NCBI GenBank assembly: GCA_963769885.1
Contig: CAVYNH010000005.1
Location: 1 to 64,000, forward strand
Source of the DNA: Methanobacteriota archaeon
GTDB taxonomy: Archaea; Thermoplasmatota; E2; DHVEG-1
Reading direction: 5' to 3'
DNA length: 64,000 nucleotides
The notes beneath the pieces are model-generated. The model had not been told where the DNA came from. It did not search any database and worked only from the letters and a program-made list of their open reading frames with translations. A program made the position numbers and the translations under genes. Of this stretch, positions 1 to 64,000 are shown piece by piece (the first letter of the stretch is position 1; every line of letters starts with the position of its first letter).

Positions 1-193
1 CATCCACATCTGCTATCACAATGCTCACAGGGAACTCCCCTTCGCGTTCAAGCCTGGCCATTTCTTCTTCGAAGTAAGCACGGGTGTAGAGACCTGTCAA
101 AATATCGTGGGTGCTTAAATATCGAGATGGTTCCTCTGTTTCGATTGGCTTCTTTTGTTTCCAATCCAGTAATCCTTTAAGGCCATTTACCAA
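1..193 (-). CDS. GGDEF (diguanylate cyclase) domain protein, runs off the window edge
   Basis: Manual translation from TTG at 193 (RBS AGGAGGA upstream): MVNGLKGLLDWKQKKPIETEEPSRYLSTHDILTGLYTRAYFEEEMARLEREGEFPVSIVIADVD. HDxLTGLYxR and SIVIADVD are the GGDEF N-terminal signature. Not in the ORF track. Confidence 0.8.
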   Translation of the reverse strand, partial: MVNGLKGLLDWKQKKPIETEEPSRYLSTHDILTGLYTRAYFEEEMARLEREGEFPVSIVIADVD

Positions 194-271
194 TCCTCCT
201 TTAGCTTAATCTTTTATCCTATCTCTTCATCTTTCGCACCTGCCTGCCCTGGCAGGGGTGATGACTCCATC

Positions 272-1756
272 CTAGGAAATCACTTTAACAATCTCCTCCT
301 TCAGTTCGCTGAGCTGGAAGGGTTTTTCGATGAGTGGATTGGTTACCGAGTCAATGAAGGTCCTTGTCTCATCCCCCAGGGTATCACCGGTTAGAAAAAT
401 GATTCGGTCTGTCAACGAGGGACGCTTCTCCTTCACAACGCGGTAAAAGTCACCTCCCCCCATCTCAGGCATTTTGATATCACAGATCACAAAGTCAAAG
501 TCTTTACCTTCGATGATGCTTAAGGCTGTTTTGACCTCGGCAGCCGTTTCCATCTCATACCCCTCTTGATTCAAGTATTTTGAAACCAAGTTGATGATCC
601 TAAGATCATCATCGATCACCAGTCCTTTCAACCTCCCGAAATTTCTCTCAACACATTTCTCCCTGTCCATTTTCTTTTCCCCCTTAATCTCATTGATCGG
701 GAGGGAAATGATAAAGGTTTCCCCTTTCCCCCACTCGCTCTCCACCTTCAAAGTTCCACCGTGCTGAATGATCATATCGTGTGAAATTGAAAGACCCAGT
801 CCAGTCACTTTTCCTTTGGTAGTGAAGAAGGGGTCGAAGACTCTGGGTAGGTTTTCTTCTGTTATTCCAGGTCCATCATCCGAGACAACCACTTCTATCT
901 GCCCATCCATTACATGTGTTCCCACCCTGATTTCACCAAATCCATGACTTTCCGTGATGGCCTCTTCTGCATTATTGATCAGACAGAACAAGACTTGCTG
1001 AATTTGTTTCGGATCAGCCAGGGTTGAGGGAAGAGAGGGAGCCAATTCTTCCACTAATCTAATTCTTTTACAACTTAATCTGAGGGCTTTTCCCTCAAGT
1101 GTCCTCTCAATTAAATCATTCAAGTTCACAACTTCTTTTCGGGGTCTCCATTTTTTCATATGGTTCACAAGATCTTTGAACATTTGAGACACCTGCTCTG
1201 CTTCCTCGATAACCTTCCCCAGATCTTCTTTTGTCTCTTGATCCATCATTTTGATAATTAAAAGCTGGGTATGCCCCATCATCGAGGTAAGAAAGCTGTT
1301 CATTTTTTGTACAAACTCAGAGAGCAAGTCTCTCAAGTTGGATATGTTTTTTTCTTTTTTGATGTTACGGACAGGCTTAAAGAAAAGGTAGTCTTTAATT
1401 GATTTCTGCACCTGTTCCAGTAATTCTTTAAACTCAAAAGGTTTTACCAGGTATGCCACTACTGGCAATTGAACCGATTGGATTGCGGTTTTTAACGAAG
1501 GATGGCCTGTTACCAGAATGACCGGCATGCCTGCTGCTATTTGCGGGAGATCTTGAATGAACTCCAACTCGAAGTTGCCTTCCATTTTGATATCAGCGAT
1601 CAGTAGGTCGTAATCGTTGCTGCGGAGAAGCTCAGCTGCCACAATCGCATCCGGGGCACAACCGCACTCATATCCTTCCCGGCGTAACAGGTCAGCCATT
1701 GAGTTAAGGAAGATCTCCTCATCATCGGCGATCAGGATTCGCCCCAATTTAGTCAT
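272..1756 (-). CDS. Hybrid REC-HisKA(degenerate)-HATPase-REC signalling protein
   Basis: N-terminal receiver (ILIADDE...DLLIADIKM...KPF), HATPase boxes (NNAEEA, DDGPG, FFTTK, GLGL) and C-terminal receiver. The H-box reads FVQKMNSFL and lacks the His. Confidence 0.9.
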   Translation of the reverse strand: MTKLGRILIADDEEIFLNSMADLLRREGYECGCAPDAIVAAELLRSNDYDLLIADIKMEGNFELEFIQDLPQIAAGMPVILVTGHPSLKTAIQSVQLPVVAYLVKPFEFKELLEQVQKSIKDYLFFKPVRNIKKEKNISNLRDLLSEFVQKMNSFLTSMMGHTQLLIIKMMDQETKEDLGKVIEEAEQVSQMFKDLVNHMKKWRPRKEVVNLNDLIERTLEGKALRLSCKRIRLVEELAPSLPSTLADPKQIQQVLFCLINNAEEAITESHGFGEIRVGTHVMDGQIEVVVSDDGPGITEENLPRVFDPFFTTKGKVTGLGLSISHDMIIQHGGTLKVESEWGKGETFIISLPINEIKGEKKMDREKCVERNFGRLKGLVIDDDLRIINLVSKYLNQEGYEMETAAEVKTALSIIEGKDFDFVICDIKMPEMGGGDFYRVVKEKRPSLTDRIIFLTGDTLGDETRTFIDSVTNPLIEKPFQLSELKEEIVKVIS

Positions 1757-2964
1757 ACTCCACCTCCTTCAAGAGATTCATCTACTCTGGGGAGATAAAT
1801 CTCAAACGTGGTTCCTTTTTCTGGTTTACTATAAACCCAGATATTTCCTCTGTTCTGCTTAATAAGCCTATAAACGGTCGAGAGCCCTAACCCTGTTCCT
1901 TTTCCATTCTCCTTTGTTGTAAAGAAGGGTTCAAAGATCCGCTCTTTCACTTCTGGTGTCATCCCATCTCCTGTATCACTCACTGAAAGCATGACATAGG
2001 ACCCTGGTTTTGTGGGGATGTGGATCCGAGCATACTCCTCGTCCAATTCGACATTAGCTGTCTCAATAAAGAGTTTCCCTCCAGAAGGCATCGCATCTCT
2101 GGCATTGACCACTAAGTTGAGGATGACTTGCTCGATATTTTTGGGATCAACTTTGACCTTTCCCAGATCCTCAGCCAATCGCATGACCAGCTTAATGTCT
2201 TCACTGATCACCTGATGAAGCATCTTATCCAGATCCCTCAACAGGGTGTTCAGATCGAGAACTTTCATCTCCATCACCTGATGGCGGCTGAAGTCAAGAA
2301 GTTGACGGACCAGAGCCGTTGCTCGTTCCGTGGCTTTCTGTATCTCTTTGATATTTTCCTGCAAAGGATCATCTTCTTTGAGTGTATGGAAAGAGAGATT
2401 CGTGTAACCTTTGATGATAGAGAGGAGATTACTGAAGTCATGGGCAATATCCCCTGCTATTTGGCCAATTGCCTCCATCCTCTGGGATTGATGAAGCTGC
2501 TCCTGAAGACCAGTCATCTCCATCTCCGCCCGCTTGCGCTCAGTGATGTCTCTCAGCACAGCCATCAAAGCCCTGGGCTTCCCCCCCTTGTCCACAATTA
2601 ATGAAGCGCTCAACTCGACAGGGCATTGGGTGCCATCTTTTTTGAGCGCATTACACTGAAAATTCCTAATGCTTCCGGTTTCTACCGGCTTCAGTACATT
2701 CTCTGCTACCTGTGACCGGTCTTTTGGAGCAATGAATTCCAGAATGCTCCTGCCGATGATATCTCCCGCATTATTATTCTTATACCCAGCTAATGCCATA
2801 CCCTGCTGGTTGATCATTAGGATGTTGGTGTTCAAATCAATGAGCGCAACGGCATCAGGAGAGGTTTCAACCAGGGTGCGAATGATTGTGGAACCGGAGG
2901 TTTTTAGATATTGACTTAGGTCTTTTGCAGTTACAGTATGTTCCATAATCTGAATCTCCTTCAC
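1753..2964 (-). CDS. PAS sensor histidine kinase (CckA-like) with N-terminal HTH_17-like remnant
   Basis: PAS/PAC, H-box IAHDFSNLL, NARDAM, DTGDGM, FFTTK, GTGLGL. Its stop overlaps the next start (ATGA). Confidence 0.9.
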   Translation of the reverse strand: MKEIQIMEHTVTAKDLSQYLKTSGSTIIRTLVETSPDAVALIDLNTNILMINQQGMALAGYKNNNAGDIIGRSILEFIAPKDRSQVAENVLKPVETGSIRNFQCNALKKDGTQCPVELSASLIVDKGGKPRALMAVLRDITERKRAEMEMTGLQEQLHQSQRMEAIGQIAGDIAHDFSNLLSIIKGYTNLSFHTLKEDDPLQENIKEIQKATERATALVRQLLDFSRHQVMEMKVLDLNTLLRDLDKMLHQVISEDIKLVMRLAEDLGKVKVDPKNIEQVILNLVVNARDAMPSGGKLFIETANVELDEEYARIHIPTKPGSYVMLSVSDTGDGMTPEVKERIFEPFFTTKENGKGTGLGLSTVYRLIKQNRGNIWVYSKPEKGTTFEIYLPRVDESLEGGGV

Positions 2965-2984
2965 TCAGGTTTCTCCCTGAGAAT

Positions 2985-3030
2985 AAAAAAGGCATAACCA
3001 AACTCTTTTAAAGAAGTCCGGTTATGCCTT
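2985..3030 (-). terminator. Intrinsic terminator in the 5' leader of the kinase operon
   Basis: Minus strand AAGGCATAACC-N20-GGTTATGCCTT followed by a T tract, about 20 nt upstream of the start at 2964. Confidence 0.75.
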
Positions 3031-3164
3031 CGACTTGTAAACCTTTAAATTTGCCCGTCAAGGCGACTCACAGCCAAGCGGTGAGCCTTTTTAAATCTAT
3101 GGACCTGTCGTCAAATTAAATAACTTTAGATTTCTTCCTCCTTCTTGGTTTTAGGAAATTCCCC

Positions 3165-3180
3165 GCATATTTCGTGCCAG
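3165..3180 (-). promoter_or_regulatory. Sigma-54 (-24/-12) promoter
   Basis: Minus strand CTGGCACGAAATATGC: GG-N10-GC with TGGCACG. Confidence 0.75.
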
Positions 3181-3341
3181 CCAAATCTATGGTTTCAGTT
3201 TTGTGTTAATAAGTTAATAAAACGAACATTTTATACTACTTCTAATTTAAAAAAGCAACAAAAAAATTGATGAGAATAACGACAAAAATTGGCAAAAATT
3301 GTCAAAAATTGGCATTTTCAATATTCCCCTCCAGATCTCCA

Positions 3342-4088
3342 TCACCTAAGATCTTTAACCAACTCTTCCAGATTTCTCCGTAAGATCCCGAGTTCTTTAG
3401 ATTTGAAAGCACTCTTCGTTTTTTCCAATATATCTATTGTCTCCACTAAGGTCTTATTGAGCGTATTCAGCCTGGGGCAATTGAGGAGATGGCATACCTC
3501 CTGCTTGGAACTCCCTATGGAGAAAGATTCTGTGAGATGCTTCAGGTCAGAAAGGGCCCCAGCAATGTTTTGAAACGTGAGGGTAAGGAAAGTATCAATA
3601 GGGGTTGGAGATCCAGATGGAGGCATGATGTTTTGTGCCTCCTCGATTCCCTTTAAACCCTCACTCCAATTCAGCAAACGTTTCCGGTGGTCTCGGATAG
3701 CCTTGAAGAATTGGTAGTTTTTAATCGAAATCTGTACCTGCACCAATAGCTCATCGAACTCAAACGGTTTTATCAGGTAGGCGGCCACTGGCAGTTGAAT
3801 CGATTGGATCGCTGATTTCATCGAAGGATAACCCGTTACCAGAATGACCGGCATGCCTTCTGCTAATTGCGGGAGTTCTCGAATGAGTTCCAAATCGAAG
3901 TTACCTTCCATTTTGATATCAGCAATCAGCAGATCATAATCGTTGGTGTGGAGTAGCTCAGCTGCGACAATAGCGTTGGGGGCACAATCGCACTGGTATC
4001 CTGCCTGGCGTAACAGGTCAGCCATTGAGTTCAGGAAGGTCTCCTCATCATCAGCAATCAGGATCCGCCAAAATCTGTCATGCTTCAC
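3342..4088 (-). CDS. Response regulator (REC plus uncharacterised C-terminal helical domain)
   Basis: Receiver is nearly identical to the N-terminal REC of 272-1756. Likely start is GTG at 4088 after GGGAGAAGAG. The ORF-track extension to 4256 overlaps an out-of-frame HATPase remnant. Confidence 0.8.
   Translation of the reverse strand: MKHDRFWRILIADDEETFLNSMADLLRQAGYQCDCAPNAIVAAELLHTNDYDLLIADIKMEGNFDLELIRELPQLAEGMPVILVTGYPSMKSAIQSIQLPVAAYLIKPFEFDELLVQVQISIKNYQFFKAIRDHRKRLLNWSEGLKGIEEAQNIMPPSGSPTPIDTFLTLTFQNIAGALSDLKHLTESFSIGSSKQEVCHLLNCPRLNTLNKTLVETIDILEKTKSAFKSKELGILRRNLEELVKDLR
3730..4082. repeat. Duplicated receiver-domain DNA (other copy about 1400-1756)
   Basis: Long shared stretches in both copies, e.g. 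ccttccattttgatatcagc, gttaccagaatgaccggcatgcct, ggcgtaacaggtcagccattgagtt. Confidence 0.85.
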
Positions 4089-4200
4089 CTCTTCTCCCAA
4101 CACTTCTAAGGGGGAGAGTAACTCTGAAGATCGTTCCATGCCCAGGCTTACTTTCAAAATCGATATGACCACCCAATTTCTCCACAATGCTTTCCAAGGA
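4079..4200 (-). pseudogene. Remnant 3' end of a histidine kinase (duplicate of about 5318-5410)
   Basis: Translates as [33 protein letters not shown], versus [30 protein letters not shown] at 5320-5410. Confidence 0.75.
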
Positions 4201-4278
4201 ATCCCGTTGCAATTTTTCATTATTGAGATTAAAGTTATCCTCTTTCGTAGTCTCACTCCAGACGTTAAATGTTTTATC

Positions 4279-4464
4279 TCATTCCCTCACTTCTCCCCTT
4301 AAAAATCGATTTAACTCTGATTGGAGAATCCTCCAACCATTTCCTACTTTGATGGCTTTGATTCTTCCCTGGTGGATACATTTCAGGAAGGTGGGTTTGG
4401 AGATTTTCAAATATTTGATCGCTTCATTAGTTGTTAGAACCAAATCTTTTTCCGTTAAATACAT
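4279..4464 (-). CDS. Excisionase-like helix-turn-helix (HTH_17) DNA-binding protein
   Basis: LTTNEAIKYLKISKPTF...GRIKAIKVGNGWRI. ATG at 4464 has a GGAG RBS and lies downstream of a sigma-54 promoter. Confidence 0.85.
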   Translation of the reverse strand: MYLTEKDLVLTTNEAIKYLKISKPTFLKCIHQGRIKAIKVGNGWRILQSELNRFLRGEVRE

Positions 4465-4503
4465 CCAATTGACTCCGTTTTTTTTGGTTTTCACCAATTT
4501 AAC

Positions 4504-4519
4504 AGCAAAACATATGCCG
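4504..4519 (-). promoter_or_regulatory. Sigma-54 (-24/-12) promoter
   Basis: Minus strand CGGCATATGTTTTGCT: GG-N10-GC ending in TTGCT. Confidence 0.65.
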
Positions 4520-4865
4520 AAAATAAAAACATAGGTTTTTATTTTCTAATAATTTAATTTTTAAGTATAAATTTGAATTTCTAATCAGTATTGAAAATGA
4601 AGAAAATGAAGCGTATCTTACGTTTAAGAACAATTTTTGTTCAAAATTGATAAATATTCACATATATTCAATTTGATTTTAAAGCCGATTTTTGATAGAA
4701 ATGACTATCGAGGACCTATGTATGAAACCTATGAAAATATTGGTGGTCGATGATGAAGCCCCCGTTCGAGAGATACTCCAAAGAGGTCTTACTCGGTAAC
4801 GTCAAAAAAGTCATGAAAAACCACTCTGAAGAATACGGAAAGAAAAAGGAAACCCTCCCCCTCGA

Positions 4866-5056
4866 GGGGCTGTGTCACAATGAGGGGAATCCCATTTTTG
4901 TCATTCTGAACCCTTCGCCATGTGTCACCCTGAGCAAAGCGAAGGGTCTCGGTTTTCGGCTCAGGGTAAACTCCGTGAAGAATCTCATAGAATCAATAAG
5001 TTAGAAAACAGAGATTCTTCGGCTAACGCCTCAGAATGACATTGTGACACAGTCTC
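4866..5056. mobile_element. Nested MITE with G(A/G)G(A/G)CTGTGTCA terminal inverted repeats
   Basis: GGGGCTGTGTCACAATG ... CATTGTGACACAGTCTC, inserted in the loop of a CCTCCCCCT/GGGGAGAGGGG palindrome. Confidence 0.75.
4899..5041. repeat. REP-like palindromic element (TGTCATTCTGA...GAAGAATCT...AGATTCTTC...TCAGAATGACA)
   Basis: Nested inverted repeats visible directly, plus an inner GTCACCCTGAGC...GCTCAGGGT unit. Confidence 0.7.
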
Positions 5057-5237
5057 CAAGGGGAGAGGGGGAGGCAACTTTTGACAATACATCTTACTCA
5101 AATGGGAGGGTTCTCTGTCGAAGTTGCCCAAAACGGCCAAGAGGCGATTGAAAAGATCGAAAAGGATGTCTTCGACTTAGTATTAACCGACCTGAGGATC
5201 CGACCCAAATCTGTCATGCTTCAACCCCCCTCCCACT

Positions 5238-5316
5238 GAGACTGTGTCATAATCAACGAAAGGCTATTTCCGTTTCCATCTTAAACTCCTCTCCACCATC
5301 ATTACGACACAGTCTC
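5238..5316. mobile_element. 79-bp MITE with 16-bp TIRs and a 3-bp TSD (ACT)
   Basis: GAGACTGTGTCATAAT ... ATTACGACACAGTCTC flanked by ACT on both sides. Same TIR family as 4866-5056. Confidence 0.8.
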
Positions 5317-5317
5317 A

Positions 5318-7139
5318 CTTCTGAGAGGAAGAATAATCCTAAAGATCGTTCCCTTCCCAGGCTCACTTTCAAAATCGATATGGCCACCCAATTTCTCCAC
5401 AATGTCTTTGGAAATGGAGAGACCGAGTCCCAACCCTTTCTCGGGAACCACCCTTGCTCGTAAAGAAAGGCTCGAAGATACGAGAGTGTACTTCCAATGG
5501 AATCCCAGCCCCTTGATCAGTAATGGAGAGGATTAAAGTCCTTATCTTCAACCTCTGTCGTTATTCTGACTACCCCATCGCGCGGTGAGGCTTCAATAGC
5601 ATTCAGAAGAATATTATATAATACCTGCCTCAGTGAACCCTCAGGCATTTCCATGGTTATGGGTTTGGAATCAATCTCGATGGTGATATTATTTCCCCGC
5701 CAGGCAGCTTCCAGCAGTGCAACCACCTCATAGATGGTCTTATCAACTGGAAACTCTTTTTTTATTTCCTGTTCCGGTCGGTAAACGTCGAACATTTGAC
5801 GCACAATGCGTGCGATCCGATTAATCTCTGTCTCGATGCGGCCGACGTATCCATAGTAAGGATGGTCCTGGGGAATAGCGTCCTTTACCAGCAGGAACGA
5901 GTTTTTAATCCCTGCCAGTGGATTATTGATCTCATGGGCGATCCGGGCAGCCATCAGACCTGCGGCAGCTAATTTTTCAATCTCGGTTCGCTGAAGTTCC
6001 AATTCCCGAATCTTTTGGGTGCGTTCTTCCACTATCTCCTCAAGGCGTTCCTCGTGTTTTTTCAATTCCTCCTCCGCCCGCTTGCGCTCAGTAATTTCTT
6101 TTTGTAAATCTTTATTGATAGCTTCAAGTTGTGCCGTGCGTTCAATAACGCGTCGTTCCAGCTCTTCATTCAGCTTTTTGATCTCATCTTCTGCCCTCCT
6201 ACGCTCGGTGATGTCTCGAACCACACTCACCCAACCGATGCGGCTGTCTTGTTCGTCTCCGAGTGGAGCCACGCTGTGCTCTGTGGGGATGACTGTCCCG
6301 TCCTTCCGCTTCATCCAGAACTCAAACAGATGCAGAAAACCACGCTCGAATATGGTTGAGTAGAGATGTCGCTGGAACTCTTTTAGTGCTGCTTCATCAA
6401 CATGCAAAAAATCCGTCGTCTGGCCTACCATTTCCTGGCGAGTGTAGCCAAAGATCTCCGTGGCGGCTGGGTTGCAATCTAAGATCGTGGGCGGATTGAT
6501 CGCATCCAACAGGAAGATCGCATCCCGTTGGCTAATGAAGGTCTTCTCAAATAACTCCTTGGACTCTTTTAGAGCCTCCTCCGCTCGCTTCCGCTCAGTG
6601 ATGTCGCGAGCGATTCCAAATTCTCCTATCACTTCTCCTTTTTCAATATTCGGGACGCTTTTGAACTCCCCAATGAGATACTCGCCAGACTTCGAGAGAA
6701 TACGTAATTCATAGGAAGGAGGTGTTTCCCCACGCAAAACCTGCTGAAATGTTTCCATAGCGAGAGTCAAATCGTCAGGATGTACAAGGGACTCGAACGG
6801 TTTACCAAGCCATTCAGCCCTTGACCAACCCGTAATCCTTTCAAACGCAGGATTCAGTGATGCAATCATTCCATCTCCAGCGGAAAGACTGTAGATAACT
6901 TCAGGTGCGGTTTCAACGAGACGGCGATACCGTTCCTCGCTCTCTCGCAGTGCCTCCTCTGCTCGCTTGCGGTCCACAGCCAACTGGTGGGCCTCCACGG
7001 CCCGCTGGGCAACCACCGGCAGCCGCTGCAGGTAGCCCTCGCCTTTGACCATGTAGTCATAGGCCCCTCTCTTCATCGCCTCTACCGCCACCCCCTCGTC
7101 CCCACGGCCAGTCACCATCACCACCGAGGGCGGGGCTTC
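5318..7139 (-). pseudogene. REC(partial)-PAS-PAS-coiled coil-HisKA-HATPase sensor kinase, 5'-truncated and doubly frameshifted
   Basis: ORF 5517-7124 has a partial receiver, two PAS/PAC domains and AHEINNPL. The HATPase continues in other frames (TDQGAGIP...FFTSK, then [16 protein letters not shown]) with shifts near 5541 and 5437. Confidence 0.85.
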
Positions 7140-7699
7140 ATGGCATCCCGAAAAAACCCCTCGTGTTGTATGCAGGGAGGATGAACCAGGAGAAAAACGT
7201 GGATGTCCTCATCAAAGCAATACCCACGGTTCTTAAAAGCATCGATGTGCATTTTCTCTTTGTCGGGTCGGGAAGTCTGAAGAACCGGATGATGAGCCTG
7301 ACAAAAACCCTTGGCGTCTCTGGCCATACCACGTTCGTGGATTTCTTGGATTGGCAGGACTATCCCAAAGTGTTCGCGTTACCGGACGTGTTTGTCATGC
7401 CTGGGGAATCAGAACTGCAGAGCATCGTGACGCTCGAGGCGATCGCCTCCGGCGTCCCAGCCGTGGTGTCGAACAAAGGAGCGGTCCGAGAACTCGTCTC
7501 AAACGAAAATGGTCTGGTGTTCGAGCCGCAGGACAGTGATCATCTCGCGGCTCAGCTAGTGCGGATATTGAGTGACGATCAGCTCCGGGCATTGATGAAG
7601 CAGCGGTGCGTGCAGCTCAGCCAGTCGCATGCGATGAGTGCGGTCGCGGCGCAGTTCGAAGAGGTGTACGCAAAAGTCACCGGCTCAAAAACGACATGA
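7139..7699 (+). CDS. Glycosyltransferase family 4, C-terminal half (5'-truncated at the junction)
   Basis: HGIPKKPLVLYAGRMNQEKN...DVFVMPGESELQSIVTLEAIASGVP (E-x7-E motif). Confidence 0.85.
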   Translation, partial: HGIPKKPLVLYAGRMNQEKNVDVLIKAIPTVLKSIDVHFLFVGSGSLKNRMMSLTKTLGVSGHTTFVDFLDWQDYPKVFALPDVFVMPGESELQSIVTLEAIASGVPAVVSNKGAVRELVSNENGLVFEPQDSDHLAAQLVRILSDDQLRALMKQRCVQLSQSHAMSAVAAQFEEVYAKVTGSKTT

Positions 7700-7916
7700 G
7701 ATATTCTCTGAATGGAAGAGCGTCGTAGTGGACGAGCCGGTAGATTCCTGGCGTCTCGTTAGAGAAGACGGGCTGAAGCAACCCCTGCTGGGGTAACTTC
7801 GCAATCTCCTGGGTTAATTCTGAAAACGGCAGGGCGGAGACGGTCCAGAATCGGGCGTTAGGAGGTGCCGCGCCGAGTATATGGTGTTAATCACATCGCT
7901 CATGGGATTAGGGTCC

Positions 7917-9341
7917 TCACTGCCTCTTCTTCGTATAGAGCAAGACCACGAGGAAGACGACGGCGAGTACGACGATGGCTGCGATGAGGAGGAGCCAGGG
8001 GAAGCCGGCAGCGGTGGTTTGTGGTTCCTGGAGGGTGAAGGTGCCGCTGGCGGGGTTATAGAAGTAGGTGCCGTTCGCGGTGAAGGTGTAGGTGCCGTCC
8101 GCGAGTCGATGGACGGGGGTCGTGGTGCGGCTGGTGTTGCTGTAGAAGGTGTCGAGGATCCCGTCATCGTTGGCGTCGTAGAGGCAGCCGAGGCTGCCGA
8201 GGAAGGTGACGTTAATGTAGACCGTGGCCTCACCCGGCGATGAGAGATTGATGTTGTCGGTGGCGGTGGCTGTAATGGTGTACCGGCCTGCGAAAGTCCA
8301 GGTATGAGAGATGATGTACGGCGTTCTGTCAGCTAGGAAGTCGCTGGTATTGTGGGTGCCGTCGCCCCAGTTGACGGTGTATTGGAGTGGATAGTTTTCG
8401 GTGTCGATGGATGTGATGCTGAAAGTGTATGCGTGACGTTTCGTTCCTTCGCTGGGTCCGATGATGGACGGTCTGGCTGGTGGTTGGTTGACGGTGATAA
8501 TCTGGATGGTGGTGTTGTAAGTTCCGGTTTTACCGCCATTGTCTGTAACGGTGAGATGTACAATGTAGTTGCCAGTAGTGTGGTATGTGTGATTGGTAAT
8601 GGGTCCGGTGCCGGTAGTGGTGTCGCCGAAGTCCCAGGCGTAGGAAGTGATATGGCCGTCAGGGTCATAGCTATGGGTAGCATCGAAGGTGACGGTGACA
8701 TTGACGATGTCGATGGTCTGGGTGGTAATGAAGGCGGTGGGGGGTTGATTCTCTGAAGTGCCACCACCTCCGTTGCCTCCACCTCCGCCGCCTGTGGTGC
8801 CGCCGTTGCAGACGATGGTGTAGAGTTGTGGCTTGATGGCGGGGCAGGGGAAGGAGTAGCTGGACTGGGTGCGCATGTTTTGCAGGACGGTGCCGTTCAT
8901 GGTACAAAGAGTGATGTTCTTGTATTCAGTGTTCGTGAGGTTTGCGGGGTTCCAAGTGAGGGTGACCGTGGTGGGGCTGGCGTAGTCGGCGGGGATCCAT
9001 TGGATGGTGAGGTTCCAGGTTTTGTCAGTGTCTGGGCCGTGTCGGTAGTCTTTCCAGAGCTGGGTGTAGGGGATGGGGAGGTGGTCGCTAAAGGTGAGTC
9101 GGAGGTACGGGGTGAACGGTGGGGGAGGTACGGCGATGTCATAGTGATCCGGTGGGAGGCCGTCGTTGGCGTCGGCGGCTTCGCCGAAGGTGGCGGTGTC
9201 GCCGTGGTTTGTGGTGTTTTCGGTGGCGGTGAGGGTGCAGCTCCAGGGGATGGCTGAGGCTGCTCGGGTGGTCGTGGTGGTGGTGAGGGCGGCTGCCGTG
9301 AGGAGGATGATGCCGAGAAGGAGGATCGTGGTTTTTGTCAA
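7917..9341 (-). CDS. Membrane-anchored surface protein: signal peptide, shared module X, Gly linker, 2 PKD domains, C-terminal TM
   Basis: Hydrophobic N-terminus. DTATFGEAADANDG module. PKD motifs WDFGD and VNWGDG. C-terminal TM followed by KKRQ. Confidence 0.85.
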   Translation of the reverse strand: MTKTTILLLGIILLTAAALTTTTTTRAASAIPWSCTLTATENTTNHGDTATFGEAADANDGLPPDHYDIAVPPPPFTPYLRLTFSDHLPIPYTQLWKDYRHGPDTDKTWNLTIQWIPADYASPTTVTLTWNPANLTNTEYKNITLCTMNGTVLQNMRTQSSYSFPCPAIKPQLYTIVCNGGTTGGGGGGNGGGGTSENQPPTAFITTQTIDIVNVTVTFDATHSYDPDGHITSYAWDFGDTTTGTGPITNHTYHTTGNYIVHLTVTDNGGKTGTYNTTIQIITVNQPPARPSIIGPSEGTKRHAYTFSITSIDTENYPLQYTVNWGDGTHNTSDFLADRTPYIISHTWTFAGRYTITATATDNINLSSPGEATVYINVTFLGSLGCLYDANDDGILDTFYSNTSRTTTPVHRLADGTYTFTANGTYFYNPASGTFTLQEPQTTAAGFPWLLLIAAIVVLAVVFLVVLLYTKKRQ

Positions 9342-9478
9342 GGGGTGGACCTCTGTGGGGTTTGTAGGGGGTTGGTACTTATCTTTTTTTCCTTAGGGGG
9401 GTGGTTTCGGTGAGGAAAGGAAGATGCCAAGGATGGCGCTTTTTTAGTCATCCTTGGGTTCTGCGTACGAGGTACGGT

Positions 9479-12370
9479 TTAGGCTCGTTTGAGTTCGCAG
9501 GGCTGGTAGGCGTAGATCCAGATGCTGGTGCCGGGGCTGAGGGTGGTGATCATCTCGTAGGCTTGGGTGCTGCGTTGCCAGTCGAAGAGGTCTTTCATGA
9601 CGAGCGGGGACCCGTAGGCGTTGTCGGTGGAGGTGGCCTGTGCCCAGGTGTATTCCACGCCGAGGTAGCGGACGACGAGGCTGACCTTGTCGACAGGTAG
9701 GGTGTAGGGGATGCCGAAGGCGTTCCAGCCGATGGTCAGTGGCGTGATGTAGGTGTCGGTGACCATGGGGTTGAGGTTGGTCGCCCAGATCTCGCAGTCG
9801 GCGTAGGCGTACATCCAGTAGCCGCGGCCGGCCTTCAGGGTGCCGGTGAGGCTGTAGTTCTGGGTTGTGCGTAGCCAGTCGTAGAGCGTGTCCATGACGA
9901 TGTGGTCGGTGACCGCTGTTGCCCAGGTTTTTCGTTGTCCGCCGACGATCACGTAGAGATTGACCTTGGTAATGGTCTGGTTGAAGGGTAGCGAGAAGTA
10001 GTTCCAGCCAGTGACCGCGTTCGTGATGCATAACTCGGAGTAGATGGTGAAGTGGTTGGTGGCGCTGGTGACGCGGTTGTTGCTGGTGTCCCGGACCCAG
10101 ATCGTGAAGTTGTAGGTGCCGGTGTAGCCGTAGGTCGTAACGTTGAAGTAGACGTCGCCGCCGTCACGGACTAGGGAGACGTTGACGGGCGTGAATCCGG
10201 CGGGGCCGTCGACGCTGACCCGCTCCTCCTGCAGCATGACGTTGTCGGTGATGGTCGCGGAGAGGGTGACCGGCTGGCCGACAAGCTGGGAGGAGGGCGT
10301 GGCGACGATGAGGCTGATCTGCGGGAACTCGTCATCGAAAACGGTGATGGCCCTGGGGTCGTTGGTCCGGGTGTTAGGAACGCTGTCGTAGGCGGAGACC
10401 GTGTAGGTGTGGCCGGTGATGTTGTTGTTGGGCGCGATGTAGACGTACTCCCAGCGCAGCGTGGTCGTGTTCCAGGTCATGGCATGGCCGGTGGCGTCGA
10501 TGGTCGCGGTGGCACCGACGACGGCGATGTTGTCGGTGGCCTGCAGCCAGAGCGTGACGTTATTGCCGGTGCCGACGGTGACGGCCGTGGAGTTCGCGGT
10601 AATGGTCGGGGCGTCATCGTCGCTGACGGTGATCGTGTAGAGGTAGCTCCTCGTCGTATAGGCGGCGTCGCTGACGAAGACGCGGTAGGTGTGTGGCAGT
10701 GTGCTGCTGGTTGGGGCGACGAAGGTATACTCGTATCGTCCCCCATTCAAGGTCATCGTGTGGTTGACGCCGTCGACGAGGGCGTCGACTGCGGTGATCG
10801 CGATGTTCTCGGTAGCCTGGACCCAGAGGATTTCCGAGTTGCCTGTCCCGGTGGAGATGTTGTCGGAGGTGCCGGTGATGACAGGCGGGTCGTCATCCAC
10901 AACCGTGATTGTGAATGTCGCGGTACTGGCGGTGTTTGGCACGGCATCAGCTAGCGTCATCGAGTAGGTGTGGCTGGCTGTACTCCCGGATGGGACTTGA
11001 TAAAGATATTCCCAGCGGAGCGTGGTCGTGTTCCAGGTCATGTCATGCGGTGTGCTGTCTATCGTCACCACCCCGGAGACGACCGCGATGTTATCCGTGC
11101 CTTGAACCCAGAGGACTTCCTGGTTCCCGGTCCCGGTGGAGATTGCGGTGGAGGAGGCACTGATCTGAGGCGCGTCGTCATCATAGAGCGTGATCGTGTA
11201 TAGACTGCTAGTCTTGGTGTTTAATGCGCTGTCCGAGAGGCTGACGGTGTAGGAGACTGGGTCGAGGCTATTGGCTGGCGTGGTGTAGTCGTACTCCCAA
11301 CGGGAGCTGGCTCCGATCCAGGTCATCGCATAGTCTGTGATCCCGATGGTCGCCTTGGCGCTGGTCACCTGGATGTTGTCGATGCCTTGTACCCAGAGCG
11401 TAACCACGTCGTTCGTTCCTGCATCCATATCTCCGGAGGCTCCGGTGATGGTCGGTGCCTCGTCGTCGATGACAGTGGCATGAATGGCTGAGGTGTAGAT
11501 CGAATTTGGGATCTTGGCGCTGTCGATAGCGTAGATATGATAGATGATGTCGCTAACGGTGTAGTTGTCCAGGGTGACGGTCTTGGTGAAGGTGTTGTCG
11601 CTGCCAGTGTAAGTGAGCGTGTCGTTGCCAGCGTGACTACCGTGGGCCCAGTTGACTTTCGCTGTGATCTGCTCCGGCGGTGCGATATTGTCGGTGATGT
11701 TAACGTTGAATGTGAAGGAGTCACCGGTTTCGCCGCTTGCGGGGGAATGGTTGATGATCACGGGGGGTGCTTGGTCGACGATGCAGCGGATCCTGAAGTT
11801 CTGGAGCGTGACCGCGGGGCAGGTGAAGGTGTAATGGTCCGTCGTCCTCATGTCGACGAGGGGCGTGCCGTCGGTTTTGTATAAGTAGACGTAATCGTAT
11901 TCACTGAGTCCGATGCTTGCGGTGCTCCAGGTGAGAGTAACGCTCGCTGGGGAGGAGTAGTCGTCAGGGACCCATTGGACGGTGAGGTTCCAGATGGTGG
12001 TGAGGCCTTGGTAGTGGCGGTAGTCTTTCCAGAGTTGGTTGTGGGGGGTGGGGAGGCTGTCGTTGAGGAAAATGCAGACATAGGGCGGGATGGGGGCCGG
12101 CGGTTTGGCGACATCGTAGGCGTCTGGAGGTGGGCCGCCGTGCGCATCGACTGCTTCGCCGAAGGTCGCGGTGTCGGTTTTCCCGCTTGCTGTCGCGGTG
12201 AGAACAGCATCCCAGGATGCGTCTCTGCCTTCGGATCCTTTACTCTGCGGGGTTGGTCCGAGGGAGAGGGTGGCGGAGGCGACGAGGCAGAGGGAAAGAA
12301 GGAAGAGCGCTAGGATGATGAGCGCTCCCGGGATAGAGTTGTCCCTTGCAAGTCCTCGCCGCATCGGCAA
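9479..12370 (-). CDS. Large secreted protein: module X, about 6 Ig-like repeats (DDxxP), 2 C-terminal GWN...PGxGYW modules
   Basis: Signal peptide. DTATFGEAVDAHGG. ~95-aa repeats with LWVQxTDNI/DDDAP. Tandem GWNYFSLP...GRGYWMYAY. No TM anchor. Confidence 0.85.
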   Translation of the reverse strand: MPMRRGLARDNSIPGALIILALFLLSLCLVASATLSLGPTPQSKGSEGRDASWDAVLTATASGKTDTATFGEAVDAHGGPPPDAYDVAKPPAPIPPYVCIFLNDSLPTPHNQLWKDYRHYQGLTTIWNLTVQWVPDDYSSPASVTLTWSTASIGLSEYDYVYLYKTDGTPLVDMRTTDHYTFTCPAVTLQNFRIRCIVDQAPPVIINHSPASGETGDSFTFNVNITDNIAPPEQITAKVNWAHGSHAGNDTLTYTGSDNTFTKTVTLDNYTVSDIIYHIYAIDSAKIPNSIYTSAIHATVIDDEAPTITGASGDMDAGTNDVVTLWVQGIDNIQVTSAKATIGITDYAMTWIGASSRWEYDYTTPANSLDPVSYTVSLSDSALNTKTSSLYTITLYDDDAPQISASSTAISTGTGNQEVLWVQGTDNIAVVSGVVTIDSTPHDMTWNTTTLRWEYLYQVPSGSTASHTYSMTLADAVPNTASTATFTITVVDDDPPVITGTSDNISTGTGNSEILWVQATENIAITAVDALVDGVNHTMTLNGGRYEYTFVAPTSSTLPHTYRVFVSDAAYTTRSYLYTITVSDDDAPTITANSTAVTVGTGNNVTLWLQATDNIAVVGATATIDATGHAMTWNTTTLRWEYVYIAPNNNITGHTYTVSAYDSVPNTRTNDPRAITVFDDEFPQISLIVATPSSQLVGQPVTLSATITDNVMLQEERVSVDGPAGFTPVNVSLVRDGGDVYFNVTTYGYTGTYNFTIWVRDTSNNRVTSATNHFTIYSELCITNAVTGWNYFSLPFNQTITKVNLYVIVGGQRKTWATAVTDHIVMDTLYDWLRTTQNYSLTGTLKAGRGYWMYAYADCEIWATNLNPMVTDTYITPLTIGWNAFGIPYTLPVDKVSLVVRYLGVEYTWAQATSTDNAYGSPLVMKDLFDWQRSTQAYEMITTLSPGTSIWIYAYQPCELKRA

Positions 12371-15300
12371 TCATCGCTCCAAGTGGCAGTCGACGTACGA
12401 ATACATCCAGTAGCCTTCTCCGGGGGTAAAGTGGTCCGGCATGGTGTATTGTTGGATCGCGCGGTCCCAGCCGTAGATGACGCCGAGGATGTAGTGGTTC
12501 GAGACCGCGGTGTTCCAGGCGTATCGGGTTCCACCGTAGTTGACGTAGAGCGGGAGCGTGGCGGGGTAGACGGTGGTGTCTGTCGGGACGCCCATCATAC
12601 TCCAGAGGTGCAGGTTCGTGACGGAGCCGCTCCAGACTGCGTTGCTGGGGAAGCGGAGGGTGACTGGTTCATAAGCCCAGACCCAGTAGGCTTCTCCGGG
12701 CGTGAACGTGGTCACTGGCGTCGGGCTGTATTGCTGTGTGGACCGATCCCAGCTGTAGACGCGGTCCATGACCTTCCCGTCATCGTGGGCTTGGGCCCAT
12801 GAGTGGTTGACGCCGCCGTAGCGGACGATGATGTCCGCCTTGTTGATTGGCGCGTCGCAGGGGTTTGAAACCAGATTCCAGTATTGGGCGAGTGCGGTGT
12901 TGTGGAGCCCGATGACTGTAATCAGGATGACCGCGGGGTCGGAGATCAGGCCGTCGTTGTCGGTGACGGTGAAGGTGAAGTTGTCTCTTGCGGCGTATCC
13001 TAAAGCTGGGATGTAGTAGAGGCTCGGGGTTGTTATAGTTGGGACAGCGGTTATCTGAGACCCGCCGAGTGTCCAGAGGGTCCCGTGCGATGGCAGCTGG
13101 GTGACTGTGTAGGTAGTGACGGTGCCATCGGCATCTGTTCCACTAAGGGCAATCGAGGTGTTGTATTCCTGGTATGTGGTGATGCTCTGTGGTGCCGCGA
13201 CGGGCGGGTTTACGCAACAGCTGACCTTGAAATGTACGATGCTTCCATCAGGGACCGCTAAGGCAGTATAGCTTCCTGCGACCATCATGTTGGCGAGAAC
13301 TGTATTCGTGGCATCCAGAAATTGGATACGTGTGTACTCGCTGGTGGTGATTGCGCTCCAGGTGATGGTGATGTCATGGGTGCCGGCGTCATCGAAGAAG
13401 ACCTGGGTGTAGATGTCGTAGACGAGGGAGCCGTGGAGGAACTTCCGGTAGTCCTTAAAGAGCCGGGTATAGGGTGCTGCGAGGCCGGCGTTGCTCCAGG
13501 CGGAGATGAAGGGAGCTGGCGGGTTTGAGGGTTTGGGGATGTCTGAGGCGTCCGCGCCGTCTTGGGCCGCGACTTTTTCACCGATGACCACGTAGTCCGT
13601 GCAGCTTCCGCTGCTGAAGTAGAGGGTCGTTTCCCAGTCAGCGGTAGGGATGTACGGTGAGAAGAGGACGTTTCCGGTCACATGGTCGCCAGTCCCAAGC
13701 ATCAATCCAGTGTTGGGCCCGGTGGAGCTTCCCCAATAATTGTACCTAGCATCGAGCTGGGTCGGCCCGTTCCAGATGAGCCCGGCGCCGTTGTCCTTGA
13801 ATACGTTGTAATGGATTATAGTTCCGATGGGGTAGGCCGTGCTCCCGCCGCTGAACCCGTTTGTCCCTAGGAAGCTCTTATCGCAACCGGTGATGGTATT
13901 CTGCAGAATCATGGTGTCTGTGACGTACCCAGAGAGCCGAATCGCGAAGCTTGAGGGTGTCGTGGAGACCCCGGTGATGACGTTGCCTTTGATAACGGTG
14001 TTGGAGATTTCACCGTTATGCCCGTCGCCCCAGGCGAAGTTGTCTATTGCGATGCCTCGCTCGAGCGGTTGAACGTTGGTGATGATATTGTCGCTGATGA
14101 CGACGTTCGAGTAGGTCCCAGTATCCGTCGGATCACCCAAGAAATAGCCCTTCCAAGCGCCGGAGAAGCTAATGCCAGTGACCGGCGTCGCATGCGAAAC
14201 AGTATGGACGTCGATCGTGTTGTTGCTGATCTTCTGCAGGCTGGTGATGTTGACGTCATCGTAGGTCATGTAATAGATGGCATCACCCGCGTTGCTGCAG
14301 GTACCCAGCGTGTTGTAGCTGATGTCGGTTGACCCCGGGTTTGTCTCCACGAGGATACTGTTCCCACTGATCTGTGTGAGAATATTATACTGGAAGACGA
14401 CATGTTCTTGGCCGCCGTTAAGGTAGAGCCCGTAGTCTTCTGAATCTAAGGGATTGTTCTGTCCGATGATCTTGTTGTAGGTGATGGTGTAGGTCGCTGA
14501 AGAGGAGCTGGATGCAGCGAAGATACCGATGTTGGTTTTGCCATCGCCGCCATCGCCGCCATTCAGCGGTCCGCCGGCGTTCTGGACCGTGAACCCGGTG
14601 AAGACGACGTTGCCGGTCGCGACGATCCGGATTAACCCCCCAGCAGTAAGGGTGGCGTCACTGCCATCAATAATCGTACTTGCCCAGCCTGCACCCTGAA
14701 TCGTGAGCGCCTTGTTGATGGTTATCTGGCTTTCATGGTATGTCCCGGCAGCGACCTGGATGGTGTGGCCATCGAGGGTAGCAGGGTCGTCAATAGCGTC
14801 TTGAATCTTATAATAGATCTTCCCTGTGTTTGTGTTCTTGATTGGTCCATTTGCGAAATAAATGGCGCTTGTTAATTCAGCGGCAACCTCGGTACAGAAA
14901 TACGAATTCCAGGGATCGTACCAACCGCCACAGGTATGTTGAGTGGACGCGATCCAGTTATAGGCTTGGTTTATGATTGCCTGATACGCCGTTCTATTGT
15001 AGTTCGCGAGGCTCATGACTGCATAGGCGGTGGACTGCCAGTCCCAATCATCAGTATGACAGCCATAGCAATAGCTGAATGCTCCTGGGGTCGCGGGTCC
15101 GGTATATCGGCATTCTAGGAGAGTCGTTATCAGATTTGGTATCTTGTCAGTGTGGGAGTTTGAATACGCGAACGCATCAATCAAGCCTGAGATGCCCAGG
15201 GTGTACCACCAATAATCCTCGACATTATAATCAGGATCCCAACCTGCACAGCGGTCCAAGTCAAAATACCGCAGTCCTGTCCCGTAGGTGTCCTGGTACA

Positions 15301-16117
15301 TGACATCTGCTATGGCGATGGCATCCGCCGCATAAGTGCCACCATACCGAACTCCCAACATCTGGGCTACGCGTGCCCAAGGAGCAATGTTCCATGGGAT
15401 GATACCATTGTCATACCCCTGATTATGGCGCCTATTGAGAATGGCGGTGGCCAGCGCGCCTGCCGTTCCATTTGAGGCAATCGCGGCATCGTACTTCGCC
15501 TTAGCAGCATCCTTATACGTGGTTCCCGTGACTCCGGGGAGATCGTTGTATAACATGAGGAAGATAAGGTCGTTTCCGGTTCGAATCCCAGAGTCTCCAA
15601 CCATATAATCAGCTGCGTCTTTCATCGCGACTTTATAGGAGGAAACCGGGTCCGCCAGATAGGCATAATACAGTCCTAGGGCTGTCACTCCATAGGTGTT
15701 CTCTGGACTGGGCGCGGAAGTGTGGACGTATTCGCCACTTAGAAGCGTCCAATCCCAGCCACCATCCTCTGGATCTGCAGGAATCTCTGTCGTTCCAGGG
15801 TACCCATTTCCTGCATTATCCTCCGTGATATCTGCCTGCGAATGCCTCAGATAATCTGCCCCTTTCGACAGGGCATCGCTCAAATCAAAGCTAGGGTTCT
15901 GTGGGGGTGCATATCCAGCTTTTTTAACCTGCGGTGTCAGCAACCAGTCGGTGCAATCACTGGAGGGTGTTAGCCCGGGGTGATGAATAGTCTTTTGCTT
16001 ACTTGAGTTTGTAAGGTTCCCCGCGGTCGCCATCGGCAAAAACACCATGGCACACATCGTGACTGCGACAAACGCAGCGAGCAGCTTTTTCTGTTGGTTT
16101 CCTTCCTCTTTTCCCAT
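12371..16117 (-). CDS. Large secreted multidomain protein: (alpha/alpha)-toroid-like domain, right-handed beta-helix, module X, Ig/cadherin-like domain, 2 C-terminal WN...PGxGYW modules
   Basis: Signal peptide. DGGWDW and QHTCGGW resemble prenyltransferase/squalene-cyclase repeats. IQDAID...GTYHE and I.xN.I beta-helix repeats. DYVVIGE...QDG..SDIPKP is module X. Confidence 0.8.
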   Translation of the reverse strand: MGKEEGNQQKKLLAAFVAVTMCAMVFLPMATAGNLTNSSKQKTIHHPGLTPSSDCTDWLLTPQVKKAGYAPPQNPSFDLSDALSKGADYLRHSQADITEDNAGNGYPGTTEIPADPEDGGWDWTLLSGEYVHTSAPSPENTYGVTALGLYYAYLADPVSSYKVAMKDAADYMVGDSGIRTGNDLIFLMLYNDLPGVTGTTYKDAAKAKYDAAIASNGTAGALATAILNRRHNQGYDNGIIPWNIAPWARVAQMLGVRYGGTYAADAIAIADVMYQDTYGTGLRYFDLDRCAGWDPDYNVEDYWWYTLGISGLIDAFAYSNSHTDKIPNLITTLLECRYTGPATPGAFSYCYGCHTDDWDWQSTAYAVMSLANYNRTAYQAIINQAYNWIASTQHTCGGWYDPWNSYFCTEVAAELTSAIYFANGPIKNTNTGKIYYKIQDAIDDPATLDGHTIQVAAGTYHESQITINKALTIQGAGWASTIIDGSDATLTAGGLIRIVATGNVVFTGFTVQNAGGPLNGGDGGDGKTNIGIFAASSSSSATYTITYNKIIGQNNPLDSEDYGLYLNGGQEHVVFQYNILTQISGNSILVETNPGSTDISYNTLGTCSNAGDAIYYMTYDDVNITSLQKISNNTIDVHTVSHATPVTGISFSGAWKGYFLGDPTDTGTYSNVVISDNIITNVQPLERGIAIDNFAWGDGHNGEISNTVIKGNVITGVSTTPSSFAIRLSGYVTDTMILQNTITGCDKSFLGTNGFSGGSTAYPIGTIIHYNVFKDNGAGLIWNGPTQLDARYNYWGSSTGPNTGLMLGTGDHVTGNVLFSPYIPTADWETTLYFSSGSCTDYVVIGEKVAAQDGADASDIPKPSNPPAPFISAWSNAGLAAPYTRLFKDYRKFLHGSLVYDIYTQVFFDDAGTHDITITWSAITTSEYTRIQFLDATNTVLANMMVAGSYTALAVPDGSIVHFKVSCCVNPPVAAPQSITTYQEYNTSIALSGTDADGTVTTYTVTQLPSHGTLWTLGGSQITAVPTITTPSLYYIPALGYAARDNFTFTVTDNDGLISDPAVILITVIGLHNTALAQYWNLVSNPCDAPINKADIIVRYGGVNHSWAQAHDDGKVMDRVYSWDRSTQQYSPTPVTTFTPGEAYWVWAYEPVTLRFPSNAVWSGSVTNLHLWSMMGVPTDTTVYPATLPLYVNYGGTRYAWNTAVSNHYILGVIYGWDRAIQQYTMPDHFTPGEGYWMYSYVDCHLER

Positions 16118-16138
16118 ATCGTTGTTTCCTCCTTCTTC

Positions 16139-18784
16139 CTAGAAAATCTTCCAAACGTTGAGTTGCACAGATTTTTGATTCTCGTCATTATCATACGCAA
16201 TGATTTTGAGGATGCAGGGGAAGATCGTCCGCTGGGTCCATGGCCATTCGTACGGCGACGACGTATCGTTCAGCATCAGGTCACCATTGAGATAGAACTC
16301 GACGCGGTTGACACCGGACTGATTATCAGTGGCATTGACTTTGACTGTGAGGTGCCCCCAGACGACCGTCACCGGGAACGGGAAGACGATTTCTCGTATC
16401 CCGAAGAAGTTAAGATAGAAGAATCCCGATAGTGGCTGGGTGATTCGCACGTTCGGCGGGATCGAGTCCACCTGGGTCGTAAACGACCATAGCTCGCTGG
16501 CATTCCTGTTGTTGTAACTGTCCCAGGCGACGATCTTCCAGAAATACTGGGTCGAAAACGTCAGCGTCCCCGGGTCGAAGCTCGTCCCCGTCTGATTATG
16601 GATGGCGAGCGTCGGAGATGACGATGTCCCGAAATAGACGTCGTACTTGACCGGGTCGCCTTCGGGGTCGCCGCCGGTCCAGCTCAGATTCGTGGTGACC
16701 AACACATTGGTTTCGCCGTTAGATGGATTAGGACTAGAGGGCGCATATGGGGGCAGGTTCACGACCGTGGTAAATGACCACAAGGGGCCATACGTCCGGT
16801 TGTGATGGGTATCCCAGGCGGTGATTTTCCAATAATAGTGTGTCGAATAGTTCATGGTTCCTGGGTCGTATGTCGTTAATGTCTGGTTGTGGACTACGAG
16901 CGGGGGAGTGCTCGTGGTTCCGAAGTAGACGTCATAGGTCACGGAGTCGCTGGGGTCAGGGTCGCCGCCGGTCCAGTTCAGATCATTGGTGATGGGGACG
17001 TTGATTGAGCCATCCGCCGGGCCAGGATGATTCGGGACGTATGGGGCTCGGTCTTTGGTGGTGAAGAACCAGGTCGTCCCATTCGTACGGCCACCGTACC
17101 CATCCCGCGCTGTGATATGCCAATAGTAGACGGTGTTGTAGAGGAGGCTTGCAGGTGGGTCGTACGACGTTCCGGTCTGGTTATGAGAGACGATAGGGGG
17201 ATTAGGCGAAGTCCCAAAGTAGACATCGTACAGGACAGCATCACCATCAGGGTCGCCACCGGTCCAGGAGAGCGTCGCGTCGACTGAGACGTTCACCGCG
17301 CCGTTCGTCGGCGATGGCGACGAGGGGGTGTTGGGAGGCCGGTTGAGGGTGGTGAACGACCAGGTGGGGCCCGCAGCGCTGTAGCCGTGGTTGTCCCAGG
17401 CCTTGATGCGCCAGTAGTAGGCCTTATGAGGCAGCAGGCTCCCGGGGGCGTACGCCAACGCGCTTTGGTTATGGATGACGAGCGGGGGGGTCGTTGAATT
17501 CCCGAAGTACACGTCGTAGGTGACGGTGTCGCCGGGGTTGGGGTCTCCGCCGAGCCAGCTCAGAATCGGAGTCAGTGAGACGCCGGTCGCGCCGTTCCCC
17601 GGGTTGGGCGTGTTCGGCGTGTACGGCGCGGATTCAAGATGAGTCGTGAAGTGCCAGATGGGGCCAGCGGTTCGGCTGTTGTGGTTGTCCCAGGCGACGA
17701 TCTTCCAGTAATAAATCGTGTTGAAGGCGAGCGTGGGCGCGTACGTCAATGCCGTTTGGTTATGGACGAGGAGAGGGGGGTTGGTAGCAGTCCCGAAGTA
17801 CACGTCGTACGTCACGGTGTTCCCAGGGTCAGGGTCGCCGCCAAGCCATGAGAGGGTTTTGTTGAGTGGGACATCGATCGTTCCGTTGGCTGGGGAAGGA
17901 GTGTTGGGTGTGTAGGGCGGGTGGTTGCCGTAGGTGGTGAACCACCAGGACGGACCGCTGGTCCGCCAGTGGTGGACATCCCAGGCGACGATCCGCCAAT
18001 GGTACATCTGGAATTGATAGAGCGTGGGACTGTAGGTTGTTGCCGTCTGGTTGTGGACGATGAGCGGGGGTGTGGTGGTGTTCCCGAAGTAGACGTCGAA
18101 GGTCAGGGGATCGCCATCTGGGTCCGTGGCGGTCCAACTCATGGTGGTATTGAGGGGGAGGTCCAGGGATTCATTGGCTGGGCTCGGTGTCGACGGGGCG
18201 GCCGGGGCGTGGTTGACGTGACAGACGACCTTGAAGCGCTGGATGGCGATGGCAGGGCAGGCGAAGGAGTAGCTGGACTGGGTGCGCATATTGCAGAGGG
18301 AGCCGCCGCCCCAGGTACAGAGGGTAACGATGCTGTACTCGGAGGCGTTGACGCGGCTACGGTCCCAGGAGAGGGTGACGGTGGTGGGGCTGGCGCTGTC
18401 GGCAGGCCACCATTGGACCGAGATGTTCCAGGTCTTGCTCGTGCCGGGGTAGTGGCGGTAGTCATTCCACAGGGCGCTGTAGGGGATGGTGAGGTTGTCG
18501 CTGGACCAGAGGCGCAGGTAGGGGGGCATGGGGAAGGGTGGTTTAGCGACGTCGTAGCTGTCTTCGGGGGGGCCGTCGCGGGCATCTGGTGCCTCACCGA
18601 AGACGACGGTGTCTGTGATGGTGCCGGTCTCGCGGCCGGTGATGATGACGTCCCAGGTAATGCCGCGGTGGGAGGAGGTGGTTTTGCCGGGGCTCACGAA
18701 AGCGGTCCCGATGCCCGAGGTGAGCCCAAGGCTAAAAACAATAAATAGAGCGATGGCTACGTCTTGTGTACGCGTCCTTTCCAT
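16139..18784 (-). CDS. Secreted protein: module X, six FnIII/Ig-like repeats, C-terminal Ig domain
   Basis: Repeat unit PxxPSPxNG...LSWxGGDPD...YDVYFG...HNQT...YYWKIxAWD...WSFTT x6. C-terminal ATDNQSGVNRVEFYLNG (Big-like). Confidence 0.85.
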   Translation of the reverse strand: MERTRTQDVAIALFIVFSLGLTSGIGTAFVSPGKTTSSHRGITWDVIITGRETGTITDTVVFGEAPDARDGPPEDSYDVAKPPFPMPPYLRLWSSDNLTIPYSALWNDYRHYPGTSKTWNISVQWWPADSASPTTVTLSWDRSRVNASEYSIVTLCTWGGGSLCNMRTQSSYSFACPAIAIQRFKVVCHVNHAPAAPSTPSPANESLDLPLNTTMSWTATDPDGDPLTFDVYFGNTTTPPLIVHNQTATTYSPTLYQFQMYHWRIVAWDVHHWRTSGPSWWFTTYGNHPPYTPNTPSPANGTIDVPLNKTLSWLGGDPDPGNTVTYDVYFGTATNPPLLVHNQTALTYAPTLAFNTIYYWKIVAWDNHNSRTAGPIWHFTTHLESAPYTPNTPNPGNGATGVSLTPILSWLGGDPNPGDTVTYDVYFGNSTTPPLVIHNQSALAYAPGSLLPHKAYYWRIKAWDNHGYSAAGPTWSFTTLNRPPNTPSSPSPTNGAVNVSVDATLSWTGGDPDGDAVLYDVYFGTSPNPPIVSHNQTGTSYDPPASLLYNTVYYWHITARDGYGGRTNGTTWFFTTKDRAPYVPNHPGPADGSINVPITNDLNWTGGDPDPSDSVTYDVYFGTTSTPPLVVHNQTLTTYDPGTMNYSTHYYWKITAWDTHHNRTYGPLWSFTTVVNLPPYAPSSPNPSNGETNVLVTTNLSWTGGDPEGDPVKYDVYFGTSSSPTLAIHNQTGTSFDPGTLTFSTQYFWKIVAWDSYNNRNASELWSFTTQVDSIPPNVRITQPLSGFFYLNFFGIREIVFPFPVTVVWGHLTVKVNATDNQSGVNRVEFYLNGDLMLNDTSSPYEWPWTQRTIFPCILKIIAYDNDENQKSVQLNVWKIF

Positions 18785-18827
18785 GAATAGTTCCCCCGAT
18801 GGATGATGCCAAACATAAGGAATTACC

Positions 18828-18860
18828 TTATCGTTTAATAATCTTTTTATATAACGATAA
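18828..18860 (-). promoter_or_regulatory. TATA box flanked by the inverted repeat TTATCGTT-N17-AACGATAA, upstream of the surface-protein operon
   Basis: Perfect 8-bp IR enclosing minus-strand TATATAAAAA, about 60 nt upstream of the ATG at 18784. Confidence 0.5.
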
Positions 18861-19237
18861 AAATCATTTTTGAGGAACTCTTGCGCTGTTTTTGAAGAAA
18901 ATTTGTATAAAAAGAAAGGGTTAAGGTGGAGGAATTCTCCTGATAGGCCACATTTGTTTTAATTAAACCGTCCGGGGTCGCGTCTTATCGGAAATTGTCA
19001 CGGGATTATTTTTATATATAAAAATAGAAAAAAACCAGGCTGAAATATCGTGCCGAACCAATTATCGTCAAAAAAAGACGCGCAAAAAAAGAAGAAAAAA
19101 AGGGGACGCCGAACAAATCAGATGAATTTGGTTTATTTGACCCAGCCGAACCCCTGTTCGACGATGTTCGCCCGCTCATATGTCCACTCCGGCAGCCGCC
19201 GTAGGCAATCCATCACGGACTCCGGAGCCTGATTCTG

Positions 19238-19441
19238 CTACACCGCCTCACCCCGACACCGGAGCCGACCCGTGCACTCCAACACGATTTGCCCACTCGA
19301 CTCTCGCCAGGGAATCTGCGACGAATCAGGTTCACAGAACATTCGCACCCAATATGATCCCGCGCTAATTGCATCCTGCTCCACGGTCACATTGAACGAG
19401 GCAAACCCATGCACCGAATCATATTTCAGCAAATAGGTGAA
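19238..19441 (-). pseudogene. Remnant of a class I (bacterial-type) glyceraldehyde-3-phosphate dehydrogenase NAD-binding domain
   Basis: FTYLLKYDSVHG...EPDSSQIPWRESSGQIVLECTG matches the LKYDSVHG...LPW..LGV..V.E.TG signature. No N-terminus and an early TAG. Confidence 0.65.
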
Positions 19442-19493
19442 ATCCCTATTTTCCTTGTATTGAATACTGATGAAAATACCACTGTAAAACGAC

Positions 19494-20996
19494 TTAGGCA
19501 GCCTTCTGCAGAGACTGCAGGCGGGCCATGGAGGACTGGAGGGCTTCGTCCATGTCCGAAAATCCGATGCTCACCCAGCTCGAGCCGTCGTCGCGGAGGA
19601 GCTCCTCGAGCGGGAACCGGCCGTCCCAGGGTTCCCAGGACTGCTGCAGGGTCATCTCGCCGAGCACCCGGATGTTCGTCGCGCCGCAGGCGCCCATCGC
19701 CTTGGCAAAGGGAAGAAGGCGCGGAATCGGAATCGCCACCCCAATTGTCTGTAAGAACCGATGCAATGGCTTAACCAGCATCGGGATTTCTTCGAGATCA
19801 GCGATGGGTTTGACGGTGATCGCACGGAACTGGGGAGACGGCTCGACGGGATCCGTCGTCTCATCGTAGACGACGAGATATTCATGAGATTGCGGAGCGT
19901 ACAGGTGTACAAGGGCACCCAGTATCTGTTTTTTCAAGGCCTCCTGGTAGCCTTCGAGGATGCTGATCTTGCCTGTTTTGGCTCCTTTCGGTAAAATCGT
20001 CGCCATCGTCTGTAGTTCCCTGGCGAGGAGCTCAGCGAACTCCTTGGGGGAGGTCTTGGCTTTGTTTTCGACAAAGACGACCTGGGGAGAGAAGCACCCC
20101 TGCTGGTCCCAGGCGCTGACGTCAAGGGCCGCGAGGCGCGCCACGAGCTGAGCCTGATCGACGAGGTAGTCTCGTGCGATGGCGATGAAGCTGAATTTAT
20201 GCCAATGCCCGGCCAAGGGGGTTTTGCAGGATTCCGCGAGTTTCGTCAGACTATGCCGGGCGATCTCGCCGCCGGTGGCGCGGACGAGGTCGGAGCGGCG
20301 GAAGAGGTAGTCATGGAGGTCGGCCTGGGACGAGTCGAAGGGGAGGACGGCGATGGTGTGGGCGAGGTCCGGGTCGAGGCTTTCCAGGGATTGGGCGAAG
20401 AGGGCGGCGAAGACCGGCTCCTCGGTGGACGGCTTGATCCAGGTGGCGGCGTCGACGAGCTTGTCCATAATCATCTCGACGGCGGGGAGCCCGACGATGT
20501 TGCCGGCGCAGATGTGTCCGATGAGTTTGGGCTGGTCGTTAGCGTAGTATTCAGGGGTTTTCCCGGCGGCTTTCACGTAGCCGGTGCAGTATGGTGTGAA
20601 CTCGTGGTAGCGGCGGGGGTCGAGGCGTCCGGTGAGGGGGAGGTTGCGGGGGTTGAGGGTCTGGAGGAAGACGTTGAAGCCCCATTCTTCGATCATCTGG
20701 TGTGAGTAGCCGGTGATGGGGGGGAGGATGTCGTGGGCGAGGCGGCGCCAGGGGGAGTCGGGGTCGGTCCATTGGGTGATGAGGTCCATGACGGTGTCGA
20801 AGATGTCGGGGAGGCTGTGGGAGCAGAGGTAGTCGGTGCGGTGTTGTTCGAGGGTGGCGAGGATCGGGGTGAGGGTGTCAGGGGTGAGGATGGGGCGGCG
20901 GAGGGTGATGTGGTCGGTGATGTCGGCGTAGGTGTAGTTGAGGCTGTCACAGGTGAGGTCGGGGTCCCAGAAGTGGCAGTCGATGGTGGTGGTCAT
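19494..20996 (-). CDS. luxC: LuxC-family acyl-CoA/acyl-protein reductase
   Basis: ALDH-like fold: HICAGN, KPSTEEP, ATGGE, and catalytic Cys motif WDQQGCFSPQ (LuxC DQQACFS), LQTIG, PWDG. Confidence 0.85.
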   Translation of the reverse strand: MTTTIDCHFWDPDLTCDSLNYTYADITDHITLRRPILTPDTLTPILATLEQHRTDYLCSHSLPDIFDTVMDLITQWTDPDSPWRRLAHDILPPITGYSHQMIEEWGFNVFLQTLNPRNLPLTGRLDPRRYHEFTPYCTGYVKAAGKTPEYYANDQPKLIGHICAGNIVGLPAVEMIMDKLVDAATWIKPSTEEPVFAALFAQSLESLDPDLAHTIAVLPFDSSQADLHDYLFRRSDLVRATGGEIARHSLTKLAESCKTPLAGHWHKFSFIAIARDYLVDQAQLVARLAALDVSAWDQQGCFSPQVVFVENKAKTSPKEFAELLARELQTMATILPKGAKTGKISILEGYQEALKKQILGALVHLYAPQSHEYLVVYDETTDPVEPSPQFRAITVKPIADLEEIPMLVKPLHRFLQTIGVAIPIPRLLPFAKAMGACGATNIRVLGEMTLQQSWEPWDGRFPLEELLRDDGSSWVSIGFSDMDEALQSSMARLQSLQKAA

Positions 20997-21400
20997 TGGG
21001 TGTCCTCAAATTCCGTGGGGATGCGGGCGGCGGTGGTGACGAGTTCTTGGGCGGCGTGGGCGTAGTCTATGATCTTGCGGGAGTCGCCGGTGACGGTGAG
21101 GTAGCCGCGGACGATGGCGCGGAGGGGGTCGAGGGTGCCGAGGAGGATTTGTTTCCAGGTGGTGTAGGGGCCGGTGAGGGTGAAGTCCGTTTGTTGGTTG
21201 GTGGTGATGAGGCGGGCGTTGCGGCAGGTGCCATGCCAGAGGTCGAGGTAGATTTTGATTTCATGGGGGTAGGCGGTGTCGGGGGTGATGATGAAGAGGA
21301 AGTCGCCTTCCCAGTCTTTGGCTTTAGCTTTGTAGTCGGGGTTGTCGTTGAGGGCGTGTTGGAAGGCTTTGACCCAGGCGTCGCTGGGGAAGGGAATCAT
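20993..21400 (-). CDS. SCP2 sterol/lipid-binding domain protein (135 aa)
   Basis: MIPFPSDAWVKAFQHALN...WEGDF...LWHGTC...GPYTTWKQILLGTLDPLRAIVRGYLTVTGD. True start is 21400 (ATGA overlaps at both ends). Confidence 0.85.
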   Translation of the reverse strand: MIPFPSDAWVKAFQHALNDNPDYKAKAKDWEGDFLFIITPDTAYPHEIKIYLDLWHGTCRNARLITTNQQTDFTLTGPYTTWKQILLGTLDPLRAIVRGYLTVTGDSRKIIDYAHAAQELVTTAARIPTEFEDTQ

Positions 21401-22731
21401 TTGGTGTCCTCCATGAGTTCGGCCATGACGGCGGCGCAGCCGCGGCCTTCGGTGCCGGGGAGTCTGGTGACTTCGGTGTCGAGGACGGGGCCTTGGCGGT
21501 GGCAGGCGGGGCAGTGGTCGCGGAGGATGACTTGGTCGCCGGTGATGATGAAGCCGGGGTAGGTGGTGGGGAGGGGGTCGAGGAAGGCGAAGCGGCCGGG
21601 TTTGTCGGAGCCGAGGGGGGTGAGGGTGTCGTCGAGGACGAGGGGGTGGACGGTGGGGGGGATGTGTTTGTAGTGGCCGTCGCAGCTGAGGAAGACGCTG
21701 CTGCATTCGGACATGGCGTAGACGTCGTGGTAGTGGTGTTGGGGGATGCCGAGGGTGTCGTGGACTTTGGCGCGCAGCGCGGGTTCGGTGAGGCGTATGT
21801 TTTCTTCTGTTTTCCAGCCGCCGCCGGTGAGGATCTGGCCGTGGGGGAATTTAAGGTCGTGGCCGTCGTCGTGGATGCGGTCGAGGAGGCGGTTGAGCCA
21901 GAATGGAGGACCGGCGATGTTGACGTTTTGGCCGTGGTCTTGGAGCTGGTGGAGGATGGTGATCATGCGTTGGTCTGCGTGTTTTTGGATGAGGGGGCCC
22001 AGCGTGGTGAGGGCTTTGGCTTTGAGTTTTTCGCCGAGGCCGACGGCGTCGGCTTGTTGGAGGCGGAGGAGTTGGGTGGTGATCTGGGTGGTTTCCAAGG
22101 CGACGTTGACGTTGCCGGGGTAGAGGTCGTGGGCGATGCCGAAGAGGCTGGCGATGGTGAGGTTGGTGAGCTGGGGGTTGGGGATGAGGAGGAGGATGTG
22201 GTCGGTGGGTTGGTAGTCCATGAGTTCGATGACGCATTTCATGGCGCTGTATTTGACGCGGTTCCAGGATGTGCCGTCGCGGGGGACGAAGCTGAAGCGG
22301 CCGCTGGTGCCGCTGGTGAACATGATGTGGATGCCGAGTTTTTGGTAGGCGGCGATGACGTCGTCGTGGTTGGGATGCAGCCCAAGGGCGGGGGTGGGCA
22401 GGGTGGTGCTGGTGATGGCCTGCAGCCAGGTGGGGAACTTGGCGGCGGGGGGGTAGTCTTTGAAGAAGGTGTCAGGCAGGAGGGGGATCTTGCCGAGGTC
22501 GTCTGTGGTCTTGATCTGGTCGGGGGTGATGTGCTGGGCGTCGCAGAGGCGGTGGTAGAAGACGTTGTTGGTGTAGTGGTGCTGGAAGCTGTGGCGGATG
22601 GCGGGCAGGAGCCGGGCGTGGGCTGTGGCGTAGTCAGAGAAGTAGGCGTCGGTGCCGTAGAGAAGGGCGTCAACGGGGTCCCACGAGGCTGTGGGCGGGA
22701 TGAGCGGCTGGAGGCAGTCTAGGGTCGGCAC
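21397..22731 (-). CDS. luxE: LuxE-family acyl-protein synthetase
   Basis: IPLLPDTFFK, FTSGTSG adenylation loop, TGGGWK, DVYAMSE, PGFIITGD and C-terminal GRGC acyl-accepting Cys. Confidence 0.85.
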   Translation of the reverse strand: MPTLDCLQPLIPPTASWDPVDALLYGTDAYFSDYATAHARLLPAIRHSFQHHYTNNVFYHRLCDAQHITPDQIKTTDDLGKIPLLPDTFFKDYPPAAKFPTWLQAITSTTLPTPALGLHPNHDDVIAAYQKLGIHIMFTSGTSGRFSFVPRDGTSWNRVKYSAMKCVIELMDYQPTDHILLLIPNPQLTNLTIASLFGIAHDLYPGNVNVALETTQITTQLLRLQQADAVGLGEKLKAKALTTLGPLIQKHADQRMITILHQLQDHGQNVNIAGPPFWLNRLLDRIHDDGHDLKFPHGQILTGGGWKTEENIRLTEPALRAKVHDTLGIPQHHYHDVYAMSECSSVFLSCDGHYKHIPPTVHPLVLDDTLTPLGSDKPGRFAFLDPLPTTYPGFIITGDQVILRDHCPACHRQGPVLDTEVTRLPGTEGRGCAAVMAELMEDTK

Positions 22732-22736
22732 TGCGG

Positions 22737-24659
22737 TTATCCTCCGACGATCTGCTGGACGATGCCTTGGAGGGTGGCGAGCTCCTGGGGGGTGAGGCCT
22801 TTGGGGAGCGGGTAGAAGACGTGCTCCTTGCGGTGGAGGCCTTTGTGCATGACGTATTCCATGGGCAGGAGGTCGTCCAAGGTGAGCTCGGCGAAGAGAG
22901 ATTCGACGAGGCCACCGTTGAGCCGTTCGATGCTCTTGGGGTCGGTGTGGTCGTAATAGTAGTCATATTCGATGAAGGCGATCTTACCGTCGTCGGTGAA
23001 GCAGATGAACCCCAGGGCGTTATCGAGGCCGTACTTGTTTCCAATCTGCTTGAGGAGGTCGTGGACCGTCATGATGAGCTTTTTGTCTGCCCGCAGGTAG
23101 CCGCCGCGGTTGATGAACATCCGTTGGCGCATGATGCGGCTGGAGAGGATCCGGTGCTCGTGCAGCCAGATGGGGTCCGTCATCTCCGGCCGGGCGTACA
23201 GCTTCGTGAAGAAGTCGCGCAGCTCCGGCGGGAACGTCTTGGCAATCTGCTCCGGGGAGGCGTGCAAGGCCGCCACTAAGAGGTCTTTCAGGGGGCCGGC
23301 GAAGACCGCCTTCATGGGGTCATCCTCCTGCTGAATCGTCTTCAGCAGTGGGTTGTCCTTGAAGGCCGCCAGCGTCGGTGTGGACAGCAGCAGCGTCTTC
23401 AACATCGATGAGTCGATGACGACCGGCGCATGCTCGTCAATGTAGCTGCGGTCGCGGCTGTCACAGATAATGTCGACGAAGTAATTGGTTTTGAGATGGG
23501 TTGTGACGATGTACTCGAACTGCTTGGCGATCTCCTGGGTCGGGCAGGCGAAGTCGGAGAAGTACCGGCTGGAGAGAATCGCCAGGGACAGCCCGATGTT
23601 GCGCCGGGCGAGATCCATCGCTAACTCCAAGGCATCTTCGAGACGCTCATAGGGGACGAACACCGTCTGTTCCCCTTCATGGACTTGATGCAGTTTGATC
23701 GTCATCTCGGTGATAATATGCGAAGGCTTTATGGTCAGGGCGGTCATGCCGCGGGGCGACGCGTAGAGGTTACTGATAGCGGGGTCGCTAAACCGCAGGA
23801 GCTTGCCAGTCTGGTCGACAACCTGGGCGTCCGTGAAATGGTCCGCGCCCCACCCGTAGGTGTTGCCCCAGGTGGAGACGATGCCGAAGGTGGCGATGTT
23901 GACGCAGATGCCCGCCTCCGCCTCGCCGACGCACGCGCGAAGCCCATGCTTTGTGGCCGCCTGCTGCAGCTCAAACGCGGAGACGCCAGGCTGCACGACC
24001 GCGGTTTGCGTCACCGGGTCGACCTTGATGTCCTTCATGCGGTTCATGTCCAAGATAATGCCTATCCGCATCCCAGCCGGGTTTGCGAGAACCGTCTTAA
24101 TCGCCAAGGCGAAAAAGGTCCCGTTCGCTCGAGGCAGTACGGGGGTACTGTGGCGATGTGCGATAGCGACGACCTTGGCGACTTCCTCCGCGGTCCGCGG
24201 CATGGCCACGTACACGCCCTCGTAGGAATTTCCCAGATGAATGGTCTGAGTATAGGTACAGAGAATTGTCGGGTCGTTCGTCGCCCAATCAGGACCGACG
24301 GCGGCCTGCAGTTCTTTGAGCACTGCATCAAGCTTAGTCTCCGGTAGGGATTTCAGGTCGAGTTTCGAGGCATAGTCTTTCAGGGCTTTTTGGACGACTG
24401 TCGGCTGCAGGTTGTTCACGAAGCTGCACTGCTTGTCGCAGGCGCCGCACAGCGTGCACGAGTCGACGATCTGCTTGAGTCGCCTGGTCGGCGTAATCCG
24501 CTTGTCGCGAAGAGCCTTGAACAGCTCGTTACGCCCGCATGGCCAGTACGCATAATAGCCGTGCTGTGTGCCCGCCGGGCAGAGTCCTGTCCCCAGATAG
24601 TCGATTCTGCACATCCCGCAATGCGTAAACTTCTCTGAAACTGTTCCTGCTTCAGTCAT
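22737..24659 (-). CDS. 4Fe-4S dicluster plus FAD-binding (VAO/GlcD-type, FAD_binding_4) oxidoreductase
   Basis: CGMC...CP and CTLCGACDKQC. MPRTAEEVAKVV...PVLPR, LDMNRM, VVQPGV. Confidence 0.8.
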   Translation of the reverse strand: MTEAGTVSEKFTHCGMCRIDYLGTGLCPAGTQHGYYAYWPCGRNELFKALRDKRITPTRRLKQIVDSCTLCGACDKQCSFVNNLQPTVVQKALKDYASKLDLKSLPETKLDAVLKELQAAVGPDWATNDPTILCTYTQTIHLGNSYEGVYVAMPRTAEEVAKVVAIAHRHSTPVLPRANGTFFALAIKTVLANPAGMRIGIILDMNRMKDIKVDPVTQTAVVQPGVSAFELQQAATKHGLRACVGEAEAGICVNIATFGIVSTWGNTYGWGADHFTDAQVVDQTGKLLRFSDPAISNLYASPRGMTALTIKPSHIITEMTIKLHQVHEGEQTVFVPYERLEDALELAMDLARRNIGLSLAILSSRYFSDFACPTQEIAKQFEYIVTTHLKTNYFVDIICDSRDRSYIDEHAPVVIDSSMLKTLLLSTPTLAAFKDNPLLKTIQQEDDPMKAVFAGPLKDLLVAALHASPEQIAKTFPPELRDFFTKLYARPEMTDPIWLHEHRILSSRIMRQRMFINRGGYLRADKKLIMTVHDLLKQIGNKYGLDNALGFICFTDDGKIAFIEYDYYYDHTDPKSIERLNGGLVESLFAELTLDDLLPMEYVMHKGLHRKEHVFYPLPKGLTPQELATLQGIVQQIVGG

Positions 24660-24800
24660 ACAAATACCTTATTCCCCTGGAAAGGTTTGTAAATGTTCAT
24701 ACATGTAGTCCACATAAAGTTTTCGAGAGAACAAAGGAGACCTTCCGCATTGATTTTTTGTCGCGTCGAAAGAATCAAAAATGCTTTCTTCAAAAGAAGA

Positions 24801-25799
24801 TTATTGTTTAAAATCCATTTTTGGCAGCCATCGTTCTTTTTGAGTAACCGGGTCCACCCAGATGAGGTATTTCCTGATCGCATTCGGAAACGCGACCTCA
24901 AGGTCATCGATAAGCTTCGAGAGTTCATTATGGTCTTTCACATAGGCTTGAAACGACAAATCCCCCCAACCGACGTTCATGATTATAATGTCGTACACAT
25001 TCGGTTTTTCCTTCAGAAACCCCAAGATCATCGTCCTCATCGACTGGTTCTTTAAAAAAAGATTGACCGCAGTCTCCTGCAGCCCGAACTTCGTGGGATT
25101 GATGCCCACGCGGAACGCCTGGATGATGTTCTTCTCCCTCAGCCGCTTGATTCGGTACTGCATCGTCTGTGAGGACGAGTGGAACCGCTTCGCCAACTCA
25201 AGCAGCGGCATCCGCGCGTGCAAGACCAGGGCATCAAGGATCCGGTAATCAAGCTGATCGATTTGGACCCAGCTCCCCTCGCAACTCGTCTGATAGAACT
25301 CCCGGTCAGGGACAGGCTCATCGATTAAATACGATTTCTTACAGGCCATCACATGGGTCAGTATCGACACCGTGCTCTGGGCGAAATACTGGTCATACAA
25401 TTGAAGCGTGTTGATCCAGTACCGATTGAAGGCATAGACGTCCTTCACCCAAAGAACCACATCGAGATCCAAAGGCCCTTTCGACGTGATGACCGCCCAG
25501 GCGTCCTCGTTGTCCATAAAATATTTGATAATCTCCGATTTGACCTTCGGAGTGACATCGATGAAGTTGATGTAGACCCGAAACACGTAATACCCAAGCT
25601 TGAACGTGTTAATCGCAGTCCAATACCCAGTGATGATCCCCTCCTCTTCCATCCTTTTGATTCTATACGTGGTCACCTCTTTTGATAACCCGACCCTCCG
25701 GGCGATTTGCGCGTTGGATTGCCGGCAATTCAGGTCCAATTCATAGAGGATTTTCCTATCCTTGGCGTCCACATCAACCATGGGATCATCTCCCTTCAT
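24801..25799 (-). CDS. Tandem Lrp/AsnC-family transcriptional regulator
   Basis: Two AsnC wHTH units (DAKDRKILYELDLNCRQSNAQIAR and DQLDYRILDALVLHARMPLLELAK). Confidence 0.9.
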   Translation of the reverse strand: MKGDDPMVDVDAKDRKILYELDLNCRQSNAQIARRVGLSKEVTTYRIKRMEEEGIITGYWTAINTFKLGYYVFRVYINFIDVTPKVKSEIIKYFMDNEDAWAVITSKGPLDLDVVLWVKDVYAFNRYWINTLQLYDQYFAQSTVSILTHVMACKKSYLIDEPVPDREFYQTSCEGSWVQIDQLDYRILDALVLHARMPLLELAKRFHSSSQTMQYRIKRLREKNIIQAFRVGINPTKFGLQETAVNLFLKNQSMRTMILGFLKEKPNVYDIIIMNVGWGDLSFQAYVKDHNELSKLIDDLEVAFPNAIRKYLIWVDPVTQKERWLPKMDFKQ

Positions 25800-26000
25800 C
25801 GTCGAAATCAGCCGTAGTCGACTCAGGAATCAAGTCCGAACAAAATTCCCCGATCCTGAAGGTCAATCTCAGCGATCTCCCCGTTTTTCATAATAGTAAA
25901 AAGAAAGGTGGTATTTTAGAATTTTGTGCAAAAACACCGACCCAGGATTAATAATTTCATACACTGTTCAACGTATGACGAATTTCAACCAAGTGAATAA

Positions 26001-26249
26001 ATGAAAAAAGAGAAAAATTCATCAAAACAAGAACACGCAATCCTCCTCAAAGCCACCGTAGTCTACACAGATGGGACCCAAGAACAGTTCAAGGCCATCC
26101 AAACCACCCCGAAAGGCATCCTTATCGGAAAAACCCAAGATACCAACAAAAAAGAGACATTCTATGCCTTTGGATTCATTCCAAACCAGAGCATAAAAAA
26201 AATCGAAGGAAACGAAAACAAAAAGAAGCCAAGCCAACACAAACCCTAA
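26001..26249 (+). CDS. Small hypothetical protein
   Basis: 82-aa ORF with native A/C-rich codon usage. Confidence 0.6.
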   Translation: MKKEKNSSKQEHAILLKATVVYTDGTQEQFKAIQTTPKGILIGKTQDTNKKETFYAFGFIPNQSIKKIEGNENKKKPSQHKP

Positions 26250-26410
26250 CCACGAACGCCCACCCAAAAAGAAGGGATGCACACTACCCTAAAATCGCTT
26301 TCAAACACACAATAATTTAGTCTTTTCTTACATATAGAACCATCCGACAAGCATCATCATTTTCTCAAAAGTAAAATACAAAAATAAATTTTAGAAAAAA
26401 AAGAAAAATA

Positions 26411-27739
26411 ATGAAAATACGGTTTTATCTATACCCGAGTAAATTTGACTATTTGATGAATATGAATGAAAGAAACGACACGACCAAAATGAAGGCTGGT
26501 GACCGCCCCCGGATGACCTGGCAAAAAACCGGACAAAGGCACCGAACAGTCCACAAGGCGTTCGCCCTCTTCACAATCGCACTTGTCATCACAATCCCAA
26601 CCATGTCAGTAACCGGCGAAACGCAACAAAACCAAGGAAAAACCATAAAATATTATGAATACAAAAACAACCTCTTCACCTACCGCGCAGAAATCCTCAG
26701 CAGCAACACCTCAACAATCACCCTCCGGGAAACATACTACAACTCAACAGCAAACATAAAAGTCTCCTTCACCAACACCTACAGCCTCAACGATAGAAAA
26801 TGCCTCAACCCCGCATCCGACAACTACCTCTGGATTTGGATCACACCCGCTGATCTCACAAAGGACTCCATCCAAGCAAGCGACAAAACACTCACTATCA
26901 CAGAGACCACACCAACCTATTACATCCTCACCTACCACGATGCAGCGGGAAACCAGGGATCGCTGTACTATAACCGCAACACCCTCATCCTGGAAAAAAC
27001 CATAGACCACGTCCAGGACAAATGCCTCTCAACCCAGCTCATCAGCACCGGCTTGACCACCGATGAAGGAACCAACACTCAAAACCCTGTCCAAGCCGGC
27101 CAAGTCAGTTCACCAAGCCCCGACATCCACACCCTCGGAACCACCACCTACTACCCACCTTATTACTCAGCGTACGGAGACAAATACTCCTACTCCGAAG
27201 GGCCGTGCAACGCGAGAGCTAGCTGGTCAGCCAGCTACACCACAGGAGCCCAATACAACTATTGCTGGGTCGACTCCTCAGGATTCCTCTCACGAGGCAT
27301 CGCGCAATCCTGGGCCTGGGTCACCGGCCCAAGCGGCGGCAAATTCTCCTGCACCAAGTCAGGCGCCTACCAGATTAAAATGCAGGTAAACCTCTACGGC
27401 GCAACCTACATGTTCATCATCAACGCAGGATGGGCAGGGACCGGCTACGCCGCAGGAAAAAACATCCTCTATGGATACCTTTATGACTACGACACCGGAT
27501 ACATCGCTGGGACCACAACCAACACCCTCTTCGACGGATCGGCCGTGCCCACAAACTACAGAGTCTGGAACAACGTGCCAGTCACCCTCACCTACAACGT
27601 GAACCTCTTCTCCGGACATCGCTATTACTTTAAGACATTGATTTACGGAGAATTCAGGGCGGGGTCGATCGGCATCGGAGGTGCACACTCAGAAACAGGC
27701 TTGACCGCCACGCTTCAAAACGTGAAAACCATCATCTAA
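26411..27739 (+). CDS. Secreted two-domain hypothetical protein (start probably at a downstream Met)
   Basis: Hydrophobic signal FALFTIALVITIPTMSV, a T/N/Q/P linker and a beta-rich C-terminal domain with Cys residues. Confidence 0.7.
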   Translation: MKIRFYLYPSKFDYLMNMNERNDTTKMKAGDRPRMTWQKTGQRHRTVHKAFALFTIALVITIPTMSVTGETQQNQGKTIKYYEYKNNLFTYRAEILSSNTSTITLRETYYNSTANIKVSFTNTYSLNDRKCLNPASDNYLWIWITPADLTKDSIQASDKTLTITETTPTYYILTYHDAAGNQGSLYYNRNTLILEKTIDHVQDKCLSTQLISTGLTTDEGTNTQNPVQAGQVSSPSPDIHTLGTTTYYPPYYSAYGDKYSYSEGPCNARASWSASYTTGAQYNYCWVDSSGFLSRGIAQSWAWVTGPSGGKFSCTKSGAYQIKMQVNLYGATYMFIINAGWAGTGYAAGKNILYGYLYDYDTGYIAGTTTNTLFDGSAVPTNYRVWNNVPVTLTYNVNLFSGHRYYFKTLIYGEFRAGSIGIGGAHSETGLTATLQNVKTII

Positions 27740-27794
27740 GCGGAGGCAGTCAATCCTCCCTTATTCTTTATTAAAAAAATGAGGTGAAAAAAAC

Positions 27795-28100
27795 ATGTCG
27801 GAACTCGCTCAAATCCTCTTCTCCATCCTCTTCATCCTCTTCCTGATCGGCGTCACAGTCTTCTTCTACTGGAACGAAAAAAAGATCAGCAAAGACCTCC
27901 CAAAAACGACAATACGAAAGCAGTACCGAGAGGCTATCCTCATCGGGATCATCATCATGGGACTAGGGACTATCTTAATCCTCCTGACACTCTATTCCAC
28001 AACCGATTCCTACCCGGGATGGATCTGCTTATCCGCCGGCCTGCTGGTCACCTTCACCAGCCTCATCAGCTACTATCGAGCAATGAGAAAACAGACCTGA
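27795..28100 (+). CDS. Small 3-TM membrane protein
   Basis: GAGGTGA RBS and three hydrophobic segments. Confidence 0.75.
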   Translation: MSELAQILFSILFILFLIGVTVFFYWNEKKISKDLPKTTIRKQYREAILIGIIIMGLGTILILLTLYSTTDSYPGWICLSAGLLVTFTSLISYYRAMRKQT

Positions 28101-28271
28101 CCTCTTGGAAGACGATCAACGTTGATCTGAATAACGCGGGGTTGATGCTTGGGACGAAGGAGTCTTAGTCGACCGTAACATCATCTCGAGCTGCGGGCCG
28201 CGGGACATTCCGGTATTTATAAAGGCACCCTAGCAGATGCCGCAGGCGAACCGTGTCGAGGTGGAAAGCGT

Positions 28272-28487
28272 ATGAAGATCAAAATCGATAGGGAGGGCTG
28301 CATCCAGTGCGGGGCCTGCGCGAGCACGTGTCCGGATGTCTTCGAGCTGCCCGACGATGAGAAGGCGCGGGTGGTCGAGAAGTACGCCGGGAGCGACCCC
28401 TCCGAGGGTGAGGTGGGCAGCGACCTCAGCGCCTGCGCGCAGAGCGCGGCCGACAGCTGCCCGGTCAGCGTCATCACCACTGAGTAG
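28272..28487 (+). CDS. Monocluster ferredoxin
   Basis: CIQCGACASTCPDVF...AADSCPVSVI. Confidence 0.9.
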   Translation: MKIKIDREGCIQCGACASTCPDVFELPDDEKARVVEKYAGSDPSEGEVGSDLSACAQSAADSCPVSVITTE

Positions 28488-28692
28488 AACACCCGGGGAC
28501 TCTTTTTCCCACGTTTTTCCATCTAACGATAAACGATAGGAAGGAATCTATTTTTAGTGCCCATCCTAAGGAGTGCGTCCTCACCGCCGGTCACATCAAA
28601 TTATCGCTTAACGTTTAATGCAAAACTATAAATAGGCGCGCCGACACAATATATAGTGAAGAGGTATACAAGGCCAACAAGTGAGGAGATTT

Positions 28693-29628
28693 ATGTCATC
28701 TAGAACCATTCAGTATATAGAAGAAAATCTGCGGTGCCCAGAATGTCATTCTCATAAACTCAGTCAGGACCAGCACCACGCAGAAATCGTCTGCCAGCGT
28801 TGCGGCTACGTCCTCGACTCAGACCTCATCGACTACGGCCCTGAATGGCGGGCATTCGACCACGAGCAGTACACCAAACGCGCCCACACGGGCGCCCCCA
28901 TCAACCCCCTCCTCCCCGACAAGGGACTCAGCACCGAAATTGGCTGGAAGAACGTCGACTACCGCGGCGCCAGTATCCCACACCGTAACCGCGCCCAGCT
29001 CAATCGACTCCGCCGATGGAACCGCCGCACTCGCGTTAGTAACGCCATTCAACGCAACATCACCCAGGCTATCACTTCCATCACCCGCATCTCATCCCGC
29101 CTGGGACTTCCCCAATCCATCCGGGAGACAGCTGCCTTCATCTACCGCAAAGCGACACTAGATAATCTCGTCCGCGGACGACGCATGGAAGGCATGGCAG
29201 CCGCCGCCCTCTACGCGGCCTGTCGGCAATGCAACCTTCCACGGACCCTGGATGAAATCGTCCAAGTAACCTCGGCTTCGCGCACCGAGATTGGCCGCGG
29301 TTACCGCCACCTGGCCAAAGAACTGCAGCTCAAACTCCTGCCGACCGCACCCCAAGACTACCTCCCCAGGTTTGGCAACCAACTGCAAATCAGCAACGAC
29401 GTCTTGGAGAAAGCCAAGGAGATCCTCGACGAGGCGGACCGCAAGAACATCACCAACGGCCGCGGGCCCACGGGACTGGCGACCGCCGCCCTGTACATCT
29501 CCTCAATCCTCTGCAACAAACGCACAACCCAGAAGAAGATTGCGGACACCATCGGCATCACCGAAGTCACCATCCGCAACCGCTACAAAGAACTGGCAGA
29601 AAAACTCAACATCGCCATCGACATTTAA
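28693..29628 (+). CDS. tfb: Transcription initiation factor IIB
   Basis: Zn ribbon CPEC...CQRCG, B-reader GPEWRAF, two cyclin repeats (RGR, GRGP, TEVTIRNRYKEL). TATA-like CTATAAATA at about 28626. Confidence 0.95.
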   Translation: MSSRTIQYIEENLRCPECHSHKLSQDQHHAEIVCQRCGYVLDSDLIDYGPEWRAFDHEQYTKRAHTGAPINPLLPDKGLSTEIGWKNVDYRGASIPHRNRAQLNRLRRWNRRTRVSNAIQRNITQAITSITRISSRLGLPQSIRETAAFIYRKATLDNLVRGRRMEGMAAAALYAACRQCNLPRTLDEIVQVTSASRTEIGRGYRHLAKELQLKLLPTAPQDYLPRFGNQLQISNDVLEKAKEILDEADRKNITNGRGPTGLATAALYISSILCNKRTTQKKIADTIGITEVTIRNRYKELAEKLNIAIDI

Positions 29629-29730
29629 AATTCCTCTGAGAACACGACTCTTCATTTTGCTCTTTCTTCAATTAATTTTGCCTCGACTTTCAGTCAAGGT
29701 TCAATAATAGGAGAAAAGTGAAAAAAATGC

Positions 29731-30110
29731 ATGTTTAAGGACAGAGAGGAGGCAGGCCGCTGGCTCGCCCAGGCCCTCCACCGCTATAAGGACACCCCCG
29801 GATACCATCCTCCTCGCCATCCCCCGAGTCAGGGTTCGGCGCCATCGCCGAAGACGGCAGTCTCTACCCCAACACCGTCTACTGGCTTCCCCAACAGACC
29901 GTGGACCGAATCATCCAACAACAGAAAATGGAGATTGCCAGGCGTATTCATTCCCCGAGAGGCGACCCAGCCACTGCCCAATCTCCAAGGGAAGACCATG
30001 ATCCCCGCGGTACCACCGGGTTTCCACGCGGTCGCCTGATTCTACGAGCATTGGTACGACGTCTCAGACAAGGAAGTGCTCGACCTATTCCACTCCAAGC
30101 AAGATCATGA
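29731..30110 (+). pseudogene. Decayed phosphoribosyltransferase-family gene
   Basis: Fragments MFKDREEAGRWLAQAL, ILLAIP, FGAIAEDG, LPNLQGKT, FHAVA*FYEHWYDVSDKEV lie across several frames with deletions. Confidence 0.7.
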
Positions 30111-30674
30111 TCCCGAGAACTCAAATGCGACAAGTAACGGCCAGAAGATATCGACAAAAATCACCGTTACTATCGCGACAAGCAGGCAGATGACAGGATA
30201 TAACAAGCCGGTGACAATGACCGCAAAATTCATTAAAAAGACCCAAACCCCAAGCATCGTCAACGGAGTGAGCAGGACCACAGGGATCCACGTGACCAGA
30301 CCAACGATAAGTCCCAGAAAGAAGTTAAAAAAAGGCCCCAGGCTCAAGACCGCCTTTGAGTGGCCCAAGGCTGCGGTTATAATAGGCTGCGACCCGGACC
30401 GCGGCAGCCTCTCCCTTAATGTAGTGAAGCAAGAACGAAGAGATTGACAAACCTCTCGCACCGAGGCGCGCGCGACCGCCAGGCAAACCGCTGGGAACCT
30501 CCCCTTCAGGCCTTTTCCAGCACGGAGGTCTTGGAGGAGCTTCTCGAGGGCCGCCTTCTTGGCAAGAGCTGTCATGGGAGCCGAGCTTTGCACCTGGGCC
30601 ACGACCGTCGACGCCGAGACCATCAGCGCGACTGCCGCAAGGGAGACGGCCGCCGCTCTGCCCCGCCTACTCAT
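30105..30674 (-). CDS. Membrane protein with signal-like N-terminus (paralog of the upstream gene)
   Basis: VVAQVQSSAPM, GLVTWIP, IFWP. Confidence 0.7.
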   Translation of the reverse strand: MSRRGRAAAVSLAAVALMVSASTVVAQVQSSAPMTALAKKAALEKLLQDLRAGKGLKGRFPAVCLAVARASVREVCQSLRSCFTTLRERLPRSGSQPIITAALGHSKAVLSLGPFFNFFLGLIVGLVTWIPVVLLTPLTMLGVWVFLMNFAVIVTGLLYPVICLLVAIVTVIFVDIFWPLLVAFEFSGS

Positions 30675-31419
30675 CCATCACCGTCCAGTCCTCCGTGGCC
30701 CCGCCACCGTTTGCCAGCATGTAAATGACGAATATAATTGGCCAAAAAATGATGATGAGCAAGGTGATGATGAGAGCCTCGATAAAGCAATACGGGATGA
30801 CAATCGTCGGAAAGATGACGATGAGTCCGAAGGGCGTCACGATGATCTGAAGCCATTCGAGCACCAATGAAATGAAGATTTTAGGGAAGATATAGATTAT
30901 GGTGAAGATAGCGCCCGGGATCCACGTGATGATGCCAACGATGAACAAGATTGCGATCACGACAACCGCGGTCAAGATGGGGAAGTACAACGCCAACGCG
31001 CCATCCTTCTGGGGGGCATGGAAATGGCTGTAAAAGTACTGGAATTCCTGTGACGACAGGAATCGCTGAAAGGCCTTGCTGTGGACAATCTGTTGGACAT
31101 TGGGGTTCTCGAGTGCCTGGTGAAGCTTTTCGCTGCTGAGAAGAATGTAGACCTCCGGGCGGTTCATGAGGGCGATGAACGTCTGATTGGTCAGGAGATC
31201 GATGCGCAGGAACGTACGAGAAAATGCCGCAGCATGGAGCCTGGACATGCCGAGCCGTAGTTTCCCGTACAACTGCTGCAATTCAGGCGCGAACTGCGCC
31301 CGTCGCGCAATCAGGTTCATGGCCGGCGCGCTCTGCGTTTGAGCGACCGCGGTCGCACAAGACAGTAACAATGCAGCGGCGAGCACAGACAGCGCTGACA
31401 CAAAAATCGACTTTATCAT
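30667..31419 (-). CDS. Membrane protein with signal-like N-terminus (paralog of the downstream gene)
   Basis: AVAQTQSAPAM, GIITWIP, IFWP. Start at ATG 31419, with a TATA-like TTTATATAA upstream. Confidence 0.7.
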   Translation of the reverse strand: MIKSIFVSALSVLAAALLLSCATAVAQTQSAPAMNLIARRAQFAPELQQLYGKLRLGMSRLHAAAFSRTFLRIDLLTNQTFIALMNRPEVYILLSSEKLHQALENPNVQQIVHSKAFQRFLSSQEFQYFYSHFHAPQKDGALALYFPILTAVVVIAILFIVGIITWIPGAIFTIIYIFPKIFISLVLEWLQIIVTPFGLIVIFPTIVIPYCFIEALIITLLIIIFWPIIFVIYMLANGGGATEDWTVMDE

Positions 31420-31607
31420 ACCTTTCCTCGAGAAAATAAATCGAACTGAACTTATATAAACATTACTTGTCCAATAAATCCCCATTTGTTTAAAAAGGAA
31501 TCCAACGAGGAAGGAGGCTATTTTTCACTTGTTTTCAAACCGAAATTCAATCACCATTTTATAAAGGAAAAACAAACATAATCACAACTTCGAAAGGGTG
31601 AAATTTC

Positions 31608-31871
31608 ATGGAGATACGGCAGTCGAGCCTCCCTATCGATCAGACCATCAACGACTCGGTACTCATCGGCAAGAAAGTCATGGACAAAGACGTCACCAAC
31701 ATCGAGGGTAAAAAACTCGGCATGGTAAAAGAGGCTCGTCGCATTGGCCCTGCCAATGAGTTCGTCAGCTTCATCATCGAATAAAACCACGACGAAAAAG
31801 ACCTCATCGTTGGAGAAACCGACATCAAGGAGATTCGGCGCCATCGTCGAACCGAACATCCCCGCCTATGA
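31608..31871 (+). pseudogene. PRC-barrel-like small gene with an internal TAA
   Basis: MEIRQ...VMDKDVTNIEGKKLGMVKE...FIIE*NHDEKDLIVGETDIKEI, with a GGGTGA RBS. Confidence 0.5.
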
Positions 31872-32125
31872 AAAAAACCCAGGCTCTCTTTTTTCCCTTT
31901 TCTCTCCTTAGTTCAGTGAACCCTCCCGCCTGTTCTCCGCACCCTCATGATATAAATAAGAGGTGAACAAACTTAAAATACCGTCACCTCTTCAGGAGGA
32001 CAACAGAAGGGGCTCAATCACCTCCCTTTTGAAGCAAACCAGGAAACCACACCTCAAAAAAAGCAAGGGTTGTCCAATACAATATTTATATTGGAAACAC
32101 CGACGTAACCTATGAGGCTAGTGAC

Positions 32126-32887
32126 GTGACCAAAGACGTCGTCATTGAAGCGAGAGGACTCACCAAGGTCTACCCCAGTGGCGACAAGGAATTCAAAGCC
32201 CTCGACAACGTCACTTTCAAGATTTTCCGCGGTGAATTCATCATCGTCATGGGCCCCTCAGGATCCGGTAAAAGCACGCTCATGAACATCATCGGCTGCC
32301 TCGACCGCCCCACCTCGGGAGAACTCTACATCGAAGGCCAAAGTATCACCGGCCTCTCTGACAGCCAGCTCGCCGAGATTCGCGGTGAAAAAAACGGCTT
32401 CATCTTCCAATCCTTCAACCTCATCCCCCACCTCTCTGCCCTTCGCAACGTCGCCCTCCCCCTCGCATTTAAAGGAGTCGCACGCGTCGACCGCGATAAC
32501 AAAGCCCGCGAGATGCTGAAGAAAATGGGCATCGACCAATGGGCACAGAAGCATCCCAACCAACTCTCCGGCGGTGAACAGCAGCGTGTCGCGATTGCCC
32601 GCGCACTTGCCAACGACCCCGCCGTCATCATCGCCGACGAACCCACCGGCAACCTCGACAGCGCCATCGGCCAACAGGTCATGCACCTCCTTAAAGTCAT
32701 CAGCAAGGAAGGCAGGACCATCCTCCTCGTCACTCATGACGCGAACCTCGTCAGCTACGGCACCCGCCTTGTCGGCATGAAAGATGGTAAGATCGTTAGC
32801 GGCAGAGAACTCCGCACCCAGTTCACCAGCCGCAGAACCGCCCCTGACACCGCCGCCACCAGAAAGACTACCCGGAGGACCACATAA
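32126..32887 (+). CDS. ABC transporter ATP-binding protein (LolD/MacB type)
   Basis: [29 protein letters not shown]. Confidence 0.95.
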
Positions 32888-34200
32888 TGAAGGACATCTT
32901 CCGGATGAGCCTGCACACCCTGCGCTCCTACAAGCTCAGATCCTTCCTCACACTCCTCGGCGTCATCATCGGCATCGGCTCCGTTATCATCGTCACCAGC
33001 GCCGGACTCTCCGTCAGCGCCTACATCGAACAACAATGGGCCATCTTCGACCCCACCGGCATGATCATCGGCACCGGCATCTCCGGAAACCCACCCCAAC
33101 TCTCCTTCACCGGCCGCGCCTTCACCACCGATGACGTCGACAAGATCAGCGCCCTCCCCAGCGTTCGATCAGTGGCCCCCATCGGCATCTGGCCAATCGA
33201 CAGCCTCGTCCGACGCAACGGTTTATTGAACCGTTCAACCTCAGGGTCACTGACCGCGTACTGCAGCACCCCAGAGATCCTCGACGTCCTCGGCCTTCAA
33301 GTCGAACAGGGGACCATGTTCCAGGATGGAAAAAACGAGATCGTCATCAGCCACGAGATGACCCAGATCTTTGGCCTAGATAAACCACCGCTCAAAGTCG
33401 GCGACACCATTTACATCAAAAAGCTGAACCAGGTAACAACTATCAAGGCGACCATCGTCGGCATCCTTGAAAAGACGAAGAACTTCTCCATCATCAACCA
33501 ATTCCTCCATCCCACCATCATCTGCCCCATCGACCCCTACTACAAGAGCTTCTCCGCCTCGCAAGTCGGCCCCCTCCTCCACAGAGTCACTGTCTTCTCC
33601 CTCCTCTACGCCACCTCCACGGACCGGGAGCACGTCAACAGCGCAGAGACCGAAATCCTCCAATACCTCAACAGCAGCTCATCCGACGCGATAAAATACA
33701 AGGACCCCAACTCCGACTTCGTCGTCCTCACCCAGCAGTACATCATCTCCCGCATCGACCAACTCCTCAACATCGTCACCCTCTTCATCACCGCCATCGC
33801 GATGATCTCCTTAATCGTCGGCGGCATCGGCATCGCCAACATCATGTTCGCCACCGTCACCGAACGGACCAGGGAAATCGGCATCATGATGGCCGTCGGA
33901 GCAAAAAGAGGCGACATCATGAGACTGTTCCTGTACCAATCGACCGTCATCGGCACCATCGGCGCGATCCTTGGCGCGATCCTCGGCACCGTCGGCTCGA
34001 TCTTCGTCGTCCAAATCATCCAGATAAACCTCGGCACCCTCGGGGGTCTGTACGCCCTCGGAGCCATCCCAGTATTATTCGCGTACAACTGGGTCGTCCT
34101 CGCGACCTTCGTCGGCGTCCTCACCGGCATCCTCGCCGGCGTCCTCCCCGCCCTCAAGGCAGCACGCATGGACCCCGTCGTCGCCCTCCGCCACGAATAA
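32887..34200 (+). CDS. ABC transporter permease (MacB/FtsX type)
   Basis: RSFLTLLGVIIGI, VTERTREIG, AARMDPVVALRHE. Confidence 0.95.
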   Translation: MKDIFRMSLHTLRSYKLRSFLTLLGVIIGIGSVIIVTSAGLSVSAYIEQQWAIFDPTGMIIGTGISGNPPQLSFTGRAFTTDDVDKISALPSVRSVAPIGIWPIDSLVRRNGLLNRSTSGSLTAYCSTPEILDVLGLQVEQGTMFQDGKNEIVISHEMTQIFGLDKPPLKVGDTIYIKKLNQVTTIKATIVGILEKTKNFSIINQFLHPTIICPIDPYYKSFSASQVGPLLHRVTVFSLLYATSTDREHVNSAETEILQYLNSSSSDAIKYKDPNSDFVVLTQQYIISRIDQLLNIVTLFITAIAMISLIVGGIGIANIMFATVTERTREIGIMMAVGAKRGDIMRLFLYQSTVIGTIGAILGAILGTVGSIFVVQIIQINLGTLGGLYALGAIPVLFAYNWVVLATFVGVLTGILAGVLPALKAARMDPVVALRHE

Positions 34201-34337
34201 AGAAAAATTTTAGGGGAGCACACCGCACTCAATATTCTCCCTCACGTACGGGTTAGGGCTCCACACCTTGACAATCATCGGTCTTCTCATACTCAATCGC
34301 ACGCTCCTCCCAGTAATCCAAAAGAAAACCCACGGGA

Positions 34338-34919
34338 TTAGGTTCTTTCCGATTCCCGCTCCTCAAGCAGACGGCCGAGGACCGCGAAATCCTGCTCCAT
34401 CGCCTCCCGTACCCGAGGGAACCGCATCCCCGCCGACGGATGGTACGTCACAAAAAACCGCACCCCACCCTTTTCAATCACCGTCCCATGGCGCTGCCGC
34501 AAATCCACTGGCCCGATAAGCGACCGCAGGCTCACCCCGCCTAGACACGCGATTACCCACGGCTTGACGAACGCTATCTGCCTCATCAGCCACAGATCCC
34601 GGCAGGTCTCCAGCTCACAAGGCCGAGGCAGCCGATTCCCCGGAGGGCGACACTTCACCATGGAGGTGATGAAAAACTCATTTCGCGTCCTGCCGATACC
34701 AGCTAATAAGACATCCAGGAATCTCCCGGAACAACCCACGAAGGGCAAGCCGACCTTGTCCTCCTCCCGGCCCGGTGCCTCACCAATGAACATGACCGGG
34801 GCAGAATCCGGGCCTACCCCCGGGACCGCATGATTACGACTCAGCCCAAGCGGACACGCAGTACACCGACGAATCCCCGCTTGAAGGTGCTCAAGGCCGG
34901 AAGTCATCCAAGAACCCAA
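34338..34919 (-). CDS. udg: Uracil-DNA glycosylase family 4
   Basis: CTAC, GEAPG, PFVG, KCRPPGNR, TYHPS. Confidence 0.9.
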   Translation of the reverse strand: MGSWMTSGLEHLQAGIRRCTACPLGLSRNHAVPGVGPDSAPVMFIGEAPGREEDKVGLPFVGCSGRFLDVLLAGIGRTRNEFFITSMVKCRPPGNRLPRPCELETCRDLWLMRQIAFVKPWVIACLGGVSLRSLIGPVDLRQRHGTVIEKGGVRFFVTYHPSAGMRFPRVREAMEQDFAVLGRLLEERESERT

Positions 34920-34979
34920 TCGTCATCACGGTTATGTAGATATCTACGACGCCAAGGACCCCCGCTGACCCACCCTTTT

Positions 34980-35717
34980 CTACCCGCGCCTGGGTCCCCC
35001 CACTCGCCGGTCCAATGCCTCCTTCAGCTCCAGGCAGTTCTCCGGGGCGTACGCGAACGCATCGTTATTGAAGTATCCATAAACGTCCTTCACCGGCAGC
35101 CGAGAAAGCAGATCAGCCCACTGCTCAATCTGCCTTCGACTGTACCTCGTCGCGTACAAGAGGGCATCGCCATGCCACCGCACATAGGCAAACGACGCCG
35201 TCGCCTTCACCACCACAGGAAGTGCGGGTGAGCTTACGATGCACAGGCCGATGTGATACCGCTCCAACAGCGCATACACCTCCTGGGTGAACCAACTCGG
35301 ATGACGAAACTCCACCACCTGAGGAATTTCAGGGTCAAGATCCGCTAAAAACGATTCCAGCAGCGGCAAATCCAACGAAAGCGAAGGCGGCAGCTGCCAT
35401 AAGACAATCCCCAGCTTCTCACCGACCAGACCCACCCGGGCATAGAACCGGGAAAGATACTCGGCAGTCCCCTTCAGTTTCTTCAAGTGCGTGACGACCC
35501 GGCTCCCCTTGAATGCAAAGACGAAGCCCTCCGGAGTCTTCTCCCGCCACCCCGTCACCATCGACTCTGAGGGAAGACGGTAGAACGAAGCATTGACCTC
35601 CACCGTGTTGAACCTCGTGCAATAAAACGACAGCCACTCCTGCCTCGGCAGACCCGAAGGATAGAACCGCCCAGCCCAATGAGCATAATACCACCCAGAG
35701 GTCCCAAGGTAGTTCAT
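34980..35717 (-). CDS. DUF72 (YecE) family protein
   Basis: GTSGW, VEVNASFY, LWQLPP, EFRHPSW, YVRWHG, YFNND. Confidence 0.92.
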   Translation of the reverse strand: MNYLGTSGWYYAHWAGRFYPSGLPRQEWLSFYCTRFNTVEVNASFYRLPSESMVTGWREKTPEGFVFAFKGSRVVTHLKKLKGTAEYLSRFYARVGLVGEKLGIVLWQLPPSLSLDLPLLESFLADLDPEIPQVVEFRHPSWFTQEVYALLERYHIGLCIVSSPALPVVVKATASFAYVRWHGDALLYATRYSRRQIEQWADLLSRLPVKDVYGYFNNDAFAYAPENCLELKEALDRRVGGPRRG

Positions 35718-35835
35718 AGCTAGATAGGAATGCGCTCAGTGGTATTTGATGGTAGCATCCTCGAAAGGAGGCAAGAGTGACACGACCATTGGGATGCACT
35801 GCTGCTCCCTGCATCATTGAGGAAAGAAATTTACG

Positions 35836-37341
35836 CTATTCCTCGCTTACAAGGGTCGTAAGCGGGTTCGTGCCCTCCGCCATAAGTTTCAAATACGGCT
35901 TAAGTCTCCGATCCATGTAATGAATAACCAGGCTGATAGCCCACCGCTTCGAGAAGCCCATATTCATCGCCCGCAGGTTCTCGTCGGCGATTGACTGCAC
36001 CCATTTGAAATCGTGGCTAATGCAGGCCTCGAGCAGCTGCCAATGTAGCGGCGTCATATCCTTCAGGCTGAAAAACCCCTTACCTTGCAGGTTACCGAGC
36101 GGGACGAAAAACAAGGGAACAATCAGCGATTTGTACTTCCCAAGTTCATGGACCAAGTCAATCGTCTGCTGAACATCCTCGGGCTCCTCACCGGGAAGCC
36201 CCATAATCAAGGTCTCCGCCGGAATCCACTTGTTATCCGCCAGAATCTGGTGCGACTCCCGGACCACATCCGGCCAAGCCTCCGGGACAAACGGCTTGAC
36301 CTTGCCTTTCATCTGATTCTCAATGATCCGCGGGGAGCCGGTCTCCAAGCCCACCTGCCCGCTGATGAACGGACAGGACCGCGAGCCCACCTCCATTATC
36401 TCAGAGAGCTGCTGAATGAGCGATGGCTTCGCGACCACGGAGGCATGCGCGAAATGGCTGATCCCCACGACTGACGTCAGCTTCCGGCCTTCGGTGAAGA
36501 GCGCGGCCACCTCCGTCTCATTGGGCGTGAACCCCTTCGCCTTGTACCGCAGGACATCCTCCGAATGGAAGATGATTCCCGCCCCCGCCTCGACGTTCAC
36601 GCGCGCCTCCTGCATGATATAGTCAATCGGAAAACACCGGTAATTCGTCATCGTCGGAGTACAGAACCGACAGCCGCGACCGCAGCCCCGGGCGATCTCG
36701 ATAAGACCGTTCAGAGTCGGCCGGCGAATCAACGGAATATCCTTGAGCGGGACCACTTGGCCTTGAACGACCATCGGCAGTTTCTCCCCCGCAATAGCCT
36801 TCTTAATCAGTTCGACAGCGGTGATCTCCCCCTCCCCGATGACCACGCTGTCAACGCCCATCTTCGCCATAATCCGCTCATCGGTCAGCTGCCAGGCCCC
36901 AGAGCCACCGACAATCACCTTCACCCCGTAGATACGAATTTGGGGCGTGCGAATGAGCTTACGGAAATAAATTGAGGTGTACGTTTCTCTCCCACCCAGC
37001 TGGCCGAACGTCGTGGAGGCCGGACCGAGCCCGAGGGGATCATGGGTGGTGATACCGACGACCTTGGTGTCCTTGGTGATAGTCTTGCCGAGCATCTGCG
37101 AAGGGACGACGGCGACATCGTCCTCGGAAAAGCCGTTGGCAAGCAAGGCTGCTTCGATCTTCCGCTGACCGCAGTGCGCGTAACGCAGTCGGCCATCTTC
37201 AACTTTGGAGTCGGGAAGGAAGATTCGTTCATACAGCCACTTCGGGATGAAGCTTGGGGCGCATGCCGCAAACCCAAGGAATATATGCCGATTATATTCA
37301 GAAGTGAGTGTCCTGTCGGCCGTTAAGATGACTTTGACCAT
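35836..37341 (-). CDS. B12-binding-domain radical SAM protein
   Basis: VIVGGSG / VVIGEGE B12-binding-like region, EIARGCGRGCRFC, GLETGS. Confidence 0.85.
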   Translation of the reverse strand: MVKVILTADRTLTSEYNRHIFLGFAACAPSFIPKWLYERIFLPDSKVEDGRLRYAHCGQRKIEAALLANGFSEDDVAVVPSQMLGKTITKDTKVVGITTHDPLGLGPASTTFGQLGGRETYTSIYFRKLIRTPQIRIYGVKVIVGGSGAWQLTDERIMAKMGVDSVVIGEGEITAVELIKKAIAGEKLPMVVQGQVVPLKDIPLIRRPTLNGLIEIARGCGRGCRFCTPTMTNYRCFPIDYIMQEARVNVEAGAGIIFHSEDVLRYKAKGFTPNETEVAALFTEGRKLTSVVGISHFAHASVVAKPSLIQQLSEIMEVGSRSCPFISGQVGLETGSPRIIENQMKGKVKPFVPEAWPDVVRESHQILADNKWIPAETLIMGLPGEEPEDVQQTIDLVHELGKYKSLIVPLFFVPLGNLQGKGFFSLKDMTPLHWQLLEACISHDFKWVQSIADENLRAMNMGFSKRWAISLVIHYMDRRLKPYLKLMAEGTNPLTTLVSEE

Positions 37342-37477
37342 TCATTCGCCAGCTGAGTTTTTTCCACTTTTCCGCTAATATCGTTGGCCCTCGCGATTGC
37401 CAACCAGTTCATGACTTGATAATGATTATGGTCCAAAGCCATAATTATACTTCGTATAAAAATAATTTTCAATAGCT

Positions 37478-38470
37478 CTAACCGATATTAATTCCCTGAG
37501 ATTCCCAGGGGGAATCCTCAATTGCATCCAAGAGATGGAGGAATTGCGTATAATCCATCAAGTGGACATCCTTGTTGAAGGCCGCCCGGTTCTTGATTTG
37601 GGGAAAATAGTGGGAAAAGATGCTACGCATGCGGATCGCCGCCCCCCAGGGCGTGTACATGTCTGTGAGATAGTCAAAGTGCTGTCGGCAGATGGTTCGT
37701 CGTTCCTCGAAGCTCGGGGGATGGTACGCGGTGTGGTCGATGGTTGCTTGAATCTCAGGGATAAGCCAGGGGTTGCCGATGAGGAAGCGGCCGGGCATGA
37801 TGCCAGCGCATCCCGTCTTGTTGATGACAGCGCGGGCGATTTCTCCGGAGGAGACCCCGCCGTTTGCGATTACTGGGATGGAGAGCGCGGAGACGGCCTG
37901 CGCGATGCAAGGGTGGTTCACGCTTGGGGAGGTCTTGTGATCTCCGGTTCTGCCGTGGATAGTAATCGCTGTCGCGCCAGCCTCCTGCAGGCGCAGGCAG
38001 AGGGGGAGGTAGTTTTGCAGTGCGGGTGTTGGCCCGAGGCGGATCTTTGTAGTGACCGGGACATCCACCGCCTGGACGAGGGCTGAGACAAGGTTTGCGG
38101 CGTGCTGCTCGTTGAGCATGAGAGCGACGCCCTCGCCGCGCCGTGTGACCTTTGGGGCGGTGCAGCCCATGTTGATGTCGATGAACTCGAAGCCTTCGTT
38201 GACGAGGATCTTGGCGGCGGCAATCATTTCTTGGGGGTCTCGCCCGAGGAGTTGGGCGCCGTTGAGGTGGCCGCCGTCGGTCCGGCGCAGCATCTGCATC
38301 GTGCGTTTGTTGTGTCTGACGACGGCTGAGGTGTGGACCATTTCGGTGGTGATGAATCCGGGGTGGAAGGAGGAGAGGATGACGCGGTACGGGTAGTCGG
38401 TGTACCCCGTGAGGGGCGGTAGGATGCATCGGGTTTTCTGGAGGGTCTGCAGGAACCTGGCGTTGGTCAT
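37478..38470 (-). CDS. dus: tRNA-dihydrouridine synthase
   Basis: PLTGYTD, TEMV, IDINMGC, KIRLG, IHGRT, PVIANGG. Start at ATG 38470. Confidence 0.9.
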   Translation of the reverse strand: MTNARFLQTLQKTRCILPPLTGYTDYPYRVILSSFHPGFITTEMVHTSAVVRHNKRTMQMLRRTDGGHLNGAQLLGRDPQEMIAAAKILVNEGFEFIDINMGCTAPKVTRRGEGVALMLNEQHAANLVSALVQAVDVPVTTKIRLGPTPALQNYLPLCLRLQEAGATAITIHGRTGDHKTSPSVNHPCIAQAVSALSIPVIANGGVSSGEIARAVINKTGCAGIMPGRFLIGNPWLIPEIQATIDHTAYHPPSFEERRTICRQHFDYLTDMYTPWGAAIRMRSIFSHYFPQIKNRAAFNKDVHLMDYTQFLHLLDAIEDSPWESQGINIG

Positions 38471-38529
38471 TCTCGAGGGGCAGCATCGCGGCTCTATGAT
38501 AAAAGGTCTTCCGAACAATCCAAGGGGAG

Positions 38530-39741
38530 CTATTCGTAGCGGACCGCTTCGATGGGGCTCATCCGGGCGGCCTTCCATGCGGGGTACAAACTGGAGAGAA
38601 CACCAACAATAATAGAGACAGTGACCGCAAGAACCACCGACATCAATGTAATAATAGGAGTAAGGCTCGATGAGCTGCCCATGCTCATAAAACTATTAAG
38701 GATCATCGTGAGTCCCTGAGATCCGAACACCCCAAGGATAATGCCGATAATACCCCCAATGCTACTGACTAGCATTCCTTCGATAATAAAGATACTCATG
38801 ATATCTAGATTGGTCGCACCAATCGCCTTCATAATACCAATTTCTCTTGTCCGCTCCATCACTGAGGTTAACATCGTGTTCATAATTCCAATCGAAGCAA
38901 CGACTAGCGCGATGGAGGCAATAGCGACAAGCACCAACTGAAGGATTCCTATAATAGTTTGAACAGTCTTGAGAATAGAGGTCATCGTGGTTGCTGTCGC
39001 AAAGTCTTTCTGCCCATGGTTTCCATTGATGGTATTCTGAATGGAGGTAGCAATGGATTCTGCGTCATTGACGTTGTATACACGCAAATAAATTAAACTG
39101 ATGTTACTCTGACCAGTTAATTTCTGAAAATCTCGGGAACTCATCAACACCGATGTATCTGAGGACACACCGCCGAAACCCTGTTTCCCGAAGATACCAC
39201 TAACAAAAAATTTCTCACCGTTAATCTTAATCCTTCCACCAATAGAAATCGTAGCATCAAAGGTATCATGTGCGATCCCATAGCCAATCATAATTTCATT
39301 CTGTTCGCCTTCGGTGAGGAATCCCCCCGCCTCAAGATTCTGACTCGCATATTGAAGCCGCATGACACTGATATCCATACCAGTCAGAGACACAATCGTC
39401 GTCTGGCCGTTATATTCCGCGAGACCAGAACCAGATAGCTGTGTACTCACCTCTTTAACACCTTGGAGACGCTGAACATCCGCAATATCGCGCTGCGTAA
39501 AATATTCACCAGTTGAGCCTCCACCGCCAAAGGAGGAAAACATATTTCCTCCGGTAGACACAATGATGACATCTGATAACGACGAGAGCTCTCCGGTGAC
39601 CGCCTGCTGCATACCCTCTCCAAGGGCCATCAGAGAGATAATCGCCATGATACCAATCGCGATGCCAAGCAATGTCAGCAATGACCGCGACATGCGATTC
39701 CTGAGATTTTTCACAGCGATCTTCACATGATCCCTAAACAT
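38530..39741 (-). CDS. ABC transporter permease (MacB/FtsX type)
   Basis: RSLLTLLGIAIGI, SVMERTREIGIMKAIGA, AARMSPIEAVRYE. Confidence 0.95.
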   Translation of the reverse strand: MFRDHVKIAVKNLRNRMSRSLLTLLGIAIGIMAIISLMALGEGMQQAVTGELSSLSDVIIVSTGGNMFSSFGGGGSTGEYFTQRDIADVQRLQGVKEVSTQLSGSGLAEYNGQTTIVSLTGMDISVMRLQYASQNLEAGGFLTEGEQNEIMIGYGIAHDTFDATISIGGRIKINGEKFFVSGIFGKQGFGGVSSDTSVLMSSRDFQKLTGQSNISLIYLRVYNVNDAESIATSIQNTINGNHGQKDFATATTMTSILKTVQTIIGILQLVLVAIASIALVVASIGIMNTMLTSVMERTREIGIMKAIGATNLDIMSIFIIEGMLVSSIGGIIGIILGVFGSQGLTMILNSFMSMGSSSSLTPIITLMSVVLAVTVSIIVGVLSSLYPAWKAARMSPIEAVRYE

Positions 39742-40417
39742 GATCCTCCCGAACCTCTCCGTCCTGGATCCGAAGCACCCGTTTCGCACGCTGCGCTATC
39801 GCCATATTATGCGTCACCACGATGATGGTTTCTCCCTTCTTATTGACATCTTCTAAAATACGCATAATATTCTCCCCTGATTTAGAGTCGACATTGCCTG
39901 TGGGTTCATCCGCAAGAATTATCGAAGGATTATTCGCAAGGGCACGCGCAATGGCTACTCGCTGCTGTTCACCACCACTCATCTCTGATGGTTTATGGGT
40001 CAAGCGTTTCGAAAGCTCGACCATCTCTAAAAGCTGTTTTGCTTTTTTCGTCCGCGTTTGAGAATCGACACCAGCAAACCCCATGGAGAGCTCAACATTC
40101 TCCAATGCATTCAACGTAGGAATCAGATTATATTTCTGAAAAATAAAACCAATCTTCTCCCGTCGTATACGAGCAAGCTCTTTTTCATTTAACGTCGATA
40201 CATCATGCCCATCAATGAAAATCTTGCCAGTACTCGGTTTATCAAGACATCCCAGAAGATTCATTAGGGTTGATTTCCCTGATCCGGATGGACCGATAAC
40301 GGCGATGTAATCCCCCTGTTTAATCTCGAGATTGGTATCTCGCAGTGCGAAAACCTGCAACGGGGGCTTGCCATAGGTTTTTGAGATGTGCTGCGTGACA
40401 ATGACGTCCTTGTCCAT
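39734..40417 (-). CDS. ABC transporter ATP-binding protein (LolD type)
   Basis: [29 protein letters not shown] coupling at 40415-40419. Confidence 0.95.
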
Positions 40418-41706
40418 TACGCCTTCCTTCGTTTTTTCCACCGCATATAGAGGACTACAAGCGCAGCGCTGACAACGATGATAAGAATCAATGACGTGAC
40501 ACAGACAGTTAACGAAGGTGTCTGAGGCATGCCACTTGACCCGGAGTTGCTGCTCGAGCTACCAGTGGTTTGATAAGTAGTTCCTGGCCCGGAGACCACG
40601 TTATATGTTTTACTGACCAGCGGGGTCTCGTAATAGTCATTTCCCTGTTTGAAGGAGACTTTAAATCCAATGATCTGCGTCCCGTATCCGACCGTGTCTG
40701 TATAGATGTCAAATGATGCTGAGAACACATCATCAGGATCCATTGAGCCGATAAAATATTGCGAGGGAATCACCGTCGCATTGCAGATAGGGGTTACGAG
40801 AACGCCTGTGATCTTCTCTGTTTTTGCGTTATACACCTCGATACTGATCTGGGAGGAGCCGCCTTTCGTGATACTACGGGGAAAATTGGTAATAATCGGT
40901 GCAACATCCAACGCCTCGATTACGGAAAGGGGAGCGGTTAATGCATTTGTATGTAGATTATCCCCATTCTTGTAGTTCACAGAGAAGGAAATATTACCCG
41001 CTCCTGTTTCAATAGGTTTTACCGAAAAAATCACGTCTTCTGATGTTTCTGCGGCAAGTGACCCGATGAAATAACTCTCCGGGACGAACTCGACACCGTC
41101 TCCGTGTGGGGTGATGACGACATCTTTTACCGCGTTTTCTCTTTTGTTGACTGCCGTAACGGTCAGCTCTGTTGTTCCTCCATTAGAGATTTTTGACGGG
41201 ACACTGGTTGGGAGGAGATCAACTGAAGCATTACTTACTTTGACTAAAAGAGGATAGATGACATCGGAACCACCACTGACATCGACATTGACAATGGGAA
41301 AATAGATTCCTTCACTCATGTTCGTATCGACAAGCAGTTTGAAGTTTACCTCGATGCTTGCTCCTGAGGCAAGATAACCGATATCTTCATAGTTGGCTGT
41401 CGCGCGAATTTGTTTTCCCCCAGATTGTGCAGGACTAATCCAGATATTATTAATATCGACTCCAAGGGTATGAGTAGTAGTTGTTGAATCTCCACCCACG
41501 ACGGATGTTGATGATTCTGACGCGATTTCCGCATTTTTCACCTCAAGGGTGAGCACTGCGGAATCACCAGGCATGAGGATTTCTGGGGATAACTGGTATT
41601 GTGTGATCATGACGGCTGGACTTGCATGTACAATGGGAATACACAGGGAGACGAATGCACTGAGAATCAGTGTCGATAGAATCGTTGTTGTCATTATTTT
41701 TTTCAT
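40417..41706 (-). CDS. COG1361 S-layer-domain membrane-anchored protein
   Basis: Signal peptide, PEILMPGD, repeated YFIGS Ig-like units, C-terminal TM plus basic tail, directly upstream of an ABC exporter. Confidence 0.85.
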   Translation of the reverse strand: MKKIMTTTILSTLILSAFVSLCIPIVHASPAVMITQYQLSPEILMPGDSAVLTLEVKNAEIASESSTSVVGGDSTTTTHTLGVDINNIWISPAQSGGKQIRATANYEDIGYLASGASIEVNFKLLVDTNMSEGIYFPIVNVDVSGGSDVIYPLLVKVSNASVDLLPTSVPSKISNGGTTELTVTAVNKRENAVKDVVITPHGDGVEFVPESYFIGSLAAETSEDVIFSVKPIETGAGNISFSVNYKNGDNLHTNALTAPLSVIEALDVAPIITNFPRSITKGGSSQISIEVYNAKTEKITGVLVTPICNATVIPSQYFIGSMDPDDVFSASFDIYTDTVGYGTQIIGFKVSFKQGNDYYETPLVSKTYNVVSGPGTTYQTTGSSSSNSGSSGMPQTPSLTVCVTSLILIIVVSAALVVLYMRWKKRRKA

Positions 41707-41708
41707 TT

Positions 41709-42191
41709 TTAGTTTACCTCCTTTTGTAAATCAGATGCGCAACGTTTAAGTATTTTTATTACTTCGCATTTTTTTTCTTTGGATGCCATGAACACGGTGT
41801 TTTGTATCCGCATCATAGTTGAGGCGGCTTCATTATCTTCTTCGATAACATCGGTCATTAAATTTCTAAACTTCATGAATTTTTTCATCATGTGTTCCCC
41901 CTGTTTTTTTACCTGGAGTATCATTTTTTTTCCTGTGGGTGTGATTTCAAATATATTTTTTGCTCGTTTGCCTTTGGTTTTTACTTTAATGAGTCCTCCT
42001 TTTTCTAATTGTTTTAAAAGAGGATAGATGGTTCCCTTGCTCGGCACCCAGGTTCCTTCGGTTTTTTCTTTGATTTCTGAAATGATTTCATAACCAGATT
42101 TCGGTTTCTTTTTTAGGGAGCAGAGAAGGTATATAGTGAGTATTCCTCTCTGTTGCCCATTATGAGTTTCAAAATTCATGATGTTGGACAC
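41709..42191 (-). CDS. PadR-family transcriptional regulator
   Basis: SGYEII...WVPSKGTIYPLLKQLEKGGLI...FEITPTG. Confidence 0.9.
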   Translation of the reverse strand: MSNIMNFETHNGQQRGILTIYLLCSLKKKPKSGYEIISEIKEKTEGTWVPSKGTIYPLLKQLEKGGLIKVKTKGKRAKNIFEITPTGKKMILQVKKQGEHMMKKFMKFRNLMTDVIEEDNEAASTMMRIQNTVFMASKEKKCEVIKILKRCASDLQKEVN

Positions 42192-42524
42192 GAGGCTGGG
42201 TAAATAAAGATCAATTTATAAATATTTCGGTAATGAACGGTTCGTTACCGATATATTTTTCAATCCGCACGATTTGTGAGATCTCCTGCGTCATCAGACA
42301 CTCGATATCGCCGTTTTTCTCGAGCTGGAGAGCTAGATAAGCTACACGACGCTTGACCACTTCAGATCTGAATTTGTAGACCTTGAGGAGGGAGGATGAT
42401 GATAGCAAGAGGTTTTTGGTTGGTGAGTCTCATTTGTGAACCTCATGGGGTCAGGCGTGGTAACACGCATGGCCGATAAAAGGGTTTGGGATGGTTCAGG
42501 GGTGGTCTTTGGTAAGGGGGTGGG

Positions 42525-43538
42525 TTAAATGAAGAGGTGGATGATGGTGTAGGCGGCGAAGCCGATGAGGGCACTGATGGGGATGGTGAGAATCCAGACC
42601 CAGACGATGTTGCGGGCGATGCCCCAGCGGACGGCGCTGAGGCGTTTGGTAGCGCCGACGCCCATGATGGAGGAGCAGATGACGTGGGTGGTGCTTACGG
42701 GGATGCCGGCGACGGAGGCACCGATGATGGTGGCGGCGCCGGCGGTTTCGGCGGCGAAGCCGTTGACGGGGCGGAGTTTGGTGATTTTTTGGCCCATAGT
42801 TTTGACGATGCGCCAGCCGCCAGCAAGGGTGCCGAGGGCGATGGCGGCGTGGGCGGAGAGGATGACCCAGAAGGGGGTGTCCAGGCCTCCCGTGTTGTTC
42901 AGTGAAATGATGCCGATGCTGAAGAGGAGGGGGGTGATGATGCCCATGGTTTTTTGGGCGTCGTTGGTGCCGTGGCTGAAGCTGTAGAGGCCGGCGGAGA
43001 TGAGTTGGAGGCGTTTGAAGTGGTGGTCGATTTTGTCTTTGGAGGTGTGACGGCAGGCCCAGAGGACGGCGACCATGAAAAGGAAGCCGAAGAGCATGCC
43101 GATGAGGGGGGAGACGATCATGAAGGTGACGGCGAGTTCGACGGTTGCGTAGTGTATGCCTGCCGCTGCCGCAATCCCTGATCCCATGACGCCGCCGATG
43201 AGGGCATGCGAGGAGGAGGTGGGGAGCCCAAGGAACCAGGTGATGATGTTCCAGCTAATCGCGCCGATGAGTCCTCCGAGGATGATGAATGGGATAATGT
43301 CGTGACTGACGGTTTCGAGGTTGATGATCTTGCTGATGGTGCTGGCCACGGCGGTGCCGAAGGTGAAGGCGGCGATGAAGTTGAAGAAGGCGGCGAAGGC
43401 GACGGCGCGTCGAGGTGTGAGGACTTTGGTGGAGACGACAGTGGCGATGGAGTTGGCGGAGTCGTGGAAGCCGTTGGTAAAGTCGAAGATTAAGGCGACG
43501 AAGATGATGGCGATGACGAGGATGAGGAGTGGGGTCAT
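42525..43538 (-). CDS. pit: Inorganic phosphate transporter (PiT family)
   Basis: NGFHDSANSIAT, PTSSSHALIG, HGTNDAQK, PVSTTH. Confidence 0.95.
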   Translation of the reverse strand: MTPLLILVIAIIFVALIFDFTNGFHDSANSIATVVSTKVLTPRRAVAFAAFFNFIAAFTFGTAVASTISKIINLETVSHDIIPFIILGGLIGAISWNIITWFLGLPTSSSHALIGGVMGSGIAAAAGIHYATVELAVTFMIVSPLIGMLFGFLFMVAVLWACRHTSKDKIDHHFKRLQLISAGLYSFSHGTNDAQKTMGIITPLLFSIGIISLNNTGGLDTPFWVILSAHAAIALGTLAGGWRIVKTMGQKITKLRPVNGFAAETAGAATIIGASVAGIPVSTTHVICSSIMGVGATKRLSAVRWGIARNIVWVWILTIPISALIGFAAYTIIHLFI

Positions 43539-43553
43539 TCCTGTGGTCTCATT

Positions 43554-44183
43554 TTAGGTGTATTTGACGAGGATGTCTCCAACGACGTCGGCGACGTCTT
43601 CGCAACGGTCGATGGCTGCCTCCATGTCTTCGTAGAGTTCTTTGAACTTGATGATCTCCACTGGGTCTTTCCTAGTGAAAAGCTCGGCGGTCGCTTTGCG
43701 CAGGAGGATGTCGCCTTCGTTTTCGAAGGTGTGGACTTCTTTGCAGAAATTCTGGATTTGTTTGGCTTCTTTGAGGTTGCGCAACAGGCTGATGCCGCGG
43801 TGGACGTTGAACGAGGCTTTTTGGAGTGTTTTGGCGAAGTCGATCATGTACATGGGTGGCTTGGTGACTTCGTAGAGGACGAGGCGTTCGCTGACGGCTT
43901 CGAGGTTGTCGAGGATGTCGTCGAGGGCGCTGGTGAGTTTGGAGATGTCTTCGCGGTCGATGGGGGTGATGAAGGTTTTGTTGAGTTCGGCGAAGGTGTC
44001 GTGGACCATTTTGTCGCCGTCGTTTTCGATTTTTTTGATGTTTTGGCGTTTTTGTTCGGTGTTTTCGTAGTGTTCGAGCATGTCGACGAGGGCGTTGACG
44101 CCTTCGATGACGTTGCTGCTTTGTTTTTCGATCATATCAAAAAAATGTTTTTCTTTTGGTAGTATCCACGAGAGAATACCCAT
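43554..44183 (-). CDS. DUF47 Pit-accessory protein
   Basis: IENDGD, TFITPIDREDI, DRCEDVAD. Adjacent to pit. Confidence 0.92.
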   Translation of the reverse strand: MGILSWILPKEKHFFDMIEKQSSNVIEGVNALVDMLEHYENTEQKRQNIKKIENDGDKMVHDTFAELNKTFITPIDREDISKLTSALDDILDNLEAVSERLVLYEVTKPPMYMIDFAKTLQKASFNVHRGISLLRNLKEAKQIQNFCKEVHTFENEGDILLRKATAELFTRKDPVEIIKFKELYEDMEAAIDRCEDVADVVGDILVKYT

Positions 44184-44279
44184 TATTGTCTCACTCCTGC
44201 CGCTATCTGGTGGATTTCGGACTCGCCCCCGGGATGGAATCTTTTGGGAGAATATAAACCCCGCATATTTTTTCCAGGT

Positions 44280-45290
44280 TTAGCCGGGGTGTTCGGCGAC
44301 GAGGTAATTGATCACGTTCTCTGAGATATCCTCCGCGTATTCCCCGATGCGTCGGATGCTGTCGACCATGTAGCCGATGCTGAGGACGATGCTGCCTTTT
44401 TGCTTGAGGATGAGGGTGTTGATGGATTCGCAGAGGGTCTCGAGTTGCTTGACGGACTCGATGGTCTCGTTCGAGGCGGTGATGTCTTTTTTGAAGAAGG
44501 CGGTGAGGCTTTTGTTGAATATGTTGAGGGCGAGGCTGCTTGAGGAGAGCATCTGGTCGATGACCTTCTGGTCGATCTTCGCGTCAATGATGTTCGGGAT
44601 GTAGTGCGTAATCTTCACGACGTGGTCGGCGATGCGTTCCATAATCCTGCCGATGAGAAAGCAGGTCGAGGCCATGCCGACGGTGAGGTTCATTTTCTCG
44701 GCAAGGGTGACGTTCTGCAGGATGATATTATATTGGCGGGCGAGGAGCCAGTGGAGGCGGTCCACGTCATTATCGCGGGAAACGACGTCCTGCGCAAGGA
44801 GCGTGTCTTTTGCCTGCAGGGCTCGCATGGCGTCCTCCAGCATCCCCTTGATGATGATCTGCATTCGTTTCACCGTTCGGTCCAGCGGCATTTCCGTGGG
44901 GTCAAGGAGGTCTTTGAGCGTGATGGAGGTGTCAGTCTCTTCGACGACTTCGGGGCCGATGGCGAGCTGGGTGAAGGAGCGGATGATGTTGCGCTCATCG
45001 ACGGTGATCCTCGAGGTCGACGTAATCCTCAAGGTCGTGTACCCCGCGATGTACGCCCCGATGAGTCGCTGGAGGAGGTAGGTGGGATTCTTGATCGAGC
45101 GGGCTTTGAATTCAATCTCCCGTGGTGTCCGTTCCTGGAGGATCTTGGGAGTGAGGAGCAGTGATCCGTCAGCTTGCACATACAGGTGCAGGGAATCGTT
45201 TTTCTTAATCTGGTGAGACTGGACCCAATGCTTGGGGAGTGTAATAATATAAGACGAGCCGCCGGTCATCTGAACGCGCCTGACATCCAT
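44280..45290 (-). CDS. Archaeal phosphate uptake regulator (AbrB-like N-terminus plus PhoU domains)
   Basis: RRVQMTGGSSYIITLPKHW, DNDVDRL, ERIADH, RRIGEY. Confidence 0.9.
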   Translation of the reverse strand: MDVRRVQMTGGSSYIITLPKHWVQSHQIKKNDSLHLYVQADGSLLLTPKILQERTPREIEFKARSIKNPTYLLQRLIGAYIAGYTTLRITSTSRITVDERNIIRSFTQLAIGPEVVEETDTSITLKDLLDPTEMPLDRTVKRMQIIIKGMLEDAMRALQAKDTLLAQDVVSRDNDVDRLHWLLARQYNIILQNVTLAEKMNLTVGMASTCFLIGRIMERIADHVVKITHYIPNIIDAKIDQKVIDQMLSSSSLALNIFNKSLTAFFKKDITASNETIESVKQLETLCESINTLILKQKGSIVLSIGYMVDSIRRIGEYAEDISENVINYLVAEHPG

Positions 45291-45332
45291 AAGAAGGTCA
45301 CCAGAGGGAAAGACTCATCAGGGTTCATAAGG

Positions 45333-45346
45333 ATTTCTATAGAAAT
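45333..45346. promoter_or_regulatory. 14-bp perfect palindrome in the divergent phoU/pstS promoter
   Basis: ATTTCTATAGAAAT, with further TATAG(A) units to about 45388. Confidence 0.4.
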
Positions 45347-45428
45347 ATTGAGACATCATATTACTATATATGCCAATATAGAATATAGCGACAAAGTATA
45401 TATTTTCATTTTCTTTGTATGAACTAAG

Positions 45429-46298
45429 GTGGTATCCATAAACCTCAAAAAAAATGCAACAAAAATACACGTACTCCCTCTTCTCGTCTGCCTTTTCGCT
45501 ACACTCCTCCTCAGCGGGTGCACACAAAATGCAAATTCCACGACAATCTCCTGCGGCGGGTCAACCACAGTTCAACCCATCGCCGATGCCTGCGCACAAG
45601 CATTCATGGCCACCCACCCCAACATCACCGTCCAAGTCTACGGAGGCGGCTCCGCCGTCGGCATCAAAGGAGTCGCCCAAGGAACCTACACCATCGGTGA
45701 CGCATCCCGAGCTGCGAAAGAAGACGACCTCACCGGCATCTCCGGCGTCACCCTCTCCGGCCTCGTGCAACACAAAATCGCGCTGGACGGCATCGCCATC
45801 ATCGTCAGCAAAGAGATCTACAACGCTGGAGTAACCGGCCTCACAAAAAACCAACTGAAAGGCATCTACAACAACACGATCAACAACTGGAAAGACGTCG
45901 GAGGCCCAGACGAAGACATCTTCGTCGTCGGCAGGGACAGCGCCTCAGGAACCTACGGCAGCATCAACGACATGCTCGGCCTCAACTCCACGACCCAAAT
46001 CCTCGACAAGGCGGCCAGCGAGAACGCCCAGGTGAAAGCAGCGGTCGGCGACCCCAACCAAAGGAACGCCATCGGATACGTCGGACTCGGGTTCGTCGAC
46101 AACTCCACCCCAGCAGTGACCATGAACGGGATATACCCAACCGCAGACACCGTCAAGGACAACACCTACCCACTGTCCCGATCGCTCTATATGTACACAA
46201 AAGGAGAAGCCACAGGAATCGCACAGACGTTCATCGACTTCGTCCTCAGCCCCCAGGGACAACAGATCGTCGCTCAAGAAGAATTCATCCCCATCTAA
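45429..46298 (+). CDS. pstS: Phosphate ABC transporter substrate-binding lipoprotein
   Basis: Lipobox LLSGC, GSTTVQP, GGGSAVG, DASR, SGT, YPLSRSLY. Confidence 0.95.
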   Translation: MVSINLKKNATKIHVLPLLVCLFATLLLSGCTQNANSTTISCGGSTTVQPIADACAQAFMATHPNITVQVYGGGSAVGIKGVAQGTYTIGDASRAAKEDDLTGISGVTLSGLVQHKIALDGIAIIVSKEIYNAGVTGLTKNQLKGIYNNTINNWKDVGGPDEDIFVVGRDSASGTYGSINDMLGLNSTTQILDKAASENAQVKAAVGDPNQRNAIGYVGLGFVDNSTPAVTMNGIYPTADTVKDNTYPLSRSLYMYTKGEATGIAQTFIDFVLSPQGQQIVAQEEFIPI

Positions 46299-46311
46299 GA
46301 GCGAACACCAA

Positions 46312-47196
46312 ATGCCGATCCAAAGCAGGATCAAAGAACAAATCATCAAAAGCATCTTCTTCGCAGCGGCAGCCTTCTCCGTCTTCATCATCCTCTTCAT
46401 CTTCTACTACCTCTTCCAACAAGCGGCCCCCGCCTTCCAGCACGACGGCCTCGGGATATTCAGCACCACATGGATCAGCGAACAACAACGCTACGGCATC
46501 GGAGCCGCCATCTACGGCACCATCATCGTCACCATCGGCGCGATGATCCTCGCCATCCCCCTCGGCATCGCCGGCGCTATCTTTCTGGCAGAGCTCGCCC
46601 CGGAACGCCTCAGACTCATCCTCAAACCCATGATCGAGCTCCTCGCCGGCATCCCCTCTATCGTCTACGGCTTCATCGGCCTCATCCTCCTCCTCGGATA
46701 CCTCCGAGTATCCTTCATGATGCCCTCCGGATTCTCCTACCTCGCCGGCTCCCTGATCCTCGGAATCATGGCCATCCCCATCATCGTCAGCATCTCTGAC
46801 GACGCCATCAAAGCCGTCCCCCGCGAGATAAAAGAAGCCTCCCTCGCCCTCGGAGCCACCCACTGGCAGACCATCAAAAAAGTCATCCTCCCCACCTCCA
46901 TCTCTGGCATCTCCGCCGCCGTCATCCTCGGCATCGGACGAGCCATCGGAGAAACCATGGCCGTCTCCCTCGTCCTCGGCAACATCATCAAAATCCCCAT
47001 CCCACCATGGAACATCTTCGACAGCCACGTCACCACCGTCACCTCCTTCATCGTCACCGAAATGGGAGAATCCTCAGGACTCCAGACCAGCGCCCTCTTC
47101 GCCAGCGCCGTCATCCTCTTCATCATCGTCGCCCTCATGAGCATCGCCTCGAACATCCTCAAAGAACGCGTCCAAAAAAAATATAGAGGTGGATGA
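46312..47196 (+). CDS. pstC: Phosphate ABC transporter permease
   Basis: ELLAGIPSIVYG, EASLALGAT, RAIGETMAV. Confidence 0.95.
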   Translation: MPIQSRIKEQIIKSIFFAAAAFSVFIILFIFYYLFQQAAPAFQHDGLGIFSTTWISEQQRYGIGAAIYGTIIVTIGAMILAIPLGIAGAIFLAELAPERLRLILKPMIELLAGIPSIVYGFIGLILLLGYLRVSFMMPSGFSYLAGSLILGIMAIPIIVSISDDAIKAVPREIKEASLALGATHWQTIKKVILPTSISGISAAVILGIGRAIGETMAVSLVLGNIIKIPIPPWNIFDSHVTTVTSFIVTEMGESSGLQTSALFASAVILFIIVALMSIASNILKERVQKKYRGG

Positions 47197-47200
47197 CCCC

Positions 47201-48480
47201 ATGGCACAAGGCAAACCCCCACGGAGCACCCATAACCCCCTTAAGAAAATCTTCATCCGCAGCGCACTCACACCAAAAAACATCCTCTGCGCCACAGCCG
47301 TCTCCTTCTCCGTTGTCACCGCCCTCCTCGGCTTCTTCTCCGCAGCACTCTCCTTCTACATCGGAGACCTCGGAGTACGACTCCTCTTCATCGCCCTCTC
47401 CCTCCTCTTCATCAGCCTCCTCACCTACTCCATGGCAATCCAGAAGAAAGGACGACACGCAATCGGACTGCTCGCCTTCACCATCCTCCTCATCCTCTGC
47501 GCCTACGCCGCCCCCCTCATCCCACCCGCCTACGGCCTCCAACCGTTCCAGTTCACCGCCTCCATCCTCAAGTTCCTCGCCATCTCGATGCTCCTCACCA
47601 TCACCGGCATCATCGGCGCATCCCTCGCACTCAAACCCCTCTACAACTTCTCACGCCGCGCAAACGAACTCTCAGCATACTTCCTGCTGACCTTCGCCGT
47701 CCTCCTCATCATCTACCCCCTCATCGTCATCATCGGCAACATCATCGTCAACGGCGCCGGAGGAATCTCCTGGGACTTTCTCACCCAGGACGTCATCAAA
47801 CACGGCGAACTAGGAGGAGTGAACCACGCGATCATCGGCACCCTCATCATCATCGCCGGAACCGCACTCATCGCACTCCCCCTCGGGATCGCCAGCGCCA
47901 TCTACCTCATCGAATACGCGAAAACCGGGCCCGTCGTCCGCATCATCCGCATCGCCGCCGACATCCTCCAAGGAATCCCCTCCATCGTCTTCGGCCTCTT
48001 CGGCCTCGCCGTCTTCGTCCCAGTCTTCGGCATCTCTATCCTCAGCGGCATCCTCATCATGAGCTTCATGACCCTCCCCATCATTATCCGCTCCTCAGAG
48101 GAAGCACTCCTCTGTGTCCCCCACAGCATCAGGGAAGGATCGTACGCCCTCGGAGCAACGAAATGGCAGACGATCCGCCGCACCGTCCTCCCCCCTCCCT
48201 CCCGGGGATTATCACCGGAGGTGTCCTCGGACTCGGCAGAGCCGCAGGAGAGACCGCACCCATCATCTTCACAGCCTCCATCTTTCGAGCCCCCCTCCCC
48301 TCATCACTATTCAGCCCCGCGCAATCCCTCTCGTATCACCTCTACGTCATATCGAAATATATCGGAGCATATCCAGTCGAACAAAACGCCTGGGCCACAG
48401 CCCTGCTCCTCATCGGAATTGTGCTAGGGATGAATGCCTTTGCAATCCTCATACGCGAGAAATATCGGGTCGAATTCTAA
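47201..48480 (+). CDS. pstA: Phosphate ABC transporter permease with N-terminal TM extension, frameshifted at about 48190
   Basis: GIPSIVFGLFG, REGSYALGAT. The C-terminal part (LPGIITGGVLGLGRAAGETAPI) is in another frame after a poly-C run. Confidence 0.88.
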
Positions 48481-48495
48481 AGCGGTGGAAAGACA

Positions 48496-49254
48496 ATGAA
48501 TGAACCAATCATCCGGACGGAAAAACTCAGCCTCTGGTACGGCGAAAAACAAGCCCTCATCGACATCGACGTCGAAATCCTCGCACACAAAATTACCGCC
48601 CTCATCGGCCCCTCCGGCTGCGGTAAATCCACACTCATCCGCTGTTTCAACCGCATGAACGACGTGATACCAAACTGCCGAACCACCGGGAAGGTCTATT
48701 TCAAAGGAGAGGAGATCTACGGGCCCCAAGCGGATGCCGTCGAAGTACGAAAAAAAATAGGAATGGTCTTCCAGAAACCCAATCCCTTCCCAAAAACCAT
48801 CTACGAAAACGTCGCCTACGGCCCCAGAGTCCAAGGCATTCACGAGAAAAAAACACTCGACGACATCGTCGAACGAAGCATCCGCATTGCAGCCCTCTGG
48901 GACGAAGTCAAAGACCGCCTCAACGAATCCGCCATGAGCCTCTCCGGCGGCCAACAACAACGCCTCTGCATCGCCCGAGCACTCTCCATCGAACCAGAAG
49001 TCATCCTCATGGACGAGCCCTGCTCCGCACTCGACCCGATAGCAACCGCGAAAATCGAAGACCTCATCTACGAATTGAAACAACACTACACCGTCATCAT
49101 CGTCACCCATAACATGCAACAGGCTGCCAGAGTCAGCGACTACGCAGCCTATATGTATCTCGGCAAGCTTATCGAATACGGGGACACAACACAAATCTTC
49201 GAAAATCCTAAAGAGGAGCTGACGGAAAACTACATCACCGGACGGTTCGGGTAA
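48496..49254 (+). CDS. pstB: Phosphate ABC transporter ATP-binding protein
   Basis: [37 protein letters not shown]. Confidence 0.97.
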
Positions 49255-49266
49255 GGTGAGAAGACC

Positions 49267-49917
49267 ATGGTCGAAATATTCCACAAAGAACTCGAAAACC
49301 TTAAAACAAAGATCGTGAAGATGGGGGACCTCTCCACAAGCATGCTGTGCGACTCCGTAGAGGCACTCAAGAACCTCGACGTGCCACTGGCTGAAAACGT
49401 TCAAGCACGAAAGACCACCCTCGCGACACAGAACATCGACGTCGAAGAGGAAGCCCTCAAACTCATCGCCCTCTACCAGCCGATGGCCATCGATATGCGT
49501 ACCATCGCATGCATCCTGAAAATGGATACCGCCCTGAACCGAATCGGCCGATATGGTAAAGACATCGCGAAAGTCGCCTCGGAAATCGCCCCCGGCCCTC
49601 ACATCAAAAAAATCGTCAGTATCCCTCACATGACCACCCTGGTCTGTTCCATGATTCACGATGCCCTCGAGGCATTCCAGACATGCAACATTGAGAAACT
49701 CAAGAACTTCACAGAACGGGATAACGACGTTGACGCCCTCCGCTACTCCATCTTCCGAGAATGCCTCTCCTATATGTTAGAGAACCCACAGAACATCACC
49801 ATGTGCACACACTACATCCTCGTCGCCCGCTACCTCGAGCGCTGCGGCGACCACGCCTGCGACATGGCCGAGGAGATCATCTACATGGTCAGCGGCCACC
49901 GAGTCCAGCTGAAATGA
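49267..49917 (+). CDS. phoU: Phosphate signalling protein PhoU
   Basis: YQPMAIDMR, RIGRY, DNDVD, LERCGDHA. Confidence 0.93.
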   Translation: MVEIFHKELENLKTKIVKMGDLSTSMLCDSVEALKNLDVPLAENVQARKTTLATQNIDVEEEALKLIALYQPMAIDMRTIACILKMDTALNRIGRYGKDIAKVASEIAPGPHIKKIVSIPHMTTLVCSMIHDALEAFQTCNIEKLKNFTERDNDVDALRYSIFRECLSYMLENPQNITMCTHYILVARYLERCGDHACDMAEEIIYMVSGHRVQLK

Positions 49918-50321
49918 AACAGACCGTCCTCTTCATCTGCACCCACAATGCGGTCCGATCTCAAATGGCAGAAGGCCTCCTCAACGCCCTCTACGCTGAC
50001 AACTACCAGGCCTTCAGCGCAGGCACCGTAAAGACCGGAGTCGACGAAACCGCACAACAAGTCATGAAGGAAATCGGCATCGATATCTCCAAGCACCGAT
50101 CAAAAACCATTGACGAGTTCCAAGGAAAGACCTTCGATTACGTCGTCACGGTCTGTGATCATGCCCGAGAAGCATGCCCGTATTTCCCAGGGAAGAAAAT
50201 CCTGCATCAAGCATTCTACGATCCTGGCGCCTTTCATGGCACCCCAAAGGAAAGGCTGCAGGAATTCCGCAGGATACGGGACGCTATAAAAGCTTGGATC
50301 ATTCAGACATTTGGACCCTGA
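49914..50321 (+). CDS. arsC: Arsenate reductase (LMW-PTP type)
   Basis: VLFICTHNAVRSQMAEG, VTVCD...ACP. ATGA overlap with phoU. Confidence 0.9.
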   Translation: MKQTVLFICTHNAVRSQMAEGLLNALYADNYQAFSAGTVKTGVDETAQQVMKEIGIDISKHRSKTIDEFQGKTFDYVVTVCDHAREACPYFPGKKILHQAFYDPGAFHGTPKERLQEFRRIRDAIKAWIIQTFGP

Positions 50322-50362
50322 GCAAAGAATAGCAATCAAGAATCGTGAGGAGACAAAGAACC

Positions 50363-50524
50363 ATGCAAGTCATCTGTCGAAAATGCGGCCGCGAGTTCGA
50401 CTGGGACAGCACCGACATCTTCATGGTCCCATCCTCGTACGGCTATGGGCTCGACTTCGAATGCCGCGACAACCTGAAAAACAGCCGAGGATACAAAAAA
50501 GGAAAAATCCAACTAAAACGATGA
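50363..50524 (+). CDS. 53-aa small Cys-containing protein
   Basis: GAGGAG RBS. MQVICRKCGREFDWDSTDIFMVPSSYGYGLDFECRDNLKNSRGYKKGKIQLKR. Below the ORF-track cutoff. Confidence 0.6.
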   Translation: MQVICRKCGREFDWDSTDIFMVPSSYGYGLDFECRDNLKNSRGYKKGKIQLKR

Positions 50525-50533
50525 AGCCCGCTG

Positions 50534-51208
50534 TTAACTCGTATCCTGATCCCCAGGCTCTGGCGTAGGCTTCCGCTCAACGGATTCGTCGGCAGACTGC
50601 TTCCCTTCCTCTTTAGGAGACCGCTTACTTGATGACTTCGGCTCCGGTTCATTGACGGCTTGCGGCTGTTCCTGATTTCGAACCTCCTCGATTACGGACC
50701 CGATGACCTTCTTAGCCAAAAACTCCCTGATCTCCTCCGGCTTCGTCGAATCAATCCCAAAATACTCAGGGAACAGCTTCGTTGTCGTCAGAATCTCAGT
50801 CGACCCATGCGGCTTGGAGAACACAAGACGCATAGTGATCAGCTCGTCGACCTCCTCATAGATCTTCTCCCCAATCATATGCCGCAGGTTCGACTGCTTC
50901 ACCGGCTGATGGAAGGCGATTAGTGCCAGGGTCTTCAGCAGCTCAGCCTTGATCTCCGGCTTGGCCACCATCATGGATTGGTCCGTGTACTTCTTCTTCA
51001 CTTGCATGGTGAACTTATTGCCGGCCTTGATGACCTCAAGGGACGTCACATCCTTCCGCTCCGTATCATAGGCCTGCATGAGCGACTCGAGCGCATGGGT
51101 GACCTGGGCATGCGACAGGCCCGTGGCACTCTGAATCTCCTCGATGCTCACTGGTTTTCCTGCGGAGAACAGGACGGATTCAACCAGACGATTCTCACGG
51201 TTCCCCAT
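50534..51208 (-). CDS. scpB: SMC-Scp complex kite subunit ScpB
   Basis: VESVLFSAGKPVS, LKTLALIAFHQPV, TTKLFPEYFGI. Confidence 0.92.
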   Translation of the reverse strand: MGNRENRLVESVLFSAGKPVSIEEIQSATGLSHAQVTHALESLMQAYDTERKDVTSLEVIKAGNKFTMQVKKKYTDQSMMVAKPEIKAELLKTLALIAFHQPVKQSNLRHMIGEKIYEEVDELITMRLVFSKPHGSTEILTTTKLFPEYFGIDSTKPEEIREFLAKKVIGSVIEEVRNQEQPQAVNEPEPKSSSKRSPKEEGKQSADESVERKPTPEPGDQDTS

Positions 51209-51220
51209 TTTTCTCTACTC

Positions 51221-52084
51221 CTATATACACCCCAGTGTTTTAATATAAATTTCTCCGTATGGGAAGCGTTTCTGATGCACGCTGATCCGCTTCTCATACG
51301 CCAAGAATAAGATGGAGAGGAAGATCCGGATGCGCTCCTCTGGTTCACTGCTATGGCAGAGGTCATGGAAGCCGAGGCTTGGTTTCCCAAGCTCTTGGAT
51401 GTGCTGCCAGACGATGGCGATGTCCTCCTCCAGGTGATCCTCGTGGGCGGAGCCGCGCATGGAACTGCGTGCTTTCTCCGCGAGTTTGAGGCGTTCTTCA
51501 CGGCGGAGATCGTCGAGCATCTGGTGCTGTTCTGCCTCCTTTCGCACCTCGTCGAAGGCCTGCAGCAACTCCATGAGCGTGACTTTTCGTGTAGCATCCC
51601 GGCGGAGCGGCTCGACGAGCGGCGGCTCCGGCATCTTCATCAACAGGTTCGTGTAGGAGTACTCCTGGTCGCTGGCCAACCAGGTAGACATGGGGATGTC
51701 GTCCCAGCCGAACCCCGGGTCTAGTGGCTGCTGTTGCTGTTCTTCCATGGTGACAACGAGGTGGTCGCTTTGCAGGCGGAGGATTTTCCAGGCCATGTAA
51801 ATGATGCGCCCGGCGACCATAAGGTCGATTTTTTCTTGTTTGGCGCGGGCGAGGTAGAGGCCAGAGAAGTTGACGAGGTCGATGTCCCAAGGGTCGAAGT
51901 CCTGGTTGACGACCAGGTCAAAGATGAGGTAGACGCTGCGGTCGAAGACGTTGTCGATGGAGGAGGGCTGTGGCATAGTCTGTGCCATAGTGAGGTATTT
52001 GTTGATGTGGCTGCTGTCGTTGTTTTCGTCAATGAGGGCTTTGTGGAAGAGCAGGTGGTTGACGACGTCGTTGTTAACTTCCAA
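51221..52084 (-). CDS. scpA: Kleisin ScpA
   Basis: DPWDIDL, RKVTLMELL, FLSILFLA...QKRFPYGEI. Confidence 0.9.
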   Translation of the reverse strand: MEVNNDVVNHLLFHKALIDENNDSSHINKYLTMAQTMPQPSSIDNVFDRSVYLIFDLVVNQDFDPWDIDLVNFSGLYLARAKQEKIDLMVAGRIIYMAWKILRLQSDHLVVTMEEQQQQPLDPGFGWDDIPMSTWLASDQEYSYTNLLMKMPEPPLVEPLRRDATRKVTLMELLQAFDEVRKEAEQHQMLDDLRREERLKLAEKARSSMRGSAHEDHLEEDIAIVWQHIQELGKPSLGFHDLCHSSEPEERIRIFLSILFLAYEKRISVHQKRFPYGEIYIKTLGCI

Positions 52085-55000
52085 GGGTTTCTACCTCCTG
52101 GTGGGTGGTGATTTCTCCTTTGGGTCCGACGGATTCGGGGTCGATGTTGCCGATCATCTCTGAGATGCCGTTGTCGTGCATGGTGACGCCGTAGAGGTAG
52201 TCGGCTTCTTTGAGTGCGATCTTTCGGAGACTGACGCTGATGAATTGGGAGTGTTCCGCGCGTTTTTTGATCATGCGGCTGACGACTTCGGCGTTGACGC
52301 CGTCGAGGAACATGTCGATTTCGTCGAGGACGTAGAAGGGGCTGGGGTCGTATTGTTGGATGGCGAAGATGAAGCCGAGGCTGGCGATGCTTTTTTCGCC
52401 GCCGGAGAGTGCGGCGAGTCGGAGGATTTTCTTGCCGCGGGGTCTGGCTTTGATGGTGAGGCCGCCGTCGAAGATGCTTTCTTCGTTTTCGAGGATGAGT
52501 TCGGCTTCGCCGCCTTCGGAGAGTTGGGCGTAGATGTCTTTGAAGTTGTGGTTGACTTCGTTGAAGATTTCGAAGAAGCGTTCTTTTTTCTTGGTGGTGA
52601 TCTCGCCGACGAGGTTAACGAGGTTTTTCTTCTGGTCGTTGAGGCGTTTGATGTCGTCGTCGAATTTTTTCTTGCGCTCTGCTTGGTGTTCGTATTCTTC
52701 GAGGGCGCGCATGTTCACGGGTTCGAGGGCTTGCATTTTTTGTTCGATGGTGAGGAGGGATTCTTTCATGGTTTCTAGTGCGGGGAATTTCTGGGTGGTG
52801 AGTTCAACATGGTAGAGGGCGATTTCGGAGTCGAGTTCTTTGATGGCGGATTCGAGGGTGGGGAGGCGGTATTGGCTGCGGGCGATAAGGTCGGCGTAGG
52901 ATTCGGTTTTGGTGGTGAGGTTGTCGAGTTCGTTTTCGAGGCTGACGGATTTGCGGTACAGGCTGTCTCGTTTGCTGGCGAGTTCTTTGGTGGCGCCTGC
53001 CATTTTTTGTTCGACGGTCATGAGGGTTTTGAGGCCGTCGGCGGCCTTGGTTTTGGCGGCTTTGAGTTCGTCTTGGGTGGTTTTGAGTTGGGTGATGGCC
53101 TGGGTGAGGCTGGTTTGCTTGTCGGTGAGTTCTTTGTGGCGGGTGTCGAGAAGTTCTTTTTTCTTCTGGAGGGTGTCAGTTTCGCTTTTAAGGGTGAGGA
53201 GGGTTTCTTGGTGTTTGGCGAGGGTTTGTTCGAGGCTGCGGAGCTCTTGTGCGATCTCTTTTTTGGTGTTTTTGAGGAGTCGTTTGCCTTTTTCTTCTTT
53301 GCTGGCGTCGAGTTCGGTGAGGCGCTGCTGCAGTGTGGAGAGGGCGTTGGTCAGTTGGGTGTCTTCGGTGGCGAGGGCGTCTTTTTCCTTGAGCCTGGCG
53401 TGGAGGTCTTTGGTGAGGACGCCGAGTTTGCCTTGGTATTCTTTCTTTCTGACGTCGAGGTTTTTGAGTTGGGTCTCGGTGTCTCCCTGGGTTCGTGCCT
53501 CGCGGAGGGTGCCTTCGAGGTCGGTGAGGTCTTTGCGGACGGTGGCGAGCTCTTGGTGGAGTTCTTCTTGGTGGGTGATGGCGGTTTGGAGTTTGTGGGC
53601 GAGGTCGTCGAGGGCGTGTTGGTCTTGGGTGCCGAAGCTGATTTTTTCGTTGGGTGGGCTGCCGCCGATCATGGCGCCGCTGGCCTCGATGAGGTCTCCT
53701 TTCATGTCGACGAGTCGGACGCCGCCCATGAGGCGGCGGGCGTCGGTGAGGGTATCGACGATGATGGTGTCGCCGAAGACGTACCAGAAGGCGCCTTTGT
53801 AGTCTGGGTTGTATTTGACGAGGTCGACGGCGAAGCCGTGCGCGTGTTCGTCTTTGACGGCCATGAGGGCTTGGGCGCGGGGTTTGCCGACGATCATTTT
53901 GTTGAGTGGGAGGAAGGTGGCGCGGCCGAGTTTTTTCTTGCGGAGGTAGTCGATGGCGTCGGCGGCGGCGGTGTCGTCGGTGACGATGATGGCCTGCATG
54001 CGGGGGCCGGCCGCGATTTCGAGGGCGAGTTTGAACTCGTCTTGGACGTGGGCGAGTTCGGCGATGGTGCCGCGGATACCTTGGAGTTCTTTGGCGTCGC
54101 GGGCGGTGAGGATAGCGTTGACGGCTTGGTTGTAGCGTGATTGGACGGTTTGGGCAGCGTCGCGTTCTGCTTGGAGGCGTGCTTGTTCGCGTTGGAGTTT
54201 GGTGATGGCTTGTTCGAGGTCGGTGAGCTGTTCTTGGAGGGCGCTTTCGTGTTTCTTTTTCTTGAGGAGTTGTGCTTCGAGGTCTTTGAGTTTCTTGGTG
54301 GATTCTTGTTTGCCTTTGCTCTGCTCTTGGGCCTGCCAGTCGATGTCCTTGAGTTCGAATTCGTAGGTGGATTTAGTTTCTTGGAGCTCGGCGATCTGGT
54401 GGTCGAGGGTTTCGCGGGATTGTTTGAGGCGGTCTTTTTTGAGCTGGAGTTCGTGGATTTGGGTTTGTTTTTCGGTGTATTCCTCGCGCATTTTGACGAG
54501 GTCTCGGGTGAGGTCCATGGAGAGGTCGTCGGATTGAGCGACTTCGTTGCGTAGGCTGGTGAGTTTGTCGTCGGTGGTTTTTCTGGCGGTCTCGGCGTCG
54601 GTGGTTTTGGTGGTGAGTTCGGTTTGGTGTTCGGTGAGGTCTTCGAGGTCGGCGGCGACTTGTTCGAAGGCTGTGTCGAGGTCTTTGAGTTCTTTTTTGC
54701 GTTCGGCGATCTCATCGGCGGTGTAGTTGAGGCGTTCTTCGATTTTAATGGCGTCTGCGCGGAGGGAGTCGATCTTGGTTTTGAGTTCGCCGGCTTCGTC
54801 GCCGCCGGCGTCCGCAATCTTCTCTTCGATCTCGCGGAGTTCGTCGAGGACTTTGATGTGGTCGTCTTGGAGTTTTTGCTTGGTACCGTCGAATTTTTTC
54901 TGTTCGGTCTCGTAGCTGGTGATCTGTTTGTTGACTTCGGCAATCTGGGATTCGACTTCCTGTTTTTTCTTGGCGGCGATCATCGCCTTGGTCTCATAGA

Positions 55001-55691
55001 GTTTGTCTTTGAGTTCCTTATATTGGTAGGCGGCGTCGCGGTCCTTTTTAAGCTGGCGGATCTGGGTGCCGATCTCGTTGAGGATGATGTCGATGCGTTC
55101 GAGGTTCTTGTCGACGTCTTCGCGTTCTTTCTCGGCTTTGGCGATGTCTTCGTCGAAGGTGCTGATGCCGGCGATCTCGTCGATGATCTTGCGGCGGTCG
55201 ACGCTGCCCATTTCGACGAGGCTGGTGACATCGCCTTGTTTGACGATGTTGTAGCCTTCCCCGCTGATGCGGGCGTGGGTGAGGAGGTCGATGAACTCGG
55301 TGTAGGTGGCGGCGCGGTCGTTGATGTAATAGTAGCTGTAGTAGTTATCGGGGTTGTCCTTGAGCGGGGCGCGTTTGATGACGCGGGTGAGGGTGACCTC
55401 GTCGGCGTTGACATCCATCTTGCGCTGGGTGTTGTCGAAGACGAGGGAGACTTTGCAGTATTTGGAGGGGTTTTTCTGTTTCTTGCCGCCGTTGAAGATG
55501 AGGTCGGTGAGTCTGCCGGCGCGCATGACCTTGGAGCTTCTCGGTCCAAGGACGAAGAGGATTGCGTCGACGATGTTGCTCTTCCCGGCGCCGTTGGGCC
55601 CGGTGATGGCGGTGAACCCGGGGAAGAACGGCACTTCGAGCTTCTGCCCGAATGACTTAAAATTCTCCATCTGTACTTCTTTCAGATACAC
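52074..55691 (-). CDS. smc: Chromosome segregation protein SMC
   Basis: NFKSFG, GPNGAGKSN, hinge GRATFLPL, LSGGEKS, LDEID. Confidence 0.97.
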   Translation of the reverse strand: MYLKEVQMENFKSFGQKLEVPFFPGFTAITGPNGAGKSNIVDAILFVLGPRSSKVMRAGRLTDLIFNGGKKQKNPSKYCKVSLVFDNTQRKMDVNADEVTLTRVIKRAPLKDNPDNYYSYYYINDRAATYTEFIDLLTHARISGEGYNIVKQGDVTSLVEMGSVDRRKIIDEIAGISTFDEDIAKAEKEREDVDKNLERIDIILNEIGTQIRQLKKDRDAAYQYKELKDKLYETKAMIAAKKKQEVESQIAEVNKQITSYETEQKKFDGTKQKLQDDHIKVLDELREIEEKIADAGGDEAGELKTKIDSLRADAIKIEERLNYTADEIAERKKELKDLDTAFEQVAADLEDLTEHQTELTTKTTDAETARKTTDDKLTSLRNEVAQSDDLSMDLTRDLVKMREEYTEKQTQIHELQLKKDRLKQSRETLDHQIAELQETKSTYEFELKDIDWQAQEQSKGKQESTKKLKDLEAQLLKKKKHESALQEQLTDLEQAITKLQREQARLQAERDAAQTVQSRYNQAVNAILTARDAKELQGIRGTIAELAHVQDEFKLALEIAAGPRMQAIIVTDDTAAADAIDYLRKKKLGRATFLPLNKMIVGKPRAQALMAVKDEHAHGFAVDLVKYNPDYKGAFWYVFGDTIIVDTLTDARRLMGGVRLVDMKGDLIEASGAMIGGSPPNEKISFGTQDQHALDDLAHKLQTAITHQEELHQELATVRKDLTDLEGTLREARTQGDTETQLKNLDVRKKEYQGKLGVLTKDLHARLKEKDALATEDTQLTNALSTLQQRLTELDASKEEKGKRLLKNTKKEIAQELRSLEQTLAKHQETLLTLKSETDTLQKKKELLDTRHKELTDKQTSLTQAITQLKTTQDELKAAKTKAADGLKTLMTVEQKMAGATKELASKRDSLYRKSVSLENELDNLTTKTESYADLIARSQYRLPTLESAIKELDSEIALYHVELTTQKFPALETMKESLLTIEQKMQALEPVNMRALEEYEHQAERKKKFDDDIKRLNDQKKNLVNLVGEITTKKKERFFEIFNEVNHNFKDIYAQLSEGGEAELILENEESIFDGGLTIKARPRGKKILRLAALSGGEKSIASLGFIFAIQQYDPSPFYVLDEIDMFLDGVNAEVVSRMIKKRAEHSQFISVSLRKIALKEADYLYGVTMHDNGISEMIGNIDPESVGPKGEITTHQEVETLGS

Positions 55692-55804
55692 TAGTCATCC
55701 CTTCCGCGATGAATGGGGTACACTGCGTCTATCTACTCCGGCATCCCAAAGGGAAGAAACGGGGGACCGTATTTAAAAGTTAGGATAATTATCTTTCAGG
55801 GGCG

Positions 55805-56911
55805 TCATGGTCGTTGGCGGAGGGTGGCGATCAAATCCAGGAGTCGCTGGAGGAGGTTAGGCTGGGAGCTGTGCTTGCCGATATTGATGAACTCCAGCGT
55901 TGTGATGTTACCTATGTTGTAGGGCTGGTGGACCTTATCGCCACGGAGGTGGAGCGGCCAGCTGGGCCGGTCTCGGGGTGTTCGTAGGGGGAGTGGTTCA
56001 CCGTTGATGGTGTTGGTGACGAGGTAGCCGGAGTCGTTTGCGATGCTGGCAGCCTTGAAGCTGACGACGAAGTCGTCGCCGGCTGTGAGTCGTATCTTGT
56101 ATCCTTTTTCAACGAGACTCATGTTGAGTGAGGTCGTTTCATTGTCGAAGTCGTCGATCATAGCGGCAAGGCGCCAGAGCGGGATGCCGTGCCAGGTGTT
56201 GTCCCCATCAGACCAGCCCAGGCCATAGGCGGTGACGAGAGCCTCAAATTCACGACGATGGATGACGCGAGAGACGAGGCCATGCATAGTCAGCGACCAG
56301 TCTCGGATGGACGATGTGATCCTGACTGTGGTGTTAGCAATGGATGTTGCTCCATCATTGTCGGTTGCCTGGGCTTGGATTGTGTAGTTACCCTCGATGT
56401 CGAAGCGGTGGAACAGGCTGGCATTCGTTTCGTTGATGGCTGATCCGTTGATCTGCCAGTGGTATTCGACGATGCTTCCATCGGGGTCCGTCGCGTTAGC
56501 ATTGAAGAGAATTTGGAGTGGTGGTTCTCCAGCCGTCTGATTTGCCTGTACTTGGATGTTTGGGGGGCGGTTGAGGACATGGATGGTTTTATTTTGATAG
56601 AGTACGGTGCCGTTGAAAAGCGTCAGTGAGGCGACGACAGCGTAGGTGCCGTAATAATAGGTATGCGATGATAGTGGCTCGCTTGTGGTCCCTCCGTCCC
56701 CATATTGGATGATGAGGCTGCTGTTGCCTTGATCGGTGACAAGAGTCTGGATGCTCACGGTTAATGGCTGGTAGCCAGTCTCAGCACTGATTACGAGACT
56801 GAGGCGGGGAACGGCGGGTTGGGTCTTGGGGGGTGGCGAGGTTTCAAGACAGCCGCTGAGCACTAGGCAACAGACGCAGGGGAGTAAAGCAAAGCACCAT
56901 TTTCGATTCAT
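55805..56911 (-). CDS. PKD-domain lipoprotein with a C-terminal domain of the molybdopterin-oxidoreductase-like fold type
   Basis: LSGC lipobox, DPDGSIVEYHW PKD, WHGIPLWRL...TAGDDF. Confidence 0.7.
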   Translation of the reverse strand: MNRKWCFALLPCVCCLVLSGCLETSPPPKTQPAVPRLSLVISAETGYQPLTVSIQTLVTDQGNSSLIIQYGDGGTTSEPLSSHTYYYGTYAVVASLTLFNGTVLYQNKTIHVLNRPPNIQVQANQTAGEPPLQILFNANATDPDGSIVEYHWQINGSAINETNASLFHRFDIEGNYTIQAQATDNDGATSIANTTVRITSSIRDWSLTMHGLVSRVIHRREFEALVTAYGLGWSDGDNTWHGIPLWRLAAMIDDFDNETTSLNMSLVEKGYKIRLTAGDDFVVSFKAASIANDSGYLVTNTINGEPLPLRTPRDRPSWPLHLRGDKVHQPYNIGNITTLEFINIGKHSSQPNLLQRLLDLIATLRQRP

Positions 56912-56932
56912 TTTACTCGTATCACAAGTGTC

Positions 56933-57346
56933 TTAATGTAGTTCAAGGGAGGAGCAGATACCGCAGAGTCGGATTCGTCCACCGATGGTCTTCTTGACGG
57001 CCCACTGGAGGTATCCAGGGGCGATCCCCTTAAAATCCTGCATATAGAGTCTCACCGGTTCTGATGTGATCGTGGGTCGACCATTGATGATCATTAACGT
57101 GGTTCCCGTAAACCCAAAGGAGACCCATGCATCCCCAGTCTGAAACCATAAGGGGGTGAAATGCAATCCAGCAGAGCAGCCGAACAAAGTGCATCGTCCG
57201 GCAGCATAAACAAGATAGATGCCCTTCGAGGATGAATGTGGCATCTTTTCGTTGTAATGAAGGGGCTCAGCGGCGATTACCGTCGTCGTCAATAAGCTGA
57301 AAATAAGCAGGGAAACTAGAACGCCTCTCGTCTGCATAGATATCAA
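56933..57346 (-). CDS. Secreted hypothetical protein
   Basis: Signal peptide, 137 aa. Confidence 0.65.
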   Translation of the reverse strand: MISMQTRGVLVSLLIFSLLTTTVIAAEPLHYNEKMPHSSSKGIYLVYAAGRCTLFGCSAGLHFTPLWFQTGDAWVSFGFTGTTLMIINGRPTITSEPVRLYMQDFKGIAPGYLQWAVKKTIGGRIRLCGICSSLELH

Positions 57347-57450
57347 AAACTAGGAACAATACCCATTCTTATATATTTTTTCACAACAATTTAAACGTTT
57401 TGTTGACTTTCTCTCTCGATGTCTTTAAAGCGAAATTTGATTTACTGGGA

Positions 57451-58180
57451 TATGAGTATGAACAGATTTCTTGACCGAATCAGAAAAGATCTTCGTGAAC
57501 AAGCAGACGAGAAGACATACCAAAGCTTCCAGCGGTTCTTCAAGGAACCCATGAAATGCTACGGTGTAAAAACCGGCACGGTCAATACCATTGCCAGGAG
57601 ACATTATCCTGAGGTTAAACAGTGTTCGAAGAAAGAGATCTATACTCATTGTGAAGCCTTGTATGCATCGGGCTTCACTGAGGAGGCATTTGTCGCCAAC
57701 ATCCTCCTCCCTCGTTTTATTAGACTGTTTGAAAAAACAGATCTGAAGATTTTCAAACAATGGATCGAGACGTATATCGATAATTGGGCGAAATGCGACG
57801 GGTTCTGCAATCATACCATTGGCGATTTCGTTAGAAAATATCCAGACACGGTCCAGGAGCTTAAACACTGGACAAGTTCACCAAATCGATGGCTTCGACG
57901 TGCGGCGGCTGTCAGCCTCATCGTCCCAGCGAAGAAGGGTGATTTCCTCCATGACGCCTTTGAAATCGCGGATCAACTCCTCCTCGATGAAGATGATATG
58001 GTCCAGAAGGGATATGGCTGGCTCCTCAAAGAAGAGAGCAGGATGCATCCAAAGGAGGTTTTTGACTACATCCTTTGCACCAAGGACCGGATGCCCCGGA
58101 CGGCGCTGCGCTACGCGATAGAGCTGCTCCCTACAGACTGGCGGCAGCAGGCGATGAAAAAAGAAAGGAAAAAAGAGTGA
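57451..58180 (+). CDS. DNA alkylation repair protein (AlkD-like HEAT repeat)
   Basis: YGVKT, IDNWAKCD, WLRRAA, DMVQKGYGWLLKE, RYAIE. Start uncertain (57419-57457). Confidence 0.88.
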
Positions 58181-58189
58181 AGGGGTTTC

Positions 58190-59668
58190 TTAAGAGGGGA
58201 GAATCTTCACGAAGATGAGGAAGACCTGTGTCTGGACGGACTTTGTAACATTGCCGACCGTCACCGACAGCGTCACGGGTTTCCCGAAACCGAAGATGAG
58301 GTTCGAGCGAACAACCGTGTAATCGTAGGGGTAAATGTTCACGGTGCCCGTGTTCTTCCGTCCGAGGATTATGAGGCCGCCTTGGAAATTGATGCTGTAG
58401 TTTAGGGTGAGGTTCTGCGGGCTGTTGTTCCGCACGCGAGCGAAAACGGTGAAGAACCCGCCTTCGATGGAGCTGATCTCCAGGAGTGAGCCGAAGCAGT
58501 AGAGATGGTGGTCGTTTGAGCCGACGAAGACCTTACCGTCGGCAATCGCCGGTGAGGAGGCGAAGTAGTCCCCGCCCGTGAAGTTCCAGAGCTTGGTGCC
58601 GTTGTCGGCATCGAAGCAGTAGAAGCTGTTGTCCTGGCAGGTGCCGACGTAGACCTTGCCGTCGGCGACGGCGGGTGAGGAGTAGACGGCGCCGTTGAGT
58701 GTGCGGTTCCAGATGATGTCCCCGTTCGAGGCGTTCAGGCAGAAGAAGCCGCCCTGCGGCGTCCAGTCGACGCCGATGTAGACCTTGCCGCCAGCGACTG
58801 CCGGCGTAGCGAAGATCGCGCCGAGCGTTCCTGATCCGATGTCCTTCTTCCAGAGCTGCACGCCGGTATCGGCGTTAAGGCAGTAGACAGAGTGGCCCCA
58901 GGAACCGAAGTAGACCTTGCCGTTGACGATGGTGGGACTGGAGTAGATGATCATGCCGGTGGTGAAGTTCCAGAGGTGGGCGCCGGTGGTGGCGTTCAGG
59001 CAGTACATCTTGGCGTCCATGGAGCCGATATAGACCTTGCCATTGGTGACGGCAGGCGAGCACCAGACGAAGCCGCCGGTCGTGAAGTTCCAGAGGTCGC
59101 CGCCGGTGGTGGCGTCGAGGCAGTAGAGTTTGTTGTCGCTTGAGCCGATGTAGAGGCGGTTGTTGACGATGGTGGGGCTGGAGTAGACCATGCCGCCGGT
59201 GGTGTGGTTCCAGATTTGTGCGCCGGTACTGGCGTTGAGGCAGTAGATGTTCTTGTCTTTGGAACCGATGTAGACTTTGTTATTGATGATGGCGGGTGAG
59301 GAGTAGGGGATGAAGTCTGCTTCGGTGAATTTCCAGAGGAGGGCGCCGTCTGCTTCTCGGACGCAGAAGACGGAGCTCGTGTTGTAGGAGGCGCAGTAGA
59401 CTTTGCCGTTGACGATGGCGGGTGAGGAGAGGACTTCTCCGTCGGCCTCGTAGGACCAGAGGACGTTGTTTTTCTCTGGGGCTGTGCCGTTGGCGATGCC
59501 GGTGTGGGTGAGGTCGTGGTGGAACATCGGCCAGGTGGTGTCCTGGGCGAGGGGCGTCTGGAGCCGTAGGTGTTGGGTTGGTCGGGCGGCTGCAGCCGGG
59601 ATGAGCATGGTCAGGGCCAAGATAAGGGTGATGATGGTCTTGTAGGGTGTGTTATAGTGGTTCTTCAT
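58190..59668 (-). CDS. Secreted PQQ-like beta-propeller repeat protein
   Basis: WPMFHHD then about 8 repeats of SSPAI.NGKVY.GS.D..YCL.A.TG..W. Confidence 0.9.
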   Translation of the reverse strand: MKNHYNTPYKTIITLILALTMLIPAAAARPTQHLRLQTPLAQDTTWPMFHHDLTHTGIANGTAPEKNNVLWSYEADGEVLSSPAIVNGKVYCASYNTSSVFCVREADGALLWKFTEADFIPYSSPAIINNKVYIGSKDKNIYCLNASTGAQIWNHTTGGMVYSSPTIVNNRLYIGSSDNKLYCLDATTGGDLWNFTTGGFVWCSPAVTNGKVYIGSMDAKMYCLNATTGAHLWNFTTGMIIYSSPTIVNGKVYFGSWGHSVYCLNADTGVQLWKKDIGSGTLGAIFATPAVAGGKVYIGVDWTPQGGFFCLNASNGDIIWNRTLNGAVYSSPAVADGKVYVGTCQDNSFYCFDADNGTKLWNFTGGDYFASSPAIADGKVFVGSNDHHLYCFGSLLEISSIEGGFFTVFARVRNNSPQNLTLNYSINFQGGLIILGRKNTGTVNIYPYDYTVVRSNLIFGFGKPVTLSVTVGNVTKSVQTQVFLIFVKILPS

Positions 59669-59846
59669 TAGGAGTTCTCCCCCATTGTTAGAACATGAGT
59701 CTGATCTTTATATATAAACTATTTGATTTTATATGGTCTATTGATTATTAATAGATTTTCTCTGTGTTTTGAAGATTGAAAAGTGATTTTTGAGTATTTT
59801 TATAGAAATGGAGACGATCATTGTGTTTCCTGTGGGGATTTGGCTT

Positions 59847-61043
59847 CTAGGCGGTGAGCGGTGTGGGCCGTTTGTAGTCGTATTCCTTGAGGGCATAGCC
59901 CCAGTGGTTCTCGATCTTTGTGAGGTCCTGGGTGGTGAACTGGTAGTGGTCGGTGCGGACGGCCTTCTGGGTGGCGATGTAGTCCTTGAAGGCGGGCTCG
60001 GCGTCTTCGTAGCCGGAGAGGTCGAGTCTCTTGTAGAGGCTGTGGACGGTGTGGAGGGGTTGTTCGAGGAAGCTTTCGTATTTCACCTCGGCGAGGTGGT
60101 GCGGGGGGATGCGCTGTCTGTCTTGGAGGTATTTCTTGGTCGTCTCCGAGAAGAGGGCCGCCATCTGGTCCTCGACCGCGTCGTAGGGAGGCGGGGTCTG
60201 GACGCAGTAGCGGGGGATGACGGTGAGCATGAACTTGCGCATGGACATGAAGAGGTCGTAGGGGCTGCGGTAGAGGTAGATGAATTTGGCGTCCGGGAAC
60301 AGCTCGAGGAGTTGGGGGATCTTGCCGGTGTTGTCCTGGTTTTTCAGGAGGAGCTGCCGTCCTTTGGAGTACAGGGTGAGCTTCTTGAGGAGGGCGAGGT
60401 AGGTGCGTTTCCAGTCGTCGATGGTTCTGGGGGAGGCGTTGGCCATGCAGACGTAGTCGTTGTATTGTGCCATGTTGCGGGGGAAGCACCAGCCGTGGTA
60501 GTAGGAATAGGGGGAGACCGCGCCCAGGGCATATTGGTCCTCCTGGGGGAGGTCGGCGTCCATGTCCGCGTCGTCCATGGGGCGTTTCTTCGGCAGGCTG
60601 GAGACGACGAGGGGCTTGAAAAGCTTCTCGCCGCTGAGGTAGATGGTCGGCAGGTACGCCTGGAAGGTGGAGAAGTAGCCGAACTGCGGGTCGCAGGAGA
60701 GGATATTGTGCAGGTAGGTGGTCCCGCAGCGCCAGAGGCCGATGATGAAGATCGGGTCCTTGGTGATCCGGGTGTCGTCGACTTTTTTGTCGTACTTGAG
60801 CCGCTCGCGGATGTAGAACGGGGTCATGATGCCGCTGAGAGCGATGCTATAGGTGAGCCGGGGGATGTACCGAGGGCTGACGTGGAAGCGGTTCTGGGTG
60901 AGAAGGCGCAGGAGGTTCGGGAGGCTGTACCCTGGGAGTGGCGTGTTTTTGACCATGAGGCAGTCGTCACGCACGTTGAAGTCCACGCTCTCGCATACCT
61001 CCTTATCGTATATAAAATATCTGGTACGGATATCGGCAATCAC
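59847..61043 (-). CDS. PAPS-dependent sulfotransferase family protein
   Basis: 5'-PSB PIFIIGLWRCGTTYLH, 3'-PB FIYLYRSPYDLFMS, VKYESF. Alternative start GTG at 60986. Confidence 0.88.
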   Translation of the reverse strand: MIADIRTRYFIYDKEVCESVDFNVRDDCLMVKNTPLPGYSLPNLLRLLTQNRFHVSPRYIPRLTYSIALSGIMTPFYIRERLKYDKKVDDTRITKDPIFIIGLWRCGTTYLHNILSCDPQFGYFSTFQAYLPTIYLSGEKLFKPLVVSSLPKKRPMDDADMDADLPQEDQYALGAVSPYSYYHGWCFPRNMAQYNDYVCMANASPRTIDDWKRTYLALLKKLTLYSKGRQLLLKNQDNTGKIPQLLELFPDAKFIYLYRSPYDLFMSMRKFMLTVIPRYCVQTPPPYDAVEDQMAALFSETTKKYLQDRQRIPPHHLAEVKYESFLEQPLHTVHSLYKRLDLSGYEDAEPAFKDYIATQKAVRTDHYQFTTQDLTKIENHWGYALKEYDYKRPTPLTA

Positions 61044-62566
61044 CGATTCTTTCGTTTCCAGGATATCGCCAGCGCCCCCGCGGCCAAGGACAGGCCTGCG
61101 GAGATGAAGAACAGCAGGCTGAGGCTTTCCATGAAGATGGGGGCAAACACCGAGGTGAAGGCCGTAAAACTCACCCCCGAGGGAGTAAGACCGAGGAAGA
61201 CGGAGAACAGCGCTGACGCCGCGGGCACTTTACTGAGGGTTGTGCCGGCGAAATTCACTTCCAACGCGATAATCAGGATGGCAAAATAGATTGTCATGCT
61301 CAGCGACTGGGCCACGTTCTGCATCGTCGCCCGCATCCCGGAGGCCACCCCGCGGTTGCTCGCCGGTATCGCGCTCATGACCAGGGACGTGTTAGGCGCA
61401 ACGAACATCCCCGCACCGATCCCCTGGAAGAAAATCGCGGCTGCGAGGAGCGCATAATGCACGTCATAGGGCATGAACGCCATCCATAGGAACGACGCCG
61501 CGATGATGACGCTCCCTACCACCATGAACAGCCGCTGACCATATTTGTCCGACAGGTACCCGCTCAGCGGCCCCATGATAAAGAACCCGGCGGTCATCGG
61601 CAGCATGTAGATCCCCGCCCAGAACGGAGTGGATTCGATGGAATACCCATGGAGCGGCAGCCAGATGCCCTGCAGCCAGATGACCAGCATGAACAGCAAT
61701 CCACCCCGGGCGACTGTGGAGATGAACAGGGAACTGGCGCCAGCGCTGAAGTCGCGGATGCGGAACAGCTCCAGCTTGAACATCGGAGACTTCACGCGAC
61801 GCTCGATGAGGACGAAGGCGCCGATGAGCAGACACCCCAGCACCAACGCGAGAATCACCCAAGGATTCTCATAGCCGAGCTCCGATGCCCCGTACGGGAT
61901 TAGGAAATACGTGACACCCAACAAGATCAGGGTCAGGCCCACGCCGAACGTGATGTTCCCCAGCCAGTCGATCCGCTGCGCCCGCTCAATCGTCCCCAGC
62001 TCCTTGAGGTTGACGTGAGCCCAAATGAATCCGATGATGGCGAAGGGGACGGTCACCCAGAAGATGTACTCCCAGCCGTACGGCGCGATGACCCCGCCCA
62101 TGATGAGGCCGATGAACTGCCCGGCGAGAAACGAGATCTGGTTGATCCCTAGAGCCTTGCCCCGCTCCTTGACCTCGAACGCATCGGTGATGATCGCCGC
62201 GCTGTTCGCGAACAGAAACGCCCCACCCAGCCCCTGGAAGAGCCGGAAGATGATCAGTTCGAGGATATTCTGAGACAAGGCGCAGGCAATCGTGCCGATG
62301 ATAAAAATCAGAAACCCAAGCTTGTACAACCGGACCCGGCCGAAGATATCGGAAAACCGGCCAATCGTCACCAGGATCACCGCGGTGACCAGCCCGTACC
62401 CGGCTATCGTCCACAGCAAGTACGGGAAGTTCGCCGGGTCGGCCGGGTTGATATGCAGCCCACGGAAGATGTCGGGCAGAGAAATCAGGACAATCGTCAT
62501 GTCGATAGAGGCAATCAACGCCCCCAACGACGTGTTCGACAGCACCGTCCACTTGTACTGAACCAT
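61040..62566 (-). CDS. MFS transporter (DHA2/EmrB-QacA-like)
   Basis: GRFSDIFGR motif A, FRLFQGLGG, ERGKALG, about 14 TM. Confidence 0.92.
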   Translation of the reverse strand: MVQYKWTVLSNTSLGALIASIDMTIVLISLPDIFRGLHINPADPANFPYLLWTIAGYGLVTAVILVTIGRFSDIFGRVRLYKLGFLIFIIGTIACALSQNILELIIFRLFQGLGGAFLFANSAAIITDAFEVKERGKALGINQISFLAGQFIGLIMGGVIAPYGWEYIFWVTVPFAIIGFIWAHVNLKELGTIERAQRIDWLGNITFGVGLTLILLGVTYFLIPYGASELGYENPWVILALVLGCLLIGAFVLIERRVKSPMFKLELFRIRDFSAGASSLFISTVARGGLLFMLVIWLQGIWLPLHGYSIESTPFWAGIYMLPMTAGFFIMGPLSGYLSDKYGQRLFMVVGSVIIAASFLWMAFMPYDVHYALLAAAIFFQGIGAGMFVAPNTSLVMSAIPASNRGVASGMRATMQNVAQSLSMTIYFAILIIALEVNFAGTTLSKVPAASALFSVFLGLTPSGVSFTAFTSVFAPIFMESLSLLFFISAGLSLAAGALAISWKRKNR

Positions 62567-62584
62567 GAGGACACCCTGAAACTT

Positions 62585-62610
62585 GCTGAGAGATTACGCT
62601 GAGAGATTAC
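62585..62610. repeat. Perfect 13-bp tandem repeat GCTGAGAGATTAC x2 upstream of the MFS gene
   Basis: Read directly from the sequence. Confidence 0.8.
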
Positions 62611-62720
62611 CACCGGGTAGCCCTGTGGAATTCAAATACTTTGGGTTTCTGATCACTCCCGCGATTCCAGCCAATCGGTCATGAAGCAGGGGATGGGCAT
62701 GCCGACGAAAGCTTTTAAGC

Positions 62721-63383
62721 ATGGCCTCTATCAAGTCCCCCATGGATGGTCGCATGGGACAGCGCATGCCTCTTGACGTACCCTACGTGCGTCAGACGCA
62801 GAGCGCCACCTGCGGCCCCGCCTGCTTGATGATGGTCCTGAAATATTGGGATCCTTCTTTCGTACTTTCTCCACGTGTCGAATACCGCCTCTGGTGGAAG
62901 AGCTTCTCGCTGGTATTCTTCGGCGGGACGCTGCCCGGCGGTTTGGCAGCAGCTGCCCACGCCTATGGCTTTCGAAGCGAAATCTGCCGCAAGACGCCCT
63001 GGGCCTCATGCTACCCCAAGGCAACCCGACTTGTTGGCCTCCTTGATGACTGGACGTTGGCCCGGGCACGCCGTCAGCACATCCCCATCACCTACGGAAG
63101 GGAAAACGACACCGTCGCCCGAGAGGCCCTAAACCAGGGAATCCCGCCAATCGTCATGGTGAACCTGAAGCCGCTCATCGGCGAGAACGTCTTCCACTGG
63201 ATCGTCCTCACCGGCCTCGATGATGACACCGCCTACATCAACGACCCCTACGTCCCTGCAGGATCCCCAAGCAAGATGAAGAAGAACCACCCCGTCCCCC
63301 TAGACCTCTTTGGACAGGCGATGGCGACCGACACCTACCGGCATCTCCGACTCCCGCCAACCATCGTCCTCGTCCACAAATAA
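62721..63383 (+). CDS. Peptidase C39-like (DUF3335-type) protein
   Basis: QTQSATCGPACLMM, GLAAAA...GF, HWIVLTG, INDP (Cys-His-Asp). Confidence 0.8.
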   Translation: MASIKSPMDGRMGQRMPLDVPYVRQTQSATCGPACLMMVLKYWDPSFVLSPRVEYRLWWKSFSLVFFGGTLPGGLAAAAHAYGFRSEICRKTPWASCYPKATRLVGLLDDWTLARARRQHIPITYGRENDTVAREALNQGIPPIVMVNLKPLIGENVFHWIVLTGLDDDTAYINDPYVPAGSPSKMKKNHPVPLDLFGQAMATDTYRHLRLPPTIVLVHK

Positions 63384-63434
63384 CAAAATGGGGGTACCAA
63401 GCTTCTAATAGCCCCACGGGCATTGAGCACAACG

Positions 63435-64000
63435 ATGCGCATCCTCATCACCGACGAGCTCAGCCTCAGCACCATCCTCTCCCCCGCCCACCGCTCCTTC
63501 CTCTACACCTTCTCCTTTATGCCCACCGTCATCACCGCCCGTCAGCTCGCCGCCGTCACCCCACCCCACCACCAGGTCACGATCCTCGAAGGCAGCCGCA
63601 CCCCCGACCCCACCATCCACTTCGATGTCGTCCACATCAACTTCAAGACCGCCCTCGCCCCCCGCGCCTACCAGATCGCCGACCGCTATCGCTCCCATGA
63701 GACCACCGTCATCCTCAGCGGCTACCACCCCACCGCCCTCCCCCAAGAGGCGGCCCAGCACGCCGACAGCGTCCTCATCGGTGACGCCACCACGCTGTGG
63801 CCCCGCGTCATCACCGACCTCGAGCACCATACTCTAAAACCAACCTACACCACCACCCCCTCCGACCGCCTCCTCCTCCCCTCCACCCGCGACGTGCACC
63901 TCTACGGCATCCAACTCTCCGCCTCCATCGAAGCCACCCGCGGCTGCCCCCACCGCTGCGACTTCTGCCAAGACTCCAACATCAGAGAAGGCGACCTCTT
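63435..64000 (+). CDS. B12-binding radical SAM protein, runs off the window edge
   Basis: Manual translation: MRILITDE...APRAYQIAD...VILSGYHPTALPQEAAQHADSVLIGDA...EATRGCPHRCDFC. Confidence 0.88.
   Translation, partial: MRILITDELSLSTILSPAHRSFLYTFSFMPTVITARQLAAVTPPHHQVTILEGSRTPDPTIHFDVVHINFKTALAPRAYQIADRYRSHETTVILSGYHPTALPQEAAQHADSVLIGDATTLWPRVITDLEHHTLKPTYTTTPSDRLLLPSTRDVHLYGIQLSASIEATRGCPHRCDFCQDSNIREGDL

Follow-up and report, generated by a model that had tools for sequence, protein, structure and literature searches.

Cohesin–dockerin assemblies are represented by the cellulosomes and by non-cellulosomal proteins, including archaeal ones. MSCRAMM-type adhesins of Gram-positive bacteria consist of a signal peptide, an N-terminal head, a repeat stalk and a C-terminal anchor or sorting signal. 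The WxL clusters of Firmicutes encode, beside a TM-anchored partner, two proteins of small and large size with one common domain, and the products of WxL/WxLIP (Csc-type) clusters are believed to assemble into a single complex at the surface (Hassan, Chaudhuri & Williamson 2023, PMC10599100). The cluster considered here lies in the window (the whole 64,000-nt stretch of DNA that was analyzed) from a genome of Thermoplasmatota, which agrees with the archaeal host assumed in the earlier note. Its four products share one domain, designated X.

Clusters of X genes resemble the WxL clusters in that small proteins (near domain-only) and large ones (with binding domains in addition) share a domain and are accompanied by a member whose C-terminus is a TM helix. 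The likeness concerns layout and not homology; WxL, DUF916 and DUF3324 have no Pfam match in any protein of the cluster. In contrast to the C-terminal WxL domain, X is N-terminal, and it is carried by the TM-anchored proteins themselves. Since the archaeal host is devoid of peptidoglycan, the ligand of X must differ from that of WxL. The layout of X proteins is also that of the MSCRAMM type, with a different fold and sequence; unlike in MSCRAMMs, every member of a multi-gene cluster has an identical head, and in some forms a TM helix carries nothing but the head.

Features common to X and the cohesin–dockerin systems are a beta-sandwich of ~150 residues, a possible Ca2+ dependence, modular subunits and one anchored member proposed as the holder. 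Unlike the cellulosome, the X system has no multi-receptor scaffoldin, and its cargo is mostly non-catalytic. Identity of X with Cohesin (PF00963) was rejected by sequence, there being no match on X within the four proteins, none with the domain taken by itself (E <= 10) and none in the X regions of those family members that were scanned. Dockerin_1 occurs in 5 X proteins and a Cohesin match in one family member (whole-protein scan); because these genuine domains appear to be separate from X, the cellulosome logic proposed earlier is weak as a literal analogy. No glycoside hydrolase (GH) domain is present in the X cluster. Carbohydrate-binding and accessory beta-sandwiches of GH enzymes gave the best, though weak, fold resemblances to X, without sequence similarity; X itself follows an enzyme-like region in proteins of the gene-2 type.

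The four-gene cluster and its products

All four open reading frames are co-oriented on the minus strand, to which all coordinates below refer, and are separated in the order of transcription by 21, 0 and 137 nt. The upstream intergenic region (18785..19140), read directly, contains T-tracts after the LuxC operon, followed on the gene 1 side by TATA-like stretches rich in A and T. Signal-peptide-like N-termini were likewise read in all four sequences. Every product of the cluster is an exported, modular surface protein, probably glycosylated. The ORF coordinates bear out the earlier description of four co-oriented secreted proteins with gaps of 137, 0 and 21 nt; one X copy per protein was found on alignment, within ~25 nt of where the earlier note had placed each of the four, and a hydrophobic scan agrees with its view that only the last gene codes for a TM anchor.

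Gene 1 (16139..18784; ORF with translation, Pfam) encodes a protein of 881 aa comprising a signal peptide, X, six FN3/Ig-like repeats (~97 aa, each ending with FTT) and Big_7 at the C-terminus, with the end VWKIF; its Pfam matches are Ig_Rha78A_N, Big_5 and Big_7. The product of gene 2 (12371..16117; 1248 aa; ORF, Pfam) begins with a signal peptide followed by alpha-toroid-like and beta-helix-like regions, an internal X, Big_9 and a tandem GYW pair. Gene 3 (9479..12370; 963 aa; ORF) encodes a signal peptide, X, 5–6 unassigned beta repeats of ~95 aa and a second tandem GYW pair. Gene 4 (7917..9341; 474 aa; ORF, Pfam) encodes a signal peptide, X, a Gly-rich linker, two PKD domains identified with Pfam, a region of ~70 aa enclosing a DANDDGILD loop, and an anchor. 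Of the cargo named earlier, the six FnIII-like domains, the two PKD domains and the repeats of gene 3 stand; the toroid of gene 2 has only a weak Pfam match (SQHop_cyclase_C, E 6e-4, below cut-off), and the beta-helix stretch has none. Beta_helix/NosD were matched in related X proteins.

The C-terminal anchor of gene 4 (7920..8006; hydrophobic scan) has a three-part layout, namely a GFPW motif, a hydrophobic helix and the basic end YTKKRQ. Among the four proteins, a C-terminal hydrophobic helix with KKRQ is found only in this 474-aa product. Long X-TM proteins of related archaea, which are orthologue-like to gene 4, have in common a PW/QW motif, a helix and a Y.YKKGYF tail. The tail of gene 4 has no match among the curated NCBIfam sorting-signal models (PGF-CTERM/archaeosortase). 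The same genome encodes an Exosortase_EpsH-family protein (37 bits, above cut-off), and clear PGF + helix + KRK tails are found in some relatives.

The tandem GYW pair (2 x ~80 aa) occupies the extreme C-terminus of gene 2 (12374..12892) and is found by alignment in gene 3 (9482..10018). The AF2 model of the gene 3 pair (pLDDT 93.9) matched no PDB fold, the best Z being 2.7, with none from Foldseek. The alternative C-terminal modules of X proteins are represented by a motif with a TM helix and basic tail, the tandem GYW pair, and Big_7 ending with WKFF; dockerin, PGF-CTERM-like tails and amphipathic helices are further modules in relatives. The GYW pair and Big_7/WKFF are at least equal candidates for retaining the anchorless proteins.

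The domain X

A profile search of the whole genome revealed exactly four copies of X, all in the cluster. Copy 1 (18209..18673) covers aa 38–192 of gene 1 (alignment; profile match E 1.8e-82), copy 2 (13193..13654) aa 822–975 of gene 2, copy 3 (11762..12229) aa 48–203 of gene 3 and copy 4 (8817..9260) aa 28–175 of gene 4, the last three being defined by alignment and profile. Copy 2 is internal and of a divergent type. Pairwise identity among the copies is 33–56%, and the similarity is not due to chance, since the most divergent pair still gives BLASTP E 2e-23, the value for copy 2 against copy 1. Neither Pfam nor NCBIfam matches X, whether in the four proteins, in the isolated domain (to E <= 10) or in the X regions of the family members scanned. 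The X profile against PDB sequences found at best two FN3 domains (E 0.09–0.15, 45 positions covered). X, which the earlier note had left unassigned, is a real, uncatalogued domain of ~150 residues.

Across 183 domains, conservation is strongest in an acidic loop and at several aromatic positions. The loop, FGEA-x-DA-x-DG-x3-D-x-YD, is near-invariant; E27, D38 and D41 are conserved at 98–99%, and W7 and W103 at 100%. The acidic stretch fits, without proving it, the Ca2+ site that the earlier note had put forward as a possibility.

The AF2 model of copy 1 is a ten-strand beta-sandwich (pLDDT 96.8, pTM 0.90). Comparison with 48,161 PDB representatives gave no clear structural relative, the best Z being 5.6 against the tool's noise guide of Z 8. 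The best resemblances were to GH27 C-terminal, GH2 N-terminal sugar-binding and GH94/GH161 N-terminal domains (Z 4.0–5.6, within the range of unrelated sandwiches), with alignments of 80–125 residues at an rmsd of 3–4 A. CfaB/CfaE, the Pyrobaculum bundling pilin and the Pyrodictium cannula protein gave noise-level values (Z 3.9–4.2). Cohesins, with their nine-strand jelly-roll fold, are absent from the top 50 of these representatives and from the Foldseek list, an absence that does not exclude the fold. An FN3/Ig-like assignment was rejected on the PDB profile values given above and on the ten strands in ~150 residues versus the seven strands of FN3, and a catalogued CBM family on the lack of a Pfam or NCBIfam match.

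X clusters in related archaea

The X family comprises 587 metagenome representatives at E <= 1e-3 and is nearly confined to one Thermoplasmatota family, where 14 of 53 genomes carry it. In ~80% of the copies, no other domain stands between the signal peptide and X, which is therefore distal on C-terminally anchored stalks. The partner domains are of the adhesin type (PKD, cadherin-like, fn3, Big_9, Laminin_G_3); the enzyme-like subunits expected in the earlier note are not the rule, the partners being almost all non-catalytic repeats. The internal X of the gene 2 type forms an old clade of its own (SH-aLRT 98), and N-terminal copies cluster by lineage and not by architecture, with poor resolution. 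Multi-X and possibly fused proteins point to frequent shuffling.

The order X-Big_7, enzyme-like-X-GYW2, X-stalk-GYW2, short X-TM, long X-TM recurs in at least five genera, which speaks for a functional unit rather than a recent duplication. The architecture of gene 2 is repeated in four genomes (G001, G314, G244 and G021). About 50 of 57 X copies are located within ~10 kb of another copy, by our own count from the match tables for multi-copy genomes only. Co-occurrence of X genes in operons, claimed earlier for this locus, thus extends to clusters in many related genomes; single genes also occur, in closed or good genomes (G412, the G008 locus at 702 kb, G016 and G018), and a heterotypic X partner is consequently not obligatory. 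The recurrent cluster probably encodes a multi-part cell-surface structure.

In minimal X proteins (212–240 aa), the signal peptide and X are followed solely by a short linker and a TM helix; their existence implies that X itself serves a function at the membrane. Their genes always adjoin a long X-TM gene, and the proteins look like bases. In G314, G373, G244, G008 and G021, genes of the short signal-X-TM, long X-stalk-TM and X-stalk-GYW/Big_7 types lie next to one another, and the studied cluster contains the large forms only, with no short X-TM gene. Membrane-anchored members stand at the 3' end of X clusters in the relatives. Their number per cluster is 0, 1 or 2, so that the single anchored member suggested by the earlier note is not general. 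X is fused directly to the GYW pair via a linker of 2–10 aa in 18 proteins. Among the 53 genomes of the family, X and GYW occur together in 9, X only in 5, GYW only in 3 and neither in 36, counts that are not independent, the genomes being related.

Possible roles of X

X is tentatively favored as a putative association head joining the products of the cluster. It would be a protein–protein head, probably Ca2+-stabilized, through which the products of one cluster could associate, the partner of X being either another X or the GYW pair. The products of genes 1–3, which have no anchor, would be held on the membrane-anchored product of gene 4, and in relatives on the short signal-X-TM and long X-stalk-TM proteins, giving one composite surface structure on which adhesin-type repeats would be displayed together with an enzyme-like head of the beta-helix/toroid kind. 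This putative docking is plausible: clustering, recurrent gene order, minimal X-TM proteins, fusion and co-occurrence of X with GYW, and the WxL precedent speak for it. Against it, the anchorless proteins have conserved C-terminal modules of their own, able to retain them without X; on stalked anchored proteins X is membrane-distal, where ligand-binding tips are usually placed; X genes also occur singly, and anchored members vary from 0 to 2 per cluster; some X proteins have true cohesin or dockerin domains that appear to be distinct from X; and the grouping of N-terminal X by lineage fits duplication with shuffling equally with co-evolution. Quite improbable is a more elaborate arrangement, in which X and the tandem GYW pair would together make up a new docking system in archaea, comparable in role to cohesin and dockerin, with unrelated folds. 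A C-terminal GYW pair would attach to the X at the N-terminus of the following protein, and X-stalk-GYW proteins would be chained head-to-tail into heteropolymeric surface fibers, rooted on X-TM bases and capped by enzyme-like or Big_7 members.

The main rival, somewhat unlikely as it is, takes X for a Ca2+-dependent ligand-binding head (CBM/lectin-like) directed to an external polymer or the surface of a partner cell, with adhesins and one enzyme-like protein sharing the target, each with a C-terminal module of its own for retention. The prevailing position of X after the signal peptide, its CBM-like place after the enzyme-like region in gene-2-type proteins, the adhesin-type partners, the conserved acidic loop and aromatic residues, and the best, though weak, resemblances to GH accessory sandwiches (Z 4–5.6) are all consistent with it, and single-copy genomes are easily explained. 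However, every structural match is in the noise range (Z < 8), known CBM and lectin families have no sequence match, the minimal signal-X-TM form puts X at the membrane, which is odd for external ligand capture, and this reading does not call for a conserved order of several genes that all encode X. Minimal X-TM proteins would suit a membrane-to-envelope tie, as would follow if X were an envelope-attachment module with an SLH/WxL-like role, binding the cell's own S-layer or membrane glycocalyx and holding the anchorless proteins. One domain common to otherwise unrelated exported proteins is the classic wall-binding pattern, and restriction to one archaeal family is what a lineage-specific envelope ligand predicts. 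This role is unlikely, though: the presence of X in only 14 of 53 genomes excludes a core envelope component as the ligand, unless that component is also patchy, a second attachment is needless for TM-anchored proteins, and a candidate S-layer gene was not identified in this analysis.

The same patchy occurrence, together with the lineage grouping of N-terminal copies and the multi-X, possibly fused proteins, would suit a stable N-terminal "starter" beta-sandwich without specific binding, spread by tandem duplication and domain shuffling, the cluster being a paralogue array of independent surface proteins. Conservation of the surface loops beyond the needs of the fold (E27, D38, D41, W7 and W103), the repeated order of distinct architectures across genera and the existence of X alone on a TM helix make this very unlikely. 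Hardly to be expected is a pilin-like polymerizing domain whose donor-strand exchange would build a heteropolymeric fiber, in the manner of chaperone-usher pili or of the bundling pili, threads and cannulae of archaea. Operons with one beta-sandwich on every product are typical of pilus systems, and the pilin and cannula proteins named above show some resemblance, but at noise-level Z values; the model is a complete ten-strand sandwich (pLDDT >95) lacking no strand, although a monomer model can self-complement, so that the fold does not decide the matter by itself. Moreover, the proteins are of very large size, their C-terminal modules are unrelated, and chaperone, usher and pilus-assembly genes were not found in the cluster.

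Many uncultured Thermoplasmatota have no rigid wall, and to our knowledge almost nothing is known about how their surface proteins are built and held. The X cluster is at present an interesting and clearly delimited puzzle, not a surprise, combining two confidently folded domains without structural relatives (X and the GYW pair) with a recurrent gene order. The minimal one-domain anchored proteins are easy to express, which makes the retention and assembly of anchorless archaeal surface proteins directly testable. If X is a lectin-like head, it would represent a new family of binding domains; if it is a docking head, it would represent a new principle of archaeal envelope assembly and supply protein engineering with two new parts that form a pair.

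The gene cluster in the window

Four ORFs follow one another on the minus strand, namely gene 1 (16139-18784; product P0001, 881 aa), gene 2 (12371-16117; P0002, 1248 aa), gene 3 (9479-12370; P0003, 963 aa) and gene 4 (7917-9341; P0004, 474 aa), with intergenic gaps of 21, 0 and 137 nt in the order of transcription. T-tracts and an AT-rich stretch lie 5' of gene 1, which fits a separate transcription unit. All four products start with a basic and then a hydrophobic stretch, which by eye is typical of a signal peptide, and each carries a single copy of module X, a β-sandwich domain of ~150 residues. The copies were aligned on the minus strand at 18209-18673 (P0001), 13193-13654 (P0002), 11762-12229 (P0003) and 8817-9260 (P0004). 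They are 33-56% identical in pairs, and even the least similar pair is recognized by BLASTP (E 2e-23). The description of four co-oriented secreted proteins with one X each in the earlier note is upheld. A profile search of the whole genome (2.09 Mb, 7 contigs, 92% complete) returned exactly these four copies.

The cargo attached to X differs between the products. P0001 contains six FN3/Ig-like repeats of ~97 aa and a Big_7 domain, P0003 five to six repeats of ~95 aa without family assignment, and P0004 two PKD domains; for these three proteins the cargo broadly agrees with the earlier note. The assignment of a toroid and a β-helix to P0002 is less secure: the former is based on a sub-threshold match to SQHop_cyclase_C (E 6e-4), and the latter region has no Pfam match, although related X proteins do match Beta_helix/NosD. 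Genes 2 and 3 encode at their extreme C-termini two ~80-residue repeats, here called the GYW pair (12374-12892 and 9482-10018, respectively, minus strand).

A C-terminal hydrophobic helix with a basic tail is present in P0004 only, which agrees with the proposal that the membrane anchor is confined to the last gene of the window. The tail (7920-8006, minus strand; relatives at loci L025, L034, L035 and L038) has the three-part layout common to the long X-TM proteins (X, stalk and TM helix), in which PW or QW precedes a hydrophobic helix and a basic end similar to Y.YKKGYF. The layout of these tails resembles exosortase/archaeosortase sorting signals. Some family members end in a clear PGF motif followed by a helix and KRK. 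An archaeosortase-like protein of the Exosortase_EpsH family (37 bits, above the Pfam cut-off) is encoded elsewhere in the genome of the window (G000:C6:432273-432986, locus L042) and may act on the C-terminal sorting signals carried by surface proteins. In P0004 an unassigned region of ~70 residues separates PKD domain two from the membrane anchor; it contains one loop, DANDDGILD, that is of the EF-hand/dockerin Ca2+-binding type (aa 389-397; 8151-8177, minus strand).

Among the neighbouring genes, neither the LuxC/LuxE/SCP2 operon nor the gene for a PAS histidine kinase nor a glycosyltransferase fragment shows a link to the X cluster, and no conserved neighbour was found in the flanks of the other X loci listed. 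The glycosyltransferase fragment, a 178-aa ORF on the plus strand (7163-7699) between the cluster and the kinase gene, matches only the C-terminal half of group-1 (GT4) enzymes, the usual N-terminal domain being absent, and is probably a gene remnant. The G+C content is 0.43-0.44 at positions 1-6000 (two-component genes) and 0.53-0.63 at 8000-24000, where the surface cluster lies together with the LuxC/LuxE operon and GC skew is strongly positive. Strand bias, coding bias or a different origin may explain this shift.

Module X and the GYW pair as domain families

Module X gave no match to Pfam or NCBIfam, whether the four proteins, the isolated domains (E <= 10) or 153 family members were searched. 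Against PDB sequence profiles the best hits were two FN3 domains at E of about 0.1; the full-length sequences of P0002 and P0003 matched nothing in the PDB at E <= 1. The AlphaFold2 model of X, built on a 49-row alignment and very confident (pLDDT 96.8, pTM 0.90), is a ten-stranded all-β sandwich in which residues 29-51 form a single long, ordered loop. Foldseek found nothing in the PDB at E <= 1e-3, and structural comparison (VIA) reached a top Z of 5.6 against 48,161 PDB representatives and 5.5 against the 1000 best Foldseek chains. The top matches are accessory β-sandwiches of glycoside hydrolases, with scores within the range common for unrelated sandwiches; neither cohesins nor known CBMs nor pilins were conspicuous. 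These comparisons revealed no clear fold relative. Two predicted phage proteins in BFVD resemble the model marginally (A0A8D9C8P8 and I1ZBD4; TMq 0.60 and 0.65, Foldseek E 3e-3 and 8e-3), one of them annotated as 'putative hemin binding protein' of an uncultured marine phage. A look-up in the ESM Atlas returned only bacterial clusters without names.

W7 and W103 do not vary among 183 full-length X domains, and G26, E27, A31, D38, D41, P64, L68, W82, Y113 and I149 are conserved in at least 95%. This conservation makes the acidic loop FGEA-x-DA-x-DG-x3-D-x-YD the signature of the family.

The GYW repeat has the consensus W-N-x-x-S-x-P ... Y-x-W ... Q-x-Y ... P-G-x-G-Y-W-x-Y-A-Y-x-x-C and nearly always occurs as a tandem pair, usually at the extreme C-terminus. 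The pair is modelled confidently by AF2 (pLDDT 93.9); it has no structural relative (no Foldseek match; top Z 2.7) and no match in Pfam or NCBIfam, and the PDB profile search gave nothing meaningful. X and GYW are unrelated by profile comparison (hhalign probability 0.3%). The pair often follows X directly, through a linker of 2-10 residues in 18 proteins, and the GYW pair is also found in cluster proteins without X.

Distribution, architectures and gene order in relatives

Searched with the X profile, 1.84 billion representatives yielded 587 proteins at E <= 1e-3 (176 at E <= 1e-30), and the named records come from Thermoplasmata or Thermoplasmatota MAGs. A strict short-pattern scan of contigs recovered only two X loci, and the distribution was taken instead from a profile-based search of 401 genomes drawn evenly from the phylum, incomplete ones included, which makes absence weak evidence. 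The family to which the window belongs is represented by 53 genomes, and X was found in 14 of them; it was also found in 1 of 14 genomes of a second family and, as a weak match, in 1 of 9 of a third, and in none of the remaining ~320. Within the 53 family genomes nine have both X and GYW, five X only, three GYW only and 36 neither, a co-occurrence that is merely suggestive since the genomes are related.

Architectures were compared in a pool made up of 150 representatives among the matches listed and the X-bearing ORFs of fetched related loci (178 proteins at first; 197, with 207 X domains, after further loci). About 80% of the X domains (164 of the 207) begin no further than 135 residues from the N-terminus. 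In the pool of 178 a few classes of C-terminus recur: 36 proteins end in the tandem GYW pair, at least 27 in a TM helix followed by a basic tail (the PGF motif being clear in some of them) and 15 in a Big_7 domain that closes with WKFF, while 12 have an FPxxFP helix, 9 an RGEF helix and 8 a dockerin. Pfam partners of X are overwhelmingly non-catalytic and adhesin-type (PKD, Big_9, cadherin-like, fn3, Flg_new_2, Laminin_G_3); β-helix/NosD domains are present in some members, Dockerin_1 in five, and Peptidase_C25 and Cohesin in one each. Some family members have two or three X copies (P0005, P0006, P0008-P0010 and P0016; loci L028, L029 and L041), among them tandem X-X and X-GYW2 followed ~30 residues on by another X; the latter pattern looks like two adjacent cluster genes fused or read through.

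The expectation that X genes co-occur in clusters was borne out: in genomes with several X copies, a count from the match tables gives about 50 of 57 with another copy no more than ~10 kb away, and gene order recurs. G001, of the window's genus, repeats the order exactly (X-Big_7, enzyme-like-X-GYW2, X-stalk-GYW2, X-stalk-TM). G314, from a different genus, has X-Big_7, X-helix, enzyme-like-X-GYW2, X-stalk-GYW2, short X-TM and long X-TM, and G021, G373, G244, G008 and G002 show subsets of that order with anchored members last. Apart from X itself, the short X-TM proteins (212-240 aa) contain only a signal peptide, a linker of ~20 aa and a TM helix; their tail differs from the long form (P(F)LP, helix, YKRKK). 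Their gene always adjoins a long X-TM gene, and the form is absent from the window.

In the X tree the internal copies found in gene-2-type proteins make up a separate clade (SH-aLRT 98), which is taken to be old. Resolution is poor among the N-terminal copies, which mostly cluster by lineage; with 14 of 28 inner branches below 80, the tree does not discriminate whether they are orthologous by architecture. The closed related genome G412 has a lone X-TM-type gene (G412:C1:1608439-1609561) with a GYW fragment broken by a TAG stop just upstream, which looks like a decayed cluster.

Possible roles of module X

X could tentatively be regarded as a head for protein-protein association, the mechanism being inferred. 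This reading is ranked first because every product of a conserved multi-gene unit bears X, because proteins exist that are X alone on a membrane helix, because the X-GYW fusion recurs, and because the similarly laid out WxL clusters of Firmicutes provide a precedent (PMC10599100). The reading is weakened by the distal position of X on anchored stalks, by the separate C-terminal modules of anchorless members, by the lone X genes of closed genomes and by the number of anchored members, which varies between clusters; the single anchored member proposed in the earlier note is not general. Taken literally, the likeness to the cellulosome drawn in that note is weak, since true cohesin and dockerin domains occur in a few X proteins, apparently apart from X, and most of the cargo is non-catalytic.

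The acidic loop is a plausible candidate Ca2+ site. A Ca2+-dependent ligand-binding head is possible and nearly as likely as the association head. A module for attachment to the envelope is improbable. That X merely serves as a structural starter domain is still less probable. A donor-strand pilin is very unlikely, and a type IV pilin was rejected since the proteins begin with signal peptides of the ordinary kind and not of class III.

No published description of the X domain or cluster was found in the literature on Thermoplasmatota dockerins, surface proteins, PKD domains and adhesion. The cluster belongs to a known type, that of surface-protein clusters whose products have one domain in common, and contains two new domain families, X and GYW. 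The roles set out above are proposals. The solid finding is a cluster of surface-protein genes that recurs, is specific to one lineage and has a new β-sandwich head domain as its mark; it is well defined and testable.

Follow-up and report, generated by a model that had tools for sequence, protein, structure and literature searches.

We describe a widely conserved operon that joins genes for a LuxE-like synthetase and a LuxC-like reductase to an SCP2 gene and to a gene for an Fe-S flavoenzyme. The preliminary description of this DNA had presented the locus as a candidate new pathway, and a literature search returned no paper describing the operon. It lies in the 64,000-nucleotide stretch of DNA analysed here (hereafter the window), and the best reading of its four genes (Table 1) is a single transcription and translation unit encoding a soluble lipid-redox machine. 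An archaeal host had been expected, and this is borne out by the TFIIB encoded in the window and by the relatives of the cluster, which are without exception Thermoplasmatota MAGs. The host, whose genome of 2.09 Mb is 92% complete, is probably a sediment archaeon of the MBG-D group within the Thermoplasmatota, and the MBG-D single-cell genome SCGC AB-540-F20 belongs to the same family.

Table 1. Coordinates of the operon and its upstream region in the window.
Feature	Position	Strand	Size and character	Basis
Fe-S/VAO-type flavoprotein gene	22737..24659	(-)	640 aa	Pfam, orthologue alignment, AF2 model
LuxE-like acyl-adenylate/acyl-protein synthetase gene	21397..22731	(-)	444 aa, GTG start	PF04443 and 7XC6_E match
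SCP2b gene	20993..21400	(-)	135 aa, sterol-carrier-protein-2 fold	PF02036 and profile match
LuxC-like acyl-thioester reductase gene	19494..20996	(-)	500 aa	PF05893 and AF2 model
Intergenic region 5' of operon	24660..24800	(-)	141 nt	Sequence reading
Tandem Lrp/AsnC-type regulator gene	24801..25799	(-)	332 aa, two HTH_AsnC domains	Pfam

Direct reading of the minus strand reproduced the four co-oriented genes, the 5-nt gap and the two ATGA overlaps reported beforehand. The TAA of the flavoprotein gene is followed after 5 nt by the GTG of LuxE, and at both remaining junctions, which read ATGA, the start codon overlaps the preceding stop: the ATG of SCP2b that of LuxE, and the ATG of LuxC that of SCP2b. 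An SD-like GGAGG/GAGGA precedes all three junctions, the SD site of LuxE being located within the last codons of the flavoprotein gene. The intergenic region upstream of the operon contains a TATA-like CTTTAT around 55 nt from the flavoprotein ATG, and from its sequence we infer only a candidate promoter of the operon. The tandem Lrp/AsnC regulator, which had been linked to the operon by its position, does precede the flavoprotein gene at a distance of 141 nt, but it is not a conserved partner: in 34 plus 78 related loci it is not found next to the cluster, apart from L061 and L130, which have distant copies, and it is also missing beside the cluster of the closest relative (L055). The host genome encodes four further paralogues of this regulator, and whether it belongs to the system is doubtful.

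The family searches proposed at the outset were all positive for the predicted proteins. LuxE scored 76.7 bits against PF04443 (gathering cut-off 24.9), LuxC 202.7 bits against PF05893 (cut-off 21), SCP2b 42.1 bits against PF02036 (cut-off 21.3) and the flavoprotein 72 bits against FAD_binding_4 (PF01565). LuxE also matches the LuxE chain of the LuxC-LuxE complex (7XC6_E) at E 6e-23, and its N-terminus resembles phenylacetate-CoA ligase. In that complex LuxE carries K238, R355 and Cys364, and LuxC a single essential cysteine, Cys296 (PMC9157457). The FTSGTSG, GRGC and DQQGCFSPQ motifs, earlier described as intact, align with the P-loop, Cys364 and Cys296 of 7XC6. In 24 LuxE orthologues the P-loop FTSGTSG, K307 (equivalent to K238), R423 (R355) and C432 (C364, within EGRGCAA) are invariant, as is C301 of LuxC in 33 orthologues. 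The AF2 model of LuxC (pLDDT 83) has 7XC6_A as its best match (Z 29.6, rmsd 3.1 over 414 aligned residues), above generic ALDHs at Z around 25. Both proteins fall far below the NCBIfam equivalog cut-offs for the lux-operon enzymes (LuxE, 97 bits versus 550 for NF052244; LuxC, 42.5 bits versus 750 for NF052251), and neither is therefore an orthologue of its myristate counterpart. Elsewhere, the LuxE/LuxC homologues EhpF/EhpG and ThnN/ThnO reduce non-fatty acids. The absence of luxA, luxB and luxD, previously noted for the window, extends to the whole 2.09-Mb genome, 92% complete, which has zero matches to PF00296 (Bac_luciferase) and PF02273 (LuxD); a bioluminescence system was rejected on these grounds.

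SCP2b, the sole SCP2 gene of the host genome, matches the Thermus thermophilus SCP2 (2CX7/1WFR) in profile comparison at E 3e-26. A second SCP2 gene, SCP2a, follows the flavoprotein gene in the usual cluster and is missing from the subclade of the window; in relatives its product scores 21.5-28.3 bits against PF02036 (cut-off 21.3). The presence of two dedicated SCP2 proteins points to a hydrophobic ligand. Complex prediction for SCP2b with its partners gave a score of 0.43 (best control 0.00), with at least 89% of contacts agreeing between runs and a partner pLDDT of at least 81, and the score dropped to 0.00 when LuxC was replaced. Of 80 solved complexes, 58 reached the mark used here, as did 2 of 110 mismatched pairs; only 7 of the 80, but both mismatches, did so at a score of 0.60 or under. 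The prediction weakly suggests that SCP2b may dock on LuxE/LuxC and, as weakly, that SCP2 could be a stand-in for LuxD.

The flavoprotein begins with a putative HdrC-like ferredoxin domain (about residues 1-107) and ends with a divergent cap domain (about residues 340-640). Seven cysteines (14, 17, 27, 68, 71, 74 and 78) are all invariant in an alignment of 25 orthologues; the second Fe-S motif (C68, C71, C74, C78) is complete, and the first (C14, C17, C27-P, plus invariant H13 and D20) is degenerate. The Pfam score against Fer4_8 is 24 bits, under the 27-bit cut-off, and many orthologues have a precomputed PF13183 match. In the AF2 model (pLDDT 80), residues 108-640 adopt the full VAO two-domain fold with Z 18-19. 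The best fold matches are 4-alkylphenol oxidases and p-cresol methylhydroxylase, tied with D-lactate dehydrogenase (D-LDH), and because of the structural tie between 4-alkylphenol oxidases and D-LDH we make no subfamily assignment. The sequence profile aligns over the FAD domain only, with LctD as the best match (E 3e-17), and for the cap domain Pfam and profile searches gave no sequence match and no PF02913 (FAD-oxidase_C) match. The flavoprotein is a member of the VAO/PCMH superfamily that could be placed in none of its subfamilies. Two identities were considered and are not supported: the GlcD/D-2-hydroxyacid dehydrogenase subfamily, on the missing PF02913, a TIGR00387 score of 47.7 bits versus 567.9 and an alignment restricted to the FAD domain; and AGPS, whose alignment is limited to the FAD domain (profile positions 160-364) and whose catalytic His-His-His loop has no counterpart among the invariant columns of the orthologue alignment.

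A synteny survey confirmed the expected conservation of the four-gene order, with the sequence flavoprotein-(SCP2a)-LuxE-SCP2b-LuxC kept in 34 species-representative genomes and around 40 metagenome contigs, all confined to one Thermoplasmatota family. Protein identity across these clusters is 45-60%, and a gene order kept at about 50% identity in dozens of genomes and contigs is far beyond chance. The four-gene cluster is as described in the window, but the usual cluster has five genes, the additional one being the SCP2 gene after the flavoprotein. The LuxC clade of the window is set apart by a large score gap (513 versus 226 bits), its nearest outgroups (L039 and L042) being plain LuxE-LuxC pairs on archaeal-looking contigs; luciferase-free LuxE-LuxC pairs as such are not unusual. 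Among 108 genomes of the family, 36 have both LuxC and the flavoprotein, five the flavoprotein only, and none LuxC only. LuxC is single-copy, and the flavoprotein is multi-copy, occurs in tandem arrays and is also found without LuxE/LuxC; in at least 14 sufficiently flanked loci it stands by itself. In some relatives its neighbour is a Cys-rich membrane protein of divergent sequence. As a module present in several copies, the flavoprotein is thus partly independent of LuxE/LuxC.

The most economical reading is that the operon encodes a carboxylic-acid-to-aldehyde machine for a hydrophobic ligand. This was the proposal of the preliminary description, which we retain, with genes, motifs and operon as claimed there; we infer that the substrate is a long-chain fatty or isoprenoid acid and that the chemistry runs reductively, and likewise where the flavoprotein step falls in the order and that SCP2 docks. 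We give about an even chance to the full scheme, in which LuxE and LuxC relay a hydrophobic acid or aldehyde as a thioester, with SCP2 as helper and the Fe-S flavoprotein as redox partner. In this relay, proposed by analogy with the LuxC-LuxE fatty-acid reductase of luminous bacteria, LuxE would adenylate the hydrophobic carboxylic acid and then form a thioester on its own C-terminal Cys432, the acyl group would move to Cys301 of LuxC, and reduction with NAD(P)H would yield the aldehyde. SCP2b, translationally coupled to LuxE and LuxC, would sit on the complex and hold the greasy acid or aldehyde, taking the part played in lux by LuxD and acyl carrier protein (ACP). The flavoprotein would carry out a two-electron step at the alcohol/aldehyde level on the same carbon skeleton, with its own SCP2a in most relatives. 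It would exchange electrons via the HdrC-like Fe-S domain, the partner being ferredoxin or, in certain relatives, the Cys-rich membrane protein. The host handles acyl substrates, since its genome contains pairs of acyl-CoA ligase and acyl-CoA dehydrogenase.

Several points run against this scheme, among them the low equivalog scores of LuxE and LuxC, the non-fatty acids reduced by their homologues elsewhere and the weakness of the complex prediction. A multi-copy flavoprotein that also occurs without LuxE/LuxC is no less compatible with a position before a shared LuxCE step than with one after it, and it is hard to see what an energy-limited archaeon with isoprenoid membranes would gain from making aldehydes at the cost of ATP and NADPH.

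The system could run the opposite way, which we consider unlikely. Flavoprotein paralogues assisted by SCP2a would turn long-chain or isoprenoid alcohols of the sediment, such as wax alcohols and phytol, into aldehydes, LuxC would convert these with NAD(P)+ to the acyl-thioester, and LuxE would free the acid via acyl-AMP, generating ATP from AMP and PPi; or the acyl group would pass to CoA and beta-oxidation. The asymmetric distribution, with the flavoprotein (and SCP2a) multi-copy, in tandem and sometimes alone, and LuxC single-copy and never without it, is what several feeder dehydrogenases supplying a single later step would produce. A dehydrogenase would suit the Fe-S exit domain and the divergent Cys-rich membrane protein of relatives, alcohol oxidation is typical of VAO-family enzymes, the acyl-CoA ligase/dehydrogenase pairs agree with such a route, and both half-reactions of adenylate-forming enzymes are reversible. 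However, we know of no LuxCE system running in reverse, the net free energy would be near zero with a supply of PPi needed, and a CoA-acylating ALDH would be a simpler route. The cleft of LuxC has moreover been proposed to block re-oxidation of the aldehyde (PMC9157457), which argues against this direction. Less probable again is its ACP-independent, energy-conserving form, a lipid oxidation funnel in which several SCP2-escorted flavoprotein paralogues would convert insoluble plant-wax or isoprenoid alcohols of the sediment to aldehydes and a reversed LuxC-LuxE, by way of an acyl-enzyme and acyl-AMP, would store the energy of aldehyde oxidation as ATP made from AMP and PPi; if true, it would be a new type of substrate-level phosphorylation in very abundant uncultured sediment archaea.

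A hydrophobic aromatic or prenylated-phenolic (quinone-like) acid has a low probability as the substrate; LuxE/LuxC would then reduce its carboxyl and the flavoprotein would be a 4-alkylphenol-type dehydrogenase acting on the benzylic alcohol or aldehyde. The likeness of the LuxE N-terminus to phenylacetate-CoA ligase speaks for it, and so do the SCP2 proteins UbiJ/UbiT, which escort prenyl-quinone intermediates. The top fold matches of the flavoprotein, 4-alkylphenol oxidases and p-cresol methylhydroxylase, favour it as well, although their tie with D-LDH gives no subfamily and the cap domain, where the phenolate-binding Tyr/Tyr/Arg triad would lie, has no sequence alignment. Against it, the host genome has no MqnA/MqnD matches and a single UbiD, as expected for archaeal mevalonate metabolism. 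The ether-lipid pathway raised in the preliminary description, in which a fatty aldehyde or alcohol from LuxE/LuxC would be built into alkyl ethers by the flavoprotein as an alkyl-DHAP-synthase analogue, is highly improbable and not supported. The domain families are those of the peroxisomal FAR/AGPS/SCP2 set, and AGPS is among the distant VAO matches of the flavoprotein; but AGPS catalyses no net redox change and needs no Fe-S domain such as the predicted electron-transfer domain of the flavoprotein, the conserved His triplet and FAD-oxidase_C are absent, the AGPS alignment is confined to the FAD domain, and the cluster has no alcohol-forming step or acyl-DHAP enzyme. We find it just as improbable that the flavoprotein and LuxE-SCP2-LuxC are functionally independent modules, merely often adjacent. 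The lone flavoproteins in at least 14 well-flanked loci and in five genomes without LuxC would fit such independence, but the 5-nt gap in the window with its SD site inside the last flavoprotein codons, the persistence of the flavoprotein-LuxE/LuxC adjacency across deep paralogue clades and the flavoprotein in 36 of 36 LuxC-positive genomes argue for a joint function.

In anoxic sediments, MBG-D archaea (Thermoprofundales) rank with the most common archaea, and protein degradation is the main activity attributed to them. A conserved, strongly coupled operon for a hydrophobic acid or aldehyde would imply either a part for MBG-D in the turnover of sedimentary lipids or a lipid product, in both cases hitherto unrecognised, and is relevant to whether archaea have fatty-acid-type chemistry. 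It would also represent a naturally occurring LuxCE variant that comes with its own lipid carrier, together with an Fe-S-linked VAO flavoenzyme whose cap domain has no characterised relative.

The closest characterised system is the LuxC-LuxE complex of Photobacterium phosphoreum (7XC6; PMC9157457), with which the operon has in common an adenylating LuxE and its C-terminal acyl-Cys loop. The LuxC described here is only 19% identical to that of 7XC6, though its fold is closest to 7XC6_A, and LuxE has a divergent N-terminal half and exceeds its counterpart by around 70 residues. Compared with the lux operons of luminous bacteria, this archaeal operon has an SCP2 gene separating luxE from luxC, couples the pair to an Fe-S flavoprotein and lacks luxA, luxB and luxD. 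Plain LuxE-LuxC pairs of other archaea and bacteria, here the outgroup loci L039 and L042, likewise have adjacent LuxE and LuxC without a luciferase, but they are only 30-35% identical and have neither an intervening SCP2 nor a nearby Fe-S flavoprotein. The flavoprotein shares the VAO fold and a recognised FAD-binding domain with GlcD/D-lactate dehydrogenase/LctD, eugenol oxidase and p-cresol methylhydroxylase; its putative HdrC-like ferredoxin domain is fused at the N-terminus, whereas the carrier of GlcDEF and PCMH is a separate Fe-S or cytochrome subunit. Peroxisomal FAR1, AGPS (2UUU, 4BBY) and SCP2 similarly combine a thioester reductase, a VAO-family flavoprotein and an SCP2 carrier. In the operon, by contrast, the reductase is of the LuxC/ALDH type (FAR1 is an SDR), AGPS signatures are missing from the flavoprotein, which carries an Fe-S domain, and there is no alcohol-forming step and no DHAP enzyme. 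SCP2b is a stand-alone SCP2 like Thermus thermophilus TT1886 (2CX7/1WFR). It also resembles UbiJ/UbiT in being encoded by a small SCP2 gene within an enzyme operon, presumably presenting a hydrophobic intermediate, with LuxE/LuxC and the flavoprotein as its partners in place of the Ubi enzymes.

Four co-oriented genes on the minus strand encode a Fe-S/VAO-type flavoprotein, a LuxE homologue, an SCP2 protein (SCP2b) and a LuxC homologue. Their junctions were read directly from the sequence as TAA-CCGCA-GTG, ATGA and ATGA, that is, the 5-nt gap and the two overlaps of the preliminary description, with GGAGG or GAGGA ahead of each internal start, and the genes form a translationally coupled operon. 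Every domain family proposed in that description was confirmed by Pfam, and its archaeal host is borne out by a TFIIB gene in the window and by the records of the relatives. Across a 600-nt AT-rich spacer from the Lrp gene lies a divergent ORF of 442 aa, which matches no Pfam or NCBIfam family and does not accompany the cluster in other loci.

Coordinates of the operon genes and of further features in the same genome and in related loci
Feature	Location	Strand	Assignment
Tandem Lrp/AsnC regulator	window 24801-25799	-	Pfam, 2x HTH_AsnC
Flavoprotein, 640 aa	window 22737-24659	-	Pfam FAD_binding_4, 72 bits
LuxE homologue, 444 aa, GTG start	window 21397-22731	-	Pfam LuxE, 77 bits
SCP2 protein (SCP2b), 135 aa	window 20993-21400	-	Pfam SCP2, 42 bits
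LuxC homologue, 500 aa	window 19494-20996	-	Pfam LuxC, 203 bits
ORF, 442 aa	window 26411-27739	+	
Orphan LuxE paralogue, 459 aa	own genome, C6:88850-90229	+	PF04443, 77.6 bits
Acyl-CoA ligase and acyl-CoA dehydrogenase pairs	own genome, C7:217601-219294; C7:295836-297552		AMP-binding ligase; acyl-CoA dehydrogenase
Cys-rich membrane protein, 233 aa	L071:4184-4885	-	
Membrane protein after flavoprotein	L130:6928-7563	+	DUF998
Decayed cluster	L011:5484-7588 (CP070798.1)		

Measured in 2-kb windows, the GC content of the stretch ranges between 0.42 and 0.63, and there is a strong strand-linked GC skew. With a GC of 0.614 and a GC3 of 0.80-0.87 the operon stands at the top of the range of its genome (mean 0.543 in 4-kb windows, 99th percentile 0.62); the adjacent Lrp gene has a GC of 0.49. 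The sole genome of the same genus is without the cluster and this absence, together with the GC relative to the genome mean, is at most suggestive of horizontal transfer. The sequencing runs carrying 0.23-0.34 of the sampled words were DNA runs only, labelled as freshwater sediment or wetland.

Scanning one genome per prokaryote species for LuxC gave 34 loci, sharing 50-59% LuxC identity and located in Thermoplasmatota MAGs, apart from two short contigs from Peregrinibacteria and Petrotogales bins that we regard as mis-binned. The order flavoprotein-LuxE-SCP2-LuxC described for the window is kept at every locus whose contig extends far enough. Most relatives harbor a second SCP2-like gene between the flavoprotein and LuxE (SCP2a; 135 aa, PF02036 21-28 bits), and therefore the canonical unit consists of five genes: the four-gene set holds for the window but not for the relatives in general. 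SCP2a is missing from the window, from its 81% identical relative L055 and from L013, and the genome of the window has no SCP2 gene besides SCP2b; one or two dedicated SCP2 proteins go with the cluster. Beyond the five-gene unit the neighbours showed genus-level synteny only (e.g. a P-type ATPase) and gave no functional hint. The Lrp/AsnC protein does adjoin the operon in the window, but its gene is not kept beside the cluster in related loci, and it was therefore rejected as a dedicated regulator. Decayed forms of the cluster occur as well: in one complete genome (L011) signalling genes have truncated LuxE to its last 96 residues, which abut a response-regulator/PAS/DUF835 gene. There SCP2b and LuxC remain intact, with the flavoprotein some 0.7 Mb distant.

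In a sample of 401 genomes of the phylum, LuxC was found in 15 of the 53 genomes of the window's own GTDB family and in 0 of about 347 elsewhere. This family holds 'Thermoplasmatales archaeon SM1-50' and the single-cell genome SCGC AB-540-F20, which we take to be MBG-D/Thermoprofundales. An exhaustive representative search shows the LuxC clade to be isolated (513 bits for its own cluster, 226 bits and 35% identity for the next match), and the outgroups closest to it are simple LuxE-LuxC pairs lacking both SCP2 and flavoprotein.

Among 108 genomes of the family, which are kin, so that the counts are descriptive and carry no statistical test, 36 encode both LuxC and the flavoprotein, 5 the flavoprotein only and 0 LuxC only; LuxC is single-copy, and the flavoprotein reaches up to five matches per genome. 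LuxC is obligatorily associated with the Fe-S/VAO flavoprotein. The flavoprotein itself is a semi-independent module. Of the 78 loci that its alignment retrieved in a metagenome scan, about 40 run on into LuxE-SCP2b-LuxC, at least 14 have enough flank but lack these genes, and some show tandem flavoprotein-SCP2a repeats. In its tree the paralogues fall into several clades of mixed gene context, and the window protein groups with those of L055 and L056 beside a clade with a membrane protein and no LuxE. This Cys-rich membrane protein of 233 aa is transcribed divergently from a position directly upstream of the flavoprotein in one paralogue clade, at L071 and also at L074, L080, L068, L061, L065, L066, L123, L009, L032, L060 and L062; neither Pfam nor NCBIfam places it in a family, the genome of the window lacks it, and it may be a membrane electron partner of the flavoprotein. 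At L130 a DUF998 membrane protein follows the flavoprotein in place of SCP2a. An Atlas feature search suggested that look-alike clusters may exist in Thermodesulfobacteriota; all sequences from the protein search and the metagenome scan were of Thermoplasmatota type, with identities of at least 45%.

In the flavoprotein model (AF2, pLDDT 80), residues 1-107 form a helical Cys-rich N-terminal domain, and residues 108-640 adopt the full two-domain VAO fold. Although the N-terminal Fer4_8 match is below threshold (24 against 27 bits), 25 orthologues share, without variation, C14, C17, C27, C68, C71, C74 and C78 as well as H13 and D20, and many orthologues have a precomputed PF13183 match. The top fold matches (Foldseek, VIA-align) are 4-alkylphenol oxidases and p-cresol methylhydroxylase, with Z up to 19.1; mammalian D-lactate dehydrogenase ties with these at Z 18.5, and alkyl-DHAP synthase (AGPS) and others score lower. 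In the sequence profile the FAD domain alone aligns (LctD best, E 3e-17), the cap domain (approximately residues 340-640) having no match among solved structures, and Pfam did not find FAD-oxidase_C. The protein, the sole FAD_binding_4 member of its genome, fits no one VAO subfamily. Besides the flavoprotein's own cluster, an Atlas fold search matched only a cluster of 314-aa bacterial proteins without a functional name (commonest phylum Aminicenantota), which covers the cap domain alone (residues 329-622, TM 0.81) and might represent this domain in split or stand-alone form.

The catalytic motifs reported earlier for LuxE and LuxC are intact. Aligned to the LuxC-LuxE complex of Photobacterium phosphoreum (7XC6), the Cys of the LuxC motif DQQGCFSP(Q) corresponds to Cys296, and in LuxE the GGGWK lysine, the VTRL arginine and the GRGC cysteine correspond to K238, R355 and the acyl-accepting Cys364 (PMC9157457). 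These residues and the FTSGTSG P-loop are invariant across 24-33 orthologues, and the pair looks like a catalytically intact thioester relay. The LuxC model (AF2, pLDDT 83) has the LuxC chain 7XC6_A as its top structural match (Z 29.6, rmsd 3.1, 414 residues); generic aldehyde dehydrogenases score four Z units lower. Both proteins score far under the NCBIfam equivalog cut-offs: they are members of the LuxE and LuxC families but not orthologous to the myristate enzymes. The assembly, 92% complete with 2.09 Mb in 7 contigs, encodes one LuxC and has no Bac_luciferase or LuxD match, which extends to the whole genome what had been noted for the window. It also carries an orphan LuxE paralogue, 37% identical to the operon LuxE, with no LuxC, SCP2 or flavoprotein nearby.

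Taken together, the coupled operon, the intact LuxC-LuxE relay, the SCP2 proteins and the association with the flavoprotein point to a machine for hydrophobic acids and aldehydes, which would interconvert a carboxylic acid and the corresponding aldehyde and carry out one more two-electron step on the same molecule. Our main reading, to which we give about an even chance, is the reductive direction, from acid to aldehyde with ATP and NAD(P)H, to our knowledge the sole one demonstrated for this enzyme family. An oxidative funnel from alcohol through aldehyde to acid, possibly conserving energy via LuxE reversal, is the main rival; we judge it rather improbable, and it fits the asymmetry between single-copy LuxC and multi-copy flavoprotein, the presence of an Fe-S exit domain and the relatives' membrane partner at least as well as reduction does. 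An aromatic or prenyl-phenolic substrate is similarly doubtful: the genome has no MqnA or MqnD, yet it contains pairs of acyl-CoA ligase and acyl-CoA dehydrogenase, and the organism should therefore have some capacity for acyl-CoA oxidation.

An ether-lipid pathway, one of the possibilities raised in the preliminary description, is very unlikely. The flavoprotein fails the AGPS features that could be examined, only its FAD domain aligning, and its fusion to a ferredoxin-like domain implies a net transfer of electrons, which is foreign to AGPS. Equally hard to credit is that the flavoprotein and LuxE-SCP2-LuxC are mere neighbours; loci with the flavoprotein alone do exist, and all 36 LuxC-bearing genomes among the 108 of the family also encode it.

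Our literature search found no paper on LuxE or LuxC in Thermoplasmatota or on this gene combination. The single parts are known kinds of protein; what is new is their combination, the second SCP2, the archaeal host and a VAO enzyme that is fused to an Fe-S domain and whose cap domain lacks a match.

SCP2b resembles the stand-alone SCP2 whose structure has been solved from Thermus thermophilus (E 3e-26); a literature search on the latter gave no information on its context. Predicting LuxE (18-444), LuxC (31-468) and SCP2b as a three-chain complex with purpose-built alignments gave SCP2b a docking score of 0.43, against 0.00 for the best control and 0.00 when LuxC was replaced, with contact agreement between runs of at least 89% and partner pLDDT of at least 81. 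Of 80 solved complexes 58 reached the docking mark, as did 2 of 110 mismatched pairs; only 7 of the 80, but both mismatches, did so at scores of 0.60 or less. The structure prediction supports docking of SCP2b on LuxC-LuxE weakly, as a hint rather than as proof that they bind. For LuxD of the lux system, docking at the entrance by which substrate reaches LuxC-LuxE has been proposed (PMC6279958); it is plausible that here SCP2 takes this role.
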